Shown here: one piece after another, positions 1-52,869 of the stretch
Layout of the letters: each line of letters opens with the position of its first letter
How positions within the stretch are numbered: the first letter of the stretch is position 1
NCBI GenBank assembly: GCA_021779255.1
Contig: JAJYBC010000001.1
Coordinates: 1-52,869, forward strand
Source of the DNA: a bacterium
GTDB taxonomy: Bacteria > Patescibacteriota > Minisyncoccia > CAIUEV01
Length of the DNA: 52,869 nucleotides
Direction of reading: 5' to 3'
Notes under the pieces: model-generated
The model's database searches: none
Told to the model about the DNA's origin: nothing
What the model saw: the letters and a program-made list of their open reading frames with translations, nothing else
Translations under genes and position numbers: made by a program

Positions 1-328
1 AACCACGGCTTATCTTTCTGAATTCATAGATTAAATCATCTAATTCAGCTTCAGAAATGACTAAACCGTAGTGTTTGTTGAATGTCTTTGAAAGAATCGT
101 AGCAAAGTTATGCTGACATAAATTAATATTATGATCAGCGTAAAAGGCTTTTAGCTCATTATCATAGTACGATTGTATCAAAGAAGCTTCTGTTTTGTTG
201 ATCTTTTTTACTAGTAAAAAAGGAAGAATAATTTTTTCAAATCCGTTATTCTTTCCTTCTTTTTCTTGGCTGAAATCAACATCAAGCAACGTTTGGTAGA
301 GATCAAAAAATATGGCTTGAGTAGGCAT
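1..328 (-). CDS. HAD-superfamily hydrolase, N-terminal part (3' end runs off the window)
   Basis: Reverse-strand ATG at 326-328. Translation MPTQAIFFDLYQTLLDVDFSQEKEG... has a HAD motif-I-like FFDLYQTL (DxYxT variant, as in haloacid-dehalogenase-type members). Open to the window edge, so absent from the ORF track. Confidence 0.5.
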   Translation of the reverse strand, partial: MPTQAIFFDLYQTLLDVDFSQEKEGKNNGFEKIILPFLLVKKINKTEASLIQSYYDNELKAFYADHNINLCQHNFATILSKTFNKHYGLVISEAELDDLIYEFRKISRG

Positions 329-422
329 GTAATTCAGTTTATCGGTCTAACGGGTCGCTTATATGGATTAGAATATCATAGAACTGTTTTTGGGTCAAAA
401 AAGTCTTTGTAGATTGATTAAC

Positions 423-451
423 TTGACACCTTAGTATCGTTTAGCTACATT
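423..451 (+). promoter_or_regulatory. sigma70-like promoter of the 630-5025 operon
   Basis: TTGACA (423-428), 17-nt spacer, TACATT (446-451). The predicted start falls at the first unit of the 13-nt repeat. Confidence 0.45.
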
Positions 452-454
452 AGC

Positions 455-553
455 AAGAAATATTATTAAGAAATATTATTAAGAAATATTATTAAGAAAT
501 ATTATTAAGAAATATTATTAAGAAATATTATTAAGAAATATTATTAAGAAATA
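455..553. repeat. Tandem repeat, 13-bp unit AAGAAATATTATT, 7 perfect copies plus an 8-nt partial
   Basis: Read directly: units start at 455, 468, 481, 494, 507, 520 and 533, with a partial at 546-553. Stop codons occur in all frames on both strands. Confidence 0.97.
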
Positions 554-629
554 ACTTACTGTTATTAGCGCATATAATCACTGTGATTTACCAGAAAAGC
601 AAAACCCCTTACCGATAAAACAGCGTAGT

Positions 630-1634
630 TTGTTACACAAAAAGCTGGATATTCCTAATTGTATTGAAAAAAGAATTAGCATCTCAAAAGCTGAAGGAGG
701 ACAAATAATTATTTTATTACGTACAGACAGTGCTCATCTTGCGAAATTTTTTACAATGAATTGGCTAGCTGATAATTCGTCAGTAAAACCAAATGCAATA
801 ATTATTGCTTTAAAGGGAAGCGCTAAGCTGTATGGCCTTAGTCAAGATCTTGACGGATTTCGTTGGTTTTGCCCAAAGACAAATCAAGTTTGGATGTTTG
901 ATAACGAATTCTATGGAAATATTAAGATAACTGTTCGTGGGTTATGCTCAGAAATTGTCCCCGCGGAAGAGACTTTTTTGCATGGCTGCTCAATGTCAAT
1001 AGATGGTCACGGACTAGTTCTTTCTGGATCGTCGGGTGCCGGCAAAACAACTTTGACCACTGTTTTTCGGCGTTTGCTTGGATCGAGATTAAAAATCATC
1101 AATGATGATTGGGGACCTTGTTCGTTGGTAAGCGGGCAACTGAAATTTACGGGTGAGCCACATTTACATATGAAATATCCAAGTGTTCATGCATTAGCAC
1201 CTAAAATTAATCTTAATCCATCTTTTTATCCTAGCGAGAATTTTCATGGTGATGTAAAAGATCCTAGGGCACGTTTACTAATTGATCCAAGGAAAGTCTT
1301 TGGCCAAAAAGACTTTATAAATGAAGCTAAATTACAATTATTTGTTATGGTTACACGTGATCCGTCTAAGCCAATAGGGATAAAATTTCTTTCGACGCGT
1401 GACCTATTTTTATTTGAGCAAGGCCAATATTCTGATTTTTACGAAAGAACAGAAAGATTTCTCAATGGCTCTCTTTTTTTTGTTAACAATAATCAAGAAA
1501 AAAGAGAAAGTAATCGATGTCGAATGCTTTTAAAAAAATTTCCTTGTATTAGTATTAATAACGTAGGAAATCCTGAAAAAACTGCGAAGCTTATACTCAC
1601 AGAGTTTGAAAAAATTATACTTTCTAAAAGATAA
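630..1634 (+). CDS. HPr kinase/phosphorylase-like P-loop protein (HprK-related kinase family)
   Basis: LHGCSMSIDGHGLVLSGSSGAGKTTLTTVFRRLLGSRLKIINDDWG matches the HprK C-domain layout (HG..V...G.GVLI.G.SG.GKS....L...G..LV.DD). The TTG start is from the track. An alternative ATG at 756 and no clear SD leave the start uncertain. Confidence 0.55.
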   Translation: MLHKKLDIPNCIEKRISISKAEGGQIIILLRTDSAHLAKFFTMNWLADNSSVKPNAIIIALKGSAKLYGLSQDLDGFRWFCPKTNQVWMFDNEFYGNIKITVRGLCSEIVPAEETFLHGCSMSIDGHGLVLSGSSGAGKTTLTTVFRRLLGSRLKIINDDWGPCSLVSGQLKFTGEPHLHMKYPSVHALAPKINLNPSFYPSENFHGDVKDPRARLLIDPRKVFGQKDFINEAKLQLFVMVTRDPSKPIGIKFLSTRDLFLFEQGQYSDFYERTERFLNGSLFFVNNNQEKRESNRCRMLLKKFPCISINNVGNPEKTAKLILTEFEKIILSKR

Positions 1635-1637
1635 ATT

Positions 1638-2810
1638 ATGTCTACAATTTGTGTTATCAAAAGTAGAAAATATCCTATAGAAGAAGAAGACATTGTTGAT
1701 GGGGGAACGCTTAATGCTCAAATTATAGTAAAAGAACTTATAAAAAAAGGTTTTAATATTGAGGTCTTTACGCGTTACGAAGGTAATGGCCGAAAGATGT
1801 TTAATAAACCAGGAATTCGTATATTTCGAGTTCCTTTTATACGTTCCAAAAAACGAAATGTATTGCAACGTGATTACGAAGAGGGGTGTTCTTTTATAAA
1901 AAGCGTAGTTTCCCATAGTGAGTTTCAACCAGAAAAATATATCTGTATTCACACTCATCATTGGACATCGGGCGTTGGTCTTGAGTCCTTTATTCCTAAG
2001 CAATTAAAACTTATTCATACACCGCATTTATTGGCCATAGAAAAAGCGTACTATAATAAACTTTCATTTTCCTCTTGCATTAAAGCTTGCGAACAAGCGC
2101 TTATCAACAGAGCTAATCATGTCATTGCCCTATCTAAAAGCGAGAAAGAAGCCTTAATCGTTAAGTATGGGTGTAATAAAGAAAAAATAATATTAGCTCC
2201 CAATGGAGTTGATTCTGTTTTTTTTAAAATTCCTTTACCAAAAAAAGAAAATATTAATACGTTACCACTTCTTTTTATTGGACGGCGTTGTCGTCAAAAA
2301 GGGAGTGATATTTTGCTAGAAGCTGTTAAACAAATTTCAAAAAAAGACATTCCAATTTCACTTCGTTTGGTAGGTGGTTCATATGGAGAAGCTAATTTTG
2401 ATAAATTAATTGAGTCGCGAATTCAAAAATTACTGTCCTCTTGTGTTATAAAACAGTTCGAAGAAGTCTCGCATAATCTTATTCCATCTCTAATAAAAGA
2501 TAGTCTTATATATGTTCAACCTTCTCGTTATGAAAGTCAAGGCGTTGCCATTTTGGAGGCAATGGCTGCCGGACGGATTGTTATTGCTTCTAACCTTCCT
2601 GCAATTAGCGAGTACATTTGTCACGGTAAAAATGGTTTTTTAGTTGATTCTGAAAACTCGAACGCTCTTGCAAAAAGTATAATGGAATTACTTATTAATC
2701 CTGAAAAATCAATTTTATTAGCACGTGCCGCTCGAGAAACGGCAAAAAATTATACATGGTCTCATATGTTGAAAAGCATATTACCGCTTTTCGAAAGTAA
2801 TCAAATTTAA
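1638..2810 (+). CDS. Glycosyltransferase, GT1/GT4 family (GT-B fold)
   Basis: C-terminal PSRYESQGVAILEAMAAGRIVIAS...GFLV (EX7E-type motif). ATG lies 3 nt after the upstream stop. Confidence 0.8.
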   Translation: MSTICVIKSRKYPIEEEDIVDGGTLNAQIIVKELIKKGFNIEVFTRYEGNGRKMFNKPGIRIFRVPFIRSKKRNVLQRDYEEGCSFIKSVVSHSEFQPEKYICIHTHHWTSGVGLESFIPKQLKLIHTPHLLAIEKAYYNKLSFSSCIKACEQALINRANHVIALSKSEKEALIVKYGCNKEKIILAPNGVDSVFFKIPLPKKENINTLPLLFIGRRCRQKGSDILLEAVKQISKKDIPISLRLVGGSYGEANFDKLIESRIQKLLSSCVIKQFEEVSHNLIPSLIKDSLIYVQPSRYESQGVAILEAMAAGRIVIASNLPAISEYICHGKNGFLVDSENSNALAKSIMELLINPEKSILLARAARETAKNYTWSHMLKSILPLFESNQI

Positions 2811-2818
2811 TTATAAAT

Positions 2819-3988
2819 ATGAATTCAACTATAATTTTAGCACCACAGGAAACTCACGATCAATCTCGTCAACAAATTATGAAGGATCGCGCTATCAGAA
2901 CCGCCAATATTTTAAAAAAACAGGCTGGAATTGTTGGTATTTTACTCTCTGGTAGTGTGGTAAGAGGTCCGGTTAGTGAATCTAGTGATCTTGATTTGCA
3001 TGTTATTGTTTCCAATAAATTTAGTGGTGTTTTACCTGAATGGACTTTTCATAAAGAAGGGATTATTGAGAATTTACATACAATACGAGAAGATGAACTT
3101 TTTAATGGGTGGTGCGTTCGTAAAAACGAAAATCTTCTGGCCTTTTGGTTTTATAGAACAAAATTTGGTGATCAACTTAATTGTTTTGTGCCTTTGTGGT
3201 GGAGCTCAAATACAAAATGGCAGGAAAGGTTACTTGTTTTGTTAGCGTTTCGACAGAATTTGAATATTGAAAAAAAGATAGCTCAATATTATATAAAATC
3301 AGCTCGCTTATCTTTGGATCAAGCGCAAAAGGCATGTATTAGTGGTGCTTATTACGATAGTCATCATAATCTAAGAATGGCTTTCCAATCAACATTAACA
3401 GCCGCGATGATTAATCGAAACTGGATTATTCGTGGATCAAAAAAAAGAATAGAAATAGCCCAAGCTTTTCTACCTGATTCGAAAATCAAATTCTTACTAG
3501 ATGCTGGTCTGGATATTATTGATTTAAAAAATATAACTTTTAACCAGGCTAAAAACTTATGTAAGAAACGCCTTCGATATAGAAGAACATTCATTGATGA
3601 GTTGTATAGGCTAAAAGAGCAACATAAATCTAATGAAACTGTTAATAATAAATTAAAATTGGTTATTAAGAATCAAGAAAAACATGATTCGATGGCTTAT
3701 GACTATTATGAGTCGCTTTTAGCTAATAATATAATCTTTGGTCCGATTAATCACATTAGATGTTTTTCGGGATTATCTCAAATTCCGCAAACAATTATCT
3801 CGTGTTTTTATCATAAGAATAGTCGCTGGCCAATGAATAAATTTATAAATTCAAGTTTATTCTCAAAATCGGTACGGAATGATTGGCTTGAAATAATGAG
3901 TTTGACGTCGTCAAATAAACGTTGCGTTCAATTATCTTTGCGATTGATTAAATCTATAGATAGCTGTTGGTTAACAAATAATATTTGA
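2819..3988 (+). CDS. Pol-beta-superfamily nucleotidyltransferase domain protein with a large helical C-terminal region
   Basis: GILLSGSVVRGPVSESSDLDLHVIV is the G[SG]x9-12DxD minimal NTase motif. The remaining ~300 aa have no motif I recognise. Confidence 0.6.
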   Translation: MNSTIILAPQETHDQSRQQIMKDRAIRTANILKKQAGIVGILLSGSVVRGPVSESSDLDLHVIVSNKFSGVLPEWTFHKEGIIENLHTIREDELFNGWCVRKNENLLAFWFYRTKFGDQLNCFVPLWWSSNTKWQERLLVLLAFRQNLNIEKKIAQYYIKSARLSLDQAQKACISGAYYDSHHNLRMAFQSTLTAAMINRNWIIRGSKKRIEIAQAFLPDSKIKFLLDAGLDIIDLKNITFNQAKNLCKKRLRYRRTFIDELYRLKEQHKSNETVNNKLKLVIKNQEKHDSMAYDYYESLLANNIIFGPINHIRCFSGLSQIPQTIISCFYHKNSRWPMNKFINSSLFSKSVRNDWLEIMSLTSSNKRCVQLSLRLIKSIDSCWLTNNI

Positions 3989-3999
3989 TTGGAAATTTT

Positions 4000-5025
4000 A
4001 TGAAAAATGTAAAAAGGGTAAAGATTAAACTTCCTATTCCTGGTAAGACACCATTGACCAAGTGTAATGGTCTTTTTGGTATTCAAAATTTATTTATGAA
4101 AGATGAAACAAAAAATCCTAATCATACTTTTAAAGACAGATTAGCTTATGAGGCTGTGAAACCTATTATGGAAGCAATAAATTTAAATAAAAAATTTACA
4201 AAAACCACTTTTGGTTCCATCTCGTATGGCAATACAGCTTATAGTTTAGGGTACTACACTTCGGTGCTTAATAAACTAGCCAAAGAAAAAATTGTTAATA
4301 TGGTCTCTTTTGTTCCTCCATTCTTAAAAAATAAAACTTTTGGTCCAAACACTGATGGTCAATTTGTGTTTCCAAAAACTTATTTTAGAAAAATGTTTCA
4401 TAATTTTGATAGTGCTGATTTTATAGAGATAGATTTAACAAAAAAAATCTATAATTCTAATGATTTAGAAAATATTGCTAGGGCGAGATGCCTCGTCGAG
4501 GATAAATTTATTGATGTGACAGAGGGATTAGATCGACCTGCGTATGTAAATATAATTATAGAAGCTATAGAGCAACAATTAAAATCTGCCCCTGACTATA
4601 TAATAGTTCCTTTTGGCGCCGGTATTTTGTGTGATGAAGTGATTGATTATATAAAAGATAACAATCTATCGTCAAAAGTTATACCTGTTAGTTCTGGCGA
4701 CCCAAAGACAATAGCAGTGATGTTATATGGTCCTATTTGGGTCGATACAAAAGTGTTGCTAGAGGAGGGAAGTGCTTTAACGAGACATAAAATTCCTGAT
4801 AAGAAAGTTCGATTTAGAGAACAATATAGAGTTTATCATGTTGATGATAGTGAAATAAAAAATGCAATGGAAATTTTAAATAAAGCAAGAATCAGCGCCG
4901 AAGCAAGTGGGGCATCTGGATTTGCAATTTTATCTAGACTAAAAAAAATAGATCCTAAATTCGATTCAAAAAAACATTCAGTTTTGGTAATCAATACCGG
5001 TAATGGTCTTTCAAATTTTTCCTAA
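4000..5025 (+). CDS. Fold-type-II PLP-dependent enzyme (threonine synthase / cysteine synthase-like)
   Basis: NPNHTFKDRLAYEAV (PLP-lysine motif, cf. NPTGSFKDR), GNTAYSLG, and the glycine loop VPFGAGIL. The track starts at TTG 3985; I prefer ATG 4000 (MKNVKRV...). Confidence 0.6.
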   Translation: MKNVKRVKIKLPIPGKTPLTKCNGLFGIQNLFMKDETKNPNHTFKDRLAYEAVKPIMEAINLNKKFTKTTFGSISYGNTAYSLGYYTSVLNKLAKEKIVNMVSFVPPFLKNKTFGPNTDGQFVFPKTYFRKMFHNFDSADFIEIDLTKKIYNSNDLENIARARCLVEDKFIDVTEGLDRPAYVNIIIEAIEQQLKSAPDYIIVPFGAGILCDEVIDYIKDNNLSSKVIPVSSGDPKTIAVMLYGPIWVDTKVLLEEGSALTRHKIPDKKVRFREQYRVYHVDDSEIKNAMEILNKARISAEASGASGFAILSRLKKIDPKFDSKKHSVLVINTGNGLSNFS

Positions 5026-5065
5026 TTGTTAAAATTAGAAATTAATCTCAAGTTAGAACCAAATA

Positions 5066-5088
5066 AAAGGCTTGTTAAAGCCTTTTTT
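5066..5088 (+). terminator. Rho-independent terminator of the 630-5025 operon
   Basis: AAGGCTT-GTTA-AAGCCTT stem-loop followed by TTTTTT. Confidence 0.7.
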
Positions 5089-5106
5089 GGGTCGTATTTT
5101 CATCAG

Positions 5107-5178
5107 CTGGGGTGGTAGGATTCGAACCCACGATTTTCTCGTTCAGAGCGAGATGCCTTACCACTTGGCCACACCCCA
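5107..5178 (-). tRNA. tRNA-Gln (anticodon CUG)
   Basis: Reverse complement UGGGGUG...CACCCCAG folds as a cloverleaf. Anticodon arm UCUCG-CUCUGAA-CGAGA, T arm GUGGG-UUCGAAU-CCUAC. CCA is not encoded. Confidence 0.9.
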
Positions 5179-5206
5179 AAAATAAAATTTTCAACCTGAA
5201 AAAAAC

Positions 5207-5231
5207 GGGCGGGCACAAGGCCCGCCCCTAC
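5207..5231. repeat. GC-rich hairpin with CTAC tail (REP-like)
   Basis: GGGCGGGC-ACAAG-GCCCGCCC (8-bp perfect stem) followed by CTAC. The reverse complement reads GTAG plus palindrome. Confidence 0.6.
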
Positions 5232-5390
5232 ATTACGATTTTTTTATGAAAAAATCAAAAAATAGGAATACGCATAGAAAGGAGATGTCGAAATAAATTC
5301 GGCATGACAATTGGATAAATACAAATACAGAAACCTAGATTGCCCGGTCGTGGCCGGTCAATGACAATGTTATGGGGGTGCTCCTATAAA

Positions 5391-5765
5391 TTATACGTCT
5401 TCCTTGCGCATAAAACCAGATTTTTTGAGAGTAACTTTGAATTCCGGTTCGTAGCGATTATTGTTTTCGTCGACAATTTTGACGTTTTGACCTTTCATAA
5501 TAGTGGCCATAGCGATGTCGTTGATGAGCTGTTGATCGGCATTGATATCGTCGCGCAGACTTTCTAGTTTATCATAAGCTTCACCCATATCAACTTGCAC
5601 GTCGTTTTCAATTTGTTGTTTTTTAGTGCGCATTGTCTTGATTTCTTCAATTAGATTTTTGTAACGCTTGTCGTTGTCTAGCCCGTCTTTGTACATAGCG
5701 CGCAAATCTTTGAGCTTTTTTTTCTTCTCTTGCATGCGGTCAAAAACCGCTTGGATGTTTTGCAT
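5391..5765 (-). CDS. Hypothetical coiled-coil protein (124 aa)
   Basis: Longest ORF at this locus, charged heptad-like sequence, no recognisable motif. It is bracketed by REP-like elements and sits next to tRNA-Gln. Confidence 0.5.
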   Translation of the reverse strand: MQNIQAVFDRMQEKKKKLKDLRAMYKDGLDNDKRYKNLIEEIKTMRTKKQQIENDVQVDMGEAYDKLESLRDDINADQQLINDIAMATIMKGQNVKIVDENNNRYEPEFKVTLKKSGFMRKEDV

Positions 5766-5854
5766 GATCGATTTTTAAAATTTATTTTTTAGCACCTTTC
5801 GATTATAAAGAAGCTTTTTATTTTTCAAAAGTTTAGAAGGATGATATGGTGAAA

Positions 5855-5956
5855 GGGCAGGTCGCGACCTGCCCGTACAAGGCCTGCCCGTACAAGCCTT
5901 GCCCGTACTAAATCATTCCCGCCAAGGCCTGCCCGTACAAGATCTGCCCGTACGTA
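5855..5956. repeat. REP-like element: 20-bp perfect palindrome plus five copies of CTGCCCGTAC
   Basis: GGGCAGGTCGCGACCTGCCC (5855-5874), then CCTGCCCGTACAAGG-type units at about 5868, 5883, 5897, 5928 and 5943. Confidence 0.9.
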
Positions 5957-5982
5957 CTGATAAAAAATTAAAAATTCTATTT

Positions 5983-6555
5983 ATGAGTAAAATCTTCTTA
6001 CAATCTTTCTTGAAAAATCCGCGGCAAACTGGGTCGATTGTCCCCAGTTCGGTTTTTTTGGTTAAAAAATTAACCGATCCGGTAGATTATGAAAAATCTA
6101 AAATTTTGGTGGAGTTTGGAGCAGGGAACGGAGTGGTAACCAAAACGATTTTGCGTAAAATGCGTGATGACGCGATCTTGGTTTGCATAGAGATAGAGGA
6201 AAAACTTTGTCGAGAAATCAAAAAAAAGATTAAAGATCCGCGTTTGAAGTTGATCTGTGGTGGGGCAGGGGATTTGGGTGATTTTTTGCGGGAACTAAAA
6301 ATTGAGCAGGTGGATTACATCATTTCAGAACTACCGTTGGTTAGTTTGCCAGCTGAAATGGTGGAAAATATCTTAATTTCGGCTAAAAAATATCTAAAGC
6401 CGGACGGTAAATACATTCAAATGCAATATTCGCTACTAGGGCTCAAGAAATTAAAAAGACATTTTTCGGAGGTAAAAATTAGCTTTACGCCACTAAATAT
6501 TCCACCCAGTTTTGTATATATTTGTTCTTTATCACTCTCCCTTGACGAGTGCTAA
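5983..6555 (+). CDS. Class I SAM-dependent methyltransferase (COG3963-like)
   Basis: MSKIFLQSFLKNPRQTGSIVPSS... and VEFGAGNGVVT (SAM motif I). The track start TTG 5899 would read through the repeat array, so ATG 5983 is preferred. Confidence 0.65.
   Translation: MSKIFLQSFLKNPRQTGSIVPSSVFLVKKLTDPVDYEKSKILVEFGAGNGVVTKTILRKMRDDAILVCIEIEEKLCREIKKKIKDPRLKLICGGAGDLGDFLRELKIEQVDYIISELPLVSLPAEMVENILISAKKYLKPDGKYIQMQYSLLGLKKLKRHFSEVKISFTPLNIPPSFVYICSLSLSLDEC
6529..6555 (+). promoter_or_regulatory. CIRCE (HrcA operator) upstream of groES
   Basis: TTATCACTC-N9-GAGTGCTAA versus consensus TTAGCACTC-N9-GAGTGCTAA (1 mismatch). It overlaps the last codons and stop of the methyltransferase ORF. Confidence 0.75.
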
Positions 6556-6679
6556 ATTTATGATAAGATGAAATTGGCTAGAGTGTATTTCTAATACGCT
6601 CGCGATGTTCGCGTGATCTAGGCGAACAATTATTCGCTCGTGCGAGGTGTTAATAATTTAATATTTAAATCAAAAAGCT

Positions 6680-6955
6680 ATGGCAACGTTGATCAAACCC
6701 TTGGGAGACAATGTTCTGATCAAGGTCACGAAATTAGAGAAGAAAACTAAAAGTGGTATTGTTTTGCCGGAAACGGCCGAAGACGAAAAACCGCAAATGG
6801 GCGAAGTTATGGCTGTCGGTAATGACGAAAAGAAAATTCAAGTTAAGACTGGCGATAAGATTATTTTTGCCAAATATGCCGGCACCGAAGTTAAAATGGA
6901 TGATGAAGAATATTTAATTTTAAAATCGGAAGACATTTTGGCAATAGTAATGTAA
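6680..6955 (+). CDS. groES: Co-chaperonin GroES
   Basis: [16 protein letters not shown]...SGIVLPETA...GEVMAVG...[14 protein letters not shown], typical Cpn10. Confidence 0.95.
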
Positions 6956-6958
6956 GAA

Positions 6959-7047
6959 GGGACAGGTCGCGACCTGTCCGTACCGACCTGTCCGTACCGA
7001 CCTGTCCGTACCGACCTGTCCGTACCGACCTGTCCGTACCGACTCGG
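6959..7047. repeat. REP-like element: 20-bp perfect palindrome plus a 5x tandem 14-bp array
   Basis: GGACAGGTCGCGACCTGTCC (6960-6979). CGACCTGTCCGTAC repeats at 6970, 6984, 6998, 7012 and 7026, then a partial CGACTCGG. Confidence 0.95.
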
Positions 7048-7052
7048 TAATG

Positions 7053-8600
7053 TTATTCCACGATAATTTCCCCTGACAATTTATTGATTTTTTTGATTTT
7101 AATCAATAAAGCCAAAAAAGCTCCAGTAAAAAGGAAAAGAGAAGAAATGGCAAAAACAGTGTCATAAGCGGAAATCTGGGCTTTTAAGATAACTAACGAA
7201 ATAAATGTCGGGAGGTAGTTTGTCATTGGCTTTAAACCAATAGCGACTGAATTGATAGCGCTATGACTGGCGATGGTGAGAACGTTGGAATTGGTGGCGT
7301 CGCTCAAAATAGTACTAAAAATAGCGATGCCAAAAGCTCCCGCAATGTTTCTGGCTAAGGCGAGAATAGACGAAGCGATGCCAATTTCATTGACGGGAAC
7401 GATAGAAGCGATAATATTGGTTCTTTGCGCCATACCGAGACCCATACCAAAGGCCATAATGGAAAGGGGAATGATTATACCCAAGGCTCCCGACCGAGGG
7501 TCAAGATAAGAAAAAAGGTAAAGGCCGATTCCGGCGATGAAAGTGCTGATAGCAATAATAAAGCGAGGCTGTATTTTTTCTCCTAAAAAAACTCCCAAGG
7601 GGGAAGAAGCTACCATAATAAAGGCCATAGGGATAAATAAATAACCGGTTTGGGTGGCATCGTAGCCTAAAAAAGTTTGAGCGAAGATCGGAATCAAAAA
7701 AATACCTCCCATCATGCCCATAAAAATTAGAAAATTATTGATGAGAGTATGAATAAAAGCGCCAATTTTGAAAAATTTGAAATCGACGAGTGGCTCGGGA
7801 TGTTTTTTTTCAATCCGGATAAAAACAGCGAGAAAAATTAAGACGGAAAGATAGCAAGAAAAACTGTTGAGCGAGGTCCAGCCCCATTCCAATCCTTTGT
7901 CAAGAACCAAAACTAAAGCGGAAAGAGCGATGCCTAAAGTGCCGGCGCCCCAAAAATCAAATTTGACTGTTTTCTTTTCCGAAACGGATTCCCGAATAAA
8001 AGACATGGCCATCAAAATACCGATAATTCCGATAGGTAAGTTAATTAAAAAGACTGATCGCCAGCTAAAATTATCAATTAACGGACCTCCAATTAACGGT
8101 CCAAAGACAGCCGCGGCCGCGAAAGAGGCCGACCAAATTCCAAGAGCCTGAGCTCTTTCTTTGCCTTCGCGAAAGGTAACGGCAATGATGGCCATAGCGG
8201 TTGGATAATCGGCTGAACTGGCGATGGCTTGAATAATACGAAAAACAATCATAGAACTTAAATCCCACGCAAGTCCGGCTAGAACTGAACCGAAAATAAA
8301 AATAGAAAAACCCAAGATATAAACTTTTTTTCGGCCAATAGTGTCGCCTAATTTTCCCCAGATGGGGACGAAAATAGCGTTGGCTAAAATGTAAGCGGTA
8401 GCGATCCAGCCGGCTGCCGAAACGGTAATATTAAAATCGCCAATGATTTTTGGTAAAGCCAAATTGACGATAGTTTGATCGAGCCGTCCCAAAAAAGTAC
8501 CGATAATAACCGTAAGGAGCACCAACCAGCGCAAGTTATCGGGATTATTTTTGATTGATCTTATTTTTTTAATCATAGAAGCTAATCTTTGAAAATCCAA
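7053..8600 (-). CDS. MFS efflux transporter, DHA2 (EmrB/QacA-like, 14-TMS) family
   Basis: 515 aa polytopic protein with N-terminal LDQTIVNLALP and GKLGDTIGRKK MFS motifs. Confidence 0.8.
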   Translation of the reverse strand: MDFQRLASMIKKIRSIKNNPDNLRWLVLLTVIIGTFLGRLDQTIVNLALPKIIGDFNITVSAAGWIATAYILANAIFVPIWGKLGDTIGRKKVYILGFSIFIFGSVLAGLAWDLSSMIVFRIIQAIASSADYPTAMAIIAVTFREGKERAQALGIWSASFAAAAVFGPLIGGPLIDNFSWRSVFLINLPIGIIGILMAMSFIRESVSEKKTVKFDFWGAGTLGIALSALVLVLDKGLEWGWTSLNSFSCYLSVLIFLAVFIRIEKKHPEPLVDFKFFKIGAFIHTLINNFLIFMGMMGGIFLIPIFAQTFLGYDATQTGYLFIPMAFIMVASSPLGVFLGEKIQPRFIIAISTFIAGIGLYLFSYLDPRSGALGIIIPLSIMAFGMGLGMAQRTNIIASIVPVNEIGIASSILALARNIAGAFGIAIFSTILSDATNSNVLTIASHSAINSVAIGLKPMTNYLPTFISLVILKAQISAYDTVFAISSLFLFTGAFLALLIKIKKINKLSGEIIVE

Positions 8601-9223
8601 ACTTTAGCCGACATACCATTTTTTAATTCCGGATATTCAGTAACGCTAAAACGAATTTTAATATTAAATTCTTTTTCTTGTCGGGCGGTGGAAATATTAA
8701 AAACCACATCTCCGCTGCGAGAAGTAGGACTGATTTCTTCGACGAGACCGGAAAATTCTTTCGTCCCGAAAGCGTCTACGGTAAAAGTAACTCTTTGTCC
8801 GACTTTAATTTCATTGAGCCCTTTATCCTCTTCTATTTGAGCGATAACTTTGAGTTCATCGGGTTGAATCATCTCAGCCACGGCTTCATTGGGTGCAAAA
8901 TTCTTGCCAAGACCGTCATTGATTGAGAGAATAATACCACCAACTTTGGTTTTAACGAGACTATTGCCAACTTGAGCTACGGTTTGGTGGGCTTTAACTT
9001 CGTCGCCTGCTTTGACAAAAACGGTTTGCAAAACACCTCCGCTAGCGGAAGAAAGATCGATTAAATCAGCTTCAATAGATGAATTTTCAACATAAATACT
9101 GTTTTTTGAGAGATTAAAATAAAGAAGGCCAACAATTATTGCAACAATAAAACCGGTAAAAACGAGAATTAAAAGTGACTTATTATTCTTTTGTTCTTCT
9201 TCTTTTTTATTATTATTCTCCAT
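8582..9223 (-). CDS. HlyD-family membrane-fusion / secretion adaptor (short)
   Basis: N-terminal TM followed by a lipoyl-like beta domain (VKAGDEVKAHQTVAQV). Overlaps the MFS start and lies in the same operon. Confidence 0.6.
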   Translation of the reverse strand: MENNNKKEEEQKNNKSLLILVFTGFIVAIIVGLLYFNLSKNSIYVENSSIEADLIDLSSASGGVLQTVFVKAGDEVKAHQTVAQVGNSLVKTKVGGIILSINDGLGKNFAPNEAVAEMIQPDELKVIAQIEEDKGLNEIKVGQRVTFTVDAFGTKEFSGLVEEISPTSRSGDVVFNISTARQEKEFNIKIRFSVTEYPELKNGMSAKVWIFKD

Positions 9224-9232
9224 AAAAGTAAA

Positions 9233-10111
9233 TTAAAATCTAAATTTTATGTTGGCGCTGATACCAGAACGTAAATCGGAAACTGAATCAACGAAAATTA
9301 AAGTTATTTTATAGTTGGAAACGTTGTTTATATCCGTTTCAATCGGATCAAGAGAGGTAATTTTGGCGTTTAAAATTTTTTCTGGATTATTATCTAAAGT
9401 AATTTGAGCTAAATCGCCAATTTTTAAACGACTAATCTCGAGTAGGGAAGTGAAGCTCTCAATTTTAAAAGAATTTTGACTGACTAGCGTAATAATAGGT
9501 GTTCCAGCGCCGGCAATTTCTCCCACTTTAATATCTTGCCTGGCTATAATACCGTCGAAAGGCGCTTCTATAATCGTTTTTTTTAGTTGAGATTTAATAT
9601 TTTCAATGTTGGAAAGGGAAGCGGTAACTTGTTCTTCTTGAGCGTCAATTTGGGCATCACTGGCGGATATTTGAGCTCTTTGAGCTTTTTTGTCAGACGA
9701 ATTAGCCGTTTTAGTTTTTTTGAGAGAGCCGAGTTTAGCTTTTTGAACCTTTAGAAGCTCTTTATATTGATCCAAAATATCTTCCGAGCTTTTAGTAAGG
9801 GCTTCGGCTTGATCAAGTTGAGCTTGGAGATCGTCCGCATTAGTAGAAGCCAAAAAGTCTCCCATCTTAACAAAATCACCTATTTGATGATCTATTTTTA
9901 TAATTTTACCATTTTTTTCAAAGCCGAGATTGGCGCTATTTTCCGGAACAATTTTGCCGCTTAGCTCAATGGTATTTTGAATATTTCCTTTATTTACCAG
10001 AGTCTCTGTATGAGCCGGTCTTTTGGAAAGTGATTGGTAAAAAAATTCAGCTACGCCGCCTCCGGTGAGTAAAATAGCCAAGAGAATTAAAATAAAAAGT
10101 TTTTTATTCAT
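9233..10111 (-). CDS. HlyD/efflux periplasmic adaptor family protein
   Basis: Signal/TM, lipoyl motif (IGDFVKMGDFLAS), a coiled-coil hairpin, then a beta-barrel region. Confidence 0.65.
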   Translation of the reverse strand: MNKKLFILILLAILLTGGGVAEFFYQSLSKRPAHTETLVNKGNIQNTIELSGKIVPENSANLGFEKNGKIIKIDHQIGDFVKMGDFLASTNADDLQAQLDQAEALTKSSEDILDQYKELLKVQKAKLGSLKKTKTANSSDKKAQRAQISASDAQIDAQEEQVTASLSNIENIKSQLKKTIIEAPFDGIIARQDIKVGEIAGAGTPIITLVSQNSFKIESFTSLLEISRLKIGDLAQITLDNNPEKILNAKITSLDPIETDINNVSNYKITLIFVDSVSDLRSGISANIKFRF

Positions 10112-10219
10112 AAAGAGAAAAAAAGAAAGGTGTTAAATTGAGTTTTAAGCGTTTTATAGTCATATAGGAATAGTAAAGGTCTGTCAAGGGAAGAAAAAAA
10201 CAAAGGAGGCTCTACTACC

Positions 10220-10247
10220 TTGTCGCATAAGATACCTTGTGCGACAC
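10220..10247. other. dif-like tyrosine-recombinase core site (11-6-11)
   Basis: TTGTCGCATAA-GATACC-TTGTGCGACAC. The arms are inverted repeats (9/11). The CGCATAA arm core equals that of the XerC arm of E. coli dif (GGTGCGCATAA). Confidence 0.4.
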
Positions 10248-10510
10248 TATGTATTTATCTCCCCCGTTCCCTCAGGAGAGCAAAAAACGAATAATCAAGA
10301 ATGAAAAATAATATTTTTTTGTCAGAAAAACTTTCCGGTAAGTCTTCCCCACCTTATAGAAATATTTTTGCGAGTCTCTTGTGCCCCAAATGCTGTACCT
10401 GAGCCTCTTTTGACATATTCCCTCGATTGGTCAAAATCGGTTTTTGGCCGAAAGAGACTTCCCTGCTGATAATAAATACAAATAGGAACGAGATAATGAA
10501 ACGACATTTT

Positions 10511-10543
10511 AAATTAAAAAGCCTGATCATGTCGATCAGGCTT
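10511..10543 (-). terminator. Rho-independent terminator (minus orientation)
   Basis: Minus strand reads AAGCCUGAUC-GACAU-GAUCAGGCUU followed by UUUUAAUUU. 10-bp perfect stem. Confidence 0.75.
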
Positions 10544-11100
10544 GTGAGAAACAAAGACAAGCAATGTAAGTTTCTTGGCCAAGCGTGTTCTTGGTTTATG
10601 GTAGGCGTGAATTTTATCACCCTTTTTGTGCTACCGGCTCTTTCTTGAGCGGTACGAAAATTCCATAACCTGATGGAAAACTTAGGAAGGTGGTTATAAA
10701 AATAAACTCAAAGTTTATTTTTTGCTTCCACTACTTCAGGTTTTCTATAGCTTTGGACGCGTCAACTTACGATCACTGTTGGAGGCGATAAAGCCTTTGC
10801 TTCTCTAGGCAGAGCAAGTAAAGTTATTCCCAGTGCCCTCGGGATTTTCTTTACTGTCCGCTGTAAGTATCTTATACCAAATCAAACTAGCCGTAGTCAA
10901 TTTTCCTCATCTTGGCTCCTTCCTATTAGCGAAACTCAAGATAGAATTACGTTGGCGTTGTTGCCTTTGGGGGTTATCAATCTAGACAAAAACAAAGAAT
11001 TTCTCTCGGCATATAGCTACCTCCCGTGGTAAAAGAACTCAGCCTTTGGAATGTTGCCTGTTGCTTATTGCACGGCGAATTTTCCTCAAAAGGCATGGTA
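10544..11100 (-). ncRNA. Candidate large non-coding RNA (~0.55 kb), class unknown
   Basis: ORF-free and GC-richer than its surroundings. A CCCTTGACAG -35-like box lies at 11128-11137 (minus), but I found no convincing -10 at canonical spacing. The strong terminator at 10511-10543 marks the end. Many local hairpins are readable by eye. Confidence 0.3.
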
Positions 11101-11157
11101 AGTACTTTTAATATGGATATTTTAAACTGTCAAGGGTTTTTGGGGATAATTTGAACA

Positions 11158-11184
11158 GGGACAGGTCGCGACCTGGCCGGACAG
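11158..11184. repeat. Degenerate REP-like palindrome
   Basis: GGGACAGGTCGCGACCTGGCCGGACAG shares the CAGGTCGCGACCTG core with 5855 and 6960. Confidence 0.8.
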
Positions 11185-11209
11185 TAGTGTCGCATAATAT
11201 TTAGTGTCC

Positions 11210-12922
11210 TTACGGAGAAATACGAAAATCGCGTATAATTAAAGTTAATTTTTTTTCTCCGTTCCATTCGTCGCTACTAATCTCAAAAATGATATCTAAA
11301 AAAGTATTTTTATTGGTAACTAATGAACCGTGTCTATTCCCTTTCCCGAAGGCGATAGCCTCGAAATATTGCTCACCGTCTTGGAACCAAATTTTTAGAT
11401 GCTTATTATCGCTCCCAATTATATTACAGCCAAAAACTTTGACTTTTTCCGCTAAAAAAAGAGGAGCGGGATTGCCGGAGCCAAAAGGTTCCAGTTTTTT
11501 GAGGTCCTTGTACATTTTTTGGTTTACTTCGGTCAAAGAAATTCGTCCGTCAATTTGAATTTCTTGGACCAAATCTTTTTCCGAGAGTAATTTATCGGCT
11601 ATTTTTTGTAATTTTTTAGCCAATTTTTTTTCATTTTGAATATTAAAAGAAAAACCACCGGCGAAATCGTGTCCACCGTAATCGATAAGTAAATCGCGAC
11701 ATTCTTCCAAAGTGGCAACCACTTTGAATTTACCAAGACTGCGAATGGAACCTCGGCAAAGCTGATCCTTAATTGTATAAACGAAGGTGGGGCGAGCGAA
11801 TTTTTCGCAAATTTTTCCGGCTACCAAGCCTAAAATACCGATGGGCCAACCCTTTTGGCCGACAAAAATGAGTTTTTGATTCTTATCAACTTTTTCTTCG
11901 ATTTTCTGCACGATTTCGTGGGTAATTTTTTGTCTTTGGCTGTTTTTTTCTTCTAAATTGCTAGCAATTTTTTGCGCTTCAGCTTTTTCTTGGGTGTTTA
12001 ATAAAGCGAAAGCGAAATTAGCGTGGTCTATTCGACCGGCGGAATTAATACGAGGCGCGATTTGAAAACCAATTTGGCTGGTTCCAAGAGGATTTTTTGA
12101 GGAAAAATTTAGGCGTGCGGTTTTAAAAAGCTCTTGTAATCCAAGGCGACGAGTTTTGTTAAGAACAACCAGTCCATATTTAACTAAGGTGCGATTTTCT
12201 CCCAGTAGAGGAACCATATCGGCAACAGTTCCCAAGGCGACCAAGTCAAGAAGCCATTTTTCAAATCCGGCAGGAAATTGTTCCGGCACCTCTTTTATAA
12301 GAGCCAAGGCTAGTTTGTAAGCCACACCTACTCCCGCCAAATCTTTAAAAGGGTACCGTTCATTTTTCAATCGAGGATTGATAATAGCTAAAGCTTTGGG
12401 TAATTCTCTTCCCGGTAGGTGATGGTCGGTTATAATTACATCTAAACCAAGTTTATTGGCTTTTTCTATTTCTTCAATATCTCGAACGCCACAATCAACG
12501 GTGATGAGTAATTTTATTTTCTTTTTTTTAAATTCGGTAATGGCTGGAAAATTTAGACCATAACCTTCATCTTTTCGATCAGGAATATAAACCGTGGGCT
12601 CTGAGCCGAGAGCGGAAAGAGTGTCGCATAATATTAAAACGCTAGTTACTCCGTCGACATCATAATCACCAAAAATAGCTATTTTTTCTTTCTTATCAAC
12701 AGCTTCTAAAATACGTTTAACGGCTTTGGACATATCTTTAAAAAGAAAAGGACTATGTAATGTTTTGGTGTAATCCGGATTAAAAAAGTTTTCGATATTT
12801 ACTAAATTGTGGGGCAAACGATGATATATTAAATTTAAAATGATTTGAGAGTATTGAGGAAATTTAGTTTTGAAAGATTCGGGAGCTTGAGACAGAATTT
12901 TCCAAGTTTTACGTGAAGTCAT
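11210..12922 (-). CDS. recJ: Single-stranded-DNA-specific exonuclease RecJ
   Basis: DHH motifs (IFGDYDVDGVTS, TVDCG, ITDHH) and a DHHA1 region (GGHDFAGG). Confidence 0.9.
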   Translation of the reverse strand: MTSRKTWKILSQAPESFKTKFPQYSQIILNLIYHRLPHNLVNIENFFNPDYTKTLHSPFLFKDMSKAVKRILEAVDKKEKIAIFGDYDVDGVTSVLILCDTLSALGSEPTVYIPDRKDEGYGLNFPAITEFKKKKIKLLITVDCGVRDIEEIEKANKLGLDVIITDHHLPGRELPKALAIINPRLKNERYPFKDLAGVGVAYKLALALIKEVPEQFPAGFEKWLLDLVALGTVADMVPLLGENRTLVKYGLVVLNKTRRLGLQELFKTARLNFSSKNPLGTSQIGFQIAPRINSAGRIDHANFAFALLNTQEKAEAQKIASNLEEKNSQRQKITHEIVQKIEEKVDKNQKLIFVGQKGWPIGILGLVAGKICEKFARPTFVYTIKDQLCRGSIRSLGKFKVVATLEECRDLLIDYGGHDFAGGFSFNIQNEKKLAKKLQKIADKLLSEKDLVQEIQIDGRISLTEVNQKMYKDLKKLEPFGSGNPAPLFLAEKVKVFGCNIIGSDNKHLKIWFQDGEQYFEAIAFGKGNRHGSLVTNKNTFLDIIFEISSDEWNGEKKLTLIIRDFRISP

Positions 12923-13025
12923 AAAGCTATGTTAAATGGATTAAAACAGATTATTTCTTACATATTTAACATATCATAAAAATTGTTTTATAATAAAAGT
13001 CGTTATAAAAATAATACAAAAAAAA

Positions 13026-13460
13026 ATGAAGCCTTATGTCTTCATCTTAATTCCGCTTCTTGCCGGTTTGTTGGCGCAAGTAGCTAAATTTTTGATCTTT
13101 TCTTTTAAGCACGGTTTTGACTGGCGATTTTTACTGGAGTATGGCCATATGCCTTCTTCGCATACAGCCATGATGAGCTCTCTCATTTGGGCTATCGGCT
13201 GGTACGGTGGCTTTTCTTCCCCTGAATTTGCCGTGGCTCTAATGGTTACTCTTTTAATTATTAGCGATGCTTTACGTTTGAGAATCTATATCGGTTCTTA
13301 CGGAAAGACTTTAAATAGTCTTTTGGATCATTTAAGAATTGAAGATTATTCCATTCCTCCAAAACTAAAGGAGCGCGTGGGTCACAAGCCTTCAGAAGTT
13401 CTGGGTGGTTTAATCTTGGGAATTGCGACAGCTGTTTTTATTATCGAGCTAATTGGTTAA
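13026..13460 (+). CDS. Divergent PAP2 / DUF212 family membrane protein
   Basis: GHMPSSHTAMMSSL and RVGHKPSEVLGG motifs, with 3-4 TM segments. Confidence 0.65.
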   Translation: MKPYVFILIPLLAGLLAQVAKFLIFSFKHGFDWRFLLEYGHMPSSHTAMMSSLIWAIGWYGGFSSPEFAVALMVTLLIISDALRLRIYIGSYGKTLNSLLDHLRIEDYSIPPKLKERVGHKPSEVLGGLILGIATAVFIIELIG

Positions 13461-13475
13461 AAAATTATATTTGAG

Positions 13476-14534
13476 ATGGAATTGAAAGAAAATTCAGACG
13501 TCAATCTTTGGGAAAATTTTATCGCTAAAAATCAGCAATTTAATTTTTTGCAGAGTCGTTTTTGGGGTCAAATTTTGGAAAAAGAAAAGAGGGATGTGAA
13601 ATATTGGGAAATCTGGAAAAGAAAAAAATTAATCGGGATTTTTTTGATGGAAAAAAAATCGTTGGCTAGGGGTTTTTCCTACTCGGAATCTCTTTGGGGG
13701 CCGGTTTGGCTTCGCAGTCTGATTGGTGAAAAAGTAACGGATTTAACCAGAGAATTATTTAAACTTGTTTCCAAAGAAGAAAAAAGTATTTTTTGGCGTC
13801 TTAGTCCGCCGGCCGGCGCTTTGATTTCACCAAAAAATTCCGCTCTCGAATTTTATTTCGAACCTGATTATAAAAAAATTGATTCCGGTTTGGAACCTCA
13901 GGACTTCTTTCCCACTTTGGCTCGAACTAGACCGCCTAAGAAAACTTTAATAATCGATTTATCTCAAGATGAAAAGGAGATTTTAGCTCAAATGAAGGGC
14001 AAGACTCGCTACAATATTAATTTGGCTAAGAAAAAAAATCTCAAAATTGTTTGGAGTCGGGATCGAAAAAAATTAAAAGATTTTTGGCGGTTAAATGTGG
14101 TTACTTCTAGACGCAATGGTTTTAAACCGCATAGTTTCCCCCATTATTTATCCATTTTAGAAGTTGTTTTAGCTGGTGAAAAGGATAAAAAAAACCAAGC
14201 TGAATTAATTTTGGCTTATCACAATAACAAAGTTATCAGCGCCAATTTAATTTTGTTTTTCAATGAAACTGTTTATTACCTACACGGAGCTTCTTCCAAT
14301 GAGAGCCGTAATTTGATGTCGACCTATCTTTTGCATTGGGAAACTATTTCAAGAGCAAAGAAAGAAGGTTATTTATGGTACGATTTTTGGGGGATTGATC
14401 AAAATAAATGGCCGGGAGTAACCCGTTTTAAAGAAAGTTTTGGCGGTCAGAAAAAAGATTATCCTTCTCTCTATGAATTGCCTTTTAAAAATTATTATTA
14501 TAAGCTTTACAGAATTTATAAGAGGCTAAGATAG
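13476..14534 (+). CDS. FemAB-family peptidoglycan interpeptide-bridge aminoacyltransferase
   Basis: KGKTRYNINLAKKK and YYLHGASSNE...LLHWETI...GYLWYDFWGI are characteristic FemAB/MurM blocks. Confidence 0.75.
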   Translation: MELKENSDVNLWENFIAKNQQFNFLQSRFWGQILEKEKRDVKYWEIWKRKKLIGIFLMEKKSLARGFSYSESLWGPVWLRSLIGEKVTDLTRELFKLVSKEEKSIFWRLSPPAGALISPKNSALEFYFEPDYKKIDSGLEPQDFFPTLARTRPPKKTLIIDLSQDEKEILAQMKGKTRYNINLAKKKNLKIVWSRDRKKLKDFWRLNVVTSRRNGFKPHSFPHYLSILEVVLAGEKDKKNQAELILAYHNNKVISANLILFFNETVYYLHGASSNESRNLMSTYLLHWETISRAKKEGYLWYDFWGIDQNKWPGVTRFKESFGGQKKDYPSLYELPFKNYYYKLYRIYKRLR

Positions 14535-14654
14535 TAGCAAGATAAATTTCTAATTACCTAATTGTCTAATTTTTAATAAAAAAGAAGAAAAAGAAGAAAT
14601 TTTTCCTCTTTCTTTTTTATTAGAAATTAGGTGAATTAGAAATTTTCAATTTTA

Positions 14655-14726
14655 GGCCCTATCGTCTAGCGGCTAGGACGCTGGATTCTCATTCCAGCAA
14701 CCGGGGTTCGATTCCCCGTAGGGCTA
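14655..14726 (+). tRNA. tRNA-Glu (anticodon CUC)
   Basis: GGCCCUAUCGUCUAGCGGCUAGGACG..., anticodon arm CUGGA-UUCUCAU-UCCAG, T arm CGGGG-UUCGAUU-CCCCG. Confidence 0.9.
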
Positions 14727-15071
14727 CTGCTTGGTAACTTTTAGAACGATCGCTTTGAAGGTTTGAGGAAATTCGCTGGCCAGTTTTGCCAGTATTTTTC
14801 TGTCCAAAATGATATTTTGCTCTTTGAGAAGATGAATAAATTGACTGTAGGAAAGACCAAATTGTTTGACACCTGCGCTGATTCTCATTTGCCAAAGTTG
14901 TCGATAAGTGTGCTTTTTGGCTTTGCGGTCTTTGTAAGCGTTAGTTTGAGCTTTAATAAAAGCTTCTTTAGCTCTTTTAATGCTTCCTTGGCGTGAGCTG
15001 ATATAACCCTTAACGGCTTTCTTTAAAGTTCTTTTCTTCTTTTTGGCGTGGACGGCTCGTTTGATGCGCAT
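14724..15071 (-). CDS. rplT: 50S ribosomal protein L20
   Basis: MRIKRAVHAKKKKRTLKKAVKGY...YRQLWQMRISAG. The stop codon overlaps the tRNA-Glu 3' end in antisense. Confidence 0.95.
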   Translation of the reverse strand: MRIKRAVHAKKKKRTLKKAVKGYISSRQGSIKRAKEAFIKAQTNAYKDRKAKKHTYRQLWQMRISAGVKQFGLSYSQFIHLLKEQNIILDRKILAKLASEFPQTFKAIVLKVTKQ

Positions 15072-15130
15072 AGTAAATAGTGATTAACAAAAAATTAGAT
15101 TATCGTTTCTCTGGTTTATACCGATATAAT

Positions 15131-15337
15131 CTATTTAGCTCTCATTTGATCAGTGATTTGTTTGGCGGTACCTTTCGTCAAAACAACAAGACCCTTTTTG
15201 CGATCTTTCTGAGATGCATTATCGTTGGCATTATAATGGCCTTGTCCGGAGTGAAGACGTTGTATCTTGCCTGATTTACGAATTTTGAATCTTTTAGCGA
15301 CGCTTTTCTGATTTTTTAGCTTATACTTTTTAGCCAT
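15131..15337 (-). CDS. rpmI: 50S ribosomal protein L35
   Basis: MAKKYKLKNQKSVAKRFKIRKSGKIQR..., 68 aa, between infC and rplT. Confidence 0.9.
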   Translation of the reverse strand: MAKKYKLKNQKSVAKRFKIRKSGKIQRLHSGQGHYNANDNASQKDRKKGLVVLTKGTAKQITDQMRAK

Positions 15338-15423
15338 ATAATTTGATTAATAACTGGTTAGCAGACTAACATAACAAAACAAAAAAGCCAAATTTTACAA
15401 AAAAATTGGGAAGACGACTGATT

Positions 15424-15936
15424 TTATTTGGGAGTGACAACACAATTAAAACCGCGAGGACTGCCCATAATTGGTTGATCGGTTTGAAAAGAAAAATCCT
15501 CGGCCAGTTTTTTTAAGAAATTTTCAATAATTACACGAGCTAAATCACGATGAGTGTGTTCCCTACCCTTCAAAAATATTTCTATCTTAACTTTTTTGCC
15601 GGCTTTTAAAAATTCAACGGCTTTTTTTCGTTTAAAATCCAGATCGTGTTCCCCGGTGCGAACGCCTAGACGAACTTCTTTCATATCGATTTTTTTGCTT
15701 TTTTGACGTTGTTCTTTCTCTTTTTTGGCCAAACGAAAACGAAATTTATCGTAGTTGGCAACGCGACAGATAATAGGGTTAGAAGCAGAATTAATCTCAA
15801 TAAGATCCAGCTCTTTTTCTTGGGCGATTTTTAGAGCTTCTTCTCGGGAAACAATACCAATTTGTTGACCATCTTCGCCAATGAGTCTCATTTCTTTAGC
15901 CCAGATTTGTTCGTTAATACGAACGGATTTTGCCAT
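15424..15936 (-). CDS. infC: Translation initiation factor IF-3
   Basis: MAKSVRINEQIWAKEMRLIGEDGQQIGIV... The track extension to 15984 would overlap the tmRNA 3' end, so ATG 15936 is preferred. A non-ATG start cannot be excluded. Confidence 0.9.
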   Translation of the reverse strand: MAKSVRINEQIWAKEMRLIGEDGQQIGIVSREEALKIAQEKELDLIEINSASNPIICRVANYDKFRFRLAKKEKEQRQKSKKIDMKEVRLGVRTGEHDLDFKRKKAVEFLKAGKKVKIEIFLKGREHTHRDLARVIIENFLKKLAEDFSFQTDQPIMGSPRGFNCVVTPK

Positions 15937-15963
15937 AAATAATTTATAAAATTTAGAAAAATG

Positions 15964-16349
15964 TGGAAGTGGCCGGAATTGCACCGACGTTTGAAAAGTT
16001 TTGAAGAACCGACCCTACAAGTTTAGCTTAATTTTTTTGTTTGGGAAATAACGAGGATAAATTAAGCAAAATCTCGCTTTCCCGGCTTTTTTAAAAGTTT
16101 CGAAAAAGGTCAAAAAGCAAACCTTTTTCTATTCTGATAAATGACACCGCCTCTTTCTCATCAGAAATCGGAAAGGGCGATGGCAGTTGCGTTTAGGCTA
16201 CTGCGTATGCTGGAGAAGCGACACCAAACAAACTGGCGATACGCTCCTGCATTTTGGAAAGGTTGGCATTTAATAACCTTTTGGGCATAACGCGCCCAAG
16301 TTCGACTTGCGTCTGTTTTTCTCGACTTCCATCGAATCTAATCACTCCC
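15964..16349 (-). ncRNA. ssrA: tmRNA (SsrA)
   Basis: The 5' end GGGAGUGAUUAGAUUCGAUGG pairs with the 3' end CACUUCC-A, including a G3:U70 wobble. T arm GUCGG-UGCAAUU-CCGGC. Tag frame GCC AAC ... GUA GCC UAA gives ANLSKMQERIASLFGVASPAYAVA*. Confidence 0.85.
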
Positions 16350-16364
16350 TGTTTTTAAAAACTG

Positions 16365-16436
16365 TAGCCCTACGGGGAGTCGAACCCCGGTTACTGGACT
16401 GAAAACCCAGTGTCCTAACCACTAGACGATAGGGCC
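16365..16436 (-). tRNA. tRNA-Glu (anticodon UUC)
   Basis: Reverse complement GGCCCUAUCGUCUAGUGGUUAGGACA..., anticodon arm CUGGG-UUUUCAG-UCCAG, T arm CGGGG-UUCGACU-CCCCG. Confidence 0.9.
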
Positions 16437-16538
16437 TAGAATTGAAAATTTCTAATAGGTAATTAGAAATTTGTATTAGTTATCTTACCCTATTATCTTG
16501 AAAAAAGCAAGATTTTATATTGAGTTTTTGTTACCAAT

Positions 16539-17819
16539 TTATTTTTCCGAATCGTTTGGTTGCGATTTTTTTCCTTGATCCAACTGAGAGATCGTGTCTG
16601 AATTATCAATACCGGTGTGAGTTGCTCCTTTGTGAGCTTCTTCTAAAATTTTAACAACATTGGGAAATGTTTTAAGTAATGCTTTTTTGCAACCCGCCAA
16701 TTCTTCAAAAATAGACAGCCAAAAAGCAATAATATATCCTCCCCAAAGAGAAAAAAAGACAGCCATAAAACTCAGAAGAATTAATAATGCTAGAATTCCC
16801 AATCCGATGGCGATTTCCCAAGGGTGGGTTTGTCCCAATACAAAGTAAAGTAGGAGCCAAAAAATTCCCCCGATTAAGAGATAGACCAAACTAAATAAAA
16901 TGGTTGCCAGCGCTAGAAAAATCCAAAAAATTATTTGTAAAACAAAATTAACAAAACTAGCTAAAAGGCTTTCTTTCCAATGATTGATAAAAAGATCATA
17001 ACCTTTATCGGTGGCACTTCGGAGGCTAATACCGGTTAGAGCGAAATAAAAAAGACTGTAGCGAAAAACATAACCAATAATGAAAAAAGCGACAGCAGAA
17101 GTTAGTAATCCAAGAGCAGAAAGGGTTCCCGCCATAATCCAAGATTTTTGTAAGGCGAAAATGCCCGCAGGAGAAAGAAAAAGTAAAAAACTGATTAAAT
17201 AAACCAATCCAAAAATAATTCTTAACCAAACCAAATTGCGCCATTTTTTTCGAGCGTTTTCTTTTAAAAGCAATCTAGACCTTTTGTGATTATGGAATAA
17301 ATCTCTCAATTGATTGATTAAAAGCAGATGAAAATAAGAATTTAGACAAAAAAGAGCAATCACTCCGATGATAATAATCAGCGCTAAAGAAAGACCGCCA
17401 TAAATAAAATAATTTTTTTTGTCTTTATTTTTTTCGATGAAATTTTGAATTTGGATTTTTTGGTTTTCTTGATCCTCAATATTTTTCAGAGTTTCCATCC
17501 AGTTCCCCGAATTTTGTTGAGTCGGATTAGTCTGAGTCGAATTATTATTGGAGGTTTGATTAGTTGGTGACCAGTTACCGTTAAAAGAAAAATTTTGAGA
17601 AATAGCTTGCCCTCCAGTCAGAAGGAGCAAAAGACAAAGAGGTAAAAGTTTTTTCCAATTTTGCCAGAATAGAAGGCCATTTTTTTTGAGAAGATCAGGG
17701 TAACTAAAACGATTAAACCAAGAAATAGTTTCAGTTGATTTGCTTTTTTGAAGGGGTTTTTTTAGACGATTTTTAGGCTTTGTTTTTTTTAATTTTGAGA
17801 AAATTGGGGAGTTCGTCAT
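16539..17819 (-). CDS. Hypothetical polytopic membrane protein with an N/Q/T-rich N-terminal region
   Basis: 426-aa ORF with several long hydrophobic segments and no recognisable motif. Confidence 0.5.
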   Translation of the reverse strand: MTNSPIFSKLKKTKPKNRLKKPLQKSKSTETISWFNRFSYPDLLKKNGLLFWQNWKKLLPLCLLLLLTGGQAISQNFSFNGNWSPTNQTSNNNSTQTNPTQQNSGNWMETLKNIEDQENQKIQIQNFIEKNKDKKNYFIYGGLSLALIIIIGVIALFCLNSYFHLLLINQLRDLFHNHKRSRLLLKENARKKWRNLVWLRIIFGLVYLISFLLFLSPAGIFALQKSWIMAGTLSALGLLTSAVAFFIIGYVFRYSLFYFALTGISLRSATDKGYDLFINHWKESLLASFVNFVLQIIFWIFLALATILFSLVYLLIGGIFWLLLYFVLGQTHPWEIAIGLGILALLILLSFMAVFFSLWGGYIIAFWLSIFEELAGCKKALLKTFPNVVKILEEAHKGATHTGIDNSDTISQLDQGKKSQPNDSEK

Positions 17820-19461
17820 AAATTATTTTTAATTCTTTACATTTGAGAGTTTTGCAGATAAAAAGATAAAAAGCAATACTGACTAGCCCAGCAAAAAAAA
17901 CTTGGCCAAAGACAGCTAGGAAAGAAGAAAGGGGGAAGAAAATAGCCCAAAACCATTTAATCAATTGCGCGCCCAGACCAGCGATAAAAGTAGCTAAAGC
18001 AATTTTCAAAAAAGTTCTTTTAATGGAAGAAATATCGATTCCTTTAATATATTGGTGCAATCCAGCCAGAAGAAAAATAAAGGTTATAATTTGGGAAATC
18101 GAATAAATAAGGGCTAATCCGACAATAGGAGATTTAAGTCCAGAAAGATGGGCGTTTTTCTCTAAAAAGGGAGCAATTTCTGGCCAATATCGAACAACCC
18201 CCACACCAGCGACGATGTTAAAAAGGAGACTAACAACCCCTGATTTCAAAGGAGTCCAAGCATCATGCAGAGCGAAAAAAGCTCGAATAAAAAGCAAATT
18301 TAAACTTTGAGCAAAGAGGCTGATGGCTAAAACTCCCAAAACATTGAGAGTCTGAACGGTATCCTCCCAATCGAATTTTCCGCTTCCCAAAACGATTCTC
18401 ACAACTTGAGCCCGAAAAATAATCAGTAAAGTGGATAAAGGAATAATAAAAAAAAGAATTTGACACATAGCCCGAGAGAACTCATGGCGAAAACGAGCTT
18501 TTTTCTTTTTGGCGACCAAAATGGAAAGAGCGGGAAAAGCGGCGATAGCATAGGAAGCTCCAAAAATTCCCAACGGTAAACTTTGCAAGTTGTTGGCAAA
18601 ATTAAAAACAGACAAAGAGCCGACAGGTAAGACAGAAGCCAAAAGAGTCACAGCTATTAGATTTAGCTGTAAAACTCCCAAATGAAGACTGCGAGGAAGC
18701 ATCATTTTCAAAACTTTAATCAATCCGGGATGAGTGGGATCCCAACGAAAGCGAATTTTTAAACCCATTAAAATAGAAGGAACGAGTTGAACAGAAAAGT
18801 GAAAAAAGGCGCCGAGAGCAATTCCCCAAGCTAATCCGGTGATACCAAAGTGAGGCACCAAAAAAATTATAGCCAAAATGGAACCCAAATTATAAACTAC
18901 AGGAGCAAGAGAGTAGAAAAAGAAAAAACCGCGTAGATTTAAAATATTACCCAAAAGACCGGAGAAACTTAAAAAAAGAGGAGAAAGAAGCATAATTCTA
19001 GTCAAGCGGGCGGTTAAAGCTTGTTGTTCCGGAGAGAAGCCGGGAGCGATCCAACTGACTAAAAAAGGAGAAAAAAACCAGAGTAAGACAATAACAGCAA
19101 AAAGAAAAAAAGTTAATATTGTGACTAAACTGTCAACAAAATTTTGAGTATCTTGAGAAAAATCGAAATCGTTTTTAGCTTTGTTCTTTTCCTCCGGCTT
19201 GTGTAAATACTGGCTTAGTATAGGCAAAAAAGCGGAAGAAATTAAACTGGCCATTAAAGTATTATAGAAAAAATCGGGGATACGAAAAGAGGCGTAATAG
19301 GTGTCTAATTCTTGACCGGCGCCGAAAGCGTCAGCTAGCATTCGATCGCGAAACATTCCTAACAAGCTGGATAATAACGTAAAAAAACCGACTAAAAAAG
19401 CGGCTCGGGTGAGTGTGCGACTGAGATTTTCCAGTTTATTGATTAAAGATTCCAATTTCAT
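17773..19461 (-). CDS. murJ: Lipid II flippase MurJ (MviN family)
   Basis: SSLLGMFRDRMLADAFGAG...DTYYASFRIPDFFYN, 14-TM layout, 562 aa. Confidence 0.85.
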   Translation of the reverse strand: MKLESLINKLENLSRTLTRAAFLVGFFTLLSSLLGMFRDRMLADAFGAGQELDTYYASFRIPDFFYNTLMASLISSAFLPILSQYLHKPEEKNKAKNDFDFSQDTQNFVDSLVTILTFFLFAVIVLLWFFSPFLVSWIAPGFSPEQQALTARLTRIMLLSPLFLSFSGLLGNILNLRGFFFFYSLAPVVYNLGSILAIIFLVPHFGITGLAWGIALGAFFHFSVQLVPSILMGLKIRFRWDPTHPGLIKVLKMMLPRSLHLGVLQLNLIAVTLLASVLPVGSLSVFNFANNLQSLPLGIFGASYAIAAFPALSILVAKKKKARFRHEFSRAMCQILFFIIPLSTLLIIFRAQVVRIVLGSGKFDWEDTVQTLNVLGVLAISLFAQSLNLLFIRAFFALHDAWTPLKSGVVSLLFNIVAGVGVVRYWPEIAPFLEKNAHLSGLKSPIVGLALIYSISQIITFIFLLAGLHQYIKGIDISSIKRTFLKIALATFIAGLGAQLIKWFWAIFFPLSSFLAVFGQVFFAGLVSIAFYLFICKTLKCKELKIIYDELPNFLKIKKNKA

Positions 19462-19467
19462 AATAAT

Positions 19468-22467
19468 TTATTGATTTTTAGTCAACTCTTTCCCCTTCCC
19501 TTTCTCGGTCAAAACCATACCGGCGAAAATATCTTTATCAAATTTTTGATTGATTTTCCAATCAGGAAAACTGAGATTATCAGGATAACGATAAAGCATA
19601 TCAAAATTTTCCAGACCTTTAACTTCAGAATTAACCCAAGAGCGATCGTCGCCGGCTTGTTTTTGAACAAGAAGACTATAAGTGTCGGCTGGTTTTTTGA
19701 GATCGTCAAAGCGTAATTTAAAAGGGAGAAGATAAGTATATTTAACAGTGAGCGTTTCTCCCGGTGAAACATAAGTCCAGTTAGCAAAAACCGTTTTACC
19801 GGAATCTTCATAGACTCTAGTTCCGGTGTAGGGATCGATATTGGTTCCACTTTCCTCAGTGATAACCATATCGTCTTCAACAAAGCCTAATTTAGCATAG
19901 TCAACTGGCGGAGAATTAACTTCTCGAGTGTAACCCTCGGCGCTTAAAAGCTCACTTCCTTTTGGAACATAGATTCTCATCCAATCAGCATTGACCGCAT
20001 TGTACCAACTGGCAGTTTCTTTCCCTCCTTTGTGAGAGCGAGTAACAGTCACAGTATCAATGACGGAACCATCAGGCTTAATTTCCGCTTGATGGCTGAT
20101 TTTTTGTTCAATCATTCGATCGGTTTTCATTCCGTTGATATTTGTATTGACAACAGAAAGATAATCTTTGGGAACGTTAAGGATTTCCCCCGTCCAACCC
20201 AATTCGGAAGCGGCTTTTTGAACGTTATAATCAAAAAAATAGGTGACGACGGAACGATCTTCCAGACAACCAGCAAAAGAAGCTAAAATTTCCATCCATT
20301 TTTCCGGAGGTGAATTAAAAACTTTTTCTAAGATGAGAGGCGCTAAATCGGCTAAAAATTGTTTAGGTCTGTTAAGAGTTTTGTCGTATTCTGAATCGAC
20401 TTGATTTTGAGTTAATTCAACGAAATTATCGGCGGAAACAACTTGGTTGTATTTTTCGTGGTTGATCGGGCCGGTGATTCTTAGAAGATTCTCTAAAACT
20501 TTGGGAGTAAAAGCAATTACGCCATCTACGGACGGTCCACCTGTTTTTTCGTAGAACCAAGCTACTTTCTCGGCGCTCTTAGGAAAGTCCGGCCACCAGT
20601 TGGCATCGTGCATTGACCAAGTAGCACTCATTTTTTGGATGGGCTTGGGCGGGATAATTCTTTCTTTCAGTTGGCCGTCCGGATTATAAATACCGTCAAT
20701 ATAAAGTTGAGAGACATTGCCTTCATTGATTTTCATAATGCCATAAGTGCCAATAAATCCGCCGGTGGCTCGTATTTCATCGTTATTCTCAAAAAGAAAA
20801 AGATATTGGCGAGCTTCTTTATGTCCCAGAACCGAGAGAATTATATTGGTGTAAGCAGAAAAATCGTTAATGTCTTTGATAATAGTCGGGAGTTTTTCTT
20901 GGAGTAAAACGAATTGTTCTCTCTTGTCTTCGGGTAAGTCACTAATTTTAACGTTTCCTAAGAAACCGTTGGCTTGCTCCATTTCCGATTTGGCTTGGGT
21001 TATCTTTTCTTGAAAAATAACGATAGCATCGGTTAAATTATTCGCTTTTTTATTACCGGAGTCAGTCGTTTGATAATCGGAAATTTCTTTCAAAGCCGAA
21101 ATATTATCAGTGTTGAGAAACTTTTTCTTTAAAGCTCCTTGATCTCCTAGAAAAACATCAAAAGCTTCGGAAACAATTTGACCGGCCGAAGATAAATGTT
21201 TACCGGCTTCCAACAGGTTTTCGCCACTTTTGATTTTCGATCCTAAAGGCAAGACTTTAATAACCGAGAAAAGAGTCCCATCTATTTCATTGAGAGAATT
21301 ACCAGCGGAAAGGAAATTTTGATAAGCGTTTTGAAAATTACGTCGAGCTTCTTCTGGTTTGGCGGAAAACATTGCTGATTTAGCCGAATCGATGTTTTTG
21401 TAAGCTACTTGGCTTTGAGATTCTATTTGATTTTTAGTATCGATAACTTTTTGCACATAAGCGACAACGGGTATGGCTAGAGAAACAAAAATGCCGACAG
21501 TTAATAAAGCCACTGATTTTTTGGTACCGGAAGCTGATTTTCTAAAAAAAGATTTTTTTTCACCAACTTTTTTCCAAATTCGGTAAGCTTTGCCAGTCAA
21601 AGGCATCTTTTTTTCGGGATCTGATTTTTCTTTTATTCTAAAAATAGGATTATGCCTAAAAAGATTGTTCTTTTTGGATTTTGAAGAGACAATCTCCGAT
21701 TTTGCTTTGATTGGTTCCGGCTCGGGGTCGGGCTGGTAAAAAATAGGAGTTGAAGTTATGTTTTCAAACGGAGAAATTTTTTCCGCTAGTTCTGTTTTTT
21801 GAGGAGTCAGTTCTTCTTGAAAATCAATTGGTTTAATTTTTTTTATTTTTGAAGGAATATCGGAAAGAGGCTTAGTCGCTTTAACAAAAGAGTTTTTGAT
21901 TTTGGTTTTATCTTTATTTTTTTGACCAGCAGTAAAACTGATTTTTTCCTTTAAAGTTTCTTTTTTTTGTTGATTAATCTCGGCCGCTTGATAATCGGAA
22001 TCAATTTTTAATTTTATTTTAGGCACACCTCGATAATCATATTTTTCATCTAATAGATGTTTATCTTCTTGACCAAAACGTTGGAAAGCCGGTTCAACAA
22101 AAAAGGGTTTTCCTTTACCATCTGCTAGCGATTTATGCGGAACGAAGACGTCAGAAACATGCTTGCCCTTTTTTCCGGAGACAAAAGGAATCATTCGAGA
22201 AGGAAATAGACCAATACTGTTTCGGTCAGCTGACGAAAGCTCAAAGTTTTTTTCCGGATGAGAAAAATTTGATTTTGATTTATTTTTTCGACCGACCAAA
22301 TCAAGGCCACCTTTTCTATCCGAAGAAAAGTGTTCTCGGATAGCTTGCCCCTTCCCTTTTGGAGTAGGTTCGTAAGCCAGAGGATGAGAAAAAGTCTGGT
22401 TATCGGCTATTTTCTTTTTTTCCTTTTGAATTTTAGCTTTTTGTTTTTTAATTAAATCAAAAGACAT
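19468..22467 (-). CDS. DUF4012 domain-containing large membrane-anchored protein
   Basis: 999 aa with one TM near residue 320. The block LFENNDEIRATGGFIGTYG is the DUF4012 signature as I recall it. Confidence 0.6.
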   Translation of the reverse strand: MSFDLIKKQKAKIQKEKKKIADNQTFSHPLAYEPTPKGKGQAIREHFSSDRKGGLDLVGRKNKSKSNFSHPEKNFELSSADRNSIGLFPSRMIPFVSGKKGKHVSDVFVPHKSLADGKGKPFFVEPAFQRFGQEDKHLLDEKYDYRGVPKIKLKIDSDYQAAEINQQKKETLKEKISFTAGQKNKDKTKIKNSFVKATKPLSDIPSKIKKIKPIDFQEELTPQKTELAEKISPFENITSTPIFYQPDPEPEPIKAKSEIVSSKSKKNNLFRHNPIFRIKEKSDPEKKMPLTGKAYRIWKKVGEKKSFFRKSASGTKKSVALLTVGIFVSLAIPVVAYVQKVIDTKNQIESQSQVAYKNIDSAKSAMFSAKPEEARRNFQNAYQNFLSAGNSLNEIDGTLFSVIKVLPLGSKIKSGENLLEAGKHLSSAGQIVSEAFDVFLGDQGALKKKFLNTDNISALKEISDYQTTDSGNKKANNLTDAIVIFQEKITQAKSEMEQANGFLGNVKISDLPEDKREQFVLLQEKLPTIIKDINDFSAYTNIILSVLGHKEARQYLFLFENNDEIRATGGFIGTYGIMKINEGNVSQLYIDGIYNPDGQLKERIIPPKPIQKMSATWSMHDANWWPDFPKSAEKVAWFYEKTGGPSVDGVIAFTPKVLENLLRITGPINHEKYNQVVSADNFVELTQNQVDSEYDKTLNRPKQFLADLAPLILEKVFNSPPEKWMEILASFAGCLEDRSVVTYFFDYNVQKAASELGWTGEILNVPKDYLSVVNTNINGMKTDRMIEQKISHQAEIKPDGSVIDTVTVTRSHKGGKETASWYNAVNADWMRIYVPKGSELLSAEGYTREVNSPPVDYAKLGFVEDDMVITEESGTNIDPYTGTRVYEDSGKTVFANWTYVSPGETLTVKYTYLLPFKLRFDDLKKPADTYSLLVQKQAGDDRSWVNSEVKGLENFDMLYRYPDNLSFPDWKINQKFDKDIFAGMVLTEKGKGKELTKNQ

Positions 22468-22521
22468 CGGGTTGATTTTATTTTTCGATTTTTAAGACAA
22501 CTCCTCTCGGAGAGGATAGCA

Positions 22522-23742
22522 TTATTTTTTTTGGAGATAAAGTTTTAGAGTTTCTTGAGCCGTTTTCTCCCAATTATACTTTTTTAGAATTTTTTGAGCT
22601 CTGGGGAGATATTTTTTTTCAAGGCTGGGTAATTTTCTTAGGGTTTCTAAAATGGTTTTGGCCATATTTTCGATGGAATAGCCGTTAAAATAAAGAGCGG
22701 AATTGCCAAGAATTTCCGAAAAGCAGGTACCTTCATGGCAAAGAACCAATTTATTTCTCTCGAAAGCCTCTAAAGGTGGCAAACCGAATCCTTCGCAGAG
22801 AGAAGGGAAAATACAGAAAAGAGCTTCTTGGTATAAAAATTCTAAAGTTTTTGAATCTTTAATAAAACCAGGAAAAATTATCTTCGGAATTTTTTTCTTT
22901 TTAACCATTAGTTTTAAACGATTAAAAAAATAATCATTTCCTCCGGCAATAACCAAGTAAAGGGATTTTGATGATAAAATAGATGTTTCTTTGGCGGAAA
23001 CGCCCAGCTTAGTTTTGAATGGGTATTTTTTTTGAATCAAATCAAAAGCCATAATCAATCGTTCTAAATTCTTATGAGGATAAGCTCCACCAAGATAAAA
23101 AATAAAAGGAAAATTTTTAATTCCCTTCTCTGATAGCCATTTTTGGCGATTTTTTTGAGAATTTTTTTGTTCAATATTTAGTTGGTTAACTTTTTGTCCT
23201 CCAGCACCTTCATAAATAATTTGAATTTTTTCCTTCTCAATCGTTGGGAAAAACTTTTGAATGGCTTGAGCTGTACTTCGAGAAACAGAAATAATAAAAC
23301 GAGATTTTTTTAGAGCTCTTTTGATGGTAAAGCGATAAGCCCAATTTTTAATTTGATAAAAAATTGGTCCCAACGTGGTAGCTTTTTTAGTAGGAAAAGA
23401 AAAAAGGATTAAATCATGGATGGTCACAACAAAAGACCCTCGATAAAGAATAGGAACGTTAAAATGAGGAAAATGAACCAAATCGGGTTTTAGTTTATGG
23501 AGAAGATAAGGGATTAAAATTTGTTCTTTCCAACCATACCAATGAGCTTCGGCTAAAATTTTTTGAAAATTCGGTGTGGGAAAATTAAGTGTCGCATAAT
23601 CTTCTTGACGTAATAAAATAGAATACTGATTTTGTTGATCAATCTTTACTAAATTATCAATCAGATTTTTGGTATAATAGGAAAGTCCCCGATTACGAGG
23701 ATTGATGAAGCGAGCATCAATAACGATATGCATATTATTCAA
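22522..23742 (-). CDS. Glycosyltransferase, GT1/GT4 family
   Basis: C-terminal PSLCEGFGLPPLEAFERNKLVLC (EX7E motif), GT-B length. Confidence 0.75.
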   Translation of the reverse strand: MNNMHIVIDARFINPRNRGLSYYTKNLIDNLVKIDQQNQYSILLRQEDYATLNFPTPNFQKILAEAHWYGWKEQILIPYLLHKLKPDLVHFPHFNVPILYRGSFVVTIHDLILFSFPTKKATTLGPIFYQIKNWAYRFTIKRALKKSRFIISVSRSTAQAIQKFFPTIEKEKIQIIYEGAGGQKVNQLNIEQKNSQKNRQKWLSEKGIKNFPFIFYLGGAYPHKNLERLIMAFDLIQKKYPFKTKLGVSAKETSILSSKSLYLVIAGGNDYFFNRLKLMVKKKKIPKIIFPGFIKDSKTLEFLYQEALFCIFPSLCEGFGLPPLEAFERNKLVLCHEGTCFSEILGNSALYFNGYSIENMAKTILETLRKLPSLEKKYLPRAQKILKKYNWEKTAQETLKLYLQKK

Positions 23743-24952
23743 TATAATCCATTACCATATACATTGGTTGAATAACGGCAATGGCAAAGAAACCGACTCC
23801 TCCGCCGATAATTAAAATCAAAATTGGTTCAATAACGGAACTTAAATTTTTGGTAATATCATCTACTTCTTTTTCGTAAAAGTCAGCTAATTGAGCTAAA
23901 ATTTGTTCAGAACTGCCGGTTTCTTCCCCAATTCTAATCATTTGAATAACCATCGGTGGAAATAAGTCGGGAAATTCCTCGACGGCTTTATTAAGAGCAA
24001 TTCCCTTTTGAACCATTTCGGAACATTTCTTTAAAGCTCTTCTAAAATAAGTATTATCGAGAGAATCGGAAATAATATCAAGAGAAGTAACAATAGCCAC
24101 ACCGCTTTTGAGAAGAGAACTGAGTGTTCGTGAAAAACGAGCAGTATTGACTTTTTTGATGATATTTCCTACCATGGGAATCTTGAGAAAAATAAAATCA
24201 AAGACTTGTTTCCCGCCGGGGCTGCGAGCTAGAAAAGTAAAAGCGATAGGACTTAAAATCATAATTAGCAAAGAAATAATAACGTGAGAAGAAAGAAATT
24301 TACTGAGGCCGATAACAATGCGAGTGGAAATGGGCAATTCGATAGCCATTTCAGAAAATATTTTCATGAGGTTAGGAACTACAAACATCATCAATAAAAT
24401 GCCGATGGCAATCATTGCTACAATAATAACGGAAGGATAAATCAAGGCACCTTTGATTTTCGAGCGAATATCGTGATCTTTTTGAAGCTGAAGACCTAGA
24501 AGCTCCAAGACTTCTTCTAAATTTCCTCCGATTTCTCCGATACGAATGGCGCTGGAAAAAAGAGGAGGAAAAACTTGTGGAAAGTCTTTCATCCCGTCAG
24601 CCAACGTCTGTCCTGTTTTAACTTTTTCTTTGATATTATTGATAACTTCTCGAAAATAGCTGGAACCGGTTTGAATGGCTAAAATTTCTAAAGCTCGCGG
24701 AATGGGCAATCCCGCTTTAATCATGACTGAAAGATGTTTAATAAACATCATTTTTTCGGTCAAAGAAACTCTTTTCAAAAAAGGCAATCCTTGCCAACCG
24801 AAGCTCTTCTTTTTTATTTTTTCACTGGCAAAAACCAAAATCAAACCTTGATTTTTAAGAGTATGGGCCAGCTCATTTTTATCTTGAGCGGGCATAAAGC
24901 CTTCTATTTTTTTTCCAGCTTCGTCGCGGGCACGATAGTTAAAGAGAGGCAT
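23735..24952 (-). CDS. pilC: Type II secretion system F family / type IV pilus platform protein PilC
   Basis: Two GspF repeats (LSVMIKAGLPI..., LSSLLKSGVAI...), three TM segments, 405 aa. Confidence 0.85.
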   Translation of the reverse strand: MPLFNYRARDEAGKKIEGFMPAQDKNELAHTLKNQGLILVFASEKIKKKSFGWQGLPFLKRVSLTEKMMFIKHLSVMIKAGLPIPRALEILAIQTGSSYFREVINNIKEKVKTGQTLADGMKDFPQVFPPLFSSAIRIGEIGGNLEEVLELLGLQLQKDHDIRSKIKGALIYPSVIIVAMIAIGILLMMFVVPNLMKIFSEMAIELPISTRIVIGLSKFLSSHVIISLLIMILSPIAFTFLARSPGGKQVFDFIFLKIPMVGNIIKKVNTARFSRTLSSLLKSGVAIVTSLDIISDSLDNTYFRRALKKCSEMVQKGIALNKAVEEFPDLFPPMVIQMIRIGEETGSSEQILAQLADFYEKEVDDITKNLSSVIEPILILIIGGGVGFFAIAVIQPMYMVMDYIE

Positions 24953-24962
24953 ACGGGTATTT

Positions 24963-26612
24963 TTATTTTTTATTCTTCTCTGATGTTTGGATAAATTTCA
25001 AGAATAGAGGATGCGGGTTAAAAGGATTGGATTGAAATTCGGGATGGAACTGAGAAGCCACAAAGAAAGGATGAGTTTTTTTAGGTAATTCCGCAATTTC
25101 CATCAATCTCCGATCAGGAGAAGTAGCGGAAAAAACTAGCCCGGCTTTTTCGAGACGATTAATAAATTTAGGATTAACTTCGTAACGATGACGGTGGCGT
25201 TCACTAATTTGAGTGTCTTTATAAGCTGAAAAAGCAATCGTTTCTTTTTTAATTTTAGCCGGATAGCTGCCTAAACGCATTGTTCCGCCATAACGGTTTT
25301 GACTGAGAATGGTTTTTTGCTCCGGTAAAATATCAATAACCGGATAAAGAGTCCGAGGGTTAACCTCGGTGGTGTGAGCTCCTTTTAGTTTGGCTACATG
25401 GCGAGCAAATTCGATGACGGCCAATTGCATACCATAGCAAAGCCCAAGATAAGGAATTTTGTTTTCTCTAACGAATTGAATGGCCTGAATAATTCCCTCT
25501 ACGCCTCGACTACCAAAACCGCCGGGAACAACAATGCCGGCGTATTGTTTGAGATCCGCCAACTTCTTGGGATCTTTTTCAAAAATTTCCGAGTCGATCC
25601 AATAGAGATCTAGTTGGGCGCCAGCAGCGTAAGAAGCGTGTTTTAGCGATTCAATAACGGAAATATAAACATCGCTCAAAACAAAATTACCGGTAGCGAA
25701 ATATTTGCCAACAACACCGATTTTAATTTTTTTCTGGCTGTTTTGAATCCTTTTTCTTAAATTTCTCCATTTTTCAAAATCTTTTTTACGCGGTTTTAGG
25801 TTCAGCTTTTGTAAAATATTTTGACTCAAATTTTCTTTTTCGAAATTAACGGGAACGTCATAAATTGAGCTGATATCCGGTGCGGAGATCACGTCTTTTT
25901 TACGAATATTGCAGAAGATGGCAATTTTTTCTTTGCGTTTATTGTCTAAAGGAACGATTGACCGAGCAATAATCAGATCCGGTTGAATGCCGGCGGAATT
26001 TAAACTGCGAACGGCGTATTGAGTCGGTTTGGTTTTCATTTCGCCGATTTTGTCGGGTACCGGTAAAAAGCTGACCATTACAAAAAGTATTTGACCGGGC
26101 ATATCCATTTTCATCATACGTCCGGCTTCCAAAAAAAGGATGTTTTGATATTCTCCCACCGTACCGCCGATTTCGATGATTACAATTTCCGCCTTATTCG
26201 TTTGTCCTGCCTTTTTAATGCGTCGAATAATTTCGTAAGGAATATGAGGTACAACCTCGACACACTTACCTTTATAGTGCATTTTGCGTTCTTTTTCAAT
26301 CACTTCTTGGTAAACGCTACCAGTTGTCATATAATTGTCTTGGCTTAATTGACATTCTAAAAATCGTTCATAATTTCCCATGTCTTGATCGCATTCAGTG
26401 CCATCTTTTAAAACAAAAACTTCACCATGCTCTGTGGGATTCATTGTGCCAGCGTCCACGTTAACATAGGGGTCGATTTTCATAGAAGTGACGCTAAAAC
26501 CGCGGGCTTGTAAAATAGCGGCGATTGAAGAAGAAGTCACACCCTTCCCTACTCCCGACATGACACCACCGGTGACAAAAATATAGCGGGTATCCTTTTT
26601 GTGGTTAGCCAT
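24963..26612 (-). CDS. pyrG: CTP synthase
   Basis: YIFVTGGVMSGVGKG, DPYVNVDAGTMNP, and GATase LGLCYGMQ...HRHRYEV. Confidence 0.95.
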   Translation of the reverse strand: MANHKKDTRYIFVTGGVMSGVGKGVTSSSIAAILQARGFSVTSMKIDPYVNVDAGTMNPTEHGEVFVLKDGTECDQDMGNYERFLECQLSQDNYMTTGSVYQEVIEKERKMHYKGKCVEVVPHIPYEIIRRIKKAGQTNKAEIVIIEIGGTVGEYQNILFLEAGRMMKMDMPGQILFVMVSFLPVPDKIGEMKTKPTQYAVRSLNSAGIQPDLIIARSIVPLDNKRKEKIAIFCNIRKKDVISAPDISSIYDVPVNFEKENLSQNILQKLNLKPRKKDFEKWRNLRKRIQNSQKKIKIGVVGKYFATGNFVLSDVYISVIESLKHASYAAGAQLDLYWIDSEIFEKDPKKLADLKQYAGIVVPGGFGSRGVEGIIQAIQFVRENKIPYLGLCYGMQLAVIEFARHVAKLKGAHTTEVNPRTLYPVIDILPEQKTILSQNRYGGTMRLGSYPAKIKKETIAFSAYKDTQISERHRHRYEVNPKFINRLEKAGLVFSATSPDRRLMEIAELPKKTHPFFVASQFHPEFQSNPFNPHPLFLKFIQTSEKNKK

Positions 26613-26649
26613 AAAAAATAAAGCAATAAAAATAAATTTACTCTTTTAA

Positions 26650-28152
26650 CTATATATAAAAAATAAAAAACAATCCACCAAAAATCAAAATAAAAAGAAA
26701 AAAGAGCAAGAAAGGAGATATATTCGGTACATTCATCCACCAGAAATTAAGACAGTGGGCTTGATATTTATTGTTGTCATAAACGATTTCTTTGGTGAAG
26801 ACAGAGCCTTTTTTTGTAGCGACTTCTTCCATTGGCGGGCTATAAATTATTTTATAAATCAAGGGTTTTCTAACGCGCAAAATTTTATTGGTAAGTAGCT
26901 GGTAATTGACAAAATAAGGGGCAAATTGAGGAATATATTGGTACTCTTGGCTAGCGAGAACGTTATAACCGGTGGCGTTATAAATTTCGTAGAAAGAATA
27001 AGGAAAGACATCGTAACGAACCAAAGTACCCAACAGTTGAAAAAAGAAACTAAAAGCTATAATAAGGCCGAAGACAATCTTTTTAATTTGTTTTCCATCT
27101 TTTTTTAAAGATTGCCAGTCTAGAGCAATCAGCGGTAAAAGTCCCACGGCACTTAGAGATAATAAATATCGCGGACCCCAAGTTTCATCGCTCCACCAAT
27201 GAATTCGGGCAACAAAAAGAACAAGCGAAATTGTGTAAATTAAAACAAAAAACGCTTCCTTTTGATTCTTTTTATAAAATTGAGAAAAAAGAAGAACGGA
27301 CAAAAGAAGAACGGGATTGTAAATAAAAAGACTTTTACCAAAGCTAAAAAGTAGCCCGTAAATTCCAAAAATAAAATTTTCTCCACCAAACAATTCATTA
27401 CTTAATTTGTACGGACCGCTGAAACAACCACCGAAATTGTATTTATTGGCGATAAGATAAATCGGAGCAAGAAAAATTAAAGAGGAAAAAAACAGGAGAA
27501 AATAACGGAATAATTTTTTTAAAAATTTTTTAAAATCCTTTTCTTTGCGAGAACAAAAATAAATAAAAGACAAAAAAGCTAAGCCGGTTATTAAATAATA
27601 AGTTTTGGAAAAAAACAGGAGAAAATAAAAAAAGCCGGATAAAAACAAGTAGAGATTCGCTTTTTTATTTTCTACTAAAGCTATTTTTTTTCCAAATAAA
27701 AACAAAAAATAAATTGCGAATAAAACGAATAAAACGGCTGTCGGATCCATCCCGATAGTCGCGTAAGGGAAAGCCATAGTGCCAAAAGCATAAACAAGAG
27801 AAAGCCAAAAGGCTTGATGTTTTTTATTATAAAGATTAAAAATTAAAAACATAACAACCACCGAAAGCGCTGAAACAAAAGGGTTATAGAAAAGAGCAAA
27901 AATTTGAGAAATTTTGTCGTGTTCAATTTTCAAAAAACTATCAAGAATTTGCCCCGTCCAAATGAAAGGTGTTTCTAATAGAATTTGAAGATAACCGGAG
28001 CGAGCTGTTTTTAGCTCACCGGATTTTAAATTGGTGATTATTCGATTATAAGTTTCATCTTCGTATCCTTGAAAGCCGGGAAATTGAAAAAAAGTGTAAA
28101 CGGCAAAAGAGAAAAAAAACAGAAAAAAAAGCAATTTAAATTTTTTTGGCAT
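26650..28152 (-). CDS. Polytopic membrane protein, possibly a GT-C (ArnT/PMT-like) glycosyltransferase
   Basis: About 12 TM segments. I trimmed the start to ATG 28152 (MPKKFKLLFF...) because the track start overlaps the thrS 3' end. Confidence 0.4.
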   Translation of the reverse strand: MPKKFKLLFFLFFFSFAVYTFFQFPGFQGYEDETYNRIITNLKSGELKTARSGYLQILLETPFIWTGQILDSFLKIEHDKISQIFALFYNPFVSALSVVVMFLIFNLYNKKHQAFWLSLVYAFGTMAFPYATIGMDPTAVLFVLFAIYFLFLFGKKIALVENKKANLYLFLSGFFYFLLFFSKTYYLITGLAFLSFIYFCSRKEKDFKKFLKKLFRYFLLFFSSLIFLAPIYLIANKYNFGGCFSGPYKLSNELFGGENFIFGIYGLLFSFGKSLFIYNPVLLLSVLLFSQFYKKNQKEAFFVLIYTISLVLFVARIHWWSDETWGPRYLLSLSAVGLLPLIALDWQSLKKDGKQIKKIVFGLIIAFSFFFQLLGTLVRYDVFPYSFYEIYNATGYNVLASQEYQYIPQFAPYFVNYQLLTNKILRVRKPLIYKIIYSPPMEEVATKKGSVFTKEIVYDNNKYQAHCLNFWWMNVPNISPFLLFFLFILIFGGLFFIFYI

Positions 28153-28171
28153 AGGATAGTTTTTATAAATT

Positions 28172-29932
28172 TCAAATTTTTGGTAGTTCTTTTTGAATTT
28201 TTCGGAGGAATTCTTTTTGGTTGATATTGATTGTTTGACCGGTATCGCGATGGCGAACGGCAAGATTGCCGGATTCTATTTCCTTATCGCCGATAACAAT
28301 TACGTAGGGGATTTTTTCGCTGATAGCCTGGCGAATTTTCTTACCAACACTTTCGTTTTGATTATCTATTTCTACGCGAAAATTATTTTGGAGTAATTCT
28401 TGTTGCAATTTTTGACAATATTTCCAATGTTTTTCGCTAACGGTCACAATTTTTATTTGTACTGGTGAAAGCCAAAAAGGAAAATTACCCGCCAAATGTT
28501 CGGTTAATATGCCGATAAATCTTTCTATAGAGCCAAAAACGGCAGCGTGAATCATAACCGGAGTTTTCTTCTTACCATCTTTATCAGCATACTCCAACTT
28601 GAATTTTTGAGGCAGTTGAAAGTCTAGTTGAATAGTAGCCAACTGCCATTTTCGTCCCAGTGAATCTCGCATATCAACGTCGATTTTCGGACCGTAAAAA
28701 GCGCCATCTTTTTCTTTAAGTTGAAATCGAATTCCCTCTTCCGTTAAAGCTTCGGTCAAATTTTTTTCAGCTTTATCCCAAATTTTTTGTTGTCCCAAGA
28801 AATCGTCCGGTCTGGTGGAAAGATAAAATTCCGGTTTTAAGTCGAAGGTTTTATAATAATTTTTAACCATTTTTAAAGCGGTAATAATTTCTTGTTTAAT
28901 CTGATTTTCTTTTAAGAAAATATGAGCGTCGTCCTGAGAGAGAGCTCTTAAACGAAAAAGTCCGTTTAATTCCCCGGATTTTTCGTTGCGAATAATGCGA
29001 CCTATTTCAGTGTAACGAACGGGCAATTCTTTATAAGATTTTGGTTGTGTTTGATAAATTTGGATATTAAAAGGGCAATCCATTGGTTTTAAACAGTAAG
29101 TTTCTTTTTCGTAATCAAAATGAAACATACTATCTTTATAATGATCCCAGTGACCGGATTTAATCCAAAGACTACTCTTAGCCAATTGAGGTGTTTGAAT
29201 TTCTTGATAGCCGTTTTGGTGGCGCAAACTTTTGCCGTATTTTTCCAGTTCGTTCCAAATAATCATGCCTTTGGGATGCCAATAGGCTGAACCGAGAGCT
29301 TCTTTGTGAAAACTGAAAAGATCAAGTTCGCGGCCGATTTTTTTGTGATCTCTTTTTTTAGCTTCTTCTTTCAAACTTAAAAATTTTTGAAGTTCTTTTT
29401 GGCTCTTAAAAGCCAAGCCGGAAATGCGGGTTAACATCGGATTTTTTTCATCGCCTTGCCAATAGGCGCCGGCCGTTTTCTCTAGCAAAAAGCCGATTTT
29501 TTGAAGTTCTTGCGTATTCTTAACGAGCGGACCCCGACAAAGATCTTCAAAATCGCCAAGTTGAAAGTGAGTGACTAAAATATCTTCTTTGACTTTAATT
29601 CTTTCATCTTTGCTAATTTTCTCCAAGACTATTTTGTCCAATAATTCTAATTTATACGGTTGATTTTTTGCTTTAAAAAACTCAAAAGATTCCAACCAGG
29701 GCATTGTTTTTTTTTGAAAATGGATTTTTTCTTGGATAATTTTTTCCATTACTTTTTGAATCTTTGGCAGATCGGATTCAGTGAGGGATGTTGATAGTTC
29801 TAAGTCGTAATAAAAACCATTTTCAACGGCTGGGCCAGTTCCAAATTTAACATCGGAGCCGTAAATTCTTTGAACGGCTAAGGCTAAAACGTGAGAAAGA
29901 GAGTGGCGAAGAGTTTCGATGGGAGTAGACAT
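28172..29932 (-). CDS. thrS: Threonyl-tRNA synthetase (no N-terminal TGS domain)
   Basis: MSTPIETLRHSLSHVLALAV (SAD HxxxH), class II motifs (FRLRALSQDDAHIF, YGPKID) and an anticodon-binding tail. Start trimmed to ATG 29932. Confidence 0.9.
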   Translation of the reverse strand: MSTPIETLRHSLSHVLALAVQRIYGSDVKFGTGPAVENGFYYDLELSTSLTESDLPKIQKVMEKIIQEKIHFQKKTMPWLESFEFFKAKNQPYKLELLDKIVLEKISKDERIKVKEDILVTHFQLGDFEDLCRGPLVKNTQELQKIGFLLEKTAGAYWQGDEKNPMLTRISGLAFKSQKELQKFLSLKEEAKKRDHKKIGRELDLFSFHKEALGSAYWHPKGMIIWNELEKYGKSLRHQNGYQEIQTPQLAKSSLWIKSGHWDHYKDSMFHFDYEKETYCLKPMDCPFNIQIYQTQPKSYKELPVRYTEIGRIIRNEKSGELNGLFRLRALSQDDAHIFLKENQIKQEIITALKMVKNYYKTFDLKPEFYLSTRPDDFLGQQKIWDKAEKNLTEALTEEGIRFQLKEKDGAFYGPKIDVDMRDSLGRKWQLATIQLDFQLPQKFKLEYADKDGKKKTPVMIHAAVFGSIERFIGILTEHLAGNFPFWLSPVQIKIVTVSEKHWKYCQKLQQELLQNNFRVEIDNQNESVGKKIRQAISEKIPYVIVIGDKEIESGNLAVRHRDTGQTININQKEFLRKIQKELPKI

Positions 29933-30025
29933 AGAATATGGGTTAAAAATATAAGTATGAAACAAAATTTTCAATCAGAGTATCTTGTATTGTAGGAACG
30001 GTAGCATCTCTACGTTCGAATTTAC

Positions 30026-30802
30026 TTAGTAATATCGCCATTTGCTGGTGATTAAAATAATGCCGATAGCAATAAGAACCACAACCACATCTTTAGCCAG
30101 CCTGCGATTTTTTTCTTCTTTAGTTAGAAAAAACTGGGTAGTGGTGAAAAAAAGATAGTAAGTGGCGAAAAGAATAGTAGCGCTGGATCGATAACGAAAA
30201 GGAAAAAAAAGCAAACCCCAAGCAATCTCACTAGTCATAAGAGCGATAATCAAACTGGAAATGTTGATGTCGTTTTTGGTTATCTCATTTCTTTTAATGG
30301 ATAGAAAAAGTGAATGGACAAGAGTATCTCTAGAAACAATAAAACAAATTAGAGCGGAAAGAACAATCATTAACCAATCAGGAAAAACTTGTTCGGAAAA
30401 ATTAATGAAACTGGCAAAAAGTAAGTTGGAAAGGACAAAAAAAATGGAGAAGTTAACCCCACTCAAAATAGAGAGGGCGATTTTGTTAGCCGGATTATCG
30501 TTGAGGCGACCTTTGACCAAGAGGGCTAAATAAAAAAGTAAAGAAAGAAGAATAATAGCGAAATAACGCAAGCTGGGAGTTCCCATTAAGGATAAAACCG
30601 GTAGACTGGCCAGAACCAAAAGAAGAGGTAATAGAGTATTGGAAAATTTGCCGACTGCTTTTTTAGTAAAAATAAAAATAATAAAAATATTTAACAAAAT
30701 GATCCACCACCAATCAAGTAAATTAGCGAAAAAATAAAGGACAAAGAAGATTAGTTCAACAAAAAAAATAGTAGCAATAAAGGGAAAAAAGCGGAAGAAC
30801 AT
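30026..30802 (-). CDS. Hypothetical integral membrane protein
   Basis: 258 aa, about 8 hydrophobic segments, no motif recognised. Confidence 0.5.
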   Translation of the reverse strand: MFFRFFPFIATIFFVELIFFVLYFFANLLDWWWIILLNIFIIFIFTKKAVGKFSNTLLPLLLVLASLPVLSLMGTPSLRYFAIILLSLLFYLALLVKGRLNDNPANKIALSILSGVNFSIFFVLSNLLFASFINFSEQVFPDWLMIVLSALICFIVSRDTLVHSLFLSIKRNEITKNDINISSLIIALMTSEIAWGLLFFPFRYRSSATILFATYYLFFTTTQFFLTKEEKNRRLAKDVVVVLIAIGIILITSKWRYY

Positions 30803-30920
30803 GAATATATATTAAATTGAAAATTTATTTCATTTCTTTATTATAATATCACAAAAAAGAAAAAGCCAATTGGGTTAAAATACTGATGAGCATATTACAA
30901 TACGCCTATATAGAGATAGA

Positions 30921-32180
30921 TTATTTGAGCCATTCTTTGTCGCGTAGTTTTCGATGGTAAGAGATAGCAAAGCGGTGAGCTTCGTTGCGAATTTTTTCAA
31001 TTAATTTTAAATCGAACGGAAAAATATTTTTGTGTGCAGATTTGTCGAATTTATTTTGGTCAAAATATAAATCCAATTTTTTACGAGTTGGACCTTTGGC
31101 TACGGCTAAGATCAAAATATTTTCTAATTTTATTTTTTTAAGTAACTCGGCAGCCATATTAAAATGTCCCTTACCTCCGTCTAGAACTATTAAATCGGGA
31201 TGCGGCCAGTTATGATTAAACCTTCTCGCTAAAATTTCTTGCATCATAGCAATGTCATCAATACCCTTAATATTTTTGATTTTAAATTTACGGTAGTCAG
31301 ATTTTTTAGGTTCGTTCTTCTCAAAAACAACCATTGATCCCACAGCGTAGGCGCCGGAGATATTGGAAATGTCGTAACATTCGATGCGATGTTGCCATTG
31401 TAGAGACGCCCTATAGGGCGTCTCTACAATGGCAACATCATTGATAAAATCGTCCGATAATAATGCTACATCTCGGATGTGTTGTAGGGCAAAAATTTGA
31501 TTGCGAATTTTTTGAGCTTTTTCGTACGCTTTTTTTTGGGAAAATTCTTGCATTTCTTTTTCTAATTTTTTGAGTAAACTATTTTTTTTGCCTCGTAAAA
31601 TCATTTCAATATTGCGGATATTTTTTTTATAATCTGCAGGACTAATTTGGCCGGCGTAAGGTCCGGGGCAATAACCAAGTTGAAAATCAAGGCAACCTTT
31701 TTCCGTTTTTTGTTGACCGGAATGAAAAGGAAATATTTTTTTTAAAATTCGGAGAGCCACGGAAATTTGTTTCCGAGAAGTATAAGGACCGTAAATTTTA
31801 GGCGTTGAATATTTTTTCAAATCAGTTTTTCTAACAATTATTATTCTCGGAAATTTGTCTTTTTTGGTGATCAAAAGATACGAAAAACTTTTGTCATCCT
31901 TAGCTTTAATATTATATTTCGGCTGATTTTTTTTGATTAAGTTAGCTTCCAAAATTAGAGCCTCAAGTGTATTTTGAGTCGATTGAATTTTAATTTTGGC
32001 AATTTGAGAAACCAGTTGTTCGGTTTTATTATCGTGAGCACCAGTAAAATAAGATCCGACGCGATTGCGAAGAGAAGTGGCTTTACCAATATAAATAAGT
32101 CTATTCTGGCTGTCATAAAACTTATAGATACCCGGTGATTTAGGCAGAGAGGAGACAGTTTTTTTGAGATTGAGATGCAT
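30921..32180 (-). CDS. uvrC: Excinuclease ABC subunit C, short form lacking the C-terminal (HhH)2 domain
   Basis: GIY-YIG (PGIYKFYDSQNRLIYIGKATSLRNRV), RIECYDISN and RNEAHRFAISYHR blocks. Only 419 aa. Confidence 0.85.
   Translation of the reverse strand: MHLNLKKTVSSLPKSPGIYKFYDSQNRLIYIGKATSLRNRVGSYFTGAHDNKTEQLVSQIAKIKIQSTQNTLEALILEANLIKKNQPKYNIKAKDDKSFSYLLITKKDKFPRIIIVRKTDLKKYSTPKIYGPYTSRKQISVALRILKKIFPFHSGQQKTEKGCLDFQLGYCPGPYAGQISPADYKKNIRNIEMILRGKKNSLLKKLEKEMQEFSQKKAYEKAQKIRNQIFALQHIRDVALLSDDFINDVAIVETPYRASLQWQHRIECYDISNISGAYAVGSMVVFEKNEPKKSDYRKFKIKNIKGIDDIAMMQEILARRFNHNWPHPDLIVLDGGKGHFNMAAELLKKIKLENILILAVAKGPTRKKLDLYFDQNKFDKSAHKNIFPFDLKLIEKIRNEAHRFAISYHRKLRDKEWLK
31388..31439. repeat. 52-bp perfect palindrome inside the uvrC coding sequence
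   Basis: GATGTTGCCATTGTAGAGACGCCCTA|TAGGGCGTCTCTACAATGGCAACATC. All 26 arm positions were checked pairwise. Confidence 0.97.
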
Positions 32181-32195
32181 TATTTCAGTTTATTT

Positions 32196-35030
32196 TTATT
32201 TGTTCAAAAGTTTCTTTAAAAACTGGCCGGTGTAGCTTCTGGTATTTCTAGCCACTTCTTCCGGTGTACCGGTAGCTACAATTCGTCCTCCCTCTTCTCC
32301 ACCCTCCGGACCAAGATCAATAAGGTAGTCAGCCGTTTTAATTACGTCCAAATTATGCTCAATAACAATGACAGTATTGCCAGCGTTGACTAAACGATTA
32401 AGCACGTCCAAAAGTTTTTTTATATCATCAAAATGAAGACCGGTGGTTGGTTCGTCTAGGATATAGAGAGTATCGCCTCGGCCACGTCGGCTTAATTCGG
32501 AAGCTAATTTTATTCTTTGGGCTTCACCGCCTGACAAAGTGGTGGCGGATTGGCCTAGACTAATATAACCCAAACCAACTTCTTCCAAAACTTTTAGAGG
32601 CTCAAAAATTTCCGGAAAATTTTGAAAAAAATCTTTGGCTTCACTAACTGTCATAGCTAAAACTTCGGCAATATTTTTACCTTTAAATTTGATGTTTAAA
32701 GTTTCACTATTAAATCTTTTACCGCCACAAACATCGCAAGGTAAATAAACGTCAGGCATAAATTGCATTTCTATTTTGAGAAAACCTTCTCCTCGACAGT
32801 TATCGCAACGACCGCCTCTAACGTTAAAAGAAAATCGACCAAGTGAATAGCCGCGAGCTTTTGCTTCTTTACTGCTGGCAAAAAGTTTACGAATAGCCGT
32901 AAAAAAGCCGGTGTACGTGGCGGGATTGGATCGAGGAGTACGACCAATTGGAGATTGATCAATCATAATAACTTTTTTTAGATTCTCGACGCCCATGATT
33001 TCTTGATAATGACCTGGTCTTTCCAAAGAGCGCATAATTTTGGCCGACAAAGCTTTATATAAAATTTCTTCAACCAGAGTTGATTTCCCGCTACCACTAA
33101 CGCCGGTGACACAAGTCAAAACTTTCAAAGGAAAACCAACAGAAAGATGGCGCAAATTATTTTCAGAGGCTCCTTTGATGGTAATTATTTTTTTATTCTT
33201 AATATTGCGACGAAATTTGGGAATCTCAATAGAAATTTCGTGACGTAAATATTGGGCGGTAATGGATTTTTTGTTTTTGAGAATTTCTTTTAGGCTTCCT
33301 TCGGCGATAACTTCCCCGCCTAGTTTTCCAGCTCCTGGGCCGATATCAACAATATGATCGGCCGATAAAATAGTTTCTTCGTCGTGTTCAATAACTATTA
33401 AAGTATTGCCAAGCGAGCGTAGCTGGTGCAGAGTATTTAGTAATTTGCTGTTATCGCGAGCATGCAAACCAATGGAAGGCTCATCTAAAACATAAAGAAC
33501 ACCAACCAGTTGAGAACCGATTTGAGAGGCTAGACGGATTCTTTGCGATTCTCCACCCGCCAAAGTATTGGCTGAACGGTTAAGAGTTAAATAAGAAAGA
33601 CCGACGTTATTTAAAAAACCAAGACGATTTTTTATCTCCTTAATAATTTTATCGGCGATTATTTTTTCTTTGTCAGTGAGCGTTATTTTTTCAAAAAATT
33701 TTAAAGATTGGTCAATACTTTGATTGGAAATTTCGTAAATATTTTTTTCGTGAACTGTCACCAGCAGAGCTTCTTTCTTGTAGCGAGAGCCACCACAGAT
33801 TGAACAAGGTTTTTGAGACATATATTTTTCAATATCTTGGCGCACGGCGTCTGATTGAGTTTTAAAATAACGATCTTCCAGAAAGCCGATAATTCCCCGC
33901 CATTGTAAATTAAAATTCCAAGAAGAGCCGGTTTTGGAATGAAATTTAACCAAAAGCTTATCGGTTGGGTTGTTGCCATAGAAAAGAAGTTTTTTTTGAT
34001 AAGCGGGTAAGTCGTTTATTCGAGCATTTTCCGGAATATTATAAAATTGAGTGACGGCTCGCAAAATTGTTCCTTGATAATTATTTTTTTTATAACTCCA
34101 AGGCATAATGCCTCCCTCGGCAATAGTTTTACTTTGGTCAGGAATAAGCAAGCGCAAATCAATTTCTTTTTTGAGGCCCAGACCTTCACAGGCACTGCAG
34201 GCGCCGAAAGGACTATTAAAAGAAAAAAGACGGGGCTCTAGTTCGGGAAATTCAATCTCGTGAATAGGACAAGCTAAATTTTGATTATAAATTTGTTCCT
34301 GTTTCTGACTCTTGATTTTAAGTAAACCACCCGATAATTTTAAGGCCATTTCTACCTCTTCAAATAAACGGGAAAGATTGTCTTCCTCAATTTTAAACTC
34401 ATCGATTAGGATATCGATTCGATGTTTTTTATAGCGAGCCAGTTTGATTTTAGCAATTTCGCTTTTTTCTTCCAGAAAATAAAATTTGTTATCTATGTAA
34501 ATTTGACGAAAACCGCGATCCCACATTTCTTCGAGCAAAGTAGAATACTCGCCTTTGCGCGATCGAACAACGGGCGAAATAATTTTAATTTTTTGTCCAC
34601 TGCCTAAATCTAAAATTCTTTCAATAATTTCGTCGAGAGATAATTGTTTGATTTCTCGACCGCAAATGGGACAGTGAGGAATGCCGATTTTGGCGTAAAG
34701 CAAGCGTAAATAATCGTTAATTTCCGTCACTGTGCCAACAGTCGAGCGAGGGTTGTGGGAAGTCGATTTTTGATCAATGGAAATAGTGGGACTCAGTCCT
34801 TCGATATAGTCAACGTCCGGTTTGTCCATCTTGCCTAAAAATTGGCGAGCATAGCTCGATAAACTCTCTAGGTACCTTCGCTGACCCTCGGCAAAGATAG
34901 TGTCAAAGGCTAAAGTTGACTTGCCGGAACCGCTTAGTCCGGTAAAAACGATAAATTTATCTCGCGGTAAAACGAGATCAATATTTTTGAGATTATGCTC
35001 TCTGGCACCTTTTACAACAATATTCTGCAT
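32196..35030 (-). CDS. uvrA: Excinuclease ABC subunit A
   Basis: MQNIVVKGAREHNLKNI, two ABC modules (GLSGSGKST, GVSGSGKST, LSGGE) and zinc-finger cysteines. Start trimmed to ATG 35030. Confidence 0.95.
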   Translation of the reverse strand: MQNIVVKGAREHNLKNIDLVLPRDKFIVFTGLSGSGKSTLAFDTIFAEGQRRYLESLSSYARQFLGKMDKPDVDYIEGLSPTISIDQKSTSHNPRSTVGTVTEINDYLRLLYAKIGIPHCPICGREIKQLSLDEIIERILDLGSGQKIKIISPVVRSRKGEYSTLLEEMWDRGFRQIYIDNKFYFLEEKSEIAKIKLARYKKHRIDILIDEFKIEEDNLSRLFEEVEMALKLSGGLLKIKSQKQEQIYNQNLACPIHEIEFPELEPRLFSFNSPFGACSACEGLGLKKEIDLRLLIPDQSKTIAEGGIMPWSYKKNNYQGTILRAVTQFYNIPENARINDLPAYQKKLLFYGNNPTDKLLVKFHSKTGSSWNFNLQWRGIIGFLEDRYFKTQSDAVRQDIEKYMSQKPCSICGGSRYKKEALLVTVHEKNIYEISNQSIDQSLKFFEKITLTDKEKIIADKIIKEIKNRLGFLNNVGLSYLTLNRSANTLAGGESQRIRLASQIGSQLVGVLYVLDEPSIGLHARDNSKLLNTLHQLRSLGNTLIVIEHDEETILSADHIVDIGPGAGKLGGEVIAEGSLKEILKNKKSITAQYLRHEISIEIPKFRRNIKNKKIITIKGASENNLRHLSVGFPLKVLTCVTGVSGSGKSTLVEEILYKALSAKIMRSLERPGHYQEIMGVENLKKVIMIDQSPIGRTPRSNPATYTGFFTAIRKLFASSKEAKARGYSLGRFSFNVRGGRCDNCRGEGFLKIEMQFMPDVYLPCDVCGGKRFNSETLNIKFKGKNIAEVLAMTVSEAKDFFQNFPEIFEPLKVLEEVGLGYISLGQSATTLSGGEAQRIKLASELSRRGRGDTLYILDEPTTGLHFDDIKKLLDVLNRLVNAGNTVIVIEHNLDVIKTADYLIDLGPEGGEEGGRIVATGTPEEVARNTRSYTGQFLKKLLNK

Positions 35031-35049
35031 AACAATGTCTTTTTTTATT

Positions 35050-35469
35050 CTACTTAATAATTTTCCCAATAGCCTTCATAAATTCTTCAAAGTCTCCCAA
35101 ATTATTTTTCGAATAATCAAATATTAACTCGTTATCAGCTTCCCAGTATTGATGAATGAGTTTATTCCTGAATCTGGCCATTTCCTTGAGTCTCTTGGCC
35201 AGCTTCTTACTAATTGATTTTTCTTTTTCTAAAACTTCAAAACACTCTCCAAAAGAAGAAACGCCCTTATTATATTTTTTGGCAGCGACGTGGGCGCAAA
35301 CACTGCCAGTTGCTTCGACAGCTTGAATTAAATAATATTTAACGGCGGCCATATTTTCTTTTTTTGCCCAAAAATCCTTTTTGGGCACACTCGTTAATCT
35401 TTTAATTTCTGACAAGGATTCGTTAATTTCGGAAAATCTTTTTTTAATTTTAGCTTTTTCTAGATTCAT
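35050..35469 (-). CDS. hepT: HEPN-domain toxin HepT (DUF86 family)
   Basis: RFRNKLIHQY is the Rx4H HEPN motif. 139 aa, directly downstream of an MNT gene. Confidence 0.75.
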   Translation of the reverse strand: MNLEKAKIKKRFSEINESLSEIKRLTSVPKKDFWAKKENMAAVKYYLIQAVEATGSVCAHVAAKKYNKGVSSFGECFEVLEKEKSISKKLAKRLKEMARFRNKLIHQYWEADNELIFDYSKNNLGDFEEFMKAIGKIIK

Positions 35470-35479
35470 TTTGTGAAAA

Positions 35480-35926
35480 TTATTGATAAGAAAGTTCTCC
35501 TAGTGACTGTAGAGAGATAAGTTCATTTTTCAAAGATTCTAAGGAAGTTTTTTCTATCATTTCAGATAATAAATTTTTATCTCCGGTAAACAATAATTTT
35601 CCTTGAGAAAAAACATTAGAAAAAAAGTAGTTAGGTGAAAAATTTAAAATCCGAGTGTCGATTTTATCGAAAGAAATCTTGATTTCTTTACTAATTTTGT
35701 CGGCAATTTTTGCTTCTAATTTTATTAGATCATTTTTGTTGATAGAGCCAGGGGGGGTGATATAGACAGCAACGTCTATATCACGTGGATTAGAAGAATA
35801 GAGAAAAGATCCGAAAATGTAAGCAAACAAAACTTCGTCTTCTTGTTCGAGGATTTTTTTGATTTTAGAACAAATTTCATCTTTTTCTTTGGAAGAAAAG
35901 GATAAAAATTCTTTTGAATAACTCAT
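35480..35926 (-). CDS. mntA: MNT-type nucleotidyltransferase antitoxin
   Basis: LFAYIFGSFLYSSNPRDIDVAV is the GSx10DxD minimal NTase motif. Paired with HepT. Confidence 0.7.
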   Translation of the reverse strand: MSYSKEFLSFSSKEKDEICSKIKKILEQEDEVLFAYIFGSFLYSSNPRDIDVAVYITPPGSINKNDLIKLEAKIADKISKEIKISFDKIDTRILNFSPNYFFSNVFSQGKLLFTGDKNLLSEMIEKTSLESLKNELISLQSLGELSYQ

Positions 35927-35971
35927 AATTTTTGATTAATATTGCCCTGTTCAAAATGGTAGAGTAAAAAT

Positions 35972-35984
35972 TTGAATAATTCAA
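35972..35984. promoter_or_regulatory. Palindromic operator candidate upstream of the MNT/HepT pair
   Basis: TTGAATAATTCAA is a perfect 13-bp palindrome, 46 bp upstream of the MNT start. Confidence 0.3.
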
Positions 35985-36068
35985 TCAAATTATGTTTTAT
36001 GCCAAAAAAAATCCCCCGCTATAATATAGTCGAGGGTAATGTTGAGAAAAAAATTGAAGAAAATAATT

Positions 36069-36785
36069 TTAGGCGTTATCGATAGCCTGTAATTTTTTTG
36101 ACGACTTTGGGCACAAGAAGTAAATGTTATCATCCGGTGTTATTTTGCAAAGACCGAATAGATCTTCGACAGAAAGGTGAGAAATTTCCCAATCAGTTTT
36201 TTTGGAATCGTATTGTATTATCGGGATATATCTGTTTACGCACAAACCAATCGGACCATAATATTGAGCCATTGGATAATATTGAAAAAATTCTCCCCAA
36301 ATAGTTCCCGGGAAAACTATGGTTGGTCTAGTCTCTCGCCAGCCGATAGGAAAACTTTTTCTTTGCTCCAATAGACAACGAGCGTGTCGTTCTCCCAAGT
36401 TAGCGTCCAATTCTCGAGCTCTTTGGAAAATAAGACTTCTTCGATCAAGACTGATTCCGAACTTTTTTTTCATTTTCTTCTCTATTTTTACAAACCAGAG
36501 CAAATCTACTTTTACCAACTTTGTTTTACTTGGCTTTTTTAAAGCTAGACCCAAGTCTAAATTTAGCTGTGCGGCATTAGCTGTCATTTCTCGATAAAAG
36601 TCTTCTTCTTTTTTTTTAAAGATAGGAATTAAATTTAGCTCCGAGACAGAGATAGTTGAGGGTTCGGTTGTGTCGTTAAGAATTTTCCAGCCATTTTTAT
36701 CTTTGAATTGCAAAGATGGCGAAGGTAACGGTTCGGTGGAAATTCTAAATCTTTTTGCTCTGGTTTTGGAATGAACAGCACTCAT
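36069..36785 (-). CDS. Orphan hypothetical protein (238 aa)
   Basis: Start trimmed to ATG 36785, preceded by AAAGGAGG at an 8-nt spacing. No motif recognised. A terminator-like hairpin with a U-run lies at about 36015-36045. Confidence 0.55.
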   Translation of the reverse strand: MSAVHSKTRAKRFRISTEPLPSPSLQFKDKNGWKILNDTTEPSTISVSELNLIPIFKKKEEDFYREMTANAAQLNLDLGLALKKPSKTKLVKVDLLWFVKIEKKMKKKFGISLDRRSLIFQRARELDANLGERHARCLLEQRKSFPIGWRETRPTIVFPGTIWGEFFQYYPMAQYYGPIGLCVNRYIPIIQYDSKKTDWEISHLSVEDLFGLCKITPDDNIYFLCPKSSKKLQAIDNA

Positions 36786-36885
36786 TTTAAAATCCTCCTT
36801 TTCTCGTGACAAAAATATTTGCGACAAAAAGCAGACATTGTAAAGATCTTTTGTTCTTCCCTTTTCTCACGGTTTATCCTAAATG

Positions 36886-37161
36886 TCAACAGATTTTATT
36901 TTGCTCATAAAGCTCGCTGTGCGTTCCAATGGCCATGAAAATTATTTCGTCATTCCCTTTCTCCACGTAAAGAGCTCTGACGTCGCCGGTGATATTAATA
37001 CTGTGGAGACCTTGTAGCCTACCAACAAGAATATGATTATGTAGCAACGGAAAATTTTTATTGATAGAAAAAATTGCCACTCTCGCTCGAAATTTAGTTT
37101 GAATCCCGAGCGGACATTTTCTAAGATTCTTAATAAATTTTTTGCTATAACTTATTATCAC
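36886..37161 (-). CDS. RelE/YafQ-family mRNA interferase toxin
   Basis: HNHILVGRLQGLHSINITGDVRALYVEKGNDEIIFMAIGTHSELY fits the RelE/YafQ C-terminal pattern. 91 aa, downstream of a DinJ-like gene. Confidence 0.7.
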   Translation of the reverse strand: MIISYSKKFIKNLRKCPLGIQTKFRARVAIFSINKNFPLLHNHILVGRLQGLHSINITGDVRALYVEKGNDEIIFMAIGTHSELYEQNKIC

Positions 37162-37170
37162 TAAAGAAGT

Positions 37171-37467
37171 TTATTTATTATTTGCTCTGATGACTTTTTC
37201 ATCCAAAAATCTTAAAGATTCTTCTACACTACTAAATTTATGGTAATCTCCCTGTGCAATTTCTTTCTCCGACTCTTTTAGCATATCGAGCAAATATTTT
37301 GTCGGTTCTTCATACTGAGAGGAGAAAAAAACCGTTTCTGTTTCGACAAAATGGCGAAGGTAGGCATTGAGTAAACTACTCAGGCTGAAACCCAAATTCT
37401 TGGCGATTTTTTGGGCTTTCTTTTTGATTTTGAGATCGGTTTTGATACTGATTAAAGCGGAGTTCAT
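37171..37467 (-). CDS. RelB/DinJ-family antitoxin
   Basis: ISIKTDLKIKKKAQKIAKNLGFSLSSLLNAYLRHF is a ribbon-helix-helix DinJ-type N-terminus. Confidence 0.7.
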   Translation of the reverse strand: MNSALISIKTDLKIKKKAQKIAKNLGFSLSSLLNAYLRHFVETETVFFSSQYEEPTKYLLDMLKESEKEIAQGDYHKFSSVEESLRFLDEKVIRANNK

Positions 37468-37486
37468 TTTTTTAAATTAAATTATT

Positions 37487-37524
37487 TATACATACAAAGT
37501 ACATACAATGTATACACTTGTCAA
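37487..37524 (-). promoter_or_regulatory. Candidate promoter/operator of the DinJ-RelE pair
   Basis: Minus-strand TTGACA (37519-37524) is followed by two direct repeats TTGTATGTA (plus-strand TACATACAA at 37489 and 37500, 11-bp period). Confidence 0.3.
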
Positions 37525-37540
37525 ATTTTAGAATTTTAAA

Positions 37541-39505
37541 CTATAAAGAAATTTTATTTTTGATTTTGCGTAATTCTCCGATTTCGTCGCGAATAATGGC
37601 GGCTTTTTCGAACTCTAAATTGCGGGCGGCTTCTTTCATCTCTTTCTCCCTTTGTTTTAAGTAGCCATTTAAATCTTCCAATTTTTCCAGTTCAATAAAA
37701 TCTCGCGAAACAGTCGGCTTAATCTCGTGATCGATAATAGATTCGATTTTTTTACGAATTGTTCGAGGAGTAATATGGTTTTTTTGGTTGTAAGCTACTT
37801 GGATTCGGCGGCGACGATTTGTTTCGGAAATAGCTTTTTCCATAGAGCCAGTAATATTGTCGGCGTACAAAATAACTTTGCCTAAAACATTGCGGGCAGC
37901 GCGACCGATGGTTTGAATGAGTGAAGTTTCGCTACGTAAAAACCCTTCTTTATCGGCGTCTAAAATGGCTACTAATATAACTTCCGGTAGATCCAAACCT
38001 TCTCGCAACAAATTAACTCCTACTAAAACATCAAACTCGCCGCGACGCAGATCTTCCAGAATTTTAATACGATCGAGAGTATCAACGTCGGAATGTAAAT
38101 AACGAGTTTTAATTTTTTGTTCCGTTAAAAAATCCGATAAATCCTCGGCCATTTTTTTGGTTAAAGCGGTAATCAGCACCCTGCCCTTTCGTCGAAGAAC
38201 TTCTTTAATTTCTTCTATCAAATCTTGAATTTGATTTTTAGCCGGTTTGATAATCAACTCTGGGTCGACAAGCCCTGTCGGTCGAATAATTTGTTCCACA
38301 GTTTGAGTCGATTTCTCTTTTTCGTATTGGCTGGGGGTGGCGGAAGTAAAAATAACTTGATTAATTTTAGCTTCGAATTCTGTGAATTTAAGTGGTCTAT
38401 TATCAAGAGCGCTGGGCAGACGAAAACCGTTTTGGATTAAAGATTTTTTGCGAGCATGGTCGCCACTCCACATGGCGCCGATTTGTGGCACAGTGACGTG
38501 TGATTCATCAATGATCATCAGAAAATCTTTGGGAAAATAGTCAATAAGGGTGTACGGCGCTTCACCGGCTTTTCGACCGCTTAGATAACGAGAGTAGTTT
38601 TCAATGCCATTACAATAACCGATTTCCTTCATCATCTCTAAATCTTGACGAGTGCGACGTTCAATTCTCTGAGCTTCTAAAAGTTTTTTCCTTTGCGTAA
38701 AATATTTCACGCGCTTATTCAATTCCTGTTCAATTTTTAGAAAAGATTGAGTCATAATTGTTTCGGACACCACGAAATGTTTAGTTGGGTAGAGATAAAA
38801 ATTTTCTAATTCATTTAATCTTTTACCCGTCAGATTATCATATTCGCCAATTTTATTTATTTTGCCACCTTTAATTTCAATCCGATTGATAGTTTCTCGA
38901 GAAGGCGAAATAATCTCAAGAGTTTCTCCGCGGATTCGAAACTTGCCCCGAGCTAGAAATTCAGATCGTTCAAAATGGAGCTCGATTAATTTTTGGATAA
39001 TTTCTTCGCGATTAATTTTATCGCCAACTTGAAATTTTAGAGAAATATCTTTGTAGAAGTCCGGTGAACCTAAACCGTAAATACAAGAAACTGAGGCAAC
39101 AATGATAACATCCTTTCTGGAAAGTAGAGCTGACGTGGAGGCGTGGCGCAGACGATCAATTTCTTCATTAATTTGGACTTCTTTTTCAATGTAAGTATCG
39201 GTGCCGGTAATGTAAGCTTCCGGCTGGTAATAATCATAGTAAGAAACAAAATATTCGACAGCGTTTTTGGGGAAAAAAGCGCGGAATTCTTGAGTGAGTT
39301 GAGCGGCGAGAGTTTTATTATGAGCGATAACTAGTGTCGGTTTTTGTATTTTTTCGATAACCTTGGCCATTGTAAAAGTTTTACCGGAACCGGTGACACC
39401 GAGAAGAGTTTGGAATTTTTGTTGTTGATTTAAACCGGAGACTAATTTATCAATAGCTTTGGGTTGATCGCCGGCGGGTGTGAATTTAGAGGAAGTTTGA
39501 AACAT
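37541..39505 (-). CDS. uvrB: Excinuclease ABC subunit B
   Basis: LLGVTGSGKTFT, DESH, helicase motifs, and the C-terminal UVR domain (FEKAAIIRDEI). Confidence 0.95.
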   Translation of the reverse strand: MFQTSSKFTPAGDQPKAIDKLVSGLNQQQKFQTLLGVTGSGKTFTMAKVIEKIQKPTLVIAHNKTLAAQLTQEFRAFFPKNAVEYFVSYYDYYQPEAYITGTDTYIEKEVQINEEIDRLRHASTSALLSRKDVIIVASVSCIYGLGSPDFYKDISLKFQVGDKINREEIIQKLIELHFERSEFLARGKFRIRGETLEIISPSRETINRIEIKGGKINKIGEYDNLTGKRLNELENFYLYPTKHFVVSETIMTQSFLKIEQELNKRVKYFTQRKKLLEAQRIERRTRQDLEMMKEIGYCNGIENYSRYLSGRKAGEAPYTLIDYFPKDFLMIIDESHVTVPQIGAMWSGDHARKKSLIQNGFRLPSALDNRPLKFTEFEAKINQVIFTSATPSQYEKEKSTQTVEQIIRPTGLVDPELIIKPAKNQIQDLIEEIKEVLRRKGRVLITALTKKMAEDLSDFLTEQKIKTRYLHSDVDTLDRIKILEDLRRGEFDVLVGVNLLREGLDLPEVILVAILDADKEGFLRSETSLIQTIGRAARNVLGKVILYADNITGSMEKAISETNRRRRIQVAYNQKNHITPRTIRKKIESIIDHEIKPTVSRDFIELEKLEDLNGYLKQREKEMKEAARNLEFEKAAIIRDEIGELRKIKNKISL

Positions 39506-39569
39506 GGAGGGTAAATTTTCGTTTTATCTTCTGCACAATCTTTATAATTTCTTTTTTAGGTAGTTTAGC

Positions 39570-39602
39570 ATAAAAATAAAAAGCCCGATCGATGATCAGG
39601 CT
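39570..39602 (-). terminator. Rho-independent terminator, sequence-related to the one at 10511-10543
   Basis: Minus strand AGCCUGAUC-AUC-GAUCGGGCU followed by UUUUUAUUUUU. Shares AAAAAGCC(T/C)GATC...GATCAGGCT with 10516-10542. Confidence 0.65.
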
Positions 39603-39635
39603 ATGGTTTGAAAACAAATTACGAAGGTAATTTTG

Positions 39636-39851
39636 TTAGCGGATGTCTATGCGCATGCCGATATCGGCAGTGGCGCTGGCCATGATAAAGAAAAGATTGT
39701 TTTGGCGATGAAAGTATTCCATCTCTAGCTCGTAAGTATCTTCCCAAGAGGTGAGAACTCCGTCCTCGTGAAAATATTTTTGACGATGAATCTCTTCATC
39801 TTCCTCGAAAGCCTCAATTCCTTTAGTCACGAAATCATTTTTTTTAGACAT
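39636..39851 (-). CDS. Hypothetical small acidic protein (71 aa)
   Basis: ORF with its own terminator. No motif recognised. Confidence 0.4.
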   Translation of the reverse strand: MSKKNDFVTKGIEAFEEDEEIHRQKYFHEDGVLTSWEDTYELEMEYFHRQNNLFFIMASATADIGMRIDIR

Positions 39852-40050
39852 AGCTACTCCCTTCGTATTCTAAAACAAAAACATAGTAACAAGGTTGATT
39901 ATCGCATAGATAAACAAATTGTCAAGATGAGTGTCGCATAATAAGGAGGTGACGACAGTGGAGAAATATTTTAACACAAAAAACAAAACAAACACTAACA
40001 AAATAGTAGTGACGCCATAGATGATATAGTACTTTGTCGGATATTTCTAT

Positions 40051-40287
40051 TTACTTCTTTTCCAGTTTAGGAGGCATAAGAAGCATATAAATAGCCGAAA
40101 CGCCAACTAATAAATAAATAATTCTCGACAAAGTGGTTCCTTCTCCAAAAATATTAGCAACGAGGTCAAGCTTAATCAATCCAACGAGACCCCAATTTAG
40201 GCCACCAATAATTAGGAGAATAAAAGCAATCCAACTAATTTCGTCTTTTTTGGCTTTTTCCTTGTTATTTTCATCCATGGTTGTCAC
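40051..40287 (-). CDS. DUF378 family small membrane protein
   Basis: IIGGLNWGLVGLIKLDLV is the DUF378 signature. 78 aa, 2 TM. Confidence 0.7.
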   Translation of the reverse strand: MTTMDENNKEKAKKDEISWIAFILLIIGGLNWGLVGLIKLDLVANIFGEGTTLSRIIYLLVGVSAIYMLLMPPKLEKK

Positions 40288-40319
40288 CCCCTTTCATAAG
40301 ATATTTATTTGTGAATAAA

Positions 40320-40892
40320 TTACCAATTTTCGCAAATTATCTCAAAATAGGCTTGTGGATGTGCGCAGGCGGGACATTCGTTGGGAGCTTCGATTCCTTC
40401 TTGAATAAAACCGCAATTTCGACAACGCCAAGTGGCAGGAGCATTTTTTTGAAAGACTTTTTTCTCTTCAATATTTTTCATTAAAGCCAGATATCTTTTT
40501 TCGTGACCGACTTCCGCTTGGGCGATGCGACGAAAAATTTCAGCAACGATCGGCATATTTTCTTGTTCGGCGATTTTAGCAAATTCCGGATACATTTGAG
40601 TGTGTTCATAATTTTCTCCCGCGGCTGAAGCTCTAAGATTTTCAAGGGTCGTTCCAATAATTCCGGCGGGAAAATCGGCTTGAATTTCCACTTCCCCTCC
40701 TTCTAAAAGTTTGAATAATCTTTTAGCGTGTTCTTTCTCATTGTCAGCTGTTTCGAGAAAAATAGCTGAAATTTGTTCATACCCCTCTTTTTTGGCGACG
40801 GAGGCAAAAAAAGTGTAACGATTACGCGCTTGTGATTCCCCCGCAAAAGCGGTGAGAATATTTTTTTCGGTTTGAGTGTTTTTAAGAGACAT
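40320..40892 (-). CDS. rbr: Rubrerythrin
   Basis: Ferritin-like ExxH pairs (EKEHAKR, EVGHEKR) plus a C-terminal rubredoxin-like CRNCG...CPACAH. Confidence 0.9.
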
Positions 40893-41055
40893 ATTAGTAA
40901 ATTATTTTTAGTACCAATAAACATATTAATAATTTCTAATTCAATTAAGATCTAATTTGAATATTAAATATTAAATCTTAATTTTTTTTGATTTGGTCTT
41001 AGAAATTTTATTAGGTGAACCTGCCTACCGGCAGGCAGGTTAGAAATTTATCTTA

Positions 41056-41304
41056 CTATATTTCCACCAACTTCGTTCTCACTGCATATAGCGCATCTAA
41101 TTTTTTAGCCAAAACCTTCTTATCCCCAGAAGTGCCTACTAACTCTAAAATAATTAAGCCTTCGTCGGAGCAAACATCCCCTACTCCGTCGTGAATGCCA
41201 AGGCGAGTCTTGATGCAACAACCGCTCGCCGTTAAGATTTTTTGAATTTCAACAGCAACATCGCGACGTTTACCGACTGCAATAATCAAAATACTTTTTT
41301 TCAT
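41056..41304 (-). CDS. Small ACT/NikR-C-like regulator (TM1266-like)
   Basis: 82 aa. The pattern ILIIAVGKRRDVAVEIQKIL...RLGIHD...GLIILEL...KLDALYAVRTKL resembles the TM1266 family as I recall it. Confidence 0.35.
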   Translation of the reverse strand: MKKSILIIAVGKRRDVAVEIQKILTASGCCIKTRLGIHDGVGDVCSDEGLIILELVGTSGDKKVLAKKLDALYAVRTKLVEI

Positions 41305-41318
41305 AAATTTGATGAAGA

Positions 41319-41582
41319 CTAAAATTGGCTTTTAGGTTCTTCAGGAGAAGACATCTCGCCGGAAATTGTAGGCTCTTCAATAGCGACTTCAGCAACTGGT
41401 GTAGTGGAAACTGGTGTTTCGGCGGCCATCGTCTCGACGACCGGTGTTGCAGCCATCGTTCCTTCTTCGATTTCCAATTGCATCGGTTGTCCGCAGCAAA
41501 CCAACTCCCCAGCTCCGTTTTGAACTACTTTAACAACGTTGCCACAGACATTGCAACGGTAAACTTGGTCTTTCTCAGTCAT
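41319..41582 (-). CDS. Desulforedoxin-domain protein with a low-complexity C-terminal tail
   Basis: YRCNVCGNVVKVVQNGAGELVCCGQPMQL is the Dx Fe(Cys)4 motif, followed by a ~50 aa A/T/P/E/V-rich tail. Confidence 0.75.
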   Translation of the reverse strand: MTEKDQVYRCNVCGNVVKVVQNGAGELVCCGQPMQLEIEEGTMAATPVVETMAAETPVSTTPVAEVAIEEPTISGEMSSPEEPKSQF

Positions 41583-41649
41583 TTTTTTATTTTAAAATTT
41601 AAATTATTTTACATATTCATAATAACATATGTTTTTGAAAAAGTTTAAT

Positions 41650-41726
41650 TGGTCGGGGTACTGGGACTTGAACCCAGAATCTCCTGCTCCCAAAGCAGGC
41701 GCCTTAGCCAATTAGGCCATACCCCG
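41650..41726 (-). tRNA. tRNA-Pro (anticodon UGG), CCA encoded
   Basis: Reverse complement CGGGGUAUGGCCUAAUUGGCUAAGGCG, anticodon arm CCUGC-UUUGGGA-GCAGG, ending ...UACCCCGACCA. Confidence 0.9.
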
Positions 41727-41733
41727 ATTTCTG

Positions 41734-41806
41734 AGCCGTTGGGCGGACTTGAACCGCCGACCTACTCCTTACCATGGAGTTGCTCTACCAACTGAGCTAC
41801 AACGGC
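41734..41806 (-). tRNA. tRNA-Thr (anticodon GGU)
   Basis: Reverse complement GCCGUUGUAGCUCAGUUGGUAGAGCA, anticodon arm ACUCC-AUGGUAA-GGAGU, T arm GGCGG-UUCAAGU-CCGCC. Confidence 0.9.
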
Positions 41807-41945
41807 GAAAGAAAACTACTATTATAAATAACGGCTTTTTTTAGAAATTACAATATTTAAGAAAATTCAACTTGATAATTTTAGTTTTATTTTTTTATTT
41901 TTATGTTAGTATGCTTAATATAACAAAAATTGCTAGTCAGATATT

Positions 41946-42584
41946 ATGCAAAACAAAAACATCCTTGAAATTTTAAAGTGGCCGTTGTCTCTTATCGTTA
42001 TTTTTCTCACACTGGGTGGTCTGGGAAGTTGGTTTATTTTTTGGAAAGTGGACAAAGAAGAAGAAAAGTTGGATTTGGCTAAAGAAAATTATCGATTAAC
42101 GGCGTTACAAATCCGATCAATAGACGAAATAAAAAAAAATCATGACAGCAGTCAGTATTTAAAAACAGAATTGGATAAAATGACTCTCAATCAAGCCAAC
42201 ACTCTTGACTTAATTGAGGAATTGGAAAAAGTGGCCGTTTCTTTAGGCTTAACTTTAAAAACCAGCGTGGGAGAAAACCCTAATTCTTCGTCGGGTAATA
42301 TTAAAAACCTTCAAGACAAAACAGTTAAAGCGGGATCAAACCAAGATTCTAACAAAAAAAATGAAGATCAAGTCTGGCTTGATCTAGAGACAGAAGGTCG
42401 TTTTAATGACATTCGAAAATTCGTTTTCTATTTGGAAAATTCACAGAAATTAGTTTTAATTGCCAGCCTAAGCTTATCTCAAGGTCAAGTTTTATTGCCG
42501 GAAGAAGTTTTTAAGGATCCAACAAATAATTTTTCAAATGAAGATTTAAAAGTGGAAATTTTGATAACTAACCAGTTTAATTAA
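41946..42584 (+). CDS. Membrane-anchored protein, PilO-like (type IV pilus assembly) candidate
   Basis: N-terminal TM, coiled coil, then a C-terminal block VWLDLETEGRFNDIRKFVFYLENSQKLVLIASLSL reminiscent of PilO. Confidence 0.35.
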   Translation: MQNKNILEILKWPLSLIVIFLTLGGLGSWFIFWKVDKEEEKLDLAKENYRLTALQIRSIDEIKKNHDSSQYLKTELDKMTLNQANTLDLIEELEKVAVSLGLTLKTSVGENPNSSSGNIKNLQDKTVKAGSNQDSNKKNEDQVWLDLETEGRFNDIRKFVFYLENSQKLVLIASLSLSQGQVLLPEEVFKDPTNNFSNEDLKVEILITNQFN

Positions 42585-42591
42585 TTCTTTT

Positions 42592-42840
42592 ATGTTATTT
42601 TTTAATCAAACGAGAAGTTGCGCTCCCAAAATGGCTTTTTTAGTGTTTGTGGCTATTTTGCTTCTAGCTTTTTGGGGTATTTTTTATTTCGGAATTCGTT
42701 TTTTGAATGTAGGTTCTTCTCTTTCAGAAATAAATTCTAACGATCAAAATCAGAAAGTTATTTTAGAAATTGACAAGGGCGGAGAAATTACTAAAATGAT
42801 TCAAATAAGAGCAGAAAATAGGAAGAAATTGGGAGAATGA
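42592..42840 (+). CDS. Hypothetical small membrane protein
   Basis: 82 aa with a single TM (MAFLVFVAILLLAFWGIFYFGI). Confidence 0.4.
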   Translation: MLFFNQTRSCAPKMAFLVFVAILLLAFWGIFYFGIRFLNVGSSLSEINSNDQNQKVILEIDKGGEITKMIQIRAENRKKLGE

Positions 42841-42859
42841 ATTAAATTTATATTTTTTT

Positions 42860-43744
42860 ATGCTTTTATCTATTATCATCCCTGTTTTTTTTGGTGAAGA
42901 AATTTTTGAAAAATGTTTGGAAACTTTAACTAAAAGCGCTAAAGGTGTTATTGGTCGTGATTGGGAAATTCTCGTTTTAAATAACGGTTTTGAGCCAAAA
43001 CGTTTTCAAGAATTGAAAGAAACTTATTCGCAAATAAAATTTTTTAACAAAGGAGAAAATTTAGGTTTTGCCAAGGGAAACAACTTTCTCTGGCGAAAAA
43101 GTCGAGGCAAATATGTTTTAATGATCAATCAAGATGTCTTTATTACTAAAAAAAATATTGAAAAACTAACTTGGTTTTTAGAAAAAAATTCAAAATATGC
43201 TTGTGTTGCTCCCAAGTTAATTTTAGAAAACGGTGAGGCTCAGTTTTCTTGTCGTCCTTTTCCCACCGGTTTTTGGTTTTTAATTGCAGATTTTTTTAAT
43301 CGAGGCCAAAAATATCGTCGTTTTTATTCTCCATTCAAAAGTCAAGAAGTGGAACAACCGATGGCCAGCTGTTTACTTTGGCGTCGAAAAAATTTAAAAA
43401 AATTAAAAGGTTTCGATGAACATCCCCATTTTTTTCTCTATTTTAACGATGTGGATTTAAGCTATCGTTTGAGTCAAATGAAAGGTCGGAGTTACTTTTT
43501 AACTTCAGCCGAAGCGACTCATTTGCACGGACAGAGCGCCCTATTGTTAAAAGAATTGAAGCGACTTTCTCTTTGGTATAAAGGGCTTGGTCGTTTTTGG
43601 TTTAAAATGAACGATCATTTTTTTTGGGCTTATTTTCGTTCTTTCTGGGTGACTTTCTTGTTAAGTCTGATTAAAACTGGTCAATTTTTGGTTAGTAAAT
43701 TTTTTTTGCTCAAATCAAAAAAAAGAAATAAGGTGAAAGAGTAA
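42860..43744 (+). CDS. Glycosyltransferase family 2
   Basis: LSIIIPVF..., NLGFAKGNN and INQDV (DxD-like) are GT-A features. Confidence 0.75.
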   Translation: MLLSIIIPVFFGEEIFEKCLETLTKSAKGVIGRDWEILVLNNGFEPKRFQELKETYSQIKFFNKGENLGFAKGNNFLWRKSRGKYVLMINQDVFITKKNIEKLTWFLEKNSKYACVAPKLILENGEAQFSCRPFPTGFWFLIADFFNRGQKYRRFYSPFKSQEVEQPMASCLLWRRKNLKKLKGFDEHPHFFLYFNDVDLSYRLSQMKGRSYFLTSAEATHLHGQSALLLKELKRLSLWYKGLGRFWFKMNDHFFWAYFRSFWVTFLLSLIKTGQFLVSKFFLLKSKKRNKVKE

Positions 43745-43752
43745 GAAATTAA

Positions 43753-43958
43753 AAAAGCCCTTCACATTTTTGGAAACATGAAACTGTAGACAATCTTCTC
43801 ATCTCTTTGGATGGGAGGGAAGAGTTCCCGAGGAATATTCCAGTCGCGCCAAAATATCCTTAAATTCTAGGAACCCTCCCGAGGCAACTTTTTATAAGAG
43901 GCATCGCCCCATCGTCTACAGATTCTTGTTCCCCTTTGTGAGGGCTTTTGTGCTTTTT
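43753..43958 (+). ncRNA. Structured small RNA candidate (rod-like, 6S-RNA-like architecture)
   Basis: Long-range pairings: AAAAGCCCUUCACA with UGUGAGGGCUUUU (13 bp, one bulge), CUGUAGAC with GUCUACAG (8 bp), and GGGAGGG with CCCUCCC. Followed by a U-run. Confidence 0.3.
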
Positions 43959-44000
43959 TATTCGAACGAATAATTAAAGCACTAGTTTAAATTTTGTCAA

Positions 44001-44399
44001 GTGAAAACAAATTTTTTGGGTCTTGATTTTGGTCAAAAAAGAGTGGGTGTGGCTATTGCTTTGGAAGGTATTTTGGCCTCCAGTATAGCTATTTTGGAGA
44101 ATGATAAAAAATTTTGGTTAAAACTTAGTAAACTGGTAGAGGAAGAAAAAATCAAAGTTATTGTAGTTGGCTGGCCACTTTCTCTGGATGGGTCTTTCTC
44201 CTCTCAAACTCAAAAAACCGCGGAATTTATGGATGTTCTCACTCAAAAATTTCCGAAAGTGAAGATTGAAAAACAGGATGAAAGGATGAGCTCTATAGAG
44301 GCGCGAAAAAATTTGTCTTCTTCCTCTCCCCTACCCTTTATTGACGCTGAGTCGGCTCGGATAATTTTACAATCTTATCTGGACAGTCGAAAAGAGTAG
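44001..44399 (+). CDS. ruvX: Holliday junction resolvase-like RuvX (YqgF)
   Basis: FLGLDFGQKRVGVAIA ... IVVGWPLSLDGS ... DERMSS. GTG start per the track. Confidence 0.85.
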   Translation: MKTNFLGLDFGQKRVGVAIALEGILASSIAILENDKKFWLKLSKLVEEEKIKVIVVGWPLSLDGSFSSQTQKTAEFMDVLTQKFPKVKIEKQDERMSSIEARKNLSSSSPLPFIDAESARIILQSYLDSRKE

Positions 44400-44708
44400 A
44401 AGTTTTGAGATGTTTATCGAGGGGGGGCGTATGTAATACGCTCGTACAATTTATAATACGTTTGTATTGAAATTTATTTTTTGCCTTTTTTTATTTTTTT
44501 ATCTAAAATGAAATTAGGCTAATTTTGGTTAATTAAAAAGGAAGAAATTTTTAAAGCTCTGTGCCTCGGAGAGAGGAGCAGAGTTTTTTACACTCTAACT
44601 ATAAATGTTCTTTTTAATAAATAGCGAATTAAAAATAACAAAAAAATCCTAAATCAAGCAATGTTAATAAAGAGTAAAAAGACAATAAATATATAATTAA
44701 CAACCTCT

Positions 44709-46715
44709 ATGTCAGAAAATCCAAAAACAGAAACTCAAACAAAACAGTCGCCACTCAAATTGGATTTAGGTACTGATGTAACGGACAAGGCTTTGTTTGT
44801 GCGAACCAGTGAAGATGAAATCGAAAAATGGAACGTCAAGAGAATTTCGGAAAGCATTGTCAAGGAAACGGGGATTAGTCAAAGAATCGCGACGGAAATT
44901 GCCCAAGAAGTAGAAAAGCAAATTTTTGAAGGCAAGATTAAGGCCATTACCGCCCGCTTAATTCGTGAATTGGTTTTGGGTCAATTGTTGGAAATGGGAT
45001 TGGAAGAGGCGCACAAAAGATATAGTCGTTTGGGCTTTCCAATTTATGACGTGCAACAAATTATTGAAAACGAGACTAACAAAGATAACGCCAATGTTCC
45101 CCATGGTCCGGAGGCAACTAATCTAACTTTGGCCGAAGGTATTAAAAAAGAGTACGCGCTTTTGCGGATTTTTTCTCAAGATGTGAGTGACGCTCACGCC
45201 AGAGGTGATATTCATTTACACGACTTAGGTATGATTGATCGGCCGTATTGTTCCGGCCAATCATTGGAATATATTAAAAAATATGGTCTTGACCTCACCT
45301 CTTCCCTTTCTCAAGCTAGGCCAGCGAAACACGCGGAAGTTCTAATAGCTCATTTGATAAAATTATCCGCCGCTTTGCAATGCCATTTTTCAGGGGCTAT
45401 CGGCTGGGATGCTATTAATGTTTTTTTAGCCTCTTATTTAGTTGGTCGCAACGAAAAAGAAATCAAACAGCTGGCTCAAATTTTGATTTACGAGTTTTCT
45501 CAGCAAGCGGTGGCCAGAGGCGGGCAAGCAATTTTTTCCGATATTAACTTGTATTGGGAAATCCCCCGTCATTTTCAGGACGTGCCCGCTATCGGACCGG
45601 GTGGAGAATACACCGGAAAAACTTACAAAGAGTATATTAAAGAATCCCAGATGTTTATTAAAGGTCTTTTTGAAGTTTATTTGGAGGGAGATGCTTCGGG
45701 ACGTCCCTTCTTTTTCCCAAAACCTTTAATGCATATTACGGAAGATTTTTTCAAGACTCCCGGTCACGAAGAATTTCTGAGATTTATTTCTCAGGTGGCG
45801 GCTGAAAAAGGCAATACTTATTTTGTCTTTGATCGTCGTAATGAAGCTAAAATTTCTGAATGCTGTCGTTTATCTTTTAAATTAGAGAGAAGCGATATTG
45901 AAGATGCCAAGAAGCCTTGGAAGATGAGGTATTCGGCTTTGCAAAATATTTCTTTAAATTTACCCAGAGTTGCCTATAAAGCTGGAGGTAATGATGAAGT
46001 TTTTTTTGCGGAATTAAAAAATTTGATGAATATTATTGTTAAAGGTCATCGCCAAAAAAGAATTTTTTTGGAACATTTGTTGGCCAAAGGAACTAACGGA
46101 CCACTCGGGCTTTTGTCCATTAAAAAGCCGGATGATGAGCACCCGTACCTCCGATTGCATCGAGTGACTAATCTCGTCGGCTTAGTTGGATTAAACGAAG
46201 CTGTTCAGTATCACATCGGTGAGGAACTTCATCAGTCGAGGAGAGCTTTAAAATTTGGTTTAAGAGTTGTTGCCGAACTTAAAATTTTGTGTGAAAAATT
46301 ATCAGAACGATACGGTCTGCGTTTGGTCTTGGAGCAAACTCCCGCCGAGACGACCGCTTATCGATTTGCCAAATTGGATTTGAATTGGTTCGAGAGAGGA
46401 GCTCATCGCGTAGTTAAAGGAAATTCGAGCAATGGAGAGGTTTATTATACCAATTCAACTCAGATTAACATTGGGTCAAATTTCGATCCACTGGAAAGAA
46501 TTCGATTGGAAGGTTTGTTTCACCCGATGATTGATGCGGGAGCCCTAACACATATTTGGTTGGGTGAATCTAAACCGCCGGCCGAGGGCATTGCTAATTT
46601 AGTGGAAAAAAGTTTTCGTTTGACCGAAGTGGCGCAAGTGGCTTTTTCACCCGATTTTGTTTATTGTGATGATTGCGGATTTATTAAAAGAGGAATTTTA
46701 GACTCAGATAATTAA
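44709..46715 (+). CDS. nrdD: Anaerobic ribonucleoside-triphosphate reductase NrdD (class III) with an ATP-cone; the C-terminus appears truncated
   Basis: ATP-cone (VKRISESIVKETGIS...), finger-loop ISECCRLSF. Ends 13 aa after the first CxxC (YCDDCGF...DSDN*), with no RVxGY glycyl-radical motif. Confidence 0.8.
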   Translation: MSENPKTETQTKQSPLKLDLGTDVTDKALFVRTSEDEIEKWNVKRISESIVKETGISQRIATEIAQEVEKQIFEGKIKAITARLIRELVLGQLLEMGLEEAHKRYSRLGFPIYDVQQIIENETNKDNANVPHGPEATNLTLAEGIKKEYALLRIFSQDVSDAHARGDIHLHDLGMIDRPYCSGQSLEYIKKYGLDLTSSLSQARPAKHAEVLIAHLIKLSAALQCHFSGAIGWDAINVFLASYLVGRNEKEIKQLAQILIYEFSQQAVARGGQAIFSDINLYWEIPRHFQDVPAIGPGGEYTGKTYKEYIKESQMFIKGLFEVYLEGDASGRPFFFPKPLMHITEDFFKTPGHEEFLRFISQVAAEKGNTYFVFDRRNEAKISECCRLSFKLERSDIEDAKKPWKMRYSALQNISLNLPRVAYKAGGNDEVFFAELKNLMNIIVKGHRQKRIFLEHLLAKGTNGPLGLLSIKKPDDEHPYLRLHRVTNLVGLVGLNEAVQYHIGEELHQSRRALKFGLRVVAELKILCEKLSERYGLRLVLEQTPAETTAYRFAKLDLNWFERGAHRVVKGNSSNGEVYYTNSTQINIGSNFDPLERIRLEGLFHPMIDAGALTHIWLGESKPPAEGIANLVEKSFRLTEVAQVAFSPDFVYCDDCGFIKRGILDSDN

Positions 46716-46732
46716 GTCATTTTTTCAATGTA

Positions 46733-49714
46733 ATGGGAGCTTACAATCCTCAAAAAATCGAACCGAAATGGCAAAAATTTTGGGAGAAGAATAGACAACT
46801 TTGCGAAGTTGAGGAAAAAAGTAAAAAACCCAAATTTTATTGTCTCTCAATGTTTCCTTACCCTTCTGGGGAAGGGTTGCATGTTGGTCATGTAGAATCG
46901 TATACAGCGACTGATATTTATGCGCGAACAAAAAGGATGCAAGGCTTTAATGTTCTTTTTCCTATGGGTTGGGACGCTTTTGGCCTACCAGCCGAGAACT
47001 ATGCTATTAAAATTAAAACTCATCCGGCCGATTCAACTAAAAAAAGTATTTTTAAATTTAAAAATCAAATTAAGTCATTAGGTCTTAGCTATGATTGGAG
47101 CAGAGAGATTAATAGCTCCGATGAAGAATATTATAAATGGACTCAATGGTTTTTTCTCTTATTATACAAAAGGGGGCTGGCTTATAAGAAAAAAGCTAAG
47201 GCTAATTGGTGTCCTCATTGTCAAACAACTCTAGCTAACGAACAAGTGGTGAATGGTCGTTGCGAAAGATGCGAAACAGAAGTTTTTCAAAAAAATTTAG
47301 ATCAATGGTTCTTTCGTATTACCAAATACGCCGATTCTTTGCTGGAAGATTTGAATTTAGTTGATTGGCCGGAAAATTTAAAAGAAATTCAACGTAATTG
47401 GATCGGAAGAAGTCAAGGGATGGAAATTGTTTTTGACTTGAAAAAAATTCGCAAGACGGATGAAAAATTTTTGGATAATTCCAAATTCAATAATTTGGAA
47501 ATTGCTTTGGCGCTCAAAAAATATCCCACGGTAGCTAAAATTAAAGTTTTTACGACTCGGCCGGATACTTTATCCGGTTCGACTTTTATGGTTTTAGCTC
47601 CTGATGGAATTGCTACTAAAAAATTGGAAAAATATATTAGTAATAAATCTCAATTAAAAGCTTACCAGCTTAGCGCTACCAAGAAAAATGAGTTACAAAG
47701 GACTGAATTTAATCGGGATAAATCAGGGATTGCTTTGCAGGGATTGGTAGCTGTTAATCCCATTAACGGCAAACCGATTTCTCTTTGGGCGGCCGATTAC
47801 GTAATGGGAGACTATGGATCCGGAGCTATTATGGCTGTCCCAGCTCATGACAGTCGTGATTTTGAATTTGCTTTTCGGCACAATCTTCCGATTGAGCGTG
47901 TTATTTATCAAGAAGAAAGATCTTTGGCTTTTTTAAATCTTTCCTTTATTCAAAATCCAAAAGAAGTTATAACCGAGCTAAAAAAATTTAATCTCTATTC
48001 CCTTCTCTTGGACGATAAAGGTTTTAAAGTCGAACTCTATAAATCTTCTAGTAGTTTGCCTTATGGTTTGATTGTTGAAATGAAAAACGAACAAGAAGTT
48101 ACTGAGTATATTAATTTAATTCAAGCTCAATTGAAGAAAATTTTTTGGAGTGAAATTGTTGGAGGTAAATATTGGCAATTTGTTTTTTCGGAAAAAGTTC
48201 TGAAAGATAATTCCGAAGAAAATTTAGCGGAGATTCAAAAAAAATTAAAAAAAGCTTTAAAAGTTTTAAAAAGAAGAAAAAGCTTTGATCCCCGAACTGC
48301 TTTATTGGAAAAAGCAATTAGAAGAAAATTTTTCTTTTCCGATTATGTCGGTTGGACGATTCCAGCCGGTCTTTTCCGAGATTATGTTTGCTATGCCGGT
48401 AAAAAAGGCCGACTTTTCAACTCAACTTTTTTGGATGGAATGAGCGTCGAGAAAGGTTGGCAAAGTATGGCGGACTGGCTGGTAGAAAGAAATCTGGGAC
48501 GACGAGTTAAAAATTATCATTTGCGAGATTGGTTAGTTTCTCGCCAGCGTTATTGGGGAGCGCCAATCCCGATGATTTATTGTGAAAAATGTGGTTTAGT
48601 GCCGGTGCCAGAAAAAGATTTACCCGTTCGGTTACCGGCCAAAGTGGATTTTGTACCCACCGGAGAATCTCCTCTTAAAAATTTAAAATCTTTTTCCAAG
48701 ACAACTTGTCCTAAATGTGGCGGTGAAGCGGAAAGAGAAACGGATACTATGGATACTTTCGTTTGCTCCAGTTGGTATTTTTTCCGCTATTGTGATCCAA
48801 AAAATGAGAAAGAGTTTGCTTCGCAGGAAAGAATCCGTCGTTTGATGCCCGTTAATCTTTACATTGGCGGAGTGGAACATGCTGTTTTGCATCTATTATA
48901 TAGCCGTTTTTTCACTAAGGTTTTACAAGAGGCGGGCTATGTGGACTTTTCGGAACCTTTTTTGAAAGTTCGTAATCAAGGTATTATTTTAGGACCAGAC
49001 CATAATAAAATGTCTAAGAGTAAAGGTAATGTTATTAATCCAGATGAAATTGTAAATAAATTGGGTGCAGACACACTTAGGATTTACGAGATGTTTATGG
49101 GACCGCTGGAAGAAATGAAACCTTGGGATACAAAAGGTATTTCCGGCGCGCGTCGCTTTTTGGAAAAAATTTGGCAATTACAGGAGAAAGTTCAGAAAGA
49201 AGCACCCGATTTTGAAGATAGGATGTCAACAAAAGATTCTCAAGATGATTTAAAGGCCAAAAAATTACTTCATCAAACAATTCAAAAAGTAAGTCGTGAT
49301 ATTGAAAACTTAGCTTTCAATACGGCAATTAGCCAGATGATGATTTTAATTAACGCTTGGAAAAATTTAGTGAAAATTTCCGTGATTGATTTTGAGTTTT
49401 TTTTAAAAATTCTTGCTCCCTTTGCGCCTCATTTAGTTGAAGAAATTTGGCAAAATTTAGAGCATAAGAAGAGTATTTTTGAAGAAGAATGGCCACGACC
49501 GATAGAAGAATTTTTAAAGAACAAAGATGTCTTAGTAGCAGTTCAAATTAACGGAAAAAAGAGAGGAACAATCACTTTGCCGGTGGAAATTTCCGAAAAT
49601 GAAGTGCGAGAAACAGTTTTGAATTTGCCTCCTCTTAAAAAGTTTTTAGAAGGAAAGTTGATTCGTCGTTGGGTTTATATCCCAGGGAAAATTATTAATT
49701 TGGTTGTGAATTAA
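46733..49714 (+). CDS. leuS: Leucyl-tRNA synthetase (993 aa, extra insertion after the CP1 domain)
   Basis: HVGH (LHVGHVESY), KMSKS, TTRPDTL editing block, and RDWLVSRQRYWG. Confidence 0.95.
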   Translation: MGAYNPQKIEPKWQKFWEKNRQLCEVEEKSKKPKFYCLSMFPYPSGEGLHVGHVESYTATDIYARTKRMQGFNVLFPMGWDAFGLPAENYAIKIKTHPADSTKKSIFKFKNQIKSLGLSYDWSREINSSDEEYYKWTQWFFLLLYKRGLAYKKKAKANWCPHCQTTLANEQVVNGRCERCETEVFQKNLDQWFFRITKYADSLLEDLNLVDWPENLKEIQRNWIGRSQGMEIVFDLKKIRKTDEKFLDNSKFNNLEIALALKKYPTVAKIKVFTTRPDTLSGSTFMVLAPDGIATKKLEKYISNKSQLKAYQLSATKKNELQRTEFNRDKSGIALQGLVAVNPINGKPISLWAADYVMGDYGSGAIMAVPAHDSRDFEFAFRHNLPIERVIYQEERSLAFLNLSFIQNPKEVITELKKFNLYSLLLDDKGFKVELYKSSSSLPYGLIVEMKNEQEVTEYINLIQAQLKKIFWSEIVGGKYWQFVFSEKVLKDNSEENLAEIQKKLKKALKVLKRRKSFDPRTALLEKAIRRKFFFSDYVGWTIPAGLFRDYVCYAGKKGRLFNSTFLDGMSVEKGWQSMADWLVERNLGRRVKNYHLRDWLVSRQRYWGAPIPMIYCEKCGLVPVPEKDLPVRLPAKVDFVPTGESPLKNLKSFSKTTCPKCGGEAERETDTMDTFVCSSWYFFRYCDPKNEKEFASQERIRRLMPVNLYIGGVEHAVLHLLYSRFFTKVLQEAGYVDFSEPFLKVRNQGIILGPDHNKMSKSKGNVINPDEIVNKLGADTLRIYEMFMGPLEEMKPWDTKGISGARRFLEKIWQLQEKVQKEAPDFEDRMSTKDSQDDLKAKKLLHQTIQKVSRDIENLAFNTAISQMMILINAWKNLVKISVIDFEFFLKILAPFAPHLVEEIWQNLEHKKSIFEEEWPRPIEEFLKNKDVLVAVQINGKKRGTITLPVEISENEVRETVLNLPPLKKFLEGKLIRRWVYIPGKIINLVVN

Positions 49715-50146
49715 ATTTTTACGATTACGAGAAAAAATACCCTTATATTCGAGTTCCCTTTTTTCATTTAGATAAAAATAAAAAGAGCTGATTTCTTGAT
49801 CACGTAAGATGAAAGAGGGACTACGAATAGCCTTATCCTGCCAATTTATTTGAAGAGAGACAGCTTGTCCGGGATAAATATTTTCAAAAACACCATACTG
49901 TCCCAGAGCTTTTTCTTGCAAAATATTTTTGATAAAAAGCTGAGCGACTACTGACTCATTTTTTGTTACTCCTTTAACGGAATAAAAAATTAAAGGCCCA
50001 TTTTCGTTTGGGCCTTGAGCTTGAGTATCGATATCAATTTTCCACCAATCTTCCCTCTCCGTGTAGCGAATGACACTTATTATGATGATAAACGCCAGTG
50101 TTGAACTCCAAAGGATGCGCCAAATTTCTTCGGCCAATTTTTCCAT
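49646..50146 (-). CDS. Hypothetical membrane-anchored protein
   Basis: 166 aa with an N-terminal TM. Its 3' end overlaps the leuS 3' end by 69 nt (convergent), so the true extent is uncertain. Confidence 0.35.
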   Translation of the reverse strand: MEKLAEEIWRILWSSTLAFIIIISVIRYTEREDWWKIDIDTQAQGPNENGPLIFYSVKGVTKNESVVAQLFIKNILQEKALGQYGVFENIYPGQAVSLQINWQDKAIRSPSFILRDQEISSFYFYLNEKRELEYKGIFSRNRKNLIHNQINNFPWDINPTTNQLSF

Positions 50147-50169
50147 AGGCGGAGAGAAAGATAAAAATA

Positions 50170-50328
50170 TTAAAAATTTCTATAAGTTTTCTCCGAACAG
50201 TTTTCTAGGGTAAGCAATTTTATCTTCTTGCTGTCATCTTCTTGAAAAATAATTCGAATATCTCCTTTTCTTATTCTAAAGATATTTTTATGTCCTTTCA
50301 ACTTTTTAATATCTAAATTAGTGTATGT
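50170..50328 (-). pseudogene. Remnant of a RelE/ParE-family toxin (C-terminal half only)
   Basis: Start-less frame gives ...LDIKKLKGHKNIFRIRKGDIRIIFQEDDSKKIKLLTLENCSEKTYRNF*, matching the L.G....yRiRiGdyRiiy pattern. A stop codon lies immediately upstream. Confidence 0.45.
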
Positions 50329-50335
50329 TTATTTT

Positions 50336-51007
50336 TTACGCCAGGGCGAGGTTGGGGGTTTTGAGGACTTCAATGACTTTGCCGTTGATGACGAAGTTAT
50401 CGCCCGGAGTCAAGTAGATCGGTTTGTGGGATTTTTCGGATGATTGAGGAAAGAGACCGATCGTATCTTGATCGATGCGGTGGAATATTTTGATAGTTGC
50501 CAATCCGTCAATGGTGGCTAGAACCTTGTCGCCATCGCGGAAATCTTTACTATCGGAATCGATTAAAACGTAGTCGCCATCCTCGATGCGTCTATTATTA
50601 ATCCTAGCTAAGTCCATTGAATTACCGAAAATTTGAATGGCAAAAAGAGCGTCAGTAATTTTCTTAGTAATAAGTCTTCGAGAAATTTTTAAATAACCCT
50701 CAATATTTTCTTGAGCAAAAAATAACGGAGTGCCGGCGCTGGCCGTTCCTAGAATCGGAACACTACAGAATTTTTTCTTACTTTGATCACAAATTTTGAT
50801 ACTGCGGTTGCCGGAGTCTCTTTGAATAAACCCCTTTTCTTCCAGATGGCGTAAATAAAGAAAAATACTGGCTAAACTTTTGGTTTTGAGTCCCAACCTA
50901 GATACCTCTTTTTGAATTTCTCGAATGGTCGGCATCCGATTTTTTTGGCCGAAATAATTTTTGATGGTTTTGAGAACAAGATCTTCTTTTTTGGTCAAGA
51001 GTCGCAT
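50336..51007 (-). CDS. lexA: LexA repressor
   Basis: N-terminal wHTH (MPTIREIQKEV), A-G-type cleavage region (LGTASAGTP) and S24 peptidase (IFGNSMDL ... K). Confidence 0.85.
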   Translation of the reverse strand: MRLLTKKEDLVLKTIKNYFGQKNRMPTIREIQKEVSRLGLKTKSLASIFLYLRHLEEKGFIQRDSGNRSIKICDQSKKKFCSVPILGTASAGTPLFFAQENIEGYLKISRRLITKKITDALFAIQIFGNSMDLARINNRRIEDGDYVLIDSDSKDFRDGDKVLATIDGLATIKIFHRIDQDTIGLFPQSSEKSHKPIYLTPGDNFVINGKVIEVLKTPNLALA

Positions 51008-51086
51008 AATATTTTGTTCACTTGTTTAATAAAACTTATACTTTTATTAAAAAGGAAAAAATATATCTTGTCAAATTTTTAAGAAT

Positions 51087-51974
51087 TTAGTTTTTACGAC
51101 ACGTTAGAAACTCAATGTAGGGAGCGTTGGTACCGGGAGCAGAGCCAGCGTTATAGATTCCGATGCCAGTTCCCGATCCGTAGATTCCGATACCTGTAGT
51201 TGAATATTCTGTGGTATGCCAATATACTCCAGCGTTTGAGCCACCACCATTATGAGTCCATCCCCATCCACCAGAAAAATTCCCCCAATGTGCATGTCCC
51301 GGATCGTAAACCCCATGTGCATGTCCTGGATCATAAACTCCGTGTGAGTGAAGTCCGATAGCTCGATTCTCTCCATCCCCCAAGGGTTGTCCCACTGTTA
51401 AATTCTTGTTGGCAGAGTTTTGAGTTCCCACCAGGTATCTGCCCTTGGCAGCCGGAACTTCACTCCAACCGGCGGGACAAGTAGTGAGGTCAAAATAAGC
51501 AATTGTTCCAGAGGGAGTGCTATCGCCACCGACTAATTCCCAAGAGGAACCATTATACATATTCATTTTTTTGGTATCTGTGTTGACAATAACTAATCCC
51601 AGTTGCGGTGAAATAATTGCATCTCTCTGTGCTGTGGTCATGCGAGGAGGTAAGAAGCCATTGCTGGTTGTTTCAATATTTAATCCAGTAGCCCGAATAG
51701 TGCCATTAACATCCAGAGTGGCTTGCGGATTATTGGTGCCAATTCCAACTAATCCTCTCTCGACAATTAAACCCAGAGTAGCTCCACCAGTGTTCAAAAT
51801 TAAACCTCCGGTTTTGATTTGGCCGGCGTTGCCAGTGTTAAGTGGCGCCGCAATATTGCCACCTGGTGGCATTTGATCAGGCTCTACCCAAGCTTTGGCG
51901 TAGAGGGTAAAAATAATCGCGAGAAAAGTAAACAAAAAAAGAAATTTTATTTTTTTAGGCATTTTTAGACTCAA
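51087..51974 (-). CDS. Secreted phage-tail-collar-domain (tail-fibre-like) protein
   Basis: Signal peptide, ATLDVNGTIRATG fibre-like block, GTIAYFDLTTCPAGWSEV...GRYLVG collar block, and tandem HGVYDPGHA x2 and GIGIYGSG repeats. Ends APYIEFLTCRKN. Confidence 0.6.
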   Translation of the reverse strand: MSLKMPKKIKFLFLFTFLAIIFTLYAKAWVEPDQMPPGGNIAAPLNTGNAGQIKTGGLILNTGGATLGLIVERGLVGIGTNNPQATLDVNGTIRATGLNIETTSNGFLPPRMTTAQRDAIISPQLGLVIVNTDTKKMNMYNGSSWELVGGDSTPSGTIAYFDLTTCPAGWSEVPAAKGRYLVGTQNSANKNLTVGQPLGDGENRAIGLHSHGVYDPGHAHGVYDPGHAHWGNFSGGWGWTHNGGGSNAGVYWHTTEYSTTGIGIYGSGTGIGIYNAGSAPGTNAPYIEFLTCRKN

Positions 51975-51980
51975 AAAAAG

Positions 51981-52679
51981 TTATTTATTGTTATTAATAT
52001 TAATGTTTGAATCCAGGGGCGGGGCATTTTCTGAGGGAACGTCTGAAATAACAACTAAAATCTTTTTTCCGCTTCCCGAAGGATCGCCTTGATAGGTTAC
52101 TTGATTTCCAACAGCTAGATCTTTCCAAGAAATTGCTTCTTCGACAAAAGGGCTTAATGTTTTATCCTCCGCCAATTGTTTGTTTTCCTCTGATGGCTCG
52201 GCAATGACATTAGGGTTTTGCTCGTACTTTTTCTGCATTTCTTCTTGAATTTGTTTGGCTTTTTCCGCGTTAAAATCAGGATTTTTAATTAACTTTTTAA
52301 TTTCATCTACTTGATTTTTCGTCACTTCTTTATCAATTTCTTGTTGCTGGTTTCCGGGAGAATAAATAGGAGAAAGAGTGACTGTAATTTTCTCCGAGCT
52401 TACCTCCTTGATTTTTCCAATGACTTGATTTTCCGGAATTTTTACTTCTTGATTGCTGACTTTTCCGGGATTTTGAATTATTTTTTGAGAATTTTCTGTT
52501 TTTGAGGGAATAATAGCAGATATATTTTTTTTGAAAGAAAAATACATAAAAATTATTCCTAAAAGTAGGATTATAACAAGTATAAACAGAACAATTATCA
52601 ACTTTTTTTGCTTCAATACTTCATTGTTTCCCTGTACGTTTGGATTCAAGTTTGGGCTTGAGTTTACTTCTGGTTCCAT
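51981..52679 (-). CDS. Hypothetical membrane-anchored protein
   Basis: 232 aa with an N-terminal TM. Polar Q/E/K/N-rich ectodomain. Confidence 0.45.
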   Translation of the reverse strand: MEPEVNSSPNLNPNVQGNNEVLKQKKLIIVLFILVIILLLGIIFMYFSFKKNISAIIPSKTENSQKIIQNPGKVSNQEVKIPENQVIGKIKEVSSEKITVTLSPIYSPGNQQQEIDKEVTKNQVDEIKKLIKNPDFNAEKAKQIQEEMQKKYEQNPNVIAEPSEENKQLAEDKTLSPFVEEAISWKDLAVGNQVTYQGDPSGSGKKILVVISDVPSENAPPLDSNININNNK

Positions 52680-52718
52680 CGAGATTATTTTATTGATTTA
52701 AGACTTAAGCATTTTATA

Positions 52719-52869
52719 TCAATTTTTGCGACACGTTAGAAACTCAATGTAGGGAGCGTTGGTACCGGGAGCAGAGCCAGCATTATTTATTCCGATACCC
52801 GTTCCCGATCCATAAATTCCAATATTACTTCCTGATCCATAAATTCCAATACCAACTCCTCTTTTATCA
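52719..52869 (-). CDS. Paralog of the 51087-51974 tail-collar protein, C-terminal end only (5' end off the window)
   Basis: Translation ...GIGIYGSGSNIGIYGSGTGIGINNAGSAPGTNAPYIEFLTCRKN*. 52729-52782 are identical to 51097-51150. Confidence 0.7.
   Translation of the reverse strand, partial: DKRGVGIGIYGSGSNIGIYGSGTGIGINNAGSAPGTNAPYIEFLTCRKN

Follow-up and report, generated by a model that had tools for sequence, protein, structure and literature searches.

Four genes that lie side by side in a 52,869-nt stretch of bacterial DNA (GCA_021779255.1 JAJYBC010000001.1:1-52869, hereafter the window), and that encode a kinase, a GT4 glycosyltransferase, a nucleotidyltransferase and a PLP enzyme, form one conserved functional unit and are not chance neighbors, because the same families are co-localized across phyla, with gene fusions. 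The cassette is real, rare and probably horizontally mobile, and in the window it combines a low GC content with an adjacent tRNA gene. We see about an even chance that it is one co-functional mobile cassette for a cytoplasmic small-molecule pathway, in which a carboxylate or amino-acid-type metabolite would be turned into a phosphorylated, glycosylated and probably nucleotidylated product. Searches of family models, PADLOC and the literature found no described pathway, defence-system model or paper matching the cassette, in line with the initial annotation, which could not assign it to a described pathway.

Organization of the cassette

ORF calling and translation of the window revealed four co-directional, tightly packed ORFs between 564/630 and 5025 (Table 1). 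The head-to-tail packing noted in the initial annotation was confirmed: the spacing is 3 nt between ORF1 and ORF2 and 8 nt between ORF2 and ORF3, whereas ORF3 and ORF4 overlap by 4 nt or are separated by 11 nt, depending on the start codon of ORF4. The tRNA-Gln neighbor is also present, and all the motifs named earlier for ORF1 to ORF4 were read directly in the translations. The GC content of the cassette is 0.330, against 0.366 in the rest of the contig, and segments of the same size elsewhere never fell below 0.338.

Table 1. Coordinates of the cassette and its flanking elements in the window
Feature	Position	Strand	Remarks
HAD-superfamily hydrolase, N-terminal 109 codons, probable phosphatase	2-328	-	gene cut by the contig end
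Divergent intergenic control region	329-563	not assigned	between the HAD gene and the kinase frame
Sigma-70-like site TTGACA-17-TACATT	423-451		consensus match only
Perfect 13-nt tandem repeat x 7.6 in the leader	455-553	+	
ORF1, mini-PEPCK-like P-loop kinase (predicted)	564-1634	+	frame open from 555; start ATT 564 or TTG 630
ORF2, retaining GT-B glycosyltransferase, CAZy GT4, EX7E	1638-2810	+	
ORF3, Pol-beta-fold nucleotidyltransferase, uncharacterized family	2819-3988	+	
ORF4, fold-type-II PLP enzyme, ThrC-like	3985-5025	+	start TTG 3985 or ATG 4000
Terminator-like AT-rich hairpin and T run	5066-5090	+	between convergent ORF4 and tRNA-Gln
tRNA-Gln(CTG)	5106-5178	-	3′ end faces the cassette; right-hand boundary

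The cassette had been described as self-contained, but this is not fully so, because the divergent HAD gene, truncated at the end of the contig, is part of the unit. Its translation starts MPTQAIFFDLYQTLLD, and the fragment is 68% identical to a 247-aa HAD gene at the same position in the homologous locus L052, whose product scores 100.6 bits with TIGR02253, which is under the cutoff of that model, and also matches the nucleotidases YjjG and PynA. The divergent arrangement was seen in L052-L056, L073 and L074, and in the closest relatives the HAD hydrolase is a fifth conserved member. More broadly, a phosphatase (HAD or His_Phos_1) frequently accompanies the cassette, with CobC-like His_Phos_1 genes in L008, L014 and L056, and related loci carry phosphatases, NUDIX and CYTH genes, and ABC and MFS exporters.

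In the divergent intergenic region, a block at ~345-412 is conserved with L052. The proposed TTGACA-17-TACATT promoter does exist as a site, but this AT-rich region has no excess of such sites (19 found versus 27 expected), and the only feature that would raise it above chance is the conservation with L052 of the -35 box and its flank (TTGACACCTTA). The leader is filled by perfect copies of AAGAAATATTATT (100% matches, score 198), and the repeat ends in TAA immediately 5′ of the kinase reading frame. This repeat is absent from L052 in the locus comparison, and its copy number is 7.6 in L073 (GCA_027351095.1) versus 2.6 in L074 (ERZ27236853), with identical flanks; expression in this genome is probably modulated by it. 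At the other end, the hairpin with a T run that had been called a clean terminator is real (5066-5085), but it is AT-rich, with 3 of the 8 pairs of its stem (AAAGGCUU/AAGCCUUU) being G-C. The 80-nt fold around it has an energy of -16.9 kcal/mol (z = -3.0), and the initial terminator scan listed the hairpin on the minus strand only.

Predicted activities of the four proteins

ORF1, which carries the motifs GSSGAGKTT and NDDWG, had been annotated as HPr-kinase-like. The P-loop motif and the membership of the PEPCK/HprK superfamily, which HPr kinase/phosphorylase and the lasso-peptide kinases share, stand, but the whole model matches ATP-PEPCK. With Pfam only sub-threshold matches were obtained (Hpr_kinase_C, 21.7 versus a cutoff of 33.3, and PEPCK_ATP), and ORF1 scored below every HprK or HprK-related model cutoff (24.2/240, 16.8/200 and 14.3/200), so that a bona fide HprK/P, at 24 bits versus 240, was ruled out. 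The predicted structure of the whole 356-aa protein (pLDDT 96) is that of a two-domain ATP-PEPCK, to which it aligned over its full length with Foldseek (E 1e-16, TMq 0.66-0.70); all of its best 50 PDB matches were PEPCKs, and its BFVD matches were giant-virus PEPCKs only. The model thus points to a ‘mini-PEPCK’ whose architecture is not HprK-like. PF01293 is a recurrent weak match across the kinase family, in which Y117, K121, H140, the P-loop and N180/D182 are invariant and D181 is near-invariant. In a local alignment with an E. coli PckA fragment (E 5e-5), YGNIK and the P-loop of ORF1 aligned with YGGEMK and GLSGTGKTT, the His being one residue off. PckA is characterized by the motifs YGGEMKK, MHCSA, GLSGTGKTT and GDDEHGW, which are paralleled in ORF1 by YGNxK, HGC, GxSGAGKTT and NDDWG. 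ORF1 differs from PckA, however, in its length (~356 versus ~530-540 aa), in its sequence (14-17% identity; a score of 15 versus a Pfam cutoff of 26.5) and in its setting, an operon of group-transfer enzymes on mobile elements instead of central metabolism. The kinase is rare, with 62 clusters among 5.8 billion and 60 representatives at E <= 1e-30 among 1.84 billion, and a lone homologue is found in ~35 actinomycete genomes.

The conserved N-terminal sequence YNHCDLPEKQNPLPI is encoded upstream of 630, in the ORF1 frame that is open from 555, and no ATG, GTG or TTG was found in the stretch 555-630 before TTG 630. Codon 555 is CTT in the window versus ATG in L052; the canonical ATG has been lost, and ATT 564 is the sole plausible start earlier than TTG 630. 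Because of this loss the kinase may be poorly translated in this genome, and the cassette of the window may therefore be partly inactive.

ORF2 carries the sequence ESQGVAILE, which is an EX7E motif, and matched Glycos_transf_1 (PF00534, 112.7 bits) and Glyco_transf_4 (PF13439, 61.8 bits). It aligned over its full length with the NCBIfam model of MshA (126.9 bits, 9e-37), far under the equivalog cutoff of 462.5, and its PDB relatives are MshA (3c4q, 6e-23), SPS (sucrose-phosphate synthase; 6kih, 5e-18), GlgM (maltose-1-phosphate synthase; 6tvp) and TarM. MshA, SPS and GlgM act on phosphorylated small acceptors. As with MshA/MshA2 and SPS and its phosphatase, a HAD or His_Phos_1 enzyme accompanies the cassette, but inositol-phosphate synthase and mycothiol genes are absent from it, and these pathways have no counterpart of the Pol-beta nucleotidyltransferase to which ORF2 is coupled or fused.

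In ORF3 the GS...DLD motif was read, and Pfam returned NTP_transf_2 (23.5 bits, cutoff 21) and Polbeta. The family invariants are GS, DxD, RGSKK, DYY and NHIR, and the conserved C-terminal region of ~300 aa is modeled as all-helical (pLDDT 91.8). The best structural matches, all of them weak, were ANT(4′), HalB, LinB and AadA (E 2e-3, TMq 0.35). Like ANT(4′)/KNTase, LinB, AadA and HalB, ORF3 starts with a Pol-beta domain containing GS and DxD and continues into a helical domain, but identity is 10-18%, ORF3 is ~130 aa longer, and RGSKK, DYY and NHIR are its own. It fell below every ANT model cutoff among the resistance and ANT family models. This nucleotidyltransferase too is rare (26 clusters among 5.8 billion).

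ORF4 matched PALP (67.9 bits) and contains the TFKDR lysine motif, SYGNTA, GAGIL, AEPSG and NTGNG. A six-sequence profile retrieved B. subtilis threonine synthase (6cgq, 2e-11, full length), the best solved relative of the family, with which ORF4 shares TFKDR and the SxGNT loop. An ordinary threonine or cysteine synthase was nevertheless ruled out (27.5 versus 167 on TIGR00260, and 17 versus 351), and ORF4 falls into a distinct family, to which NCBI gives the name ‘PLP-dependent lyase/thiolase’. CPR and DPANN genomes often carry members of this family, some of which have an HTH domain or an O-methyltransferase fused to them. The PLP gene may be less tightly tied to the cassette than the other three genes, because its family is far larger than the cassette and its members usually stand alone in CPR and DPANN genomes.

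Recurrence and mobility of the cassette

A gene-neighborhood search, as proposed in the initial annotation, found the four families adjacent in about a dozen independent loci, in Patescibacteria-like bins, Acidobacteriota, and Alpha- and Gammaproteobacteria. The order is PALP-kinase-GT4-NTase-rSAM in L001 (Chloracidobacterium), PALP-kinase-GT4-NTase followed by AAA_28 and rSAM in L003 and L004, and PALP-kinase-GT4::NTase with TauD and a ~520-aa protein in L008 and L009; L010, L011, L012 and L014 represent four further lineages, and L052-L056 have the gene order of the window, including the divergent HAD gene. GT4 and NTase are fused in four loci (L008, L009, L011 and L014), a 4-nt overlap joins the PALP gene to the kinase gene in three (L001, L008 and L009), one protein is a kinase::GT4 fusion (P0228), and in the distant relatives P0275 and P0336 an aspartate-aminotransferase-like PLP enzyme is fused to a kinase-like domain. 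Optional extras are a TauD dioxygenase, a radical-SAM enzyme, the ~520-aa protein, which is membrane-anchored, and exporters. Partial sets were also observed: GT4-NTase(-HAD) without kinase or PALP (L058, L060 and L062), GT4-kinase-NTase without PALP (L005), and PALP-x-kinase without GT4 or NTase (L002, from Nocardia). Mobility genes (integrases, serine recombinase, transposase, ICE-type) flank the cassette in L003, L005, L008, L009 and L052, and searches of 50,697 phage records, 72,556 plasmids and IMG/VR gave no homologue.

A proposed pathway and its alternatives

A small-molecule substrate is indicated by the relatives of the GT4 (MshA, SPS, GlgM) and of the nucleotidyltransferase (ANT(4′), LinB, AadA), by the PEPCK-like kinase, and by the phosphatases and exporters that accompany the cassette. 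In the proposed pathway, each step of which is deduced from remote family likeness, one amino or keto acid would be the substrate of both the mini-PEPCK kinase and the ThrC-like PLP enzyme. The kinase could make an O-phospho-amino acid that the PLP enzyme would convert in the manner of threonine synthase, as the initial annotation had envisaged, or the order could be the reverse, with the PLP enzyme making a 2-oxo acid whose enolate or carboxylate would be phosphorylated by the PEPCK-like kinase. The MshA/SPS-like GT4 would move a sugar from an NDP-sugar to the phosphorylated acceptor. The resulting glycoside would receive an NMP, on a hydroxyl or a phosphate, from the ANT-like nucleotidyltransferase, which is often found as a C-terminal fusion partner of the GT4, and the HAD or His_Phos phosphatase would finally strip off the phosphate that had served as a handle, on the model of SPS/SPP and MshA/MshA2. 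In cobamide nucleotide-loop assembly and F420 head-group activation, a kinase, a PLP enzyme, nucleotidyl activation, glycosyl or phospho transfer and a final phosphatase are combined. The cassette has a matching set of reaction types, CobC-like genes included, but the likeness is one of logic only, because the enzyme families are not shared, the weak CobC-like His_Phos_1 match apart, and no corrin or deazaflavin genes lie near the cassette.

It is rather unlikely that the cassette decorates the cell surface by placing a nucleotide-activated phospho- or glycosyl head group on a wall or capsular glycopolymer, phase-variably through the 13-nt repeat, in parallel to phosphocholine addition by LicA/LicC/LicD, teichoic-acid glycosylation and the amino-alcohol-phosphate decorations of capsules. 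The GT4 matches wall-teichoic-acid TarM (1e-12 to 1e-14), the copy number of the leader repeat varies, as is typical of surface-structure contingency loci, GT4-NTase-HAD modules lie among core genes in CPR-like contigs (L058), a PBP-type transglycosylase domain precedes the kinase domain of P0224, and a stand-alone PALP homologue (L067) has MurJ and polysaccharide-synthesis genes nearby. Nevertheless, conserved genes for a flippase, a polyprenyl-phosphate transferase, a membrane-anchored GT or a polymerase are lacking from every cassette, no obvious hydrophobic stretches were seen by eye in the four translations, the strongest GT4 relatives use soluble phosphorylated acceptors, and the transporters, where found, are drug- or small-molecule-type ABC and MFS exporters.

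Still less likely is a role in conflict or defence acting on nucleotides or nucleic acids, in which the cassette would modify DNA or RNA bases or produce a modified nucleotide or nucleoside that serves as a signal or as an antiviral or toxic analogue. L001 adjoins ThiF, Prok-E2 and SLFN/AlbA_2 genes, and L008 and L009 adjoin a STAND NTPase, an RHS toxin, an SMC/AAA_21 protein and integrases. The accessory rSAM is nearest to the STM4011, MoaA and viperin models, the accessory Nmad2, AAA_28, YjjG/PynA-like HAD, CYTH, CobC-like phosphatase and NUDIX genes have a nucleotide flavor, and the nucleotidyltransferase also resembles HalB of Hailong. However, PADLOC gave no significant match, homologues are missing from the phage, plasmid and IMG/VR collections searched, no recognizable sensor or effector is conserved, the kinase fold matches PEPCK only and no phage DNA-modifying kinase, and Nmad2 is limited to one lineage; the GT4 exceeds the PF20706 ‘GT4-conflict’ cutoff (30.9 versus 26), but this score is far under its generic GT4 scores.

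Tailoring of a peptide or protein, which had been suggested, was not supported and is improbable; in this reading an HprK-type kinase would phosphorylate a serine in a ribosomal peptide and the other two transferases would add sugars to the phosphate, as in pseudomycoidin. In the psm lasso cluster, the HprK-family PsmK and the ANT(2′′)-like PsmN account for C-terminal phosphorylation and then hexosylation, and a cyanobacterial cluster carries a recognizable glycosyltransferase instead (PMC6993621). The cassette mirrors this triad of kinase, ANT-like nucleotidyltransferase and glycosylation, and ORF1 weakly matches HprK models, but it lies far below all of their cutoffs and folds as a two-domain PEPCK. 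The initial annotation had seen no lasso cyclase, protease, PqqD or obvious precursor, and indeed none is present, B1/B2 proteases included; the cassette has a PLP enzyme and a phosphatase, and the search for short ORFs that it had advised found none conserved outside the coding regions in 13 loci. Moreover, fold-type-II PLP enzymes require a free alpha-amino acid.

That housekeeping genes met by chance, or that three independent antibiotic-inactivating enzymes gathered on an island, is most improbable. Drugs are classically inactivated by phosphorylation, adenylylation and glycosylation, the nucleotidyltransferase is similar to ANT enzymes and the PLP family is widespread, but none of the cassette proteins reaches any resistance-family cutoff, and the co-localization of the four families across phyla, together with translational coupling and domain fusions of three kinds, argues strongly against chance.

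For the small-molecule pathway preferred here, competition, defence or niche adaptation is a likelier role than housekeeping, because the cassette rides integrative elements and genomic islands in some loci.

Organization of the four-gene cassette

The window (52,869 bp, GC ~36%) is a whole contig, and it carries four co-directional ORFs that proved to be as tightly packed as the initial annotation had proposed, with 3 nt between ORF1 and ORF2 and 8 nt between ORF2 and ORF3, whereas ORF4 overlaps ORF3 by 4 nt or follows it after 11 nt, depending on its start codon. The motifs on which that annotation relied were all visible in the translations, i.e., GSSGAGKTT and NDDWG in ORF1, ESQGVAILE (EX7E) in ORF2, GS...DLD in ORF3 and TFKDR in ORF4. 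The regulatory signals that it had placed on both sides of the ORFs are present. Promoter sites of the TTGACA-17-TACATT type were no commoner than in shuffled sequence (19 found, 27 expected). The terminator-like hairpin is AT-rich, but it folded better than its shuffles (z = -3.0).

Features of the cassette locus
Feature	Coordinates	Strand or location	Basis
HAD hydrolase N-terminus, cut by contig end	2-328	-	translation
Candidate promoter TTGACA-17-TACATT	423-451		
Perfect 13-nt tandem repeat AAGAAATATTATT x 7.6	455-553	cassette leader	repeat search
ORF1 (kinase)	630-1634 from TTG (ATT 564 possible earlier start)	+	ORF translation
ORF2 (GT4)	1638-2810	+	ORF translation
ORF3 (nucleotidyltransferase, NTase)	2819-3988	+	ORF translation
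ORF4 (PLP enzyme, PALP)	TTG 3985 or ATG 4000, to 5025	+	ORF translation
Terminator hairpin	5066-5085		
tRNA-Gln(CTG)	5106-5178	-	tRNA call

With a GC content of 0.330, the cassette lies below all other stretches of its length on the contig (mean 0.364, minimum 0.338), and the 3′ end of the tRNA abuts the cassette. When the tRNA-Gln 3′ end was compared with positions 1-5400 in a search for att sites, no convincing direct repeat was found; the sole match, the 14-nt AGAGCGAGATGCCT with one mismatch, pairs positions 4480-4493, inside ORF4, with 5145-5158, and its recurrence in ORF4 is probably a matter of chance. The left end of the island lies beyond the contig end. Farther along the contig, a GC-rich 11-mer, CCTGYCCGTAC, was found in 10 copies (0.25 expected), all of them in two short arrays (5868-5953, repeating every 15 nt, and 6973-7039, repeating every 14 nt) that flank a methyltransferase-like ORF (5899-6555) and GroES (6680-6955).

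The same gene set recurs in several phyla

In contigs that carry homologues of the kinase or of the NTase, the same four families were found side by side, the opposite of the lack of co-localisation that the initial annotation had named as a refutation (loci in other assemblies are denoted by L, homologous proteins by P). In L001, L008 and L009 the PALP gene overlaps the kinase gene by 4 nt, the GT4 and the NTase form a single polypeptide in L008, L009, L011 and L014, and a kinase::GT4 fusion was detected in P0228. A chance juxtaposition of housekeeping genes, which the initial annotation had left open, is effectively excluded, because the same set is adjacent in about a dozen independent loci, with overlaps and fusions.

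Gene order in homologous loci
Locus	Source	Gene order
L001	Chloracidobacterium	PALP-kinase-GT4-NTase-rSAM
L003, L004	MAG	Nmad2-PALP(truncated)-kinase-GT4-NTase, then AAA_28 and rSAM
L008, L009	metagenome contigs	TauD/PALP-kinase-GT4::NTase, TauD, ~520-aa protein
L010	gammaproteobacterial MAG	kinase-GT4-NTase-PALP, window order
L011	Allosphingosinicella	PALP-kinase-GT4::NTase
L012	Acidobacteriota	PALP-kinase-NTase; GT4 nearby on opposite strand
L014	Alphaproteobacteria	PALP-kinase-GT4::NTase
L052-L056	metagenome contigs	HAD <> kinase-GT4-NTase-PALP; in L056 PALP upstream

The modules of the cassette are also separable: GT4-NTase(-HAD) occurs with neither kinase nor PALP in L058, L060 and L062, GT4-kinase-NTase occurs without PALP in L005, and in a Nocardia locus (L002) a PALP-x-kinase arrangement was found without GT4 or NTase. 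There is a functional link between kinase, GT4, NTase and PLP enzyme, which are often accompanied by a phosphatase, and the cassette is rare, is distributed over several phyla and is mobile.

ORF1 is a small PEPCK-like kinase

The initial annotation described ORF1 as HprK-like, and this stands only at the level of the superfamily, which ORF1 shares with HprK; its architecture is PEPCK-like, and it falls far under all the HprK model cutoffs. In Pfam only sub-threshold matches were obtained, with Hpr_kinase_C and PEPCK_ATP. A HprK/P identity was rejected (TIGR00679, 24.2 bits vs a cutoff of 240; PF07475, 21.7 vs 33.3), the matches being confined to ~35-50 residues around the P-loop, and the HprK N-terminal domain PF02603 had no Pfam match in ORF1. 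The HprK-related kinases A and B (TIGR04352 and TIGR04355) were discarded as well, with 16.8 and 14.3 bits vs an equivalog cutoff of 200, and no HPr-like ORF was apparent by inspection of the ORFs in 1-9000. The model of ATP-dependent PEPCK (PF01293) reached 15 bits vs a gathering cutoff of 26.5, and ORF1 has 356 aa vs the ~530 aa of a PEPCK.

The AlphaFold model of the kinase, for which 47 sequences were used (pLDDT 96.1), matched full-length ATP-PEPCK structures over ~360 columns (Foldseek E ~1e-16, TMq 0.66-0.70), and all of its best 50 structural matches in the PDB were PEPCKs. The residues invariant in the family are Y117, K121, H140, G155, G158, G160, K161, T162, N180, D182, T196 and K204, with a P-loop of the form GxSGAGKT, and D181 is near-invariant (at least 90% of the sequences). 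ORF1 thus has the predicted two-domain fold and the catalytic motifs of PEPCK, and therefore we refer to it as a "mini-PEPCK". A local alignment (E 5e-5) with a fragment that we take to be E. coli PckA paired YGNIK and the P-loop with YGGEMK and GLSGTGKTT; in it the His was one residue off and the DD motif was not cleanly aligned. Single-sequence searches of the PDB with ORF1, ORF3 and ORF4 returned P-loop noise or nothing, and the kinase profile retrieved mostly generic P-loops from the PDB, e.g., midasin and ABC transporters.

Homologues of the kinase formed 62 clusters among 5.8 billion proteins, and an exhaustive profile search of 1.84 billion proteins gave 60 representative clusters at E <= 1e-30. 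A single stand-alone homologue with 31-36% identity is present in some 35 genomes of actinomycetes (L013, L016-L051), among them Nonomuraea and many Streptosporangiaceae MAGs, and no conserved neighbours were found around these genes; what had looked like neighbour clusters were shadow ORFs on the antisense strand of the kinase gene. In L049-L051 the kinase gene looks split or frameshifted. Among distant relatives, an aspartate-aminotransferase-like PLP domain is fused to a kinase-like domain in P0275 and P0336, P0229 is a PKS-like protein of 2,081 aa that combines MaoC, KR, ACP and KS domains and a weak, sub-threshold HAD match with a C-terminal kinase domain, and a PBP-type transglycosylase domain is joined to a mini-PEPCK relative in P0224; some of these fusions may be gene-calling artefacts. 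A protein with a NMNAT-like domain and a kinase-like region (P0347) was not counted as evidence, because a NadR-type P-loop may account for the match.

The glycosyltransferase, the nucleotidyltransferase and the PLP enzyme

ORF2 is a retaining glycosyltransferase of the GT4 family, with both GT-B half-domains above the Pfam cutoffs (PF00534, 112.7 bits vs 26.4; PF13439, 61.8 vs 28.5) in addition to its EX7E motif. MshA was its best NCBIfam model, over the full length (9e-37), but an MshA identity was rejected by the equivalog cutoff (TIGR03449, 126.9 bits vs 462.5). The best PDB relatives were 3c4q and 3c48 (6e-23), which were deposited as "Predicted glycosyltransferases" and which we take to be C. 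glutamicum MshA, followed by Tll1590 (6kih), presumably a sucrose-phosphate synthase (SPS), GlgM and TarM. GlgM is a maltose-1-phosphate synthase, and MshA, SPS and GlgM all glycosylate phosphorylated small acceptors.

ORF3 matched the Pol-beta nucleotidyltransferase domain PF01909 just above the Pfam cutoff (23.5 bits vs 21), and its model (pLDDT 91.8) showed this domain together with a large helical domain. The best structural matches, ANT(4′)/KNTase, Hailong HalB, LinB and AadA, were weak (E 2e-3, TMq 0.35), and the assignments to ANT(4′) and ANT(9) were rejected (15.5 bits vs 340 and 13.8 vs 350, respectively, with the NCBIfam subfamily cutoffs). The family has invariant motifs of its own, namely RGSKK, DYY and NHIR, and its homologues formed 26 clusters among 5.8 billion proteins.

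ORF4 belongs to the PALP fold-type-II enzymes (PF00291, 67.9 bits vs a cutoff of 35) and has the PLP lysine and the glycine loop that binds phosphate, with the motifs TFKDR (PLP lysine), GAGIL and AEPSG; TFKDR was common to the five full-length members of the family, and G-A-G-x-L and A-E-x-S-G were invariant in all six sequences compared. A profile of six sequences had B. subtilis threonine synthase as its best match (2e-11, full length), but an ordinary threonine or cysteine synthase or SbnA was excluded by the scores (thrC, 27.5 vs 167.1; cysK, 17.3 vs 351; SbnA, 25.3 vs 350). The family, named "PLP-dependent lyase/thiolase" at NCBI, is much larger than the cassette, with 55-88% identity across Patescibacteria and DPANN archaea, the closest relative (88%) being that of a Candidatus Falkowbacteria. 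Its members are mostly stand-alone, or lie beside or are fused to an O-methyltransferase (Methyltransf_3), or have an N-terminal HTH; among the relatives examined (P0128-P0186; L067-L072), many have ~550 aa and an N-terminal HTH domain of the TrmB/IclR/MarR type. The HTH-fused relatives may be ligand-sensing regulators, and the methyltransferase-linked ones may represent a separate two-enzyme module.

The leader carries a variable repeat and the kinase lacks its conserved start

The homologues of the kinase begin ~22 codons upstream of the equivalent of TTG 630, with the motif xYNHxDPxxKQxPLPI. In the window the codons for this conserved N-terminal peptide, LTVISAYNHCDLPEKQNPLPIKQRS, run in frame from position 555, right after a TAA at 552, but no ATG, GTG or TTG was found in the kinase frame between 555 and 630, and codon 555 is CTT where the close homologous locus L052 has ATG. 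Therefore, translation of the kinase has to begin at ATT 564 or at TTG 630, and the latter start yields a protein without the conserved N-terminal segment. The start-less sequence (552-632) was identical in the three assemblies that have the locus. The number of copies of the 13-nt leader repeat in two of these assemblies was 7.6 in L073 (GCA_027351095.1), as in the window, and 2.6 in L074 (ERZ27236853), with identical flanks, and no repeat was found at the equivalent position of L052. This repeat could represent a hypervariable or phase-variation element. With the ATG of the kinase lost and the leader repeat varying in copy number, the cassette may not be fully active in this genome. Upstream, the HAD fragment shares 68% identity with a HAD gene of 247 aa that is placed divergently in the same way in the nearest homologous loci. 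The best matches of the HAD protein are TIGR02253 and the YjjG/PynA pyrimidine nucleotidases.

Accessory genes and genomic setting

A TauD-type dioxygenase accompanies the cassette in five loci, and a radical-SAM (rSAM) enzyme, whose nearest models are STM4011, MoaA and viperin, does so in three (L001, L003 and L066). In addition, a ~520-aa membrane-anchored protein with one N-terminal hydrophobic helix follows the fused GT4::NTase gene in three proteobacterial cassettes (L008 13462-15030, L009 14228-15781 and L011 14207-15808); it had no Pfam or NCBIfam match and may be a membrane partner, a target or an exporter of the pathway. Other recurrent extras were His_Phos_1 (CobC-like), an RNase-J-like metallo-beta-lactamase protein, Nmad2, AAA_28, NUDIX, CYTH, and ABC and MFS exporters.

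Several loci are flanked by integrases, a serine recombinase, a transposase and ParB/Toprim/helicase ICE genes, and by conflict genes (ThiF with Prok-E2, STAND NTPase, RHS). In the Chloracidobacterium locus (L001 3652-5937) the cassette adjoins ThiF (E1-like), Prok-E2_D and SLFN/AlbA_2 genes; these neighbours resemble a defence cluster of the ubiquitin-like conjugation type, and they place the cassette in a defence-island-like neighbourhood. An origin in phages or plasmids was rejected, since the kinase had no tblastn match among phage or plasmid records, and no relatives emerged when IMG/VR was scanned for the patterns of the kinase and NTase profiles. Likewise, a phage DNA-hypermodification kinase was discarded, as these searches gave no phage homologues and a fold search of BFVD with the kinase model returned giant-virus PEPCKs only. 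A known anti-phage defence system was also discarded, PADLOC-DB v2 giving only marginal P-loop and MNT-like matches (E >= 7e-4).

Possible role of the cassette

We regard the cassette as a group-transfer biosynthetic or tailoring operon. As the initial annotation stated, the combination corresponds to no described pathway that we could find: it had no match among NCBIfam or PADLOC models, and no description was found in the literature on conflict systems, Nmad2 and PEPCK-like gene clusters. All four proteins fall into known superfamilies, so that the cassette by itself is no new kind of biology, and the kinase and NTase families have no characterised member.

The reading that we prefer, a cytoplasmic small-molecule pathway, has in this general form an even chance of being correct, and any single reaction step is much less probable. 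The PLP enzyme and the kinase would act on a common amino or keto acid. The kinase might act first, as ThrB does before ThrC, an order supported by the ThrC-like affinity of ORF4; or the PLP enzyme might first generate a 2-oxo acid, with a PEPCK-type phosphorylation of the enolate or carboxylate thereafter. This second order is backed by the succession of PALP and kinase genes, by the fusions of aspartate-aminotransferase-like to kinase-like domains and by the retention of PEPCK-like motifs in the family. In the manner of MshA and SPS, the GT4 would then add a sugar to the phosphorylated acceptor, the ANT-like NTase, fused or adjacent to it, would add NMP to the glycoside or activate it, and a HAD or His_Phos phosphatase would take off the handle phosphate. 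The TauD and rSAM enzymes and the exporters could account for tailoring and export of the product in some lineages.

The main rival, decoration of a surface polymer, would fit the similarity of the GT4 to TarM and the copy-number-variable leader repeat, but no lipid-carrier, flippase or membrane component was present, and we regard it as unlikely. A nucleotide-centred role in defence or modification is less probable still: the island context and the nucleotide-flavoured accessory genes point to it, but it finds no support in any known system, sensor or effector. Peptide tailoring of the HprK type, suggested by the initial annotation, fails. The analogy of its logic to that of pseudomycoidin (PMC6993621) is fair, but the model cutoffs and the kinase fold are wrong for it and the partner genes are absent. 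As that annotation had already noted for lasso machinery, no lasso/RiPP genes (precursor, macrolactam synthetase, B1/B2 = PqqD, protease) were found in the Pfam content of the four ORFs or of their neighbours in related loci, and no small ORF was conserved outside the coding sequence in 13 loci. A collection of resistance genes is effectively excluded.

A more detailed version of the small-molecule pathway is rather unlikely to hold in full. It would be a compact mobile pathway in which mini-PEPCK kinases, a ThrC-like PLP enzyme and a fused GT4-NTase make a nucleotide-sugar-amino-acid (or enol-phosphate-derived) conjugate that has not been described before; this compound would act as a chemical weapon or as an antiviral/immune metabolite, carried as cargo of integrative elements and switched by the hypervariable leader repeat in the Patescibacteria-like host.

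Should the cassette merely decorate a wall polymer, it would still be a new variant, of more modest interest. If the small-molecule pathway is correct, the ~350-aa mini-PEPCK kinases would constitute a new enzyme family, and PEPCK chemistry would reach beyond central metabolism; the ~390-aa NTases, GT4-fused in several lineages, would be a second new family. The set was found in uncultured lineages (a Patescibacteria-like bin, Acidobacteriota), riding on mobile elements, and its four to six genes could be expressed heterologously and might then yield a new natural product or glycoconjugate. To our knowledge, there are few documented examples of phase variation in Patescibacteria, and the 13-nt variable repeat would be a candidate switch of this kind in a Patescibacteria-like genome.

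Follow-up and report, generated by a model that had tools for sequence, protein, structure and literature searches.

A REP-type palindrome followed by a tandem array of its own 3' arm between groES and an MFS transporter gene in a Patescibacteria genome

Introduction

In a small Patescibacteria genome, the 97-bp gap between groES and a convergent MFS transporter gene is occupied by a palindrome and by head-to-tail repeats of one of its arms, which raises the question of what kind of element this is and how the repeats came about. REPs are short hairpins of single-stranded DNA that are recognised by HUH-Y1 enzymes known as RAYT or TnpA(REP), and REP/RAYT systems are widespread. Little is known about the spread of REPs or the cellular role of RAYTs, and the few enzymes assayed are all from Proteobacteria. 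The initial annotation, made from the sequence of the locus alone, proposed a REP-like element. Below, 'the window' denotes the whole stretch of 52,869 nucleotides that was analysed.

Results

The features of the locus and of the two related copies in the window are listed in Table 1. The palindrome, GGACAGGTCG|CGACCTGTCC at 6960-6979, is perfect over 20 bp as first described, while the start originally given for the element, 6959, includes one G too many. It begins 4 nt downstream of the groES stop codon (TAA, 6953-6955), and a 31-nt piece containing the hairpin folds as DNA at -8 kcal/mol. For 6970-7043, Tandem Repeats Finder (TRF) reports a period of 14, 5.3 copies, 100% matches and a score of 148 with the unit CGACCTGTCCGTAC, in agreement with the five head-to-tail copies of arm plus GTAC that had been noticed in the gap. 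The first unit is the 3' arm of the palindrome itself. The last unit of the array is incomplete, consisting of the 4 nt CGAC (7040-7043), and is followed by TCGGTAATG; the MFS stop codon lies 9 nt past the end of the array. The units are contiguous with zero spacers between them, unlike those of a CRISPR array.

Table 1. Positions of the features at the groES-MFS locus and of the related copies in the window
Feature	Position	Strand	Remark
groES (Cpn10)	6680..6955	+	Pfam Cpn10 on identical protein; C-terminus ...AIVM*
GAAG, degenerate GTAG-like tag opposite GTAC	6956..6959	+	immediately 3' of groES stop
Family A REP hairpin, perfect 20-bp palindrome GGACAGGTCGCGACCTGTCC	6960..6979		8-bp stem, CGCG loop as single-stranded DNA
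GTAC tag ('foot')	6980..6983		conservation in 32 oriented copies
Tandem array of CGACCTGTCCGTAC (3' arm + GTAC)	6970..7043	+	Tandem Repeats Finder
MFS transporter gene, convergent	7053..8600	-	Pfam MFS_1, 194 bits
Sister family A copy: palindrome GGGCAGGTCGCGACCTGCCC (5855-5874) and decayed array of CCTGCCCGTACAAGG, 15-bp period	5855..5953	+	TRF
Third family A copy GGACAGGTCGCGACCTGGCC, one mismatch, degenerate tag, without array	11159..11178	+	motif search

The sister palindrome differs from the copy at 6960 by one compensated pair, G:C vs A:T, as had been pointed out; its decayed array spans 5868-5953, and the locus is identical in two other assemblies. The motif CCTGYCCGTAC (at most one mismatch) occurs 10 times in the window vs 0.25 expected from shuffles, and the 14-mer core 3 times vs 0.04 expected, so that chance occurrence is excluded. 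Rfam covariance models gave zero matches at E ≤ 1 on either strand of window positions 5500-7400.

The element is one of a dispersed family, here called family A. Copies of GGRCRGGTCGCGACCYGYCC-GTAC number about 34-38 in the 0.84-Mb genome: the exact core occurs 17 times in the 843 kb, and the 20-mer 22 times at ≤ 1 mismatch and 34 times at ≤ 2, so the motif is dispersed rather than limited to a handful of sites. Extragenic positions are held by 22 of the 34 copies in a genome that is ~89% coding (~11% non-coding), and the groES copy has the orientation of most extragenic copies relative to the nearest upstream gene. Some copies lie within divergent promoter regions (C5:3835, window 5855 and C39:6498), and others are in frame within ABC ATPase-like, miaA-like, ksgA-like and nusA-tail proteins.

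That the hairpin is maintained, as the compensated pair had suggested, is borne out by the covariation of two stem positions among the 34 copies. At pair 3-18, 22 copies have G:C, 10 have A:T and 2 a non-Watson-Crick combination; at pair 5-16, 23 have A:T, 10 have G:C and 1 has G-T. Both pairs are thus Watson-Crick in 32-33 of the copies. The GTAC tag is also well conserved in the 32 copies that could be oriented (G in 28, T in 29, A and C in all). On the opposite flank, G is found at -1 in 28/32 copies, A at -2 in 22/32 and G or A at -4 in 31/32, so that the consensus on the plus strand reads G(T/A)AG - GGRCRGGTCG.CGACCYGYCC - GTAC. The side opposite GTAC shows only G-N-A-G in this genome, as in GAAG at 6956-6959.

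The copies are single palindromes or direct half-arm arrays rather than REPINs. The sole inverted pair, with a spacing of about 95 nt, is a remnant (C28:598-712) in which two family A copies bracket a ~65-nt copy of the RAYT promoter region but no gene. The C28, C5 and C1 loci have an unchanged layout in other assemblies; neither an empty site nor a RAYT-containing allele, or any other insertion polymorphism, was seen there.

Arrays of one arm and the adjacent tag accompany about 17 of 38 family A copies, and in these the arm variant matches that of the adjoining palindrome. In every array the first base of the unit falls between -2 and +3 nt from the dyad centre. Palindrome-proximal units are identical, and distal ones are decayed or carry an older arm variant. 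The period varies by locus (13, 14, 15, 21 or 24 nt), and many copies have no array. Altogether, 11-12 of the 25 short-period tandem arrays of the genome adjoin REP hairpins. The junction GTAC|CGACC recurs at at least seven loci, and junctions of 13, 14 and 15 nt are all compatible with overlap on the central CG dinucleotides. Three arrays end in partial units of 4-5 nt (CGAC, CGACC and CGAT). Contig C26 opens with mirrored arrays that make up a perfect palindrome of 56 bp, which shows that template switching occurs at these hairpins. The 13-15-nt arrays are on the GTAC side in 11 of 11 cases; those of 21-24 nt (C1:11296, C9:2160, C15:8980 and C26) break this rule, being located on the GTAG/GTTG-like side.

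Different hairpin families differ in their tendency to carry arrays, the frequencies being 10/25 in family A, 3/5 in family C, 1/6 in family D, 0/9 in family B and 1/44 among other GC-rich hairpins. Family B, whose hairpin is as stable as that of family A, has a stem of 10-16 bp, and the lack of arrays at its nine copies weakens the case for a generic effect of hairpin stalling. In families C and D the start of the arrays coincides exactly with ^TAC in the tag CTAC. Arrays cluster at RAYT genes and within them.

A search for Y1 or RAYT genes, which a REP reading calls for, found three RAYT-like HUH/Y1 genes. Their proteins match the NCBIfam model of REP-associated tyrosine transposases, NF047646 (69 and 65 bits, below its curated cut-off of 80 bits), much better than the IS200 model NF033573 (28 and 18 bits). 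The Pfam Y1_Tnp match exceeds its cut-off for the Y1 proteins of this genome, the HuH and Y motifs are intact in all three genes, and four of four aligned proteins share the conserved motifs IMPNHIH and Y-I-(K/R)-x-N-P. In total the genome holds five or more REP families together with these three genes, each of which is either bordered by GTAG-tagged hairpins of other families (B, C and D) or contains them in frame. None of the three is flanked by family A, as the RAYT gene of a REPtron would be; only the RAYT-less C28 remnant is bracketed by it.

In other genomes family A is associated with RAYT genes. More than 119 stretches of foreign DNA, belonging to Bacteroidota, Patescibacteria, WOR-1 and a gammaproteobacterium, contain the exact 24-mer, and the sequence is carried by cultivable strains of Flavobacterium, Aequorivita and Rufibacter. 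In 8 of 80 fetched foreign 8-kb loci the 24-mer flanks or interrupts a RAYT gene. The best match of all eight of these RAYTs is the RAYT of the same-family relative G003 (79-166 bits, with six of the eight reaching 138 or more), which itself contains family A in frame. In foreign copies of family A a true GTAG adjoins the side opposite GTAC. Outside this genome, the link between family A and one RAYT clade is therefore direct. With the G003 protein as query, tblastn of the 94%-complete assembly found no G003-like RAYT, only the three paralogues at 36-40% identity. Family A is apparently orphaned in this genome and may have lost its RAYT gene; this absence is not secure, since a RAYT gene with family A flanks would tend to assemble as a small unbinned contig.

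Array length was compared between assemblies. The groES-MFS array has 5.3 units in the window vs 2.3 in GCA_027351095.1, an assembly that is 99.96-100% identical to the window and in which a control array is intact at 7.6 copies. Two MEGAHIT contigs from ENA likewise have 2.3 units at this locus. In the one of these that was checked, from ENA sample ERZ27236853, the unrelated 13-nt control array is down to 2.6 from 7.6 copies, and each of the two shortened arrays has the length of the shortest in-phase walk of 28 nt or more, the signature of a de Bruijn collapse. The MEGAHIT contigs were accordingly rejected as evidence of strain variation, the control array having collapsed in the same sample. 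Among the assemblies compared, only GCA_027351095.1, with its control array intact, still suggests that the copy number may really differ between near-identical strains.

Discussion

Family A is a REP-type element, of a kind already known, of which only the half-hairpin array is a little-described detail. The REP/RAYT reading of the element is supported by the dispersal of the motif, the presence of Y1 genes, the maintained stem and the association with RAYT genes in foreign genomes; the first two of these go against the local terminator duplication that the initial annotation gave as the alternative. Two features qualify it: the genome's own RAYTs are not flanked by family A, and the conserved tag is GTAC instead of GT[AG]G, a GTAG-like sequence being present in degenerate form on the other side. 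The departure of the tag counts against the reading to some extent, in that substitution by GTAC abolished cleavage by the Stenotrophomonas enzyme (PMC8266576).

With a probability of roughly 0.6, the groES-MFS element is one REP copy of family A beside which the array arose secondarily and locally by replication slippage. The segment re-copied beside the palindrome would run from the apical CGCG loop through one arm to the GTAC tag. A polymerase arriving from the tag side would copy one arm, the template hairpin would snap back and displace the polymerase, and synthesis would be re-primed on the CG microhomology just beyond the tag; ordinary slippage between perfect 14-nt units would then change the copy number. 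We infer this snap-back and re-priming mechanism from the layout of the arrays, which look like local, palindrome-proximal duplications made either by hairpin-assisted replication slippage or by nicking and rejoining by a RAYT. In favour of slippage, the array is 100% homogeneous though a RAYT of the cognate clade was not found in the 94%-complete genome, and the near-identical assembly GCA_027351095.1 has 2.3 units with its control array intact. The hairpin may incidentally form the 3' ends of the groES and MFS transcripts. No evidence was seen of a function of the array itself.

Several observations sit less easily with slippage. Chance microhomology hardly accounts for arrays at 17 of 38 copies, or for the junction GTAC|CGACC at its seven or more loci; the restriction of arrays to certain families, with none at the nine copies of family B, is not predicted by generic hairpin stalling; and the concentration of arrays at and inside RAYT genes fits the action of an enzyme.

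It is conceivable, though we consider it doubtful, that the arrays of the same REP family were built by the RAYT itself through nicking in the loop, re-synthesis and rejoining. A single-stranded nick around TCG^CGA would leave a 3'-OH from which arm and tag are re-synthesised, and a second nick, just past the tag on the new strand, would let that strand be joined to the old 5' end, to which the enzyme is bound. One unit would be gained beside the palindrome per cycle. Such a scheme gives exactly L-[R-GTAC]n without prior microhomology, and it accounts for units that start in the loop, for growth from the palindrome-proximal end, for arrays at families A, C and D with none at B, and for arrays that flank and invade RAYT genes. 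The array start at ^TAC in families C and D is the position cut by the E. coli enzyme (CC^TAC), in vitro strand transfer assembled tandem copies (both PMC3333891), and a rolling-circle-like amplification has been proposed for BIMEs (Ton-Hoang et al. 2012, PMC3333891). Changing the guide GTAG to GTAC redirected the Marinomonas enzyme to G|T and G|A (PMC8266576), and every unit here contains G^TAC. On the other hand, the array is perfectly homogeneous and apparently variable in a genome where no G003-like RAYT was found, the junction position wobbles between 13, 14 and 15 nt, partial terminal units of 4-5 nt as in three of the arrays are typical of homology-guided slippage, and none of the cleavage specificities measured to date agrees with the cuts needed, which are C^N after GTAC and G^C in the loop. 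Cleavage at C^T, as in E. coli, or at G^T, as predicted for a GTAC guide, was also considered; neither yields the GTAC|CGACC junction from a single-copy ancestor, and no cleavage site is therefore claimed. The half-REP arrays might tentatively be seen as natural footprints of RAYT catalysis, one unit per cycle, with the distal units keeping earlier states of the arm.

Two further readings were considered. The layout of a palindrome with direct half-sites, the regular 14-nt spacing and the presence of some copies in divergent promoter regions recall iterons and operator arrays, in which a dimer on the palindrome and monomers on the half-sites of double-stranded DNA would regulate neighbouring genes. 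Such a binding module is improbable here, given that the period differs from locus to locus and is missing with the array at many copies, that copies are in frame inside unrelated genes, that the same 24-mer lies beside RAYT genes across at least four phyla, that distal units decay freely, and that no candidate regulator was seen. Still less probable is a local terminator of groES and/or MFS transcription that was duplicated by chance and has no mobile-element history. A GC-rich hairpin between convergent genes does stand where relatives have a groES terminator; in those relatives groES ends in ...AVVE* and is followed by ordinary hairpin-plus-T-run terminators. At the present locus no T-run follows the hairpin on either strand, and a terminator scan flags only a weak 5-bp stem at 7037-7049. 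The census of 34 dispersed copies, some of them intragenic, contradicts a terminator-only reading, and the cross-phylum distribution and RAYT association also count against it.

Among known systems, the RAYTs of this genome resemble subclass 2.4 of Quentin et al. 2018, as judged by features rather than by placement in a tree. With the REPtrons of that subclass (Quentin, Siguier, Chandler, Fichant 2018, PMC6006769) family A and its relatives share a short GC-rich hairpin with a G-C stem bottom (GGG/CCC in most copies), tetranucleotide foot tags and 'double-foot' forms, RAYT genes bracketed by inverted REPs, and a patchy cross-phylum spread that is rich in Bacteroidota. Family A differs from them in that its conserved tag is GTAC, not GT[AG]G, with the GTAG-like side degenerate (GAAG), and in that no RAYT of this genome is flanked by it. 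Moreover, REPs are termed species-specific in that work, whereas the family A 24-mer is identical across phyla. Half-hairpin tandem arrays are absent from it: the word 'tandem' does not occur in the text, which has only 'short repeats' in a variable insertion.

Local head-to-tail amplification is shared with BIMEs and tandem REP/REPIN clusters (Ton-Hoang et al. 2012, PMC3333891; Bertels & Rainey 2011, PMC3116915; Di Nocera et al. 2013, PMC3733652), as are the frequent co-amplification of flanking DNA, the frequent location beside RAYT genes, the preference for positions downstream of genes, and REPs that supply stop codons or sit in frame. The published arrays, however, have units of tens to hundreds of bp that comprise a whole REP, a REP pair or a REPIN, whereas the family A unit is half a hairpin plus tag, of 13-24 nt; as there is a single opposite arm to pair with, no unit but the last can fold with it. 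The ends of IS200/IS605 elements (IS608, ISDra2) are similar in their HUH-Y1 enzyme family, subterminal hairpin, 5' guide tetranucleotide and single-stranded substrate; family A, in contrast, has neither an internal transposase gene nor two different ends, and the proteins of this genome fit the RAYT model far better than that of IS200 (69 vs 28 bits). Rickettsia palindromic elements and intragenic palindromic repeats, like some family A members, lie in frame in housekeeping genes, but the former are about 100-150 bp long and have no known RAYT partner, and the groES copy is extragenic. The literature check found no description of half-palindrome REP arrays, in line with the initial annotation; arrays are common throughout family A, however, and hence are no peculiarity of CPR genomes. 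The structural novelty of a half-hairpin array within a known kind of REP is modest.

For annotation, such arrays break assemblies, some assemblers collapse them, they give rise to spurious or extended ORFs, and they may lie in frame in real genes. For the study of mechanism, a single REP sequence, shared without a base change by four or more phyla and linked to one clade of RAYTs, is a defined substrate that can be tested at the bench, and the array signature (a unit of arm and tag, a start in the loop, growth from the palindrome) constrains any mechanism, whether slippage or enzyme. If the arrays are indeed footprints of catalysis, their phase and junctions would reveal the cleavage sites of subclass-2.4-like RAYTs, and 'domesticated' RAYTs would be active in vivo, in ultra-small Patescibacteria included. 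The apparently orphaned state of family A in a reduced 0.84-Mb genome bears on how REPs persist without an enzyme of their own.

The element behind groES

The 97-bp gap between groES (Cpn10) and the convergent MFS transporter gene is filled by a palindrome and an array of its arm. Tandem Repeats Finder returns 5.3 copies of CGACCTGTCCGTAC at 6970-7043 with 100% identity; unit 1 is the 3' arm of the palindrome itself, and the last unit is partial (CGAC). The palindrome and the five-fold repeat of arm plus GTAC are thus as the initial annotation had described them. The arm plus tag is matched 10 times in the window against 0.25 expected from shuffled controls, and the core 3 times against 0.04, so that chance is excluded. 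In a fold of the single-stranded DNA a terminal hairpin is formed, and the lone 5' arm could alternatively pair with any copy of the 3' arm.

Features of the element, of the hairpin families and of the RAYT-like genes (family A, the REP hairpin family of the element; families B, C and D, other tagged hairpin families; RAYT, REP-associated tyrosine transposase; C1, C16 and C48, other contigs of the genome; bare positions refer to the window)
Feature	Position	Strand	Description
groES stop codon	6953-6955	+	TAA; sequence reading of the window
GAAG	6956-6959	+	directly after the groES stop; sequence reading
Perfect palindrome	6960-6979		arms GGACAGGTCG and CGACCTGTCC; sequence reading
GTAC tag	6980-6983		directly after the palindrome; sequence reading
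Sister family A copy	5855		compensated stem variant GGGCAGG...CCTGCCC, with decayed 15-bp array
Third family A copy	11159		without array
Family A hairpins			adjacent array in 10/25
Family B hairpins			GTAGGGGCGTATTGCAATACGCCCCTAC; adjacent array in 0/9
Family C hairpins			AGAGACGGGTCT-N-AGACCCGTCTCT; adjacent array in 3/5
Family D hairpins			TAGAGACGCCC..GGGCGTCTCTA; adjacent array in 1/6
Further hairpins			e.g. GGGCACCC..GGGTGCCC
Other GC-rich hairpins			adjacent array in 1/44
RAYT-like gene	C48:36498-37058		Pfam Y1_Tnp and NCBIfam REP-associated tyrosine transposase model
RAYT-like gene	C16:1800-2315	minus	Pfam Y1_Tnp and NCBIfam REP-associated tyrosine transposase model
RAYT-like gene	C1:36427-37020	minus	Pfam Y1_Tnp and NCBIfam REP-associated tyrosine transposase model

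REP families of the genome

In the whole genome (843,505 bp, 50 contigs, 36.8% G+C; the window is contig C46), the 14-mer core has 17 exact occurrences, and the 20-mer has 22 copies at one mismatch or fewer and 34 at two or fewer; under looser, arm-based criteria, about 38 family A loci are counted. The motif, for which a genome-wide count had been proposed, therefore extends beyond a few loci. Maintenance of the hairpin, argued earlier from one compensated pair, is borne out by the 34 copies, in which both partners change at two stem pairs and pairing is nearly always Watson-Crick: pair 3-18 is G:C in 22, A:T in 10 and non-Watson-Crick in 2, and pair 5-16 is A:T in 23, G:C in 10 and G-T in 1. 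In tag-oriented copies the GTAC side is near-invariant (G 28/32, T 29/32, A 32/32, C 32/32), and the opposite side is G-N-A-G, most commonly GAAG.

On a crude ORF map, with about 89% of the genome coding, 22 of the 34 copies are extragenic. Relative to the 3' end of the nearest upstream gene, the non-GTAC side comes first in 14 of 17 extragenic copies (p = 0.013), including the copy behind groES. In-frame copies are found in ABC-ATPase-like, miaA-like, ksgA-like, PMT-like and nusA-tail proteins, and the edge of the element supplies the terminal ATG-TAA/TAG in groES, topA and pyruvate kinase. Both in-frame residence and stop-codon contribution have been described for GTAG REPs (PMC3733652). At C39:7981-8040, the C-terminal tail of a NusA-like protein (KH motif GKGGQNVRLASRLTGYEIDI) contains, in frame, a family A palindrome with a 15-nt array, encoding DLPVQ x 3. 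Orthologous ABC-ATPase-like genes of two genera, at C1:11296-11420 and at C50:6466-6620 of the relative G003, carry different REP cargo in one linker: the former has family A and an array of 21-nt half-arm units, which encodes (DLPQPQH)x5, and the latter has family A, family B and a third hairpin; this linker is an intracoding REP hot spot.

Five family A copies are close to contig ends, at a distance of about 200 bp or less. Three copies (C16:13400-13640, C19:1-170 and C25:1-190) are inside one AT-rich repeat, at least about 130 bp long, that breaks the assembly; two of the three are at contig starts. Parts of this context (ATTTATTAAATTGATA...) are present in C37, C8 and C4, and it may represent a larger composite repeat.

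A census of GC-rich perfect hairpins yielded at least four families beyond family A, and at least five REP-like families are present in this small genome. Another tagged hairpin family, GGGCGGGCACAAGGCCCGCCC-CTAC, is found at window 5207-5227, C33:12757, C33:14860 and C40:5232. A 52-bp perfect palindrome at 31388-31439 has a family D REP (GTAGAGACGCCCTATAGGGCGTCTCTAC) as its core and mirrored flanks; like a palindrome of 56 bp with which C26 begins, it suggests that palindromes have been lengthened by template switching. The groES gene (6680-6955) is unlinked to groEL, which is on a separate contig (C41:3993-5489) with a family B hairpin about 100 nt past its 3' end.

RAYT genes and the RAYT clade associated with family A

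IMPNHIH (the HuH motif) and Y-I-K/R-x-N-P (the Tyr helix) are conserved in all three RAYT-like genes. The RAYT model scores 69 and 65 bits, below its curated 80-bit cut-off, against 28 and 18 bits for the IS200 model. Inverted GTAG-tagged hairpins bracket the C48 gene (family C; C48:36270-37210) and the C16 gene (family D; C16:1600-2560), and each hairpin is prolonged outward by a 21-23-bp tandem array; in families C and D the first base of the array is exactly the T of ^TAC in the CTAC tag. Both loci resemble TnpA(Y1) subclass 2.4, whose published hallmarks they match (PMC6006769). The C16 gene also has a family D hairpin in frame. Bracketing by family A was sought at the three genes and found at none (0/3). 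The Y1 transposase sought in the genome is thus present in three RAYT-like genes, none of which is bracketed by family A.

At C28:598-712 (locus L011), a pair of family A copies in inverted orientation encloses a segment of about 65 nt that matches a RAYT promoter/5' region (TTGAGGATTTTTTAATATTCTTTTTATCAGAATTTAATATT); 40 of the first 41 nt of this segment agree with the sequence upstream of the C1 RAYT. The two copies have no gene between them, and the gene-less layout is identical in two other assemblies. The locus looks like a REPtron (a RAYT gene flanked by cognate REPs) without its former RAYT.

Of 60 relatives, only G003 (same family, other genus) has the palindrome, in two copies, one of them in frame in a RAYT gene, between HuH and Y, after a 24-nt half-arm repeat. 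When 185,579 species genomes were scanned, the exact 24-mer GGRCAGGTCGCGACCTGYCCGTAC was present in at least 119 stretches, with about 0.3 expected by chance (our estimate). Among the matches listed, many are in Bacteroidota (Flavobacterium, Aequorivita, Rufibacter, Saprospiraceae, Lutibacter, Chitinophagaceae), and others are in Patescibacteria (Magasanikbacteria, Falkowbacteria, Saccharibacteria), WOR-1 and one gammaproteobacterial MAG. The palindrome flanks or interrupts a RAYT gene in 8 of 80 8-kb loci with the 24-mer; since a RAYT gene occupies about 0.6 kb in a genome of several Mb, 10% is a large excess. The best tblastn match in all eight is the G003 RAYT (79-166 bits, at least 138 in six), and the three RAYTs of the present genome score at most 96 bits. 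Because of this uniform match and the excess over expectation, family A appears to be the REP of one specific RAYT clade, moved between phyla. The G003-like clade was not found in this 94%-complete assembly; a cognate RAYT bracketed by contig-breaking repeats could have escaped binning.

Half-arm arrays

Extra copies of one arm are present at about 17 of 38 family A loci, the unit being one arm with its neighbouring tag and a short linker. Periods are 13, 14 or 15 nt on the GTAC side (11/11 such arrays) and 21-24 nt on the GTAG/GTTG-like side. The unit start always lies about -2 to +3 nt from the dyad centre, within the loop-forming CGCG. In most arrays the arm variant is that of the adjacent palindrome. 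Palindrome-proximal units are identical to each other, and distal units are decayed (recurrent ACC-to-ATC) or have another arm variant (C1:40011, C16:14480). The C-to-T change from GACCTG to GATCTG, which creates GATC, is found in distal units at six loci (C5:3887, C33:7999, C48:4159, C39:8036, window 5940 and C50 of G003) and in the palindrome at C37:7892, where it is compensated; a mutational hot spot (e.g. cytosine methylation) and common descent of the arrays are candidate readings.

GTAC is joined to CGACC at no fewer than seven loci, and mirrored arrays occur in the perfect palindrome at the C26 start and at C2:7853. Of the 25 tandem arrays of short period in the genome, 11-12 adjoin a REP hairpin. 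The 27-nt tandem repeats at window 51284-51346 and 52789-52860 and at C30:226-317 (e.g. CCCCATGTGCATGTCCCGGATCATAAA x 2.3) are unrelated to the REP families and probably encode 9-residue repeats. In foreign loci, 18 of 125 family A palindromes have half-arm arrays, several of them inside RAYT genes, with units of 18, 21 or 24 nt that keep the reading frame.

Comparison of assemblies

An identical groES gene is present in other assemblies, in which the decayed sister array is unchanged. Two ENA MEGAHIT contigs have 2.3 units of the REP array with otherwise identical flanks. As a control, an unrelated perfect AT-rich array was used (AAGAAATATTATT x 7.6, 100% identity, 455-553), which lies upstream of a four-enzyme cassette without an adjacent hairpin; it is shortened to 2.6 copies in ENA sample ERZ27236853 (MEGAHIT; same population). 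At 32 and 34 nt, the two shortened arrays are as short as an in-phase array of 28 nt or more can be, as expected of de Bruijn collapse at k = 29. These contigs are therefore uninformative, and their 2.3 units were dropped as strain variation, the control array being cut alike. In GCA_027351095.1, both loci are on one contig, 99.96-100% identical to the window, with 7.6 copies of the control array and 2.3 units of the REP array. Because the control array is intact there, a real three-unit difference between the two assemblies is likely, but not proven. The C5 and C1:40011 arrays have equal unit counts in other assemblies, with one base substitution in one unit of the C5 array.

Proposed mechanisms of array growth

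Both models considered yield a left arm followed by repeated right arm plus tag, with the unit starting in the loop and growth beside the palindrome. Snap-back slippage is ranked first (probability roughly 0.45). A polymerase arriving from the tag side would copy one arm; re-pairing of the other template arm would eject the nascent end at the apex, and this end would re-prime on the CG just beyond the tag and recopy arm and tag. The 13/14/15-nt wobble of the junction fits overlap on the central CGCG, and three arrays end in partial units of 4-5 nt. The mirrored arrays and the perfect covariation of the arms are signs of template switching, and the array studied is homogeneous even though no cognate RAYT was found in the genome.

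Nicking, re-synthesis and rejoining by a RAYT, as Ton-Hoang et al. (2012) proposed for amplification, is rated rather unlikely, even with several observations in its favour: the family specificity of the arrays, their concentration at or inside RAYT genes, a frequency (17/38) too high for chance microhomology, the phasing of arrays at families C and D to ^TAC, and G^TAC in every unit. In the Marinomonas enzyme, changing the guide GTAG to GTAC shifted cleavage to between G and T and between G and A (PMC8266576). However, starting from one copy, none of the simple cut pairs tried gives the junction that is observed. Slippage is thus placed above enzyme action, and the data leave the choice undecided.

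Relation to known REP elements

No T-run follows the hairpin of the element, and no Rfam family matches there. The hairpin may form the 3' end of transcripts or stabilise them, roles demonstrated for E. coli REPs. The element behaves like a REP of the RAYT subclass-2.4-like type, and by most of the criteria tested it is one. Two features are less clear: GTAC takes the place of the canonical GT[AG]G tag, and no cognate RAYT was found in this genome. The proposed link to RAYTs is supported by the dispersed hairpin family and by a RAYT clade elsewhere, and is qualified by the GTAC tag and by the lack of family A around the genome's own RAYT genes.

In nine relatives, groES ends in ...A(V/I)(V/I)E-type residues followed by canonical hairpin-plus-T-run terminators. 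G003 has a decayed family-A-like sequence directly after the groES stop, and the relative G004 has other REP types in this flank. With REP-type sequences after groES in the window, G003 and G004, this 3' flank is a place where REPs have landed repeatedly within the bacterial family.

Published tandem arrays repeat whole REPs, REPINs or BIMEs; in the REP/RAYT literature searched, no description of reiteration of a half hairpin plus tag was found. The initial view that such arrays are undescribed holds to that extent, and its restriction to CPR-type genomes does not, such arrays being frequent in this REP family. What sets these arrays apart from the published ones is the half-hairpin plus tag as the repeated unit.

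Follow-up and report, generated by a model that had tools for sequence, protein, structure and literature searches.

The longest intergenic gap (positions 10112–11209, 1098 nt) of a 52,869-nt stretch of Patescibacteria DNA, the whole of which was analysed and is here termed the window, looks like a fast-evolving small transcription unit lying beside a conserved protein-binding DNA site. Our best explanation, held tentatively at somewhat short of an even chance, is that the gap represents a non-coding locus that is conserved within a lineage and occurs there once per genome, between recJ and groES, composed of a transcribed Part A and a Part B that acts as DNA; the lineage meant here is a family of Moranbacteria-like Patescibacteria. 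A literature search found no description of a recJ–groES non-coding locus. Because Patescibacteria have tiny genomes and very short intergenic spacers, an idle role is unlikely for a non-coding locus of 1–2.5 kb that is fixed across the family.

Extent and coding content of the gap

The median gap in the window is 52 nt, and six-frame translation of this one yields no ORF longer than 88 aa. The preliminary description, which had proposed a large non-coding RNA module here, was right to treat the ORF-free gap as genuine, non-random and non-coding; its ‘GC-enriched block’ holds in direction, the enrichment being slight (0.394 versus 0.362 for the window). Pfam found no match among all gap frames of at least 45 codons (the longest stop-free frame has 117) or among the small ORFs of relatives. 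An alternative genetic code was considered and rejected: with TGA recoded the open frames lengthen, yet tblastn found no protein similar to the product. A decayed groEL or other paralogue was ruled out: comparing every window protein with every gap by tblastn revealed no paralogue remnant. One window protein of 549 aa, with an N-terminus that looks CTP-synthase-like by eye (not by family search), we take not to be GroEL. Neither is the gap a decayed paralogue of the 71-aa ORF at 39.6 kb, since similarity to it is confined to the promoter/M and terminator segments. A decayed protein gene, a possibility raised at the outset, thus gained no support from ORF length, Pfam, tblastn or window-protein comparison. 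Phage or plasmid origin was also rejected, the whole gap having no match in phage and plasmid collections and the palindrome described below none in IMG/VR.

Counterparts in related genomes

In all nine relatives compared, Moranbacteria-like Patescibacteria whose RecJ is 56–61% identical to that of the window, the recJ–groES interval is 1.8–2.5 kb long with few or no called genes. Scans of GTDB and JGI with RecJ gave only relatives at 34–45% identity, all without the locus, and three further assemblies are 100% identical and uninformative. Homology among the relatives covers the full recJ–groES stretch, of which the window contains two parts, Part A and Part B (Table 1); between window and relatives it is detectable only over ∼10560–10145. 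The layout of motif, promoter, terminator, repeat and palindrome is recognisable in the relatives, although copy (a) of motif M is missing from L009 and L016, the canonical palindrome from L016 and L017, and promoter P1 from L010.

This distribution contradicts the suggestion that the block is a module integrated between two repeats. At least Part B is present at the same place and orientation in 10 of 10 genomes, none of which shows an empty site. What varies between genomes falls outside the M copies, and in the window it is the HlyD-HlyD-MFS efflux operon. We read this operon as a lineage-specific insertion, because it stands where the relatives carry a third M copy and ∼450–900 nt of further conserved non-coding sequence.

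Table 1. Features of the gap and its borders, in window coordinates
Feature	Position	Strand	Description
Motif M copy (a)	11186–11200	+	AGTGTCGCATAATAT, 10 nt beyond the stop codon of recJ; exact match
REP-like palindrome	11159–11178	both	GGACAGGTCGCGACCTGGCC, core CAGGTCGCGACCTG; between M(a) and the promoter
Part A	∼11133–10519	−	Sigma-70 promoter, SD and vestigial mini-ORFs, hairpin cluster, intrinsic terminator
CCCTTGACAG box, first copy	11127–11136	−	Overlaps the P1 −35
Promoter P1	11105–11133	−	TTGACA 11133–11128, 17-nt spacer, TAAAAG 11110–11105; read from sequence
SD1 and ORF1 vestige	10977–11025	−	GGGAGGT 11025–11019, ATG 11012; 11-codon ORF MPREILCFCLD
SD2 and short ORF	10887–10924	−	AGGAAGGAG, then 7-codon ORF 10910–10887; position of relatives' ORF2 (29–52 aa)
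Hairpin cluster	10545–10800	−	Stable, upstream of T1; folding energy exceptional here and nowhere else in the gap
Terminator T1	10519–10543	−	AAGCCTGATC-GACAT-GATCAGGCTT, then T run; 11 pairs; terminator at the same place in relatives
Part B	10475–10221		GGGAA repeats, AT tract, 26-bp dif-like inverted repeat
Part B arm	10247–10475	−	Four same-strand GGGAA(G) near 10463, 10422, 10349 and 10271; AT-rich tract
Part B core	10221–10246	both	Inverted repeat TGTCGCATAA-GATACC-TTGTGCGACA; two M arms, invariant 6-bp centre; dif-like
CCCTTGACAG box, second copy	10181–10190	−	Presumed −35 of the HlyD-HlyD-MFS operon
Efflux operon	7053–10111	−	HlyD-HlyD-MFS

Part A

Part A would be a promoter-to-terminator transcription unit on the minus strand, with its own predicted promoter (P1) and intrinsic terminator (T1), as its minus-strand signals suggest. 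These bracket the first 600 nt, and both recur at the equivalent place in relatives, P1 as TTGACA-N16/17-(TG)nTATAAA. The automated promoter scan missed P1 because its −10 hexamer ends in G. The CCCTTGACAG box reported at 11128–11137 is present, one base away; a second minus-strand copy exists as reported, its role as the −35 of the efflux operon being presumed, and a count of two is by itself within chance. The terminator (an 11-pair hairpin with a T-rich tail) and the hairpins listed in the preliminary description are likewise there. The statement that the gap has no SD was wrong: GGGAGGT stands 6 nt before an ATG, and AGGAAGGAG precedes the 7-codon ORF. Behind the same SD, five relatives (L009, L011, L012, L013 and L017) have an Arg-rich ORF1 of 25–55 aa.

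Conservation within Part A is limited to its ends, namely promoter, SD and terminator. The interior has 46% column identity among close relatives and is unalignable even where RecJ is 73–79% identical, and the length of Part A ranges from ∼560 to 1700 nt among genomes. Part A therefore appears too fast-evolving for a conserved structured RNA.

Known RNA families were sought with Rfam 15, whose models include RNase P, SRP, 6S, group I/II introns, riboswitches, OLE, ROOL, GOLLD, HEARO and raiA. At the gathering threshold the window has nothing in the gap, and at E up to 10 the interval 10000–11400 has only two chance-level matches; the loci of the nine relatives, searched at E up to 1 and at the gathering threshold, contain only tmRNA and tRNAs, outside the gap. 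Covariance models thus agree with the earlier inspection by eye. As to folding, 10510–11100 surpasses its shuffles in stability, with z of −4.6 for the minus and −4.2 for the plus strand, the excess being confined to 10400–10800 (z −3 to −5.1) with 10800–11200 ordinary. Because this signal is symmetric between the strands, DNA palindromes account for it just as well.

The reading put forward in the preliminary description, in which Part A or even the entire gap would encode one large structured RNA from a new non-coding family, running from the CCCTTGACAG promoter to the terminator, seems very unlikely; we found no evidence for a conserved one. It can draw on a promoter and terminator that keep their positions, on Part A segments that outfold their shuffles in each of seven genomes (z −2.1 to −13), on a GC content of 0.50–0.55 in four relatives and on one compensatory change, between L011 and L015, in a pre-terminator hairpin. 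Against these stand the absence of an Rfam match even at the permissive cutoff, an unalignable interior with no conserved loops or junctions, the threefold spread of lengths noted above, a GC content that in L013, L014 and the window matches that of the genome as a whole, the strong SD and ORFs of relatives, and the fact that the window's excess structure occupies just the 250 nt before the terminator, equally on both strands. Because Part A outfolds its shuffles in seven of seven genomes, it may still be a structured but fast-evolving RNA. A decayed operon of ORF1 (Arg-rich, 25–55 aa) and ORF2 (29–52 aa), pseudogenised in the window, is an unlikely reading too, if less so. Conservation extends to the strong SD and its start codon; L009, L011 and L012 have ORFs of comparable length that differ through in-frame indels and have weak motifs in common (RRPNRS, REP, GQ..S.AP.A); and the window, with ORFs shortened to 11 and 7 codons, keeps an Arg-rich remnant in a shifted frame. 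Yet the peptides show very weak conservation, L014 has no ORF and L015 and the window no more than 7–29 codons, Pfam has no match, and the ORFs span less than one third of the unit. On our best explanation the small ORFs are intact in some relatives (25–55 codons) and cut down here, and Part A in the window would be either a species-specific transcript that in effect codes for nothing or an operon of small ORFs in decay.

Two groups of known loci invite comparison. OLE, ROOL, GOLLD, HEARO and raiA are large GC-rich intergenic non-coding RNAs discovered by the same reasoning, from long ORF-free gaps in AT-rich genomes with promoter, terminator and many hairpins; our locus resembles them in these respects but lacks a covariance-model match, conserved blocks inside the predicted transcript and, in the Part B alignment, covariation. 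For RNA discovery the caution is that a long, hairpin-rich, slightly GC-enriched gap with promoter and terminator was insufficient here to establish a structured RNA. Small-ORF or dual-function transcripts from long intergenic stretches (RNAIII/hld, SgrS/SgrT and the SOS-induced tisB-type loci) share with Part A a strong promoter, an SD leading into a tiny ORF, structure over the long rest of the unit, a terminator and a region left empty by gene callers; the ORFs here, however, are Arg-rich rather than hydrophobic and are not conserved, and no antisense partner or target was identified.

Part B and motif M

Part B is conserved in sequence, length (249–274 nt) and motif order in eight aligned genomes, and a profile search found exactly one copy per genome in 10 of 10, with none elsewhere. 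Its ∼250 nt carry three to six GGGAA on one strand, usually four to six. In its core, TGTCGCAYAA-N6-TTRTGCGACA, the centre and inner arms are invariant in eight genomes; the arms have dif-type geometry, and the dif-like hairpin of the preliminary description is indeed shaped like the core site of a tyrosine recombinase. The second structured stretch claimed for 10249–10510 is conserved in sequence, yet it has neither a consensus fold nor a covarying pair: RNAalifold on 10213–10475 from eight genomes returned the palindrome hairpin only, with 0 compensatory or covarying pairs, and the hairpin itself is broken in L010. Since there is no consensus RNA fold and no covariation, Part B is most likely a protein-binding or recombination site at the DNA level. 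Its layout matches the core sites with arm-type repeats that tyrosine recombinases use; on our best explanation its M arms (AGTGTCGCAYAAT) would bind a protein, and M copies would mark the borders of accessory-gene exchange through recombination at M.

The direct copies of TGTCGCATAA said to flank the block are present at 10221 and 11188; they are not a private pair, because TGTCGCAYAA (motif M) occurs six times in the window versus 0.09 expected, and M-like sites occur 10 times versus 1.67 expected. This points to a dispersed, strand-polar, family-conserved motif rather than to the ends of an inserted module. The homologue of M(a) has the same position and orientation in seven relatives, and in six relatives M abuts the P1 −35, lying 4–6 bp upstream of it. 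M keeps this distance from the −35 of a second window promoter, at 39.9 kb, and copies occur inside recJ, a glycosyltransferase gene and the MFS gene, as well as in bipA and msrA of L018. The single copies on the recJ side point in one direction in the window, and also in L012 and L018, and copy (c), across the site from them, has the reverse orientation. Two M-bounded units were compared as possible copies of one element and dismissed, having nothing in common beyond the inverted repeats.

Possible functions of the site

Placed next to a promoter, M fits a transcription-factor operator at least as well as a recombination site. It is possible, if on the whole doubtful, that M and the palindrome are operators and not recombination sites, bound by a dimer on TGTCG-N16-CGACA palindromes and on promoter-adjacent single M sites. 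A factor of this kind would regulate Part A and the efflux operon together with the small ORF located upstream of uvrB. Apart from the enrichment of M-like sites and the abutment on the P1 −35 in six relatives, this gains from a match of the M-plus-promoter profile to window positions 39943–39898 (E 7e-6), upstream of the 71-aa ORF and uvrB, where a second TGTCG-N16-CGACA palindrome occurs, and from the position of the Part B palindrome 38 nt upstream of the efflux −35 box. An invariant 6-bp centre and consistently asymmetric inner arms (CACAA versus CATAA) would nevertheless be unusual for an operator, several M copies are intragenic, and the window's REP element puts 56 nt between M(a) and P1, against strict spacing. 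Should M prove to be an operator, it would mark out an undescribed regulon touching recJ, uvrB and an efflux pump. A distinctly less probable thought is that Part B and the M copies form an undescribed chromosomal gene-capture site of Patescibacteria, with a dif-like core and attP-like arm repeats, a fixed non-terminus locus and no adjacent integrase. Cassettes would be swapped at such a site (the efflux operon here; LigT, AbiE and PemK in relatives), and the dispersed strand-polar half-sites would be secondary or orienting sites. Against recombination at M, in our best explanation as well, no recombinase gene lies within 5 kb of the locus in any genome, and comparison of the genomes revealed no occupied site matched by an empty one, with the core duplicated. 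If Part B serves for recombination or capture, it would reveal how these reduced symbionts gain efflux pumps, toxin–antitoxin and abortive-infection genes.

The likeness to dif raises a further reading, which we consider highly improbable: the chromosomal dif of the replication terminus would be this palindrome, with polar M copies orienting a translocase towards it. In its favour are the 11-6-11 form with CATAA/TTATG inner arms, which resemble the Escherichia coli XerC arm GGTGCGCATAA, the single full element per genome, the flanking genes that converge on the palindrome in all genomes, the co-oriented recJ-side M copies with copy (c) inverted, and the accessory-gene hot spot. But strand-adjusted GC skew has the same sign and size on both sides in the window and in L010, L011, L012 and L015, and a second palindrome of the same spacing lies at 39.9 kb. 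Cumulative GC skew rises monotonically over the window with no switch at the palindrome, and we reject a terminus given that no skew switch appears in the window or the four relatives. An oriC is rejected likewise: there is no skew switch and no DnaA-box cluster (at most two single one-mismatch boxes per gap).

Set against known site classes, the core shares with dif and the other tyrosine-recombinase core sites (XerC/XerD, XerH, XerS, XerA) ∼11-bp inverted arms, an invariant 6-bp centre, CAYAA/TTRTG inner arms and a single full element per genome, with accessory genes accumulating alongside. It differs from them in lying away from a GC-skew switch, in having no linked recombinase and in an arm that is dispersed as single strand-polar copies beside promoters. 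In a lambda-type attP, arm-type repeats and AT-rich bending sites flank the core; Part B likewise has a ∼250-bp arm with same-strand GGGAAG repeats and an AT-rich tract beside an inverted-repeat core, and relatives carry a second conserved arm on the other side. Here, by contrast, the locus is chromosomal, syntenic and vertically conserved, with no adjacent integrase, no match to phage, plasmid or IMG/VR sequences and no duplicated core flanking the inserts.

Accessory genes and minor elements

Other variable genes lie at M borders in relatives: LigT starts exactly at M(c) in L009, L016 and L017, AbiE is found in L016 and L017, and PemK in L014. Extra DNA lies between recJ and M(a) in L010, L013 and L017. 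In the window the efflux operon directly adjoins the 26-bp palindrome; its far end has a REP-like palindrome and a tandem repeat, with no M copy.

The REP-like palindrome was correctly noted; it is found at 11162–11175, beside M(a). It has three copies in the window versus 0.04 expected, is absent at the same place in relatives and is specific to the window's lineage. As a dispersed, intergenic, perfect palindrome, CAGGTCGCGACCTG recalls REP/BIME elements, but it accounts for just 20 nt of the gap and is missing from the loci of relatives.

M is probably not a LexA (SOS) box. Only in the window does an M-like site overlap the start of lexA; lexA of L018 is without M, and both lexA genes have GAACAAGYGAACA in common.

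Extent and content of the gap

The gap between an efflux operon and recJ holds a real, conserved and unannotated feature that no described family matches. As its best explanation we tentatively propose a small, fast-evolving transcription unit (Part A, from promoter P1 to terminator T1) beside a DNA-level core-plus-arm site (Part B) that would mark an insertion hot spot. The specific interpretation in the preliminary description, a large non-coding RNA module integrated between recombinase-site repeats, is right in part only.

At 1098 nt the gap is the longest in the window (median 52 nt); the next longest measure 713 and 621 nt, the latter partly covered by a 166-aa ORF without Pfam match. 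The 1098-nt gap is indeed ORF-poor, with a longest open frame of 117 codons and no ORF above 88 aa. The GC enrichment amounts to a slight rise only (0.394 versus 0.362), and the claim that Shine-Dalgarno sites are lacking was mistaken: good ones precede an 11-codon and a 7-codon ORF. The minus-strand terminator hairpin, two CCCTTGACAG boxes, the listed hairpins, the dif-like inverted repeat (hereafter the palindrome) and the REP-like palindrome were all found, as were both TGTCGCATAA copies, but TGTCGCAYAA is dispersed (six occurrences versus 0.09 expected). On either strand the segment 10510-11100 folds more stably than its dinucleotide-shuffled versions (z -4.6 and -4.2); in a 200-nt scan the excess is restricted to 10400-10800, the other 400 nt being no more structured than the flanking genes.

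Neither the Rfam gathering threshold nor a permissive cut-off of E up to 10 gave a match in the gap, and no Rfam family lies within the gene-poor stretches of nine relatives; no known RNA family accounts for the gap. Pfam matched no frame of it. TGA recoding lengthens the frames, yet the product has no relatives, and a decayed paralogue was rejected, no remnant of any window protein being present. Phage and plasmid collections held no match to the gap, nor IMG/VR to the palindrome.

Coordinates of features (window positions unless a relative's locus is named)
Feature	Position	Strand	Remark
HlyD-HlyD-MFS efflux operon	7053-10111	minus	gap flanked by its start
Gap	10112-11209
recJ	11210-12922	minus	gap flanked by its stop
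Part A	about 11133 to 10519	minus
T1 hairpin	10543-10519	minus
Part B	10475 to 10221
Palindrome	10221-10246		26 bp
REP-like palindrome	11159-11178		contains CAGGTCGCGACCTG
M(a), motif M near recJ stop	11186-11200
Other CAGGTCGCGACCTG copies	within 5858-5953; within 6959-7045
14-nt tandem array	6970-7043
13-nt tandem repeat	455-553		perfect, 7.6 copies
27-nt tandem repeats	51284-51346; 52789-52860
TTTCTAACGTGTCG(C/T)AAAAA	51110-51091; about 52737-52718		first inside 51087-51974
Next longest gaps	36828-37540; 49715-50335
uvrB	37541-39505
39.9-kb unit	39540-39990	minus	unannotated
Its reverse M	39944-39930
Its 71-aa ORF	39851-39636		no Pfam
M-like site at lexA start codon	50998-51012
GAACAAGYGAACA	about 51015-51026	minus	L018: about 9960-9975
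Conserved ~100-nt block	L009 about 6089-6164; L010 about 8045-8120
138-nt inverted repeat	L013 6747-6884 and 8718-8854		87% identical

Layout of the locus in relatives

Three other public assemblies carry identical sequence and are uninformative, and the loci of nine relatives (L009-L017) were fetched for comparison; RecJ identity to the nearest distinct relatives is 56-61%, and those with a name are labelled Moranbacteria. Gene order is the same in all nine: IF3-L35-L20 ... FemAB-DUF212-recJ, a stretch of 1.8-2.5 kb in which hardly any or no genes are called, and the groES 3' end. These gene-poor stretches are mutually homologous over their full length (E down to 1e-49); similarity of the window gap to them is limited to about 10560-10145.

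Read in recJ orientation, the layout comprises a reverse M, ATTGTGCGACACT; 4-6 bp past it the strong promoter P1, TTGACAA-N16/17-(TG)nTATAAA; a leader, then a conserved AAGGAGGT and a start codon; an interior that varies and is 560-1700 nt long; the intrinsic terminator T1; a block of 249-274 nt with an AT tract and with GGGAA(G) repeated on one strand; the 26-bp inverted repeat, in which GGTATC has an M arm on each side; a further 450 nt or so of conserved DNA; and a third M copy, forward, before the groES 3' end. Missing elements are M(a) in L009 and L016, the canonical palindrome in L016 and L017, and P1 in L010. The window carries the layout up through the inverted repeat, the efflux operon replacing all beyond, and a lineage-specific REP-like palindrome separates its P1 from M. 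The gap block belongs to the locus as its resident part and is not, as had been suggested, inserted DNA.

On the far side of the palindrome, a block of ~100 nt, AGGGCTTYCRTATTTGCG..AAGGSCAGGATAATTT..GGGTACMTAGATGTATMCCC, preceded by TTCATG/ATGCTT repeats, is very well conserved among relatives (L009-L012 and L015-L017); it has no Rfam match, and the window lacks it, having the efflux operon there instead. Only L013 has an inverted repeat composed of TCATT-rich short repeats, its copies lying directly after recJ and directly after the palindrome.

Part A and Part B

Part A is conserved at its ends only; its interior has 46% column identity, near noise, among relatives with RecJ 73-79% identical. 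In some relatives the conserved Shine-Dalgarno is followed by two ORFs, the first Arg-rich with 25-55 codons and the other with 29-52 codons, which have weak common motifs, in-frame indel differences and no Pfam match; L015 and the window have ORFs of 7-29 codons only, and L014 none. In each of the seven Part A segments tested, folding is stronger than in shuffled controls (z from -2.1 to -13), so hairpin richness is itself conserved. This richness is strand-symmetric, and the window shows it only in the 250 nt before T1. We take Part A for a genuine transcription unit that may be either an operon of fast-evolving small ORFs, decayed in this genome, or an RNA specific to the species; it does not appear to belong to any conserved family of structured RNAs. 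Of the proposed large RNA, the unit from promoter to terminator was borne out, but the analysis gives no support to a large RNA of conserved structure.

With a Part B profile made from eight genomes, each of ten genomes gave a single match and the rest of the searched DNA gave none. Across the eight aligned genomes Part B keeps its length and the order of its motifs, with 3-6 (usually 4-6) GGGAA copies on one strand. The suggested AGUCUCUU/AAGAGACU pairing is not kept in relatives, and RNAalifold predicted no structure besides the palindrome hairpin, which has no compensatory changes and three pairs broken in L010. The palindrome's inner 14 nt (ACAAGGTATCTTAT) are invariant and its inner arms consistently unlike (CACAA versus CATAA), as would be expected of a site whose centre is contacted or cut by a protein. 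Given the lack of a consensus fold beyond the palindrome and of compensatory change, and the invariant centre, Part B is best read as a putative DNA element in which arm-type repeats accompany an inverted-repeat core.

Motif M: recombination or regulation

M may be a recombination site. The palindrome has an 11-6-11 form, and the variable genes of the locus sit directly outside M copies: the efflux operon adjoins the palindrome in the window; the ATG of LigT is that of M(c), the groES-side copy, in L009, L016 and L017; AbiE lies at an M border in L016 and L017, and in L014 PemK separates recJ from M(a); L010, L013 and L017 have extra DNA at the recJ-M(a) border. The main rival, that M is a transcription-factor operator, we consider somewhat less likely; it draws on the adjacency of M to the P1 -35 box in six relatives, on a match of the M-plus-promoter profile to window 39943-39898 (E 7e-6), ahead of a 71-aa ORF and uvrB, and on the second TGTCG-N16-CGACA palindrome that M makes there.

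M-like sites number 10 in the window versus 1.67 expected. Single copies with at most two mismatches to AGTGTCGCAYAATAT (2465, 8340, 11186, 12620, 23588, 39930 and 50998) all lie on the plus strand (7/7), and all but that at 2465 have their reverse complement in the sense strand of the gene in which or near which they lie, polarity and sense-strand placement not being separable in the window data. They include the lexA start codon and a variable segment of recJ. Three genomes have M within a variable recJ segment, and the L012 genome has two more copies 50 kb away, oriented like M(a).

M is probably not the LexA box, because the site at the lexA start is missing in a relative and another motif, GAACAAGYGAACA, lies upstream of lexA both in the window and in L018, a relative's DNA carrying lexA. 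Placed directly past a -10-like box, this direct GAACA repeat is a candidate LexA box for the lineage. For the palindrome, a replication terminus was rejected (no GC-skew switch in the window or four relatives), as was an origin (DnaA boxes absent, no GC-skew switch).

The 39.9-kb unit, directly upstream of uvrB, is built like Part A: its reverse M lies inside the TGTCG-N16-CGACA palindrome, followed by promoter TTGACA-N16-GATAAT, Shine-Dalgarno GAAGGGAG, the 71-aa ORF and terminator stem AGCCTGATC, the same as that of T1.

Other repeats

The perfect palindrome CAGGTCGCGACCTG has three copies, all intergenic (0.04 expected), two of them followed by tandem repeats (15 nt x 5.7; 14 nt x 5.3, 100% identical). 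GCA_027351095.1, of the same strain, has just two copies of the 14-nt unit, so the length of this array varies. The 13-nt tandem repeat lies near the window start, and the two of 27 nt lie in or beside the two Pfam-less genes upstream of lexA; TTTCTAACGTGTCG(C/T)AAAAA occurs upstream of lexA and of a 232-aa gene.

Follow-up and report, generated by a model that had tools for sequence, protein, structure and literature searches.

The window analyzed here (the whole stretch of DNA, 52,869 nt) contains a 1.1-kb stretch poor in open reading frames (ORFs; 10112–11209) between recJ (11210–12922, minus strand) and an HlyD-HlyD-MFS efflux operon (minus strand). The longest ORF in this stretch encodes 88 aa and has no Pfam matches. 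The window belongs to a Patescibacteria bin, and the same HlyD protein, with near-identical flanking DNA, is also found on a contig of assembly GCA_027351095.1. Within the ORF-poor stretch lies a 28-bp sequence (hereafter, the 28-mer) that reads TTGTCGCATAAGATACCTTGTGCGACAC and may be divided into two 11-nt arms and a 6-nt center (TTGTCGCATAA-GATACC-TTGTGCGACAC). The site and the adjoining operon are as follows.

7053–10111, minus strand: HlyD-HlyD-MFS efflux operon, which occupies the groES-side part of the gap found in related genomes, including the place of their box D and of a sequence block, TTTGCGATTTAAGGCCAGTTTAATTT (see below).
10220–10247, no strand assigned: the 28-mer, conserved in seven genomes, with CATAAGATACCTTGT invariant.
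10222–10245, no strand assigned: 9-6-9 core of the 28-mer (GTCGCATAA-GATACC-TTGTGCGAC), which fits the pattern GTCGCAYAA-N6-TTRTGCGAC with zero mismatches.

A preliminary description of this DNA had reported inverted arms matching at 9/11 positions around a 6-bp spacer, and the sequence bears this out, with complementarity at nine of the 11 arm positions. Folded alternatively, the 28-mer would give a stem of 11 bp, including one T.G pair, and a loop of 4 nt. The arm centers are 15 bp apart, a spacing more often found in recombinase core sites and not easily matched to a simple helix-turn-helix dimer. The suggestion that near-palindromic arms would suit one homodimeric protein is in line with the geometry, which fits a tyrosine-recombinase core. 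However, the Xer-type 11-6-11 geometry to which the same description drew attention, although present, is not distinctive: the window has 41 such inverted repeats with at least 9/11 matches, compared with 19.1 ± 3.4 in Markov-1 shuffles. Geometry alone is therefore weak evidence, and it is conservation that raises the 28-mer above chance. The 28-mer occurs once in the window, even when three mismatches are allowed, and its core is the sole match to GTCGCAYAA-N6-TTRTGCGAC (0.05 expected at three or fewer mismatches).

The nearest RecJ proteins are 56–61% identical to that of the window, and one is labeled Candidatus Moranbacteria. Six distinct loci from Moranbacteria-like Patescibacteria (L124, L126, L128, L130, L136, and L137) were compared. 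All six share the gene order murJ ... tmRNA, infC, rpmI, rplT ... femAB-like, DUF212, recJ, gap, groES, in which groES is on the opposite strand and the gap spans 1.8–2.9 kb with few or no called genes. The L126 gap additionally contains a toxin-antitoxin pair and a 161-aa ORF. All six gaps contain the 28-mer, in the syntenic place and the same orientation, with 26–28 nt kept and the consensus GTCG[C/T]ATAAGATACCTTGT[G/A]CG[A/T]C[A/G]CTA. The sequences flanking it have diverged beyond alignment, with RecJ identity at 57–61%, and the central 15 nt (CATAAGATACCTTGT) show zero variation across the seven genomes. A check on uniqueness had been proposed; over the window and the RecJ-gap loci of the relatives, the 28-mer was seen once per locus, and no second copy was noted in any relative's locus. 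In more distant Patescibacteria (RecJ 46–48% identical), the synteny and the site are both absent in the stretch examined. As for other content of the gap, a tblastn search with E. coli GroEL gave no signal of a GroEL remnant, and a conserved small protein was rejected, as the tblastx matches are DNA-level blocks only.

Among the seven genomes, the arms vary at only three positions, and the changes give C.A, T.T, or G.T mispairs. Compensation is seen at none of the nine predicted pairs, and the "loop" does not vary. Conservation without compensation, together with an invariant loop, suggests recognition of duplex DNA by a protein and not an RNA structure. Within the window and about 200 kb of sequence from relatives, the 28-mer is predicted to be a functional element of duplex DNA that is conserved and present in single copy.

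Each arm of the 28-mer is a near copy of a 13-mer box, ATTATGCGACACT, such that the site consists of two back-to-back copies with their 5' ends toward the center and their ...GACAC(TA) ends outward. The box occurs in the window as four exact and three one-mismatch copies (0.04 expected), all seven on the minus strand. The dispersed box is 13–17 nt long, and its form in relatives is (A/T)TATTGT(G/A)CGACA(C/T)TA. Of the four exact copies, two are intergenic and two intragenic, the latter differing in reading frame, a distribution that points to selection at the DNA level. The copies and the features near them are as follows.

2465–2477, minus strand: one-mismatch box, antisense within a plus-strand glycosyltransferase gene.
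8340–8352, minus strand: one-mismatch box, inside the MFS transporter gene.
10519–10543, minus strand: terminator-like hairpin with a T-run; a similar hairpin aligns in L128.
11105–11133, minus strand: promoter-like TTGACA-17-TAAAAG, downstream of box B.
11161–11176: REP-like palindrome in the window, between box B and its promoter.
11186–11198, minus strand: box B, exact 13-mer, about 10 nt past the recJ stop, with a counterpart kept in all six relatives.
12620–12632, minus strand: box C, exact 13-mer, inside recJ (codons I-L-C-D-T), with a near copy at the same place in the L130 recJ.
23588–23600, minus strand: box D', exact 13-mer, inside a glycosyltransferase gene, in a reading frame that differs from that of box C.
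39930–39942, minus strand: box E, exact 13-mer, 4 nt upstream of TTGACA (39920–39925).
50998–51010, minus strand: one-mismatch box (ATTATGCGACTCT) that overlaps the start codon of lexA.

The gap of the relatives always has four boxes. Along the direction of recJ their order is B → ← 28-mer → ← D; box B points forward and lies shortly after recJ, and box D points back and lies 121–743 nt after the groES stop (121–255 nt in four relatives). Box B is 5–7 nt upstream of TTGACAA-N17-TAnnnT in five relatives, most of which have a GGAGG ribosome-binding site (RBS) next; in the sixth, L130, no TTGACA comes after box B. Box E of the window shares this layout, as its TTGACA is followed by a 16-nt spacer, GATAAT (39898–39903), an RBS, a 71-aa ORF (39636–39851), and then uvrB. 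A fixed position and orientation relative to a promoter is found for box B in these five relatives and for box E in the window, but not for box D or the 28-mer; in the relatives, no recognizable promoter follows box D, and G-rich runs follow it. In the window, the REP-like palindrome appears to be an insertion between box B and its promoter, and the hairpin at 10519–10543 would end a unit of about 570 nt that starts at this promoter and contains only ORFs of 39 aa or fewer. Outside the gap, one-mismatch boxes in relatives occur near the chance frequency, although a few that share 16–17 nt with box D are probably genuine.

The motif extends to phages. A first scan of viral contigs, with the box of the relatives as the query, found, in one phage (L149, identical to L165), three single boxes that are exact and in direct orientation. 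They are followed by an ORF whose N-terminus is RHH-like (without a Pfam or PHROG match), a TerS-like ORF, and TerL. In a dozen other viral contigs, the box has an inverted partner upstream, in the exact register of the 28-mer. A second viral scan used GTCGCAYAA-N6-TTGTGCGAC, which has 20 specified bases and for which we estimate about one or fewer chance matches. This pattern is present in at least 64 uncultured phage contigs with 27–54% G+C, many of 38–47 kb. The arms are perfectly palindromic in 38 of the 64 contigs, and 26 sites have the left arm GTCGCATAA with the T.G asymmetry (CATAA vs. TTGTG) of the window. The 6-nt center in phages is highly variable, AT-rich, and alternating in pyrimidines and purines (e.g., TACATA, TGTATA, and GATATA), and no sequence is conserved beyond the 9-nt arms. 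Fixed arms with free center and flanks are typical of recognition by a dimeric protein. Additional half-sites in the phage loci are at the chance level, such that each locus has essentially one site.

Most often, the phage site has a small-terminase-like ORF on one side and the gene for the large terminase on the other. At least 24 loci have a co-directional ORF of 110–190 aa that ends 13–270 nt before the site and an ORF of 400–520 aa after it, and 32 loci have related TerL. Pfam searches of 101 ORFs neighboring the phage sites matched Terminase_6N (13), Terminase_3 (7), GpA_ATPase (3), and Terminase_2 (4), and none matched Phage_integrase or Resolvase. The presence of several terminase families beside the site suggests a common factor rather than the own site of one terminase. 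The palindrome has no fixed distance to any promoter in these phage loci, and G-rich runs follow it on the TerL side. Thirteen of the 64 sites, including eight of about 25 in loci that are whole contigs, are within 300 nt of the locus end, a position suggestive of packaging or termini more than of regulation. One circular genome of an uncultured phage, MW202497.1 (42.9 kb), has a single site (3303–3326), directly after a TerS-like ORF, and has no annotated integrase. This was the one relevant match of a BLAST search with the palindrome, and the site was absent from the cultured phages and plasmids covered.

The host center GATACC is invariant, and viral scans with it (CGCATAAGATACCTTGT and GATACCTTGTGCGACAC) gave unrelated matches only; the host center and host arms together occur in no viral contig. 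A search with TerL homologues gave no host names. A metagenome scan with the 14-mer AGTGTCGCATAATA was rejected, as its 120 stretches are essentially all single chance matches, and the multi-copy loci L026 and L067 were set aside since they are arranged differently, with genes preceded by a -10-like GTCGCATAAT. Nothing relevant on the motif, or on dif in candidate phyla, came up in the literature searched. Within the material covered, there appears to be no earlier description of GTCGCAYAA-N6-TTRTGCGAC as a family of hosts and phages; the site resembles a protein-recognition palindrome in its behavior but matched none of the families already known.

For the function of the 28-mer, we tentatively favor recognition, as duplex DNA, by a single sequence-specific host protein with a role in transcription or DNA architecture. 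We infer that this protein would bind the site, would be encoded by the host, and would have a regulatory or architectural effect. The two inverted 9–11-bp arms would be occupied by a dimer or by two molecules of the protein, and the same putative protein would read the single boxes, (A/T)TATT(G/A)TGCGACAC(TA), scattered through the genome. Boxes lie 3–6 nt upstream of the -35 hexamer at two promoter types, which suggests that the protein probably acts on transcription or local DNA architecture, possibly in a way akin to an IHF-like or activator-type factor. The 28-mer would then be the strongest, double site and the center of a conserved four-box non-coding module in the recJ–groES gap. Tailed phages, presumably of these hosts, may borrow the same protein through one palindrome between their terminase genes, much as lambda uses host IHF at cosB, next to its small-terminase gene. 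This explanation is preferred because it alone covers the promoter-spaced boxes, the double site in the gap, and the phages with different terminases. Nevertheless, the invariance of GATACC among the hosts counts against an operator, in which the spacer need not be invariant, and no candidate gene for the binding protein is linked to the 28-mer. The likeness to IHF is an analogy and not membership. IHF sites (lambda cosB I1, attP H, and promoter-upstream sites) are also asymmetric boxes of about 13–17 bp with an AT-rich 5' part, in fixed orientation just upstream of promoters and with a copy beside a phage small-terminase gene, and by this analogy one host-protein site would serve both chromosome and phage. 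However, the box is unrelated in sequence to WATCAANNNNTTR, and the phages almost always have an inverted pair.

Alternatively, as a less likely but serious rival, the 28-mer may be the core site of a site-specific recombinase, either an Xer-like homodimer or a small serine recombinase (12-4-12), without being a terminus dif. It would then be a chromosomal attachment or resolution site that is also present on phages and is used for integration, cyclization, or multimer resolution, with the boxes as accessory sites. The 9(11)-6-9(11) geometry fits such a core, as do the phage sites, with their conserved arms and free, AT-rich, pyrimidine/purine-alternating center, and the presence of a single site per phage locus and per host locus. 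In addition, the outer TGTC...TAA half-site resembles the resolvase consensus, TGTCYNNTA, and sites near contig ends would be expected if some of the phage contigs derive from proviruses that were cut at att. On the efflux-operon side, synteny between window and relatives also breaks down, beginning within 109 nt of the 28-mer; however, the far end of the operon has no second copy of the site, and there is no evidence of rearrangement among the seven genomes. Moreover, no recombinase gene adjoins the site in the window, the relatives, or the phage loci (including the 101 ORFs searched against Pfam), the complete phage MW202497.1 has no annotated integrase, no prophage lies beside the site in any of the seven host loci, and no viral contig joins the host center to the host arms. 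The boxes that abut -35 hexamers would also be left unexplained. An inverted-pair core with further single copies is found as well in FRT, the IRS of Tn4430/Tn5401 with TnpI, integron attI, and res site I; the Tn5401 recombinase also controls a promoter, and the 28-mer read as 12-4-12 equals the 28 bp of res site I. Unlike in those systems, the accessory boxes here are 0.3–1.2 kb off and not adjacent, and no recombinase gene is present in cis.

Somewhat less probable, though also a serious rival, is a phage packaging-type signal (pac- or cos-like, recognized by terminase), of which the chromosomal copy would be phage-derived and might be kept for packaging of host DNA or a satellite-like module, or as a decoy or sensor. 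This agrees with the small ORF before the site and the large terminase after it in the phage loci, with matches of some of the pre-site ORFs to Terminase_2, with the place of the MW202497.1 site directly after a TerS-like ORF, with the G-rich runs on the terminase side and similar runs after host box D, and with the enrichment of sites near contig ends. Phage cos and pac sites likewise lie beside terS and terL and near genome ends, and cosN has a comparable partial two-fold symmetry. However, the phage motif is common to terminases of different Pfam families and its center is variable, and the conserved chromosomal copy has no terminase or capsid genes nearby. A neutral phage remnant would not keep 26–28 nt, two flanking boxes, and an invariant center at such divergence, and boxes beside host promoters are not explained by packaging.

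About equally improbable is that GTCGCAYAA-N6-TTRTGCGAC is the target of a new DNA-processing system common to Patescibacteria chromosomes and phages. The motif would in that case be a single-recombinase or terminase-linked site by which phages of about 40 kb attach to, or mobilize, a fixed chromosomal locus, and the co-oriented half-sites would act as polar guide or unloading sites.

A hairpin in RNA or single-stranded DNA that acts, for example, in intrinsic termination, processing, or stability, and in which the T.G pair becomes U.G in the plus-strand transcript, is very improbable. A terminator scan did call the site on the plus strand (11 pairs, 4-nt loop, and tail CTATGTATTT), the fold is stable (-9.5 kcal/mol, z = -7.1), and the T.G arm asymmetry recurs in 26/64 phage sites. 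Yet the variants found in relatives break pairs without compensation and leave the loop unchanged, the U-tract and tail are not conserved among relatives, the stem is conserved in sequence without covariation across very diverse phages, and no Rfam family was found at the site in searches of the gap and the phage loci.

The preliminary description placed a chromosomal dif of a single-Xer system at the replication terminus here, and several features agree with this. The dif/Xer sites (XerCD dif, difH, difSL, and archaeal dif) are also 28 bp long with two inverted arms of about 11 bp and a 6-bp center, and they too are non-coding and conserved among relatives; the 28-mer, like them, is apparently single-copy. 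The left arm of this genome does share CGCATAA with the XerC arm of E. coli dif, including the inner ...CATAA of XerC arms, but the consensus of the family is CGCACAA, with inner arms CACAA/TTGTG and not ATAA/TTAT. The site does lie between convergent genes. The orientation switch described for the window, with genes on the plus strand at 630–6955 and on the minus strand from 7053, is only approximate, as plus-strand genes recur at 13026–14534.

The claim of a terminus, however, fails within the available sequence, because there is no skew switch at the site. A terminus is expected to put the G-rich strand on opposite strands on either side, and no switch is found in the 10 kb left of the site or the 42 kb right of it. 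The bulk GC skew remains positive throughout the window. At fourfold-degenerate third positions, which were used to separate gene orientation from strand effects, the coding-strand GC skew to the left and right of the site is +0.13 and -0.03 for plus-strand genes and -0.54 and -0.42 for minus-strand genes, indicating that the plus strand is G-rich on both sides. A skew extremum at the site, as proposed for relatives, is also absent from L124 and L128, in which the sign of the skew does not change from one side to the other; L126 and L130 give a less clear picture, with shifted values on the groES side, a flank that carries mobile-element genes. On the shorter side, these comparisons cover 10 kb in the window and 5–9 kb in the relatives.

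Other observations bear on the same question. The G-rich motifs AGGGAAG and GGGNAGGG are directed toward the site on either side in genes of concordant orientation (21:2 and 21:1, respectively) and in intergenic regions (22:2 and 11:0), but this polarity vanishes in discordantly oriented genes (5:3 and 2:2). Convergence of the KOPS type is confounded by gene orientation and, in intergenic regions, by Shine-Dalgarno (ribosome-binding) sequences. The seven box copies keep one orientation across the 28-mer, and dispersed, promoter-adjacent copies of the arms are not predicted for a dif. Identity to five dif sites is 13–19/28, which is at the chance level given that the best random 28-mers at the same loci reach 19–21, and neither an Xer gene nor any other recombinase/Phage_integrase domain was found among the 43 window ORFs scanned. 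Mobile elements can carry dif mimics (IMEX). Having failed the tests of location and similarity, the reading as a dif is largely refuted and highly unlikely to be correct, and the 28-mer should not be filed as such.

Several further candidates were rejected. The whole 28-mer does not behave as a REP or MITE-type repeat, with no further copies in the window and only half-sites dispersed, several of them intragenic. For a LexA operator, the upstream regions of lexA in relatives conserve GTGAACAAGCGAACA (likely the LexA operator of these relatives) and not the box, and the window has no canonical GAAC-N4-GTTC. A promoter for a T7-type single-subunit RNA polymerase, suggested by the resemblance of the box to ...GACACTATAG of SP6, does not agree with the lack of conservation after CACT or with phages that carry one site and not many. 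A DnaA box would require a 1-nt insertion (TTATGC[G]ACA vs. TTATNCACA) and finds no skew switch here, and a DNA-uptake sequence is contradicted by a density that is far too low, with few copies outside the gap of the relatives.

Patescibacteria are mostly uncultured, and to our knowledge almost nothing is known of their cis-regulatory or chromosome-processing sites or of their phages. A motif shared by hosts and phages in this poorly known phylum is unexpected and directly testable. The analysis also indicates that dif-like geometry is a poor predictor alone, since it occurs about 40 times in 53 kb. The 24–28-bp palindrome common to a Moranbacteria-like clade and dozens of phages offers a probe for finding the protein that reads it, and is a candidate marker linking phages to hosts. 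If a new DNA-processing system were to prove true, the motif would offer a way into the mechanism as well as a sequence key by which uncultured phages could be paired with their candidate-phyla hosts. Finally, the palindrome could become an engineering site for recombination, packaging, or regulation in a group for which genetic tools are only beginning.

The gap beside recJ that carries the dif-like 28-mer palindrome may itself be transcribed. A promoter-like site (11105-11133, minus strand) and a terminator-like hairpin (10519-10543, minus strand) are separated by about 570 nt. The ORFs of this unit (window 10519-11133, minus strand) do not exceed 39 aa, and it matches no Rfam family. It may be an unannotated non-coding RNA. 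The corresponding part of the gaps in the Moranbacteria-like relatives has no sequence similarity to it.

Repeats of other kinds also occur in the window. The REP-like GC-rich palindrome ACAGGTCGCGACCTGT has three copies, each just past a gene end, compared with 0.03 expected by chance, and perfect tandem repeats lie next to these palindromes. The copies and the perfect tandem repeats of the window are:

455-553, tandem repeat, 7.6 copies of the 13-nt unit AAGAAATATTATT
5857-5872, REP-like palindrome, just past a gene end and before an MTase gene
5868-5953, tandem repeat of a 15-nt unit related to the 14-nt CGACCTGTCCGTAC repeat
6962-6977, REP-like palindrome, just past groES
6970-7043, tandem repeat, 5.3 copies of the 14-nt unit CGACCTGTCCGTAC
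11161-11176, REP-like palindrome, just past recJ, between the single palindrome-arm copy after the recJ stop (box B) and its promoter

Two neighbouring unannotated genes of the window also contain 27-nt tandem repeats (51284-51346 and 52789-52860), and the motif TTTT(A/G)CGACACGTTAGAAACTCAATGTAGGGAGCG lies ahead of each (51092 and 52724).

The groES gene (6680-6955) is solitary. No groEL follows groES in the window or in the relatives L124, L126, L128, L130, L136, and L137, and no GroEL remnant was found in the gap. An annotated groEL is present in MW202497.1, a circular phage that carries the palindrome family. A few kb past groES, beside a tRNA gene, two of the relatives have mobile islands (L126, 15116-20234; L128, 18674-20758). 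Both islands encode a large serine recombinase, and that of L126 additionally encodes a restriction-modification pair and an integrase. Among the phages of the palindrome family, one has a group I intron (L204, 5175-5451). In two metagenome loci (L067, 1096-2260; L026, 2121-5800), GTGTCGCATAAG/T or GTCGCATAAT is repeated about 25 nt ahead of the ribosome-binding sites of small genes and resembles a -10 element; L026 also contains a Xer-like gene and a LAGLIDADG ORF.

DNA repair genes are abundant in the window, where uvrA, uvrB, uvrC, recJ, lexA, and nrdD occur together. Upstream of lexA, the relatives (L140, about 9950-9965; L141; L143) share a conserved GTGAACAAGCGAACA. This direct repeat, GAACA-N3-GAACA, is likely a LexA operator. 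The window keeps the first GAACA alone (51010-51030), and in place of the full repeat, a dispersed copy of the palindrome arm overlaps the lexA start codon. The infC-rplT cluster is flanked by tmRNA and tRNA genes, and a toxin-antitoxin pair precedes uvrA:

14655-14727, tRNA-Glu
15961-16349, tmRNA
16364-16436, tRNA-Glu
35050-35926, HepT/MNT-type toxin-antitoxin pair, upstream of uvrA

The strand whose fourfold sites are rich in C carries approximately two-thirds of the coding DNA in the window, including infC, rplT, murJ, and uvrABC. The G-rich strand is usually the leading strand. If this rule holds here, most genes in the window would be oriented head-on to replication, which is unusual.
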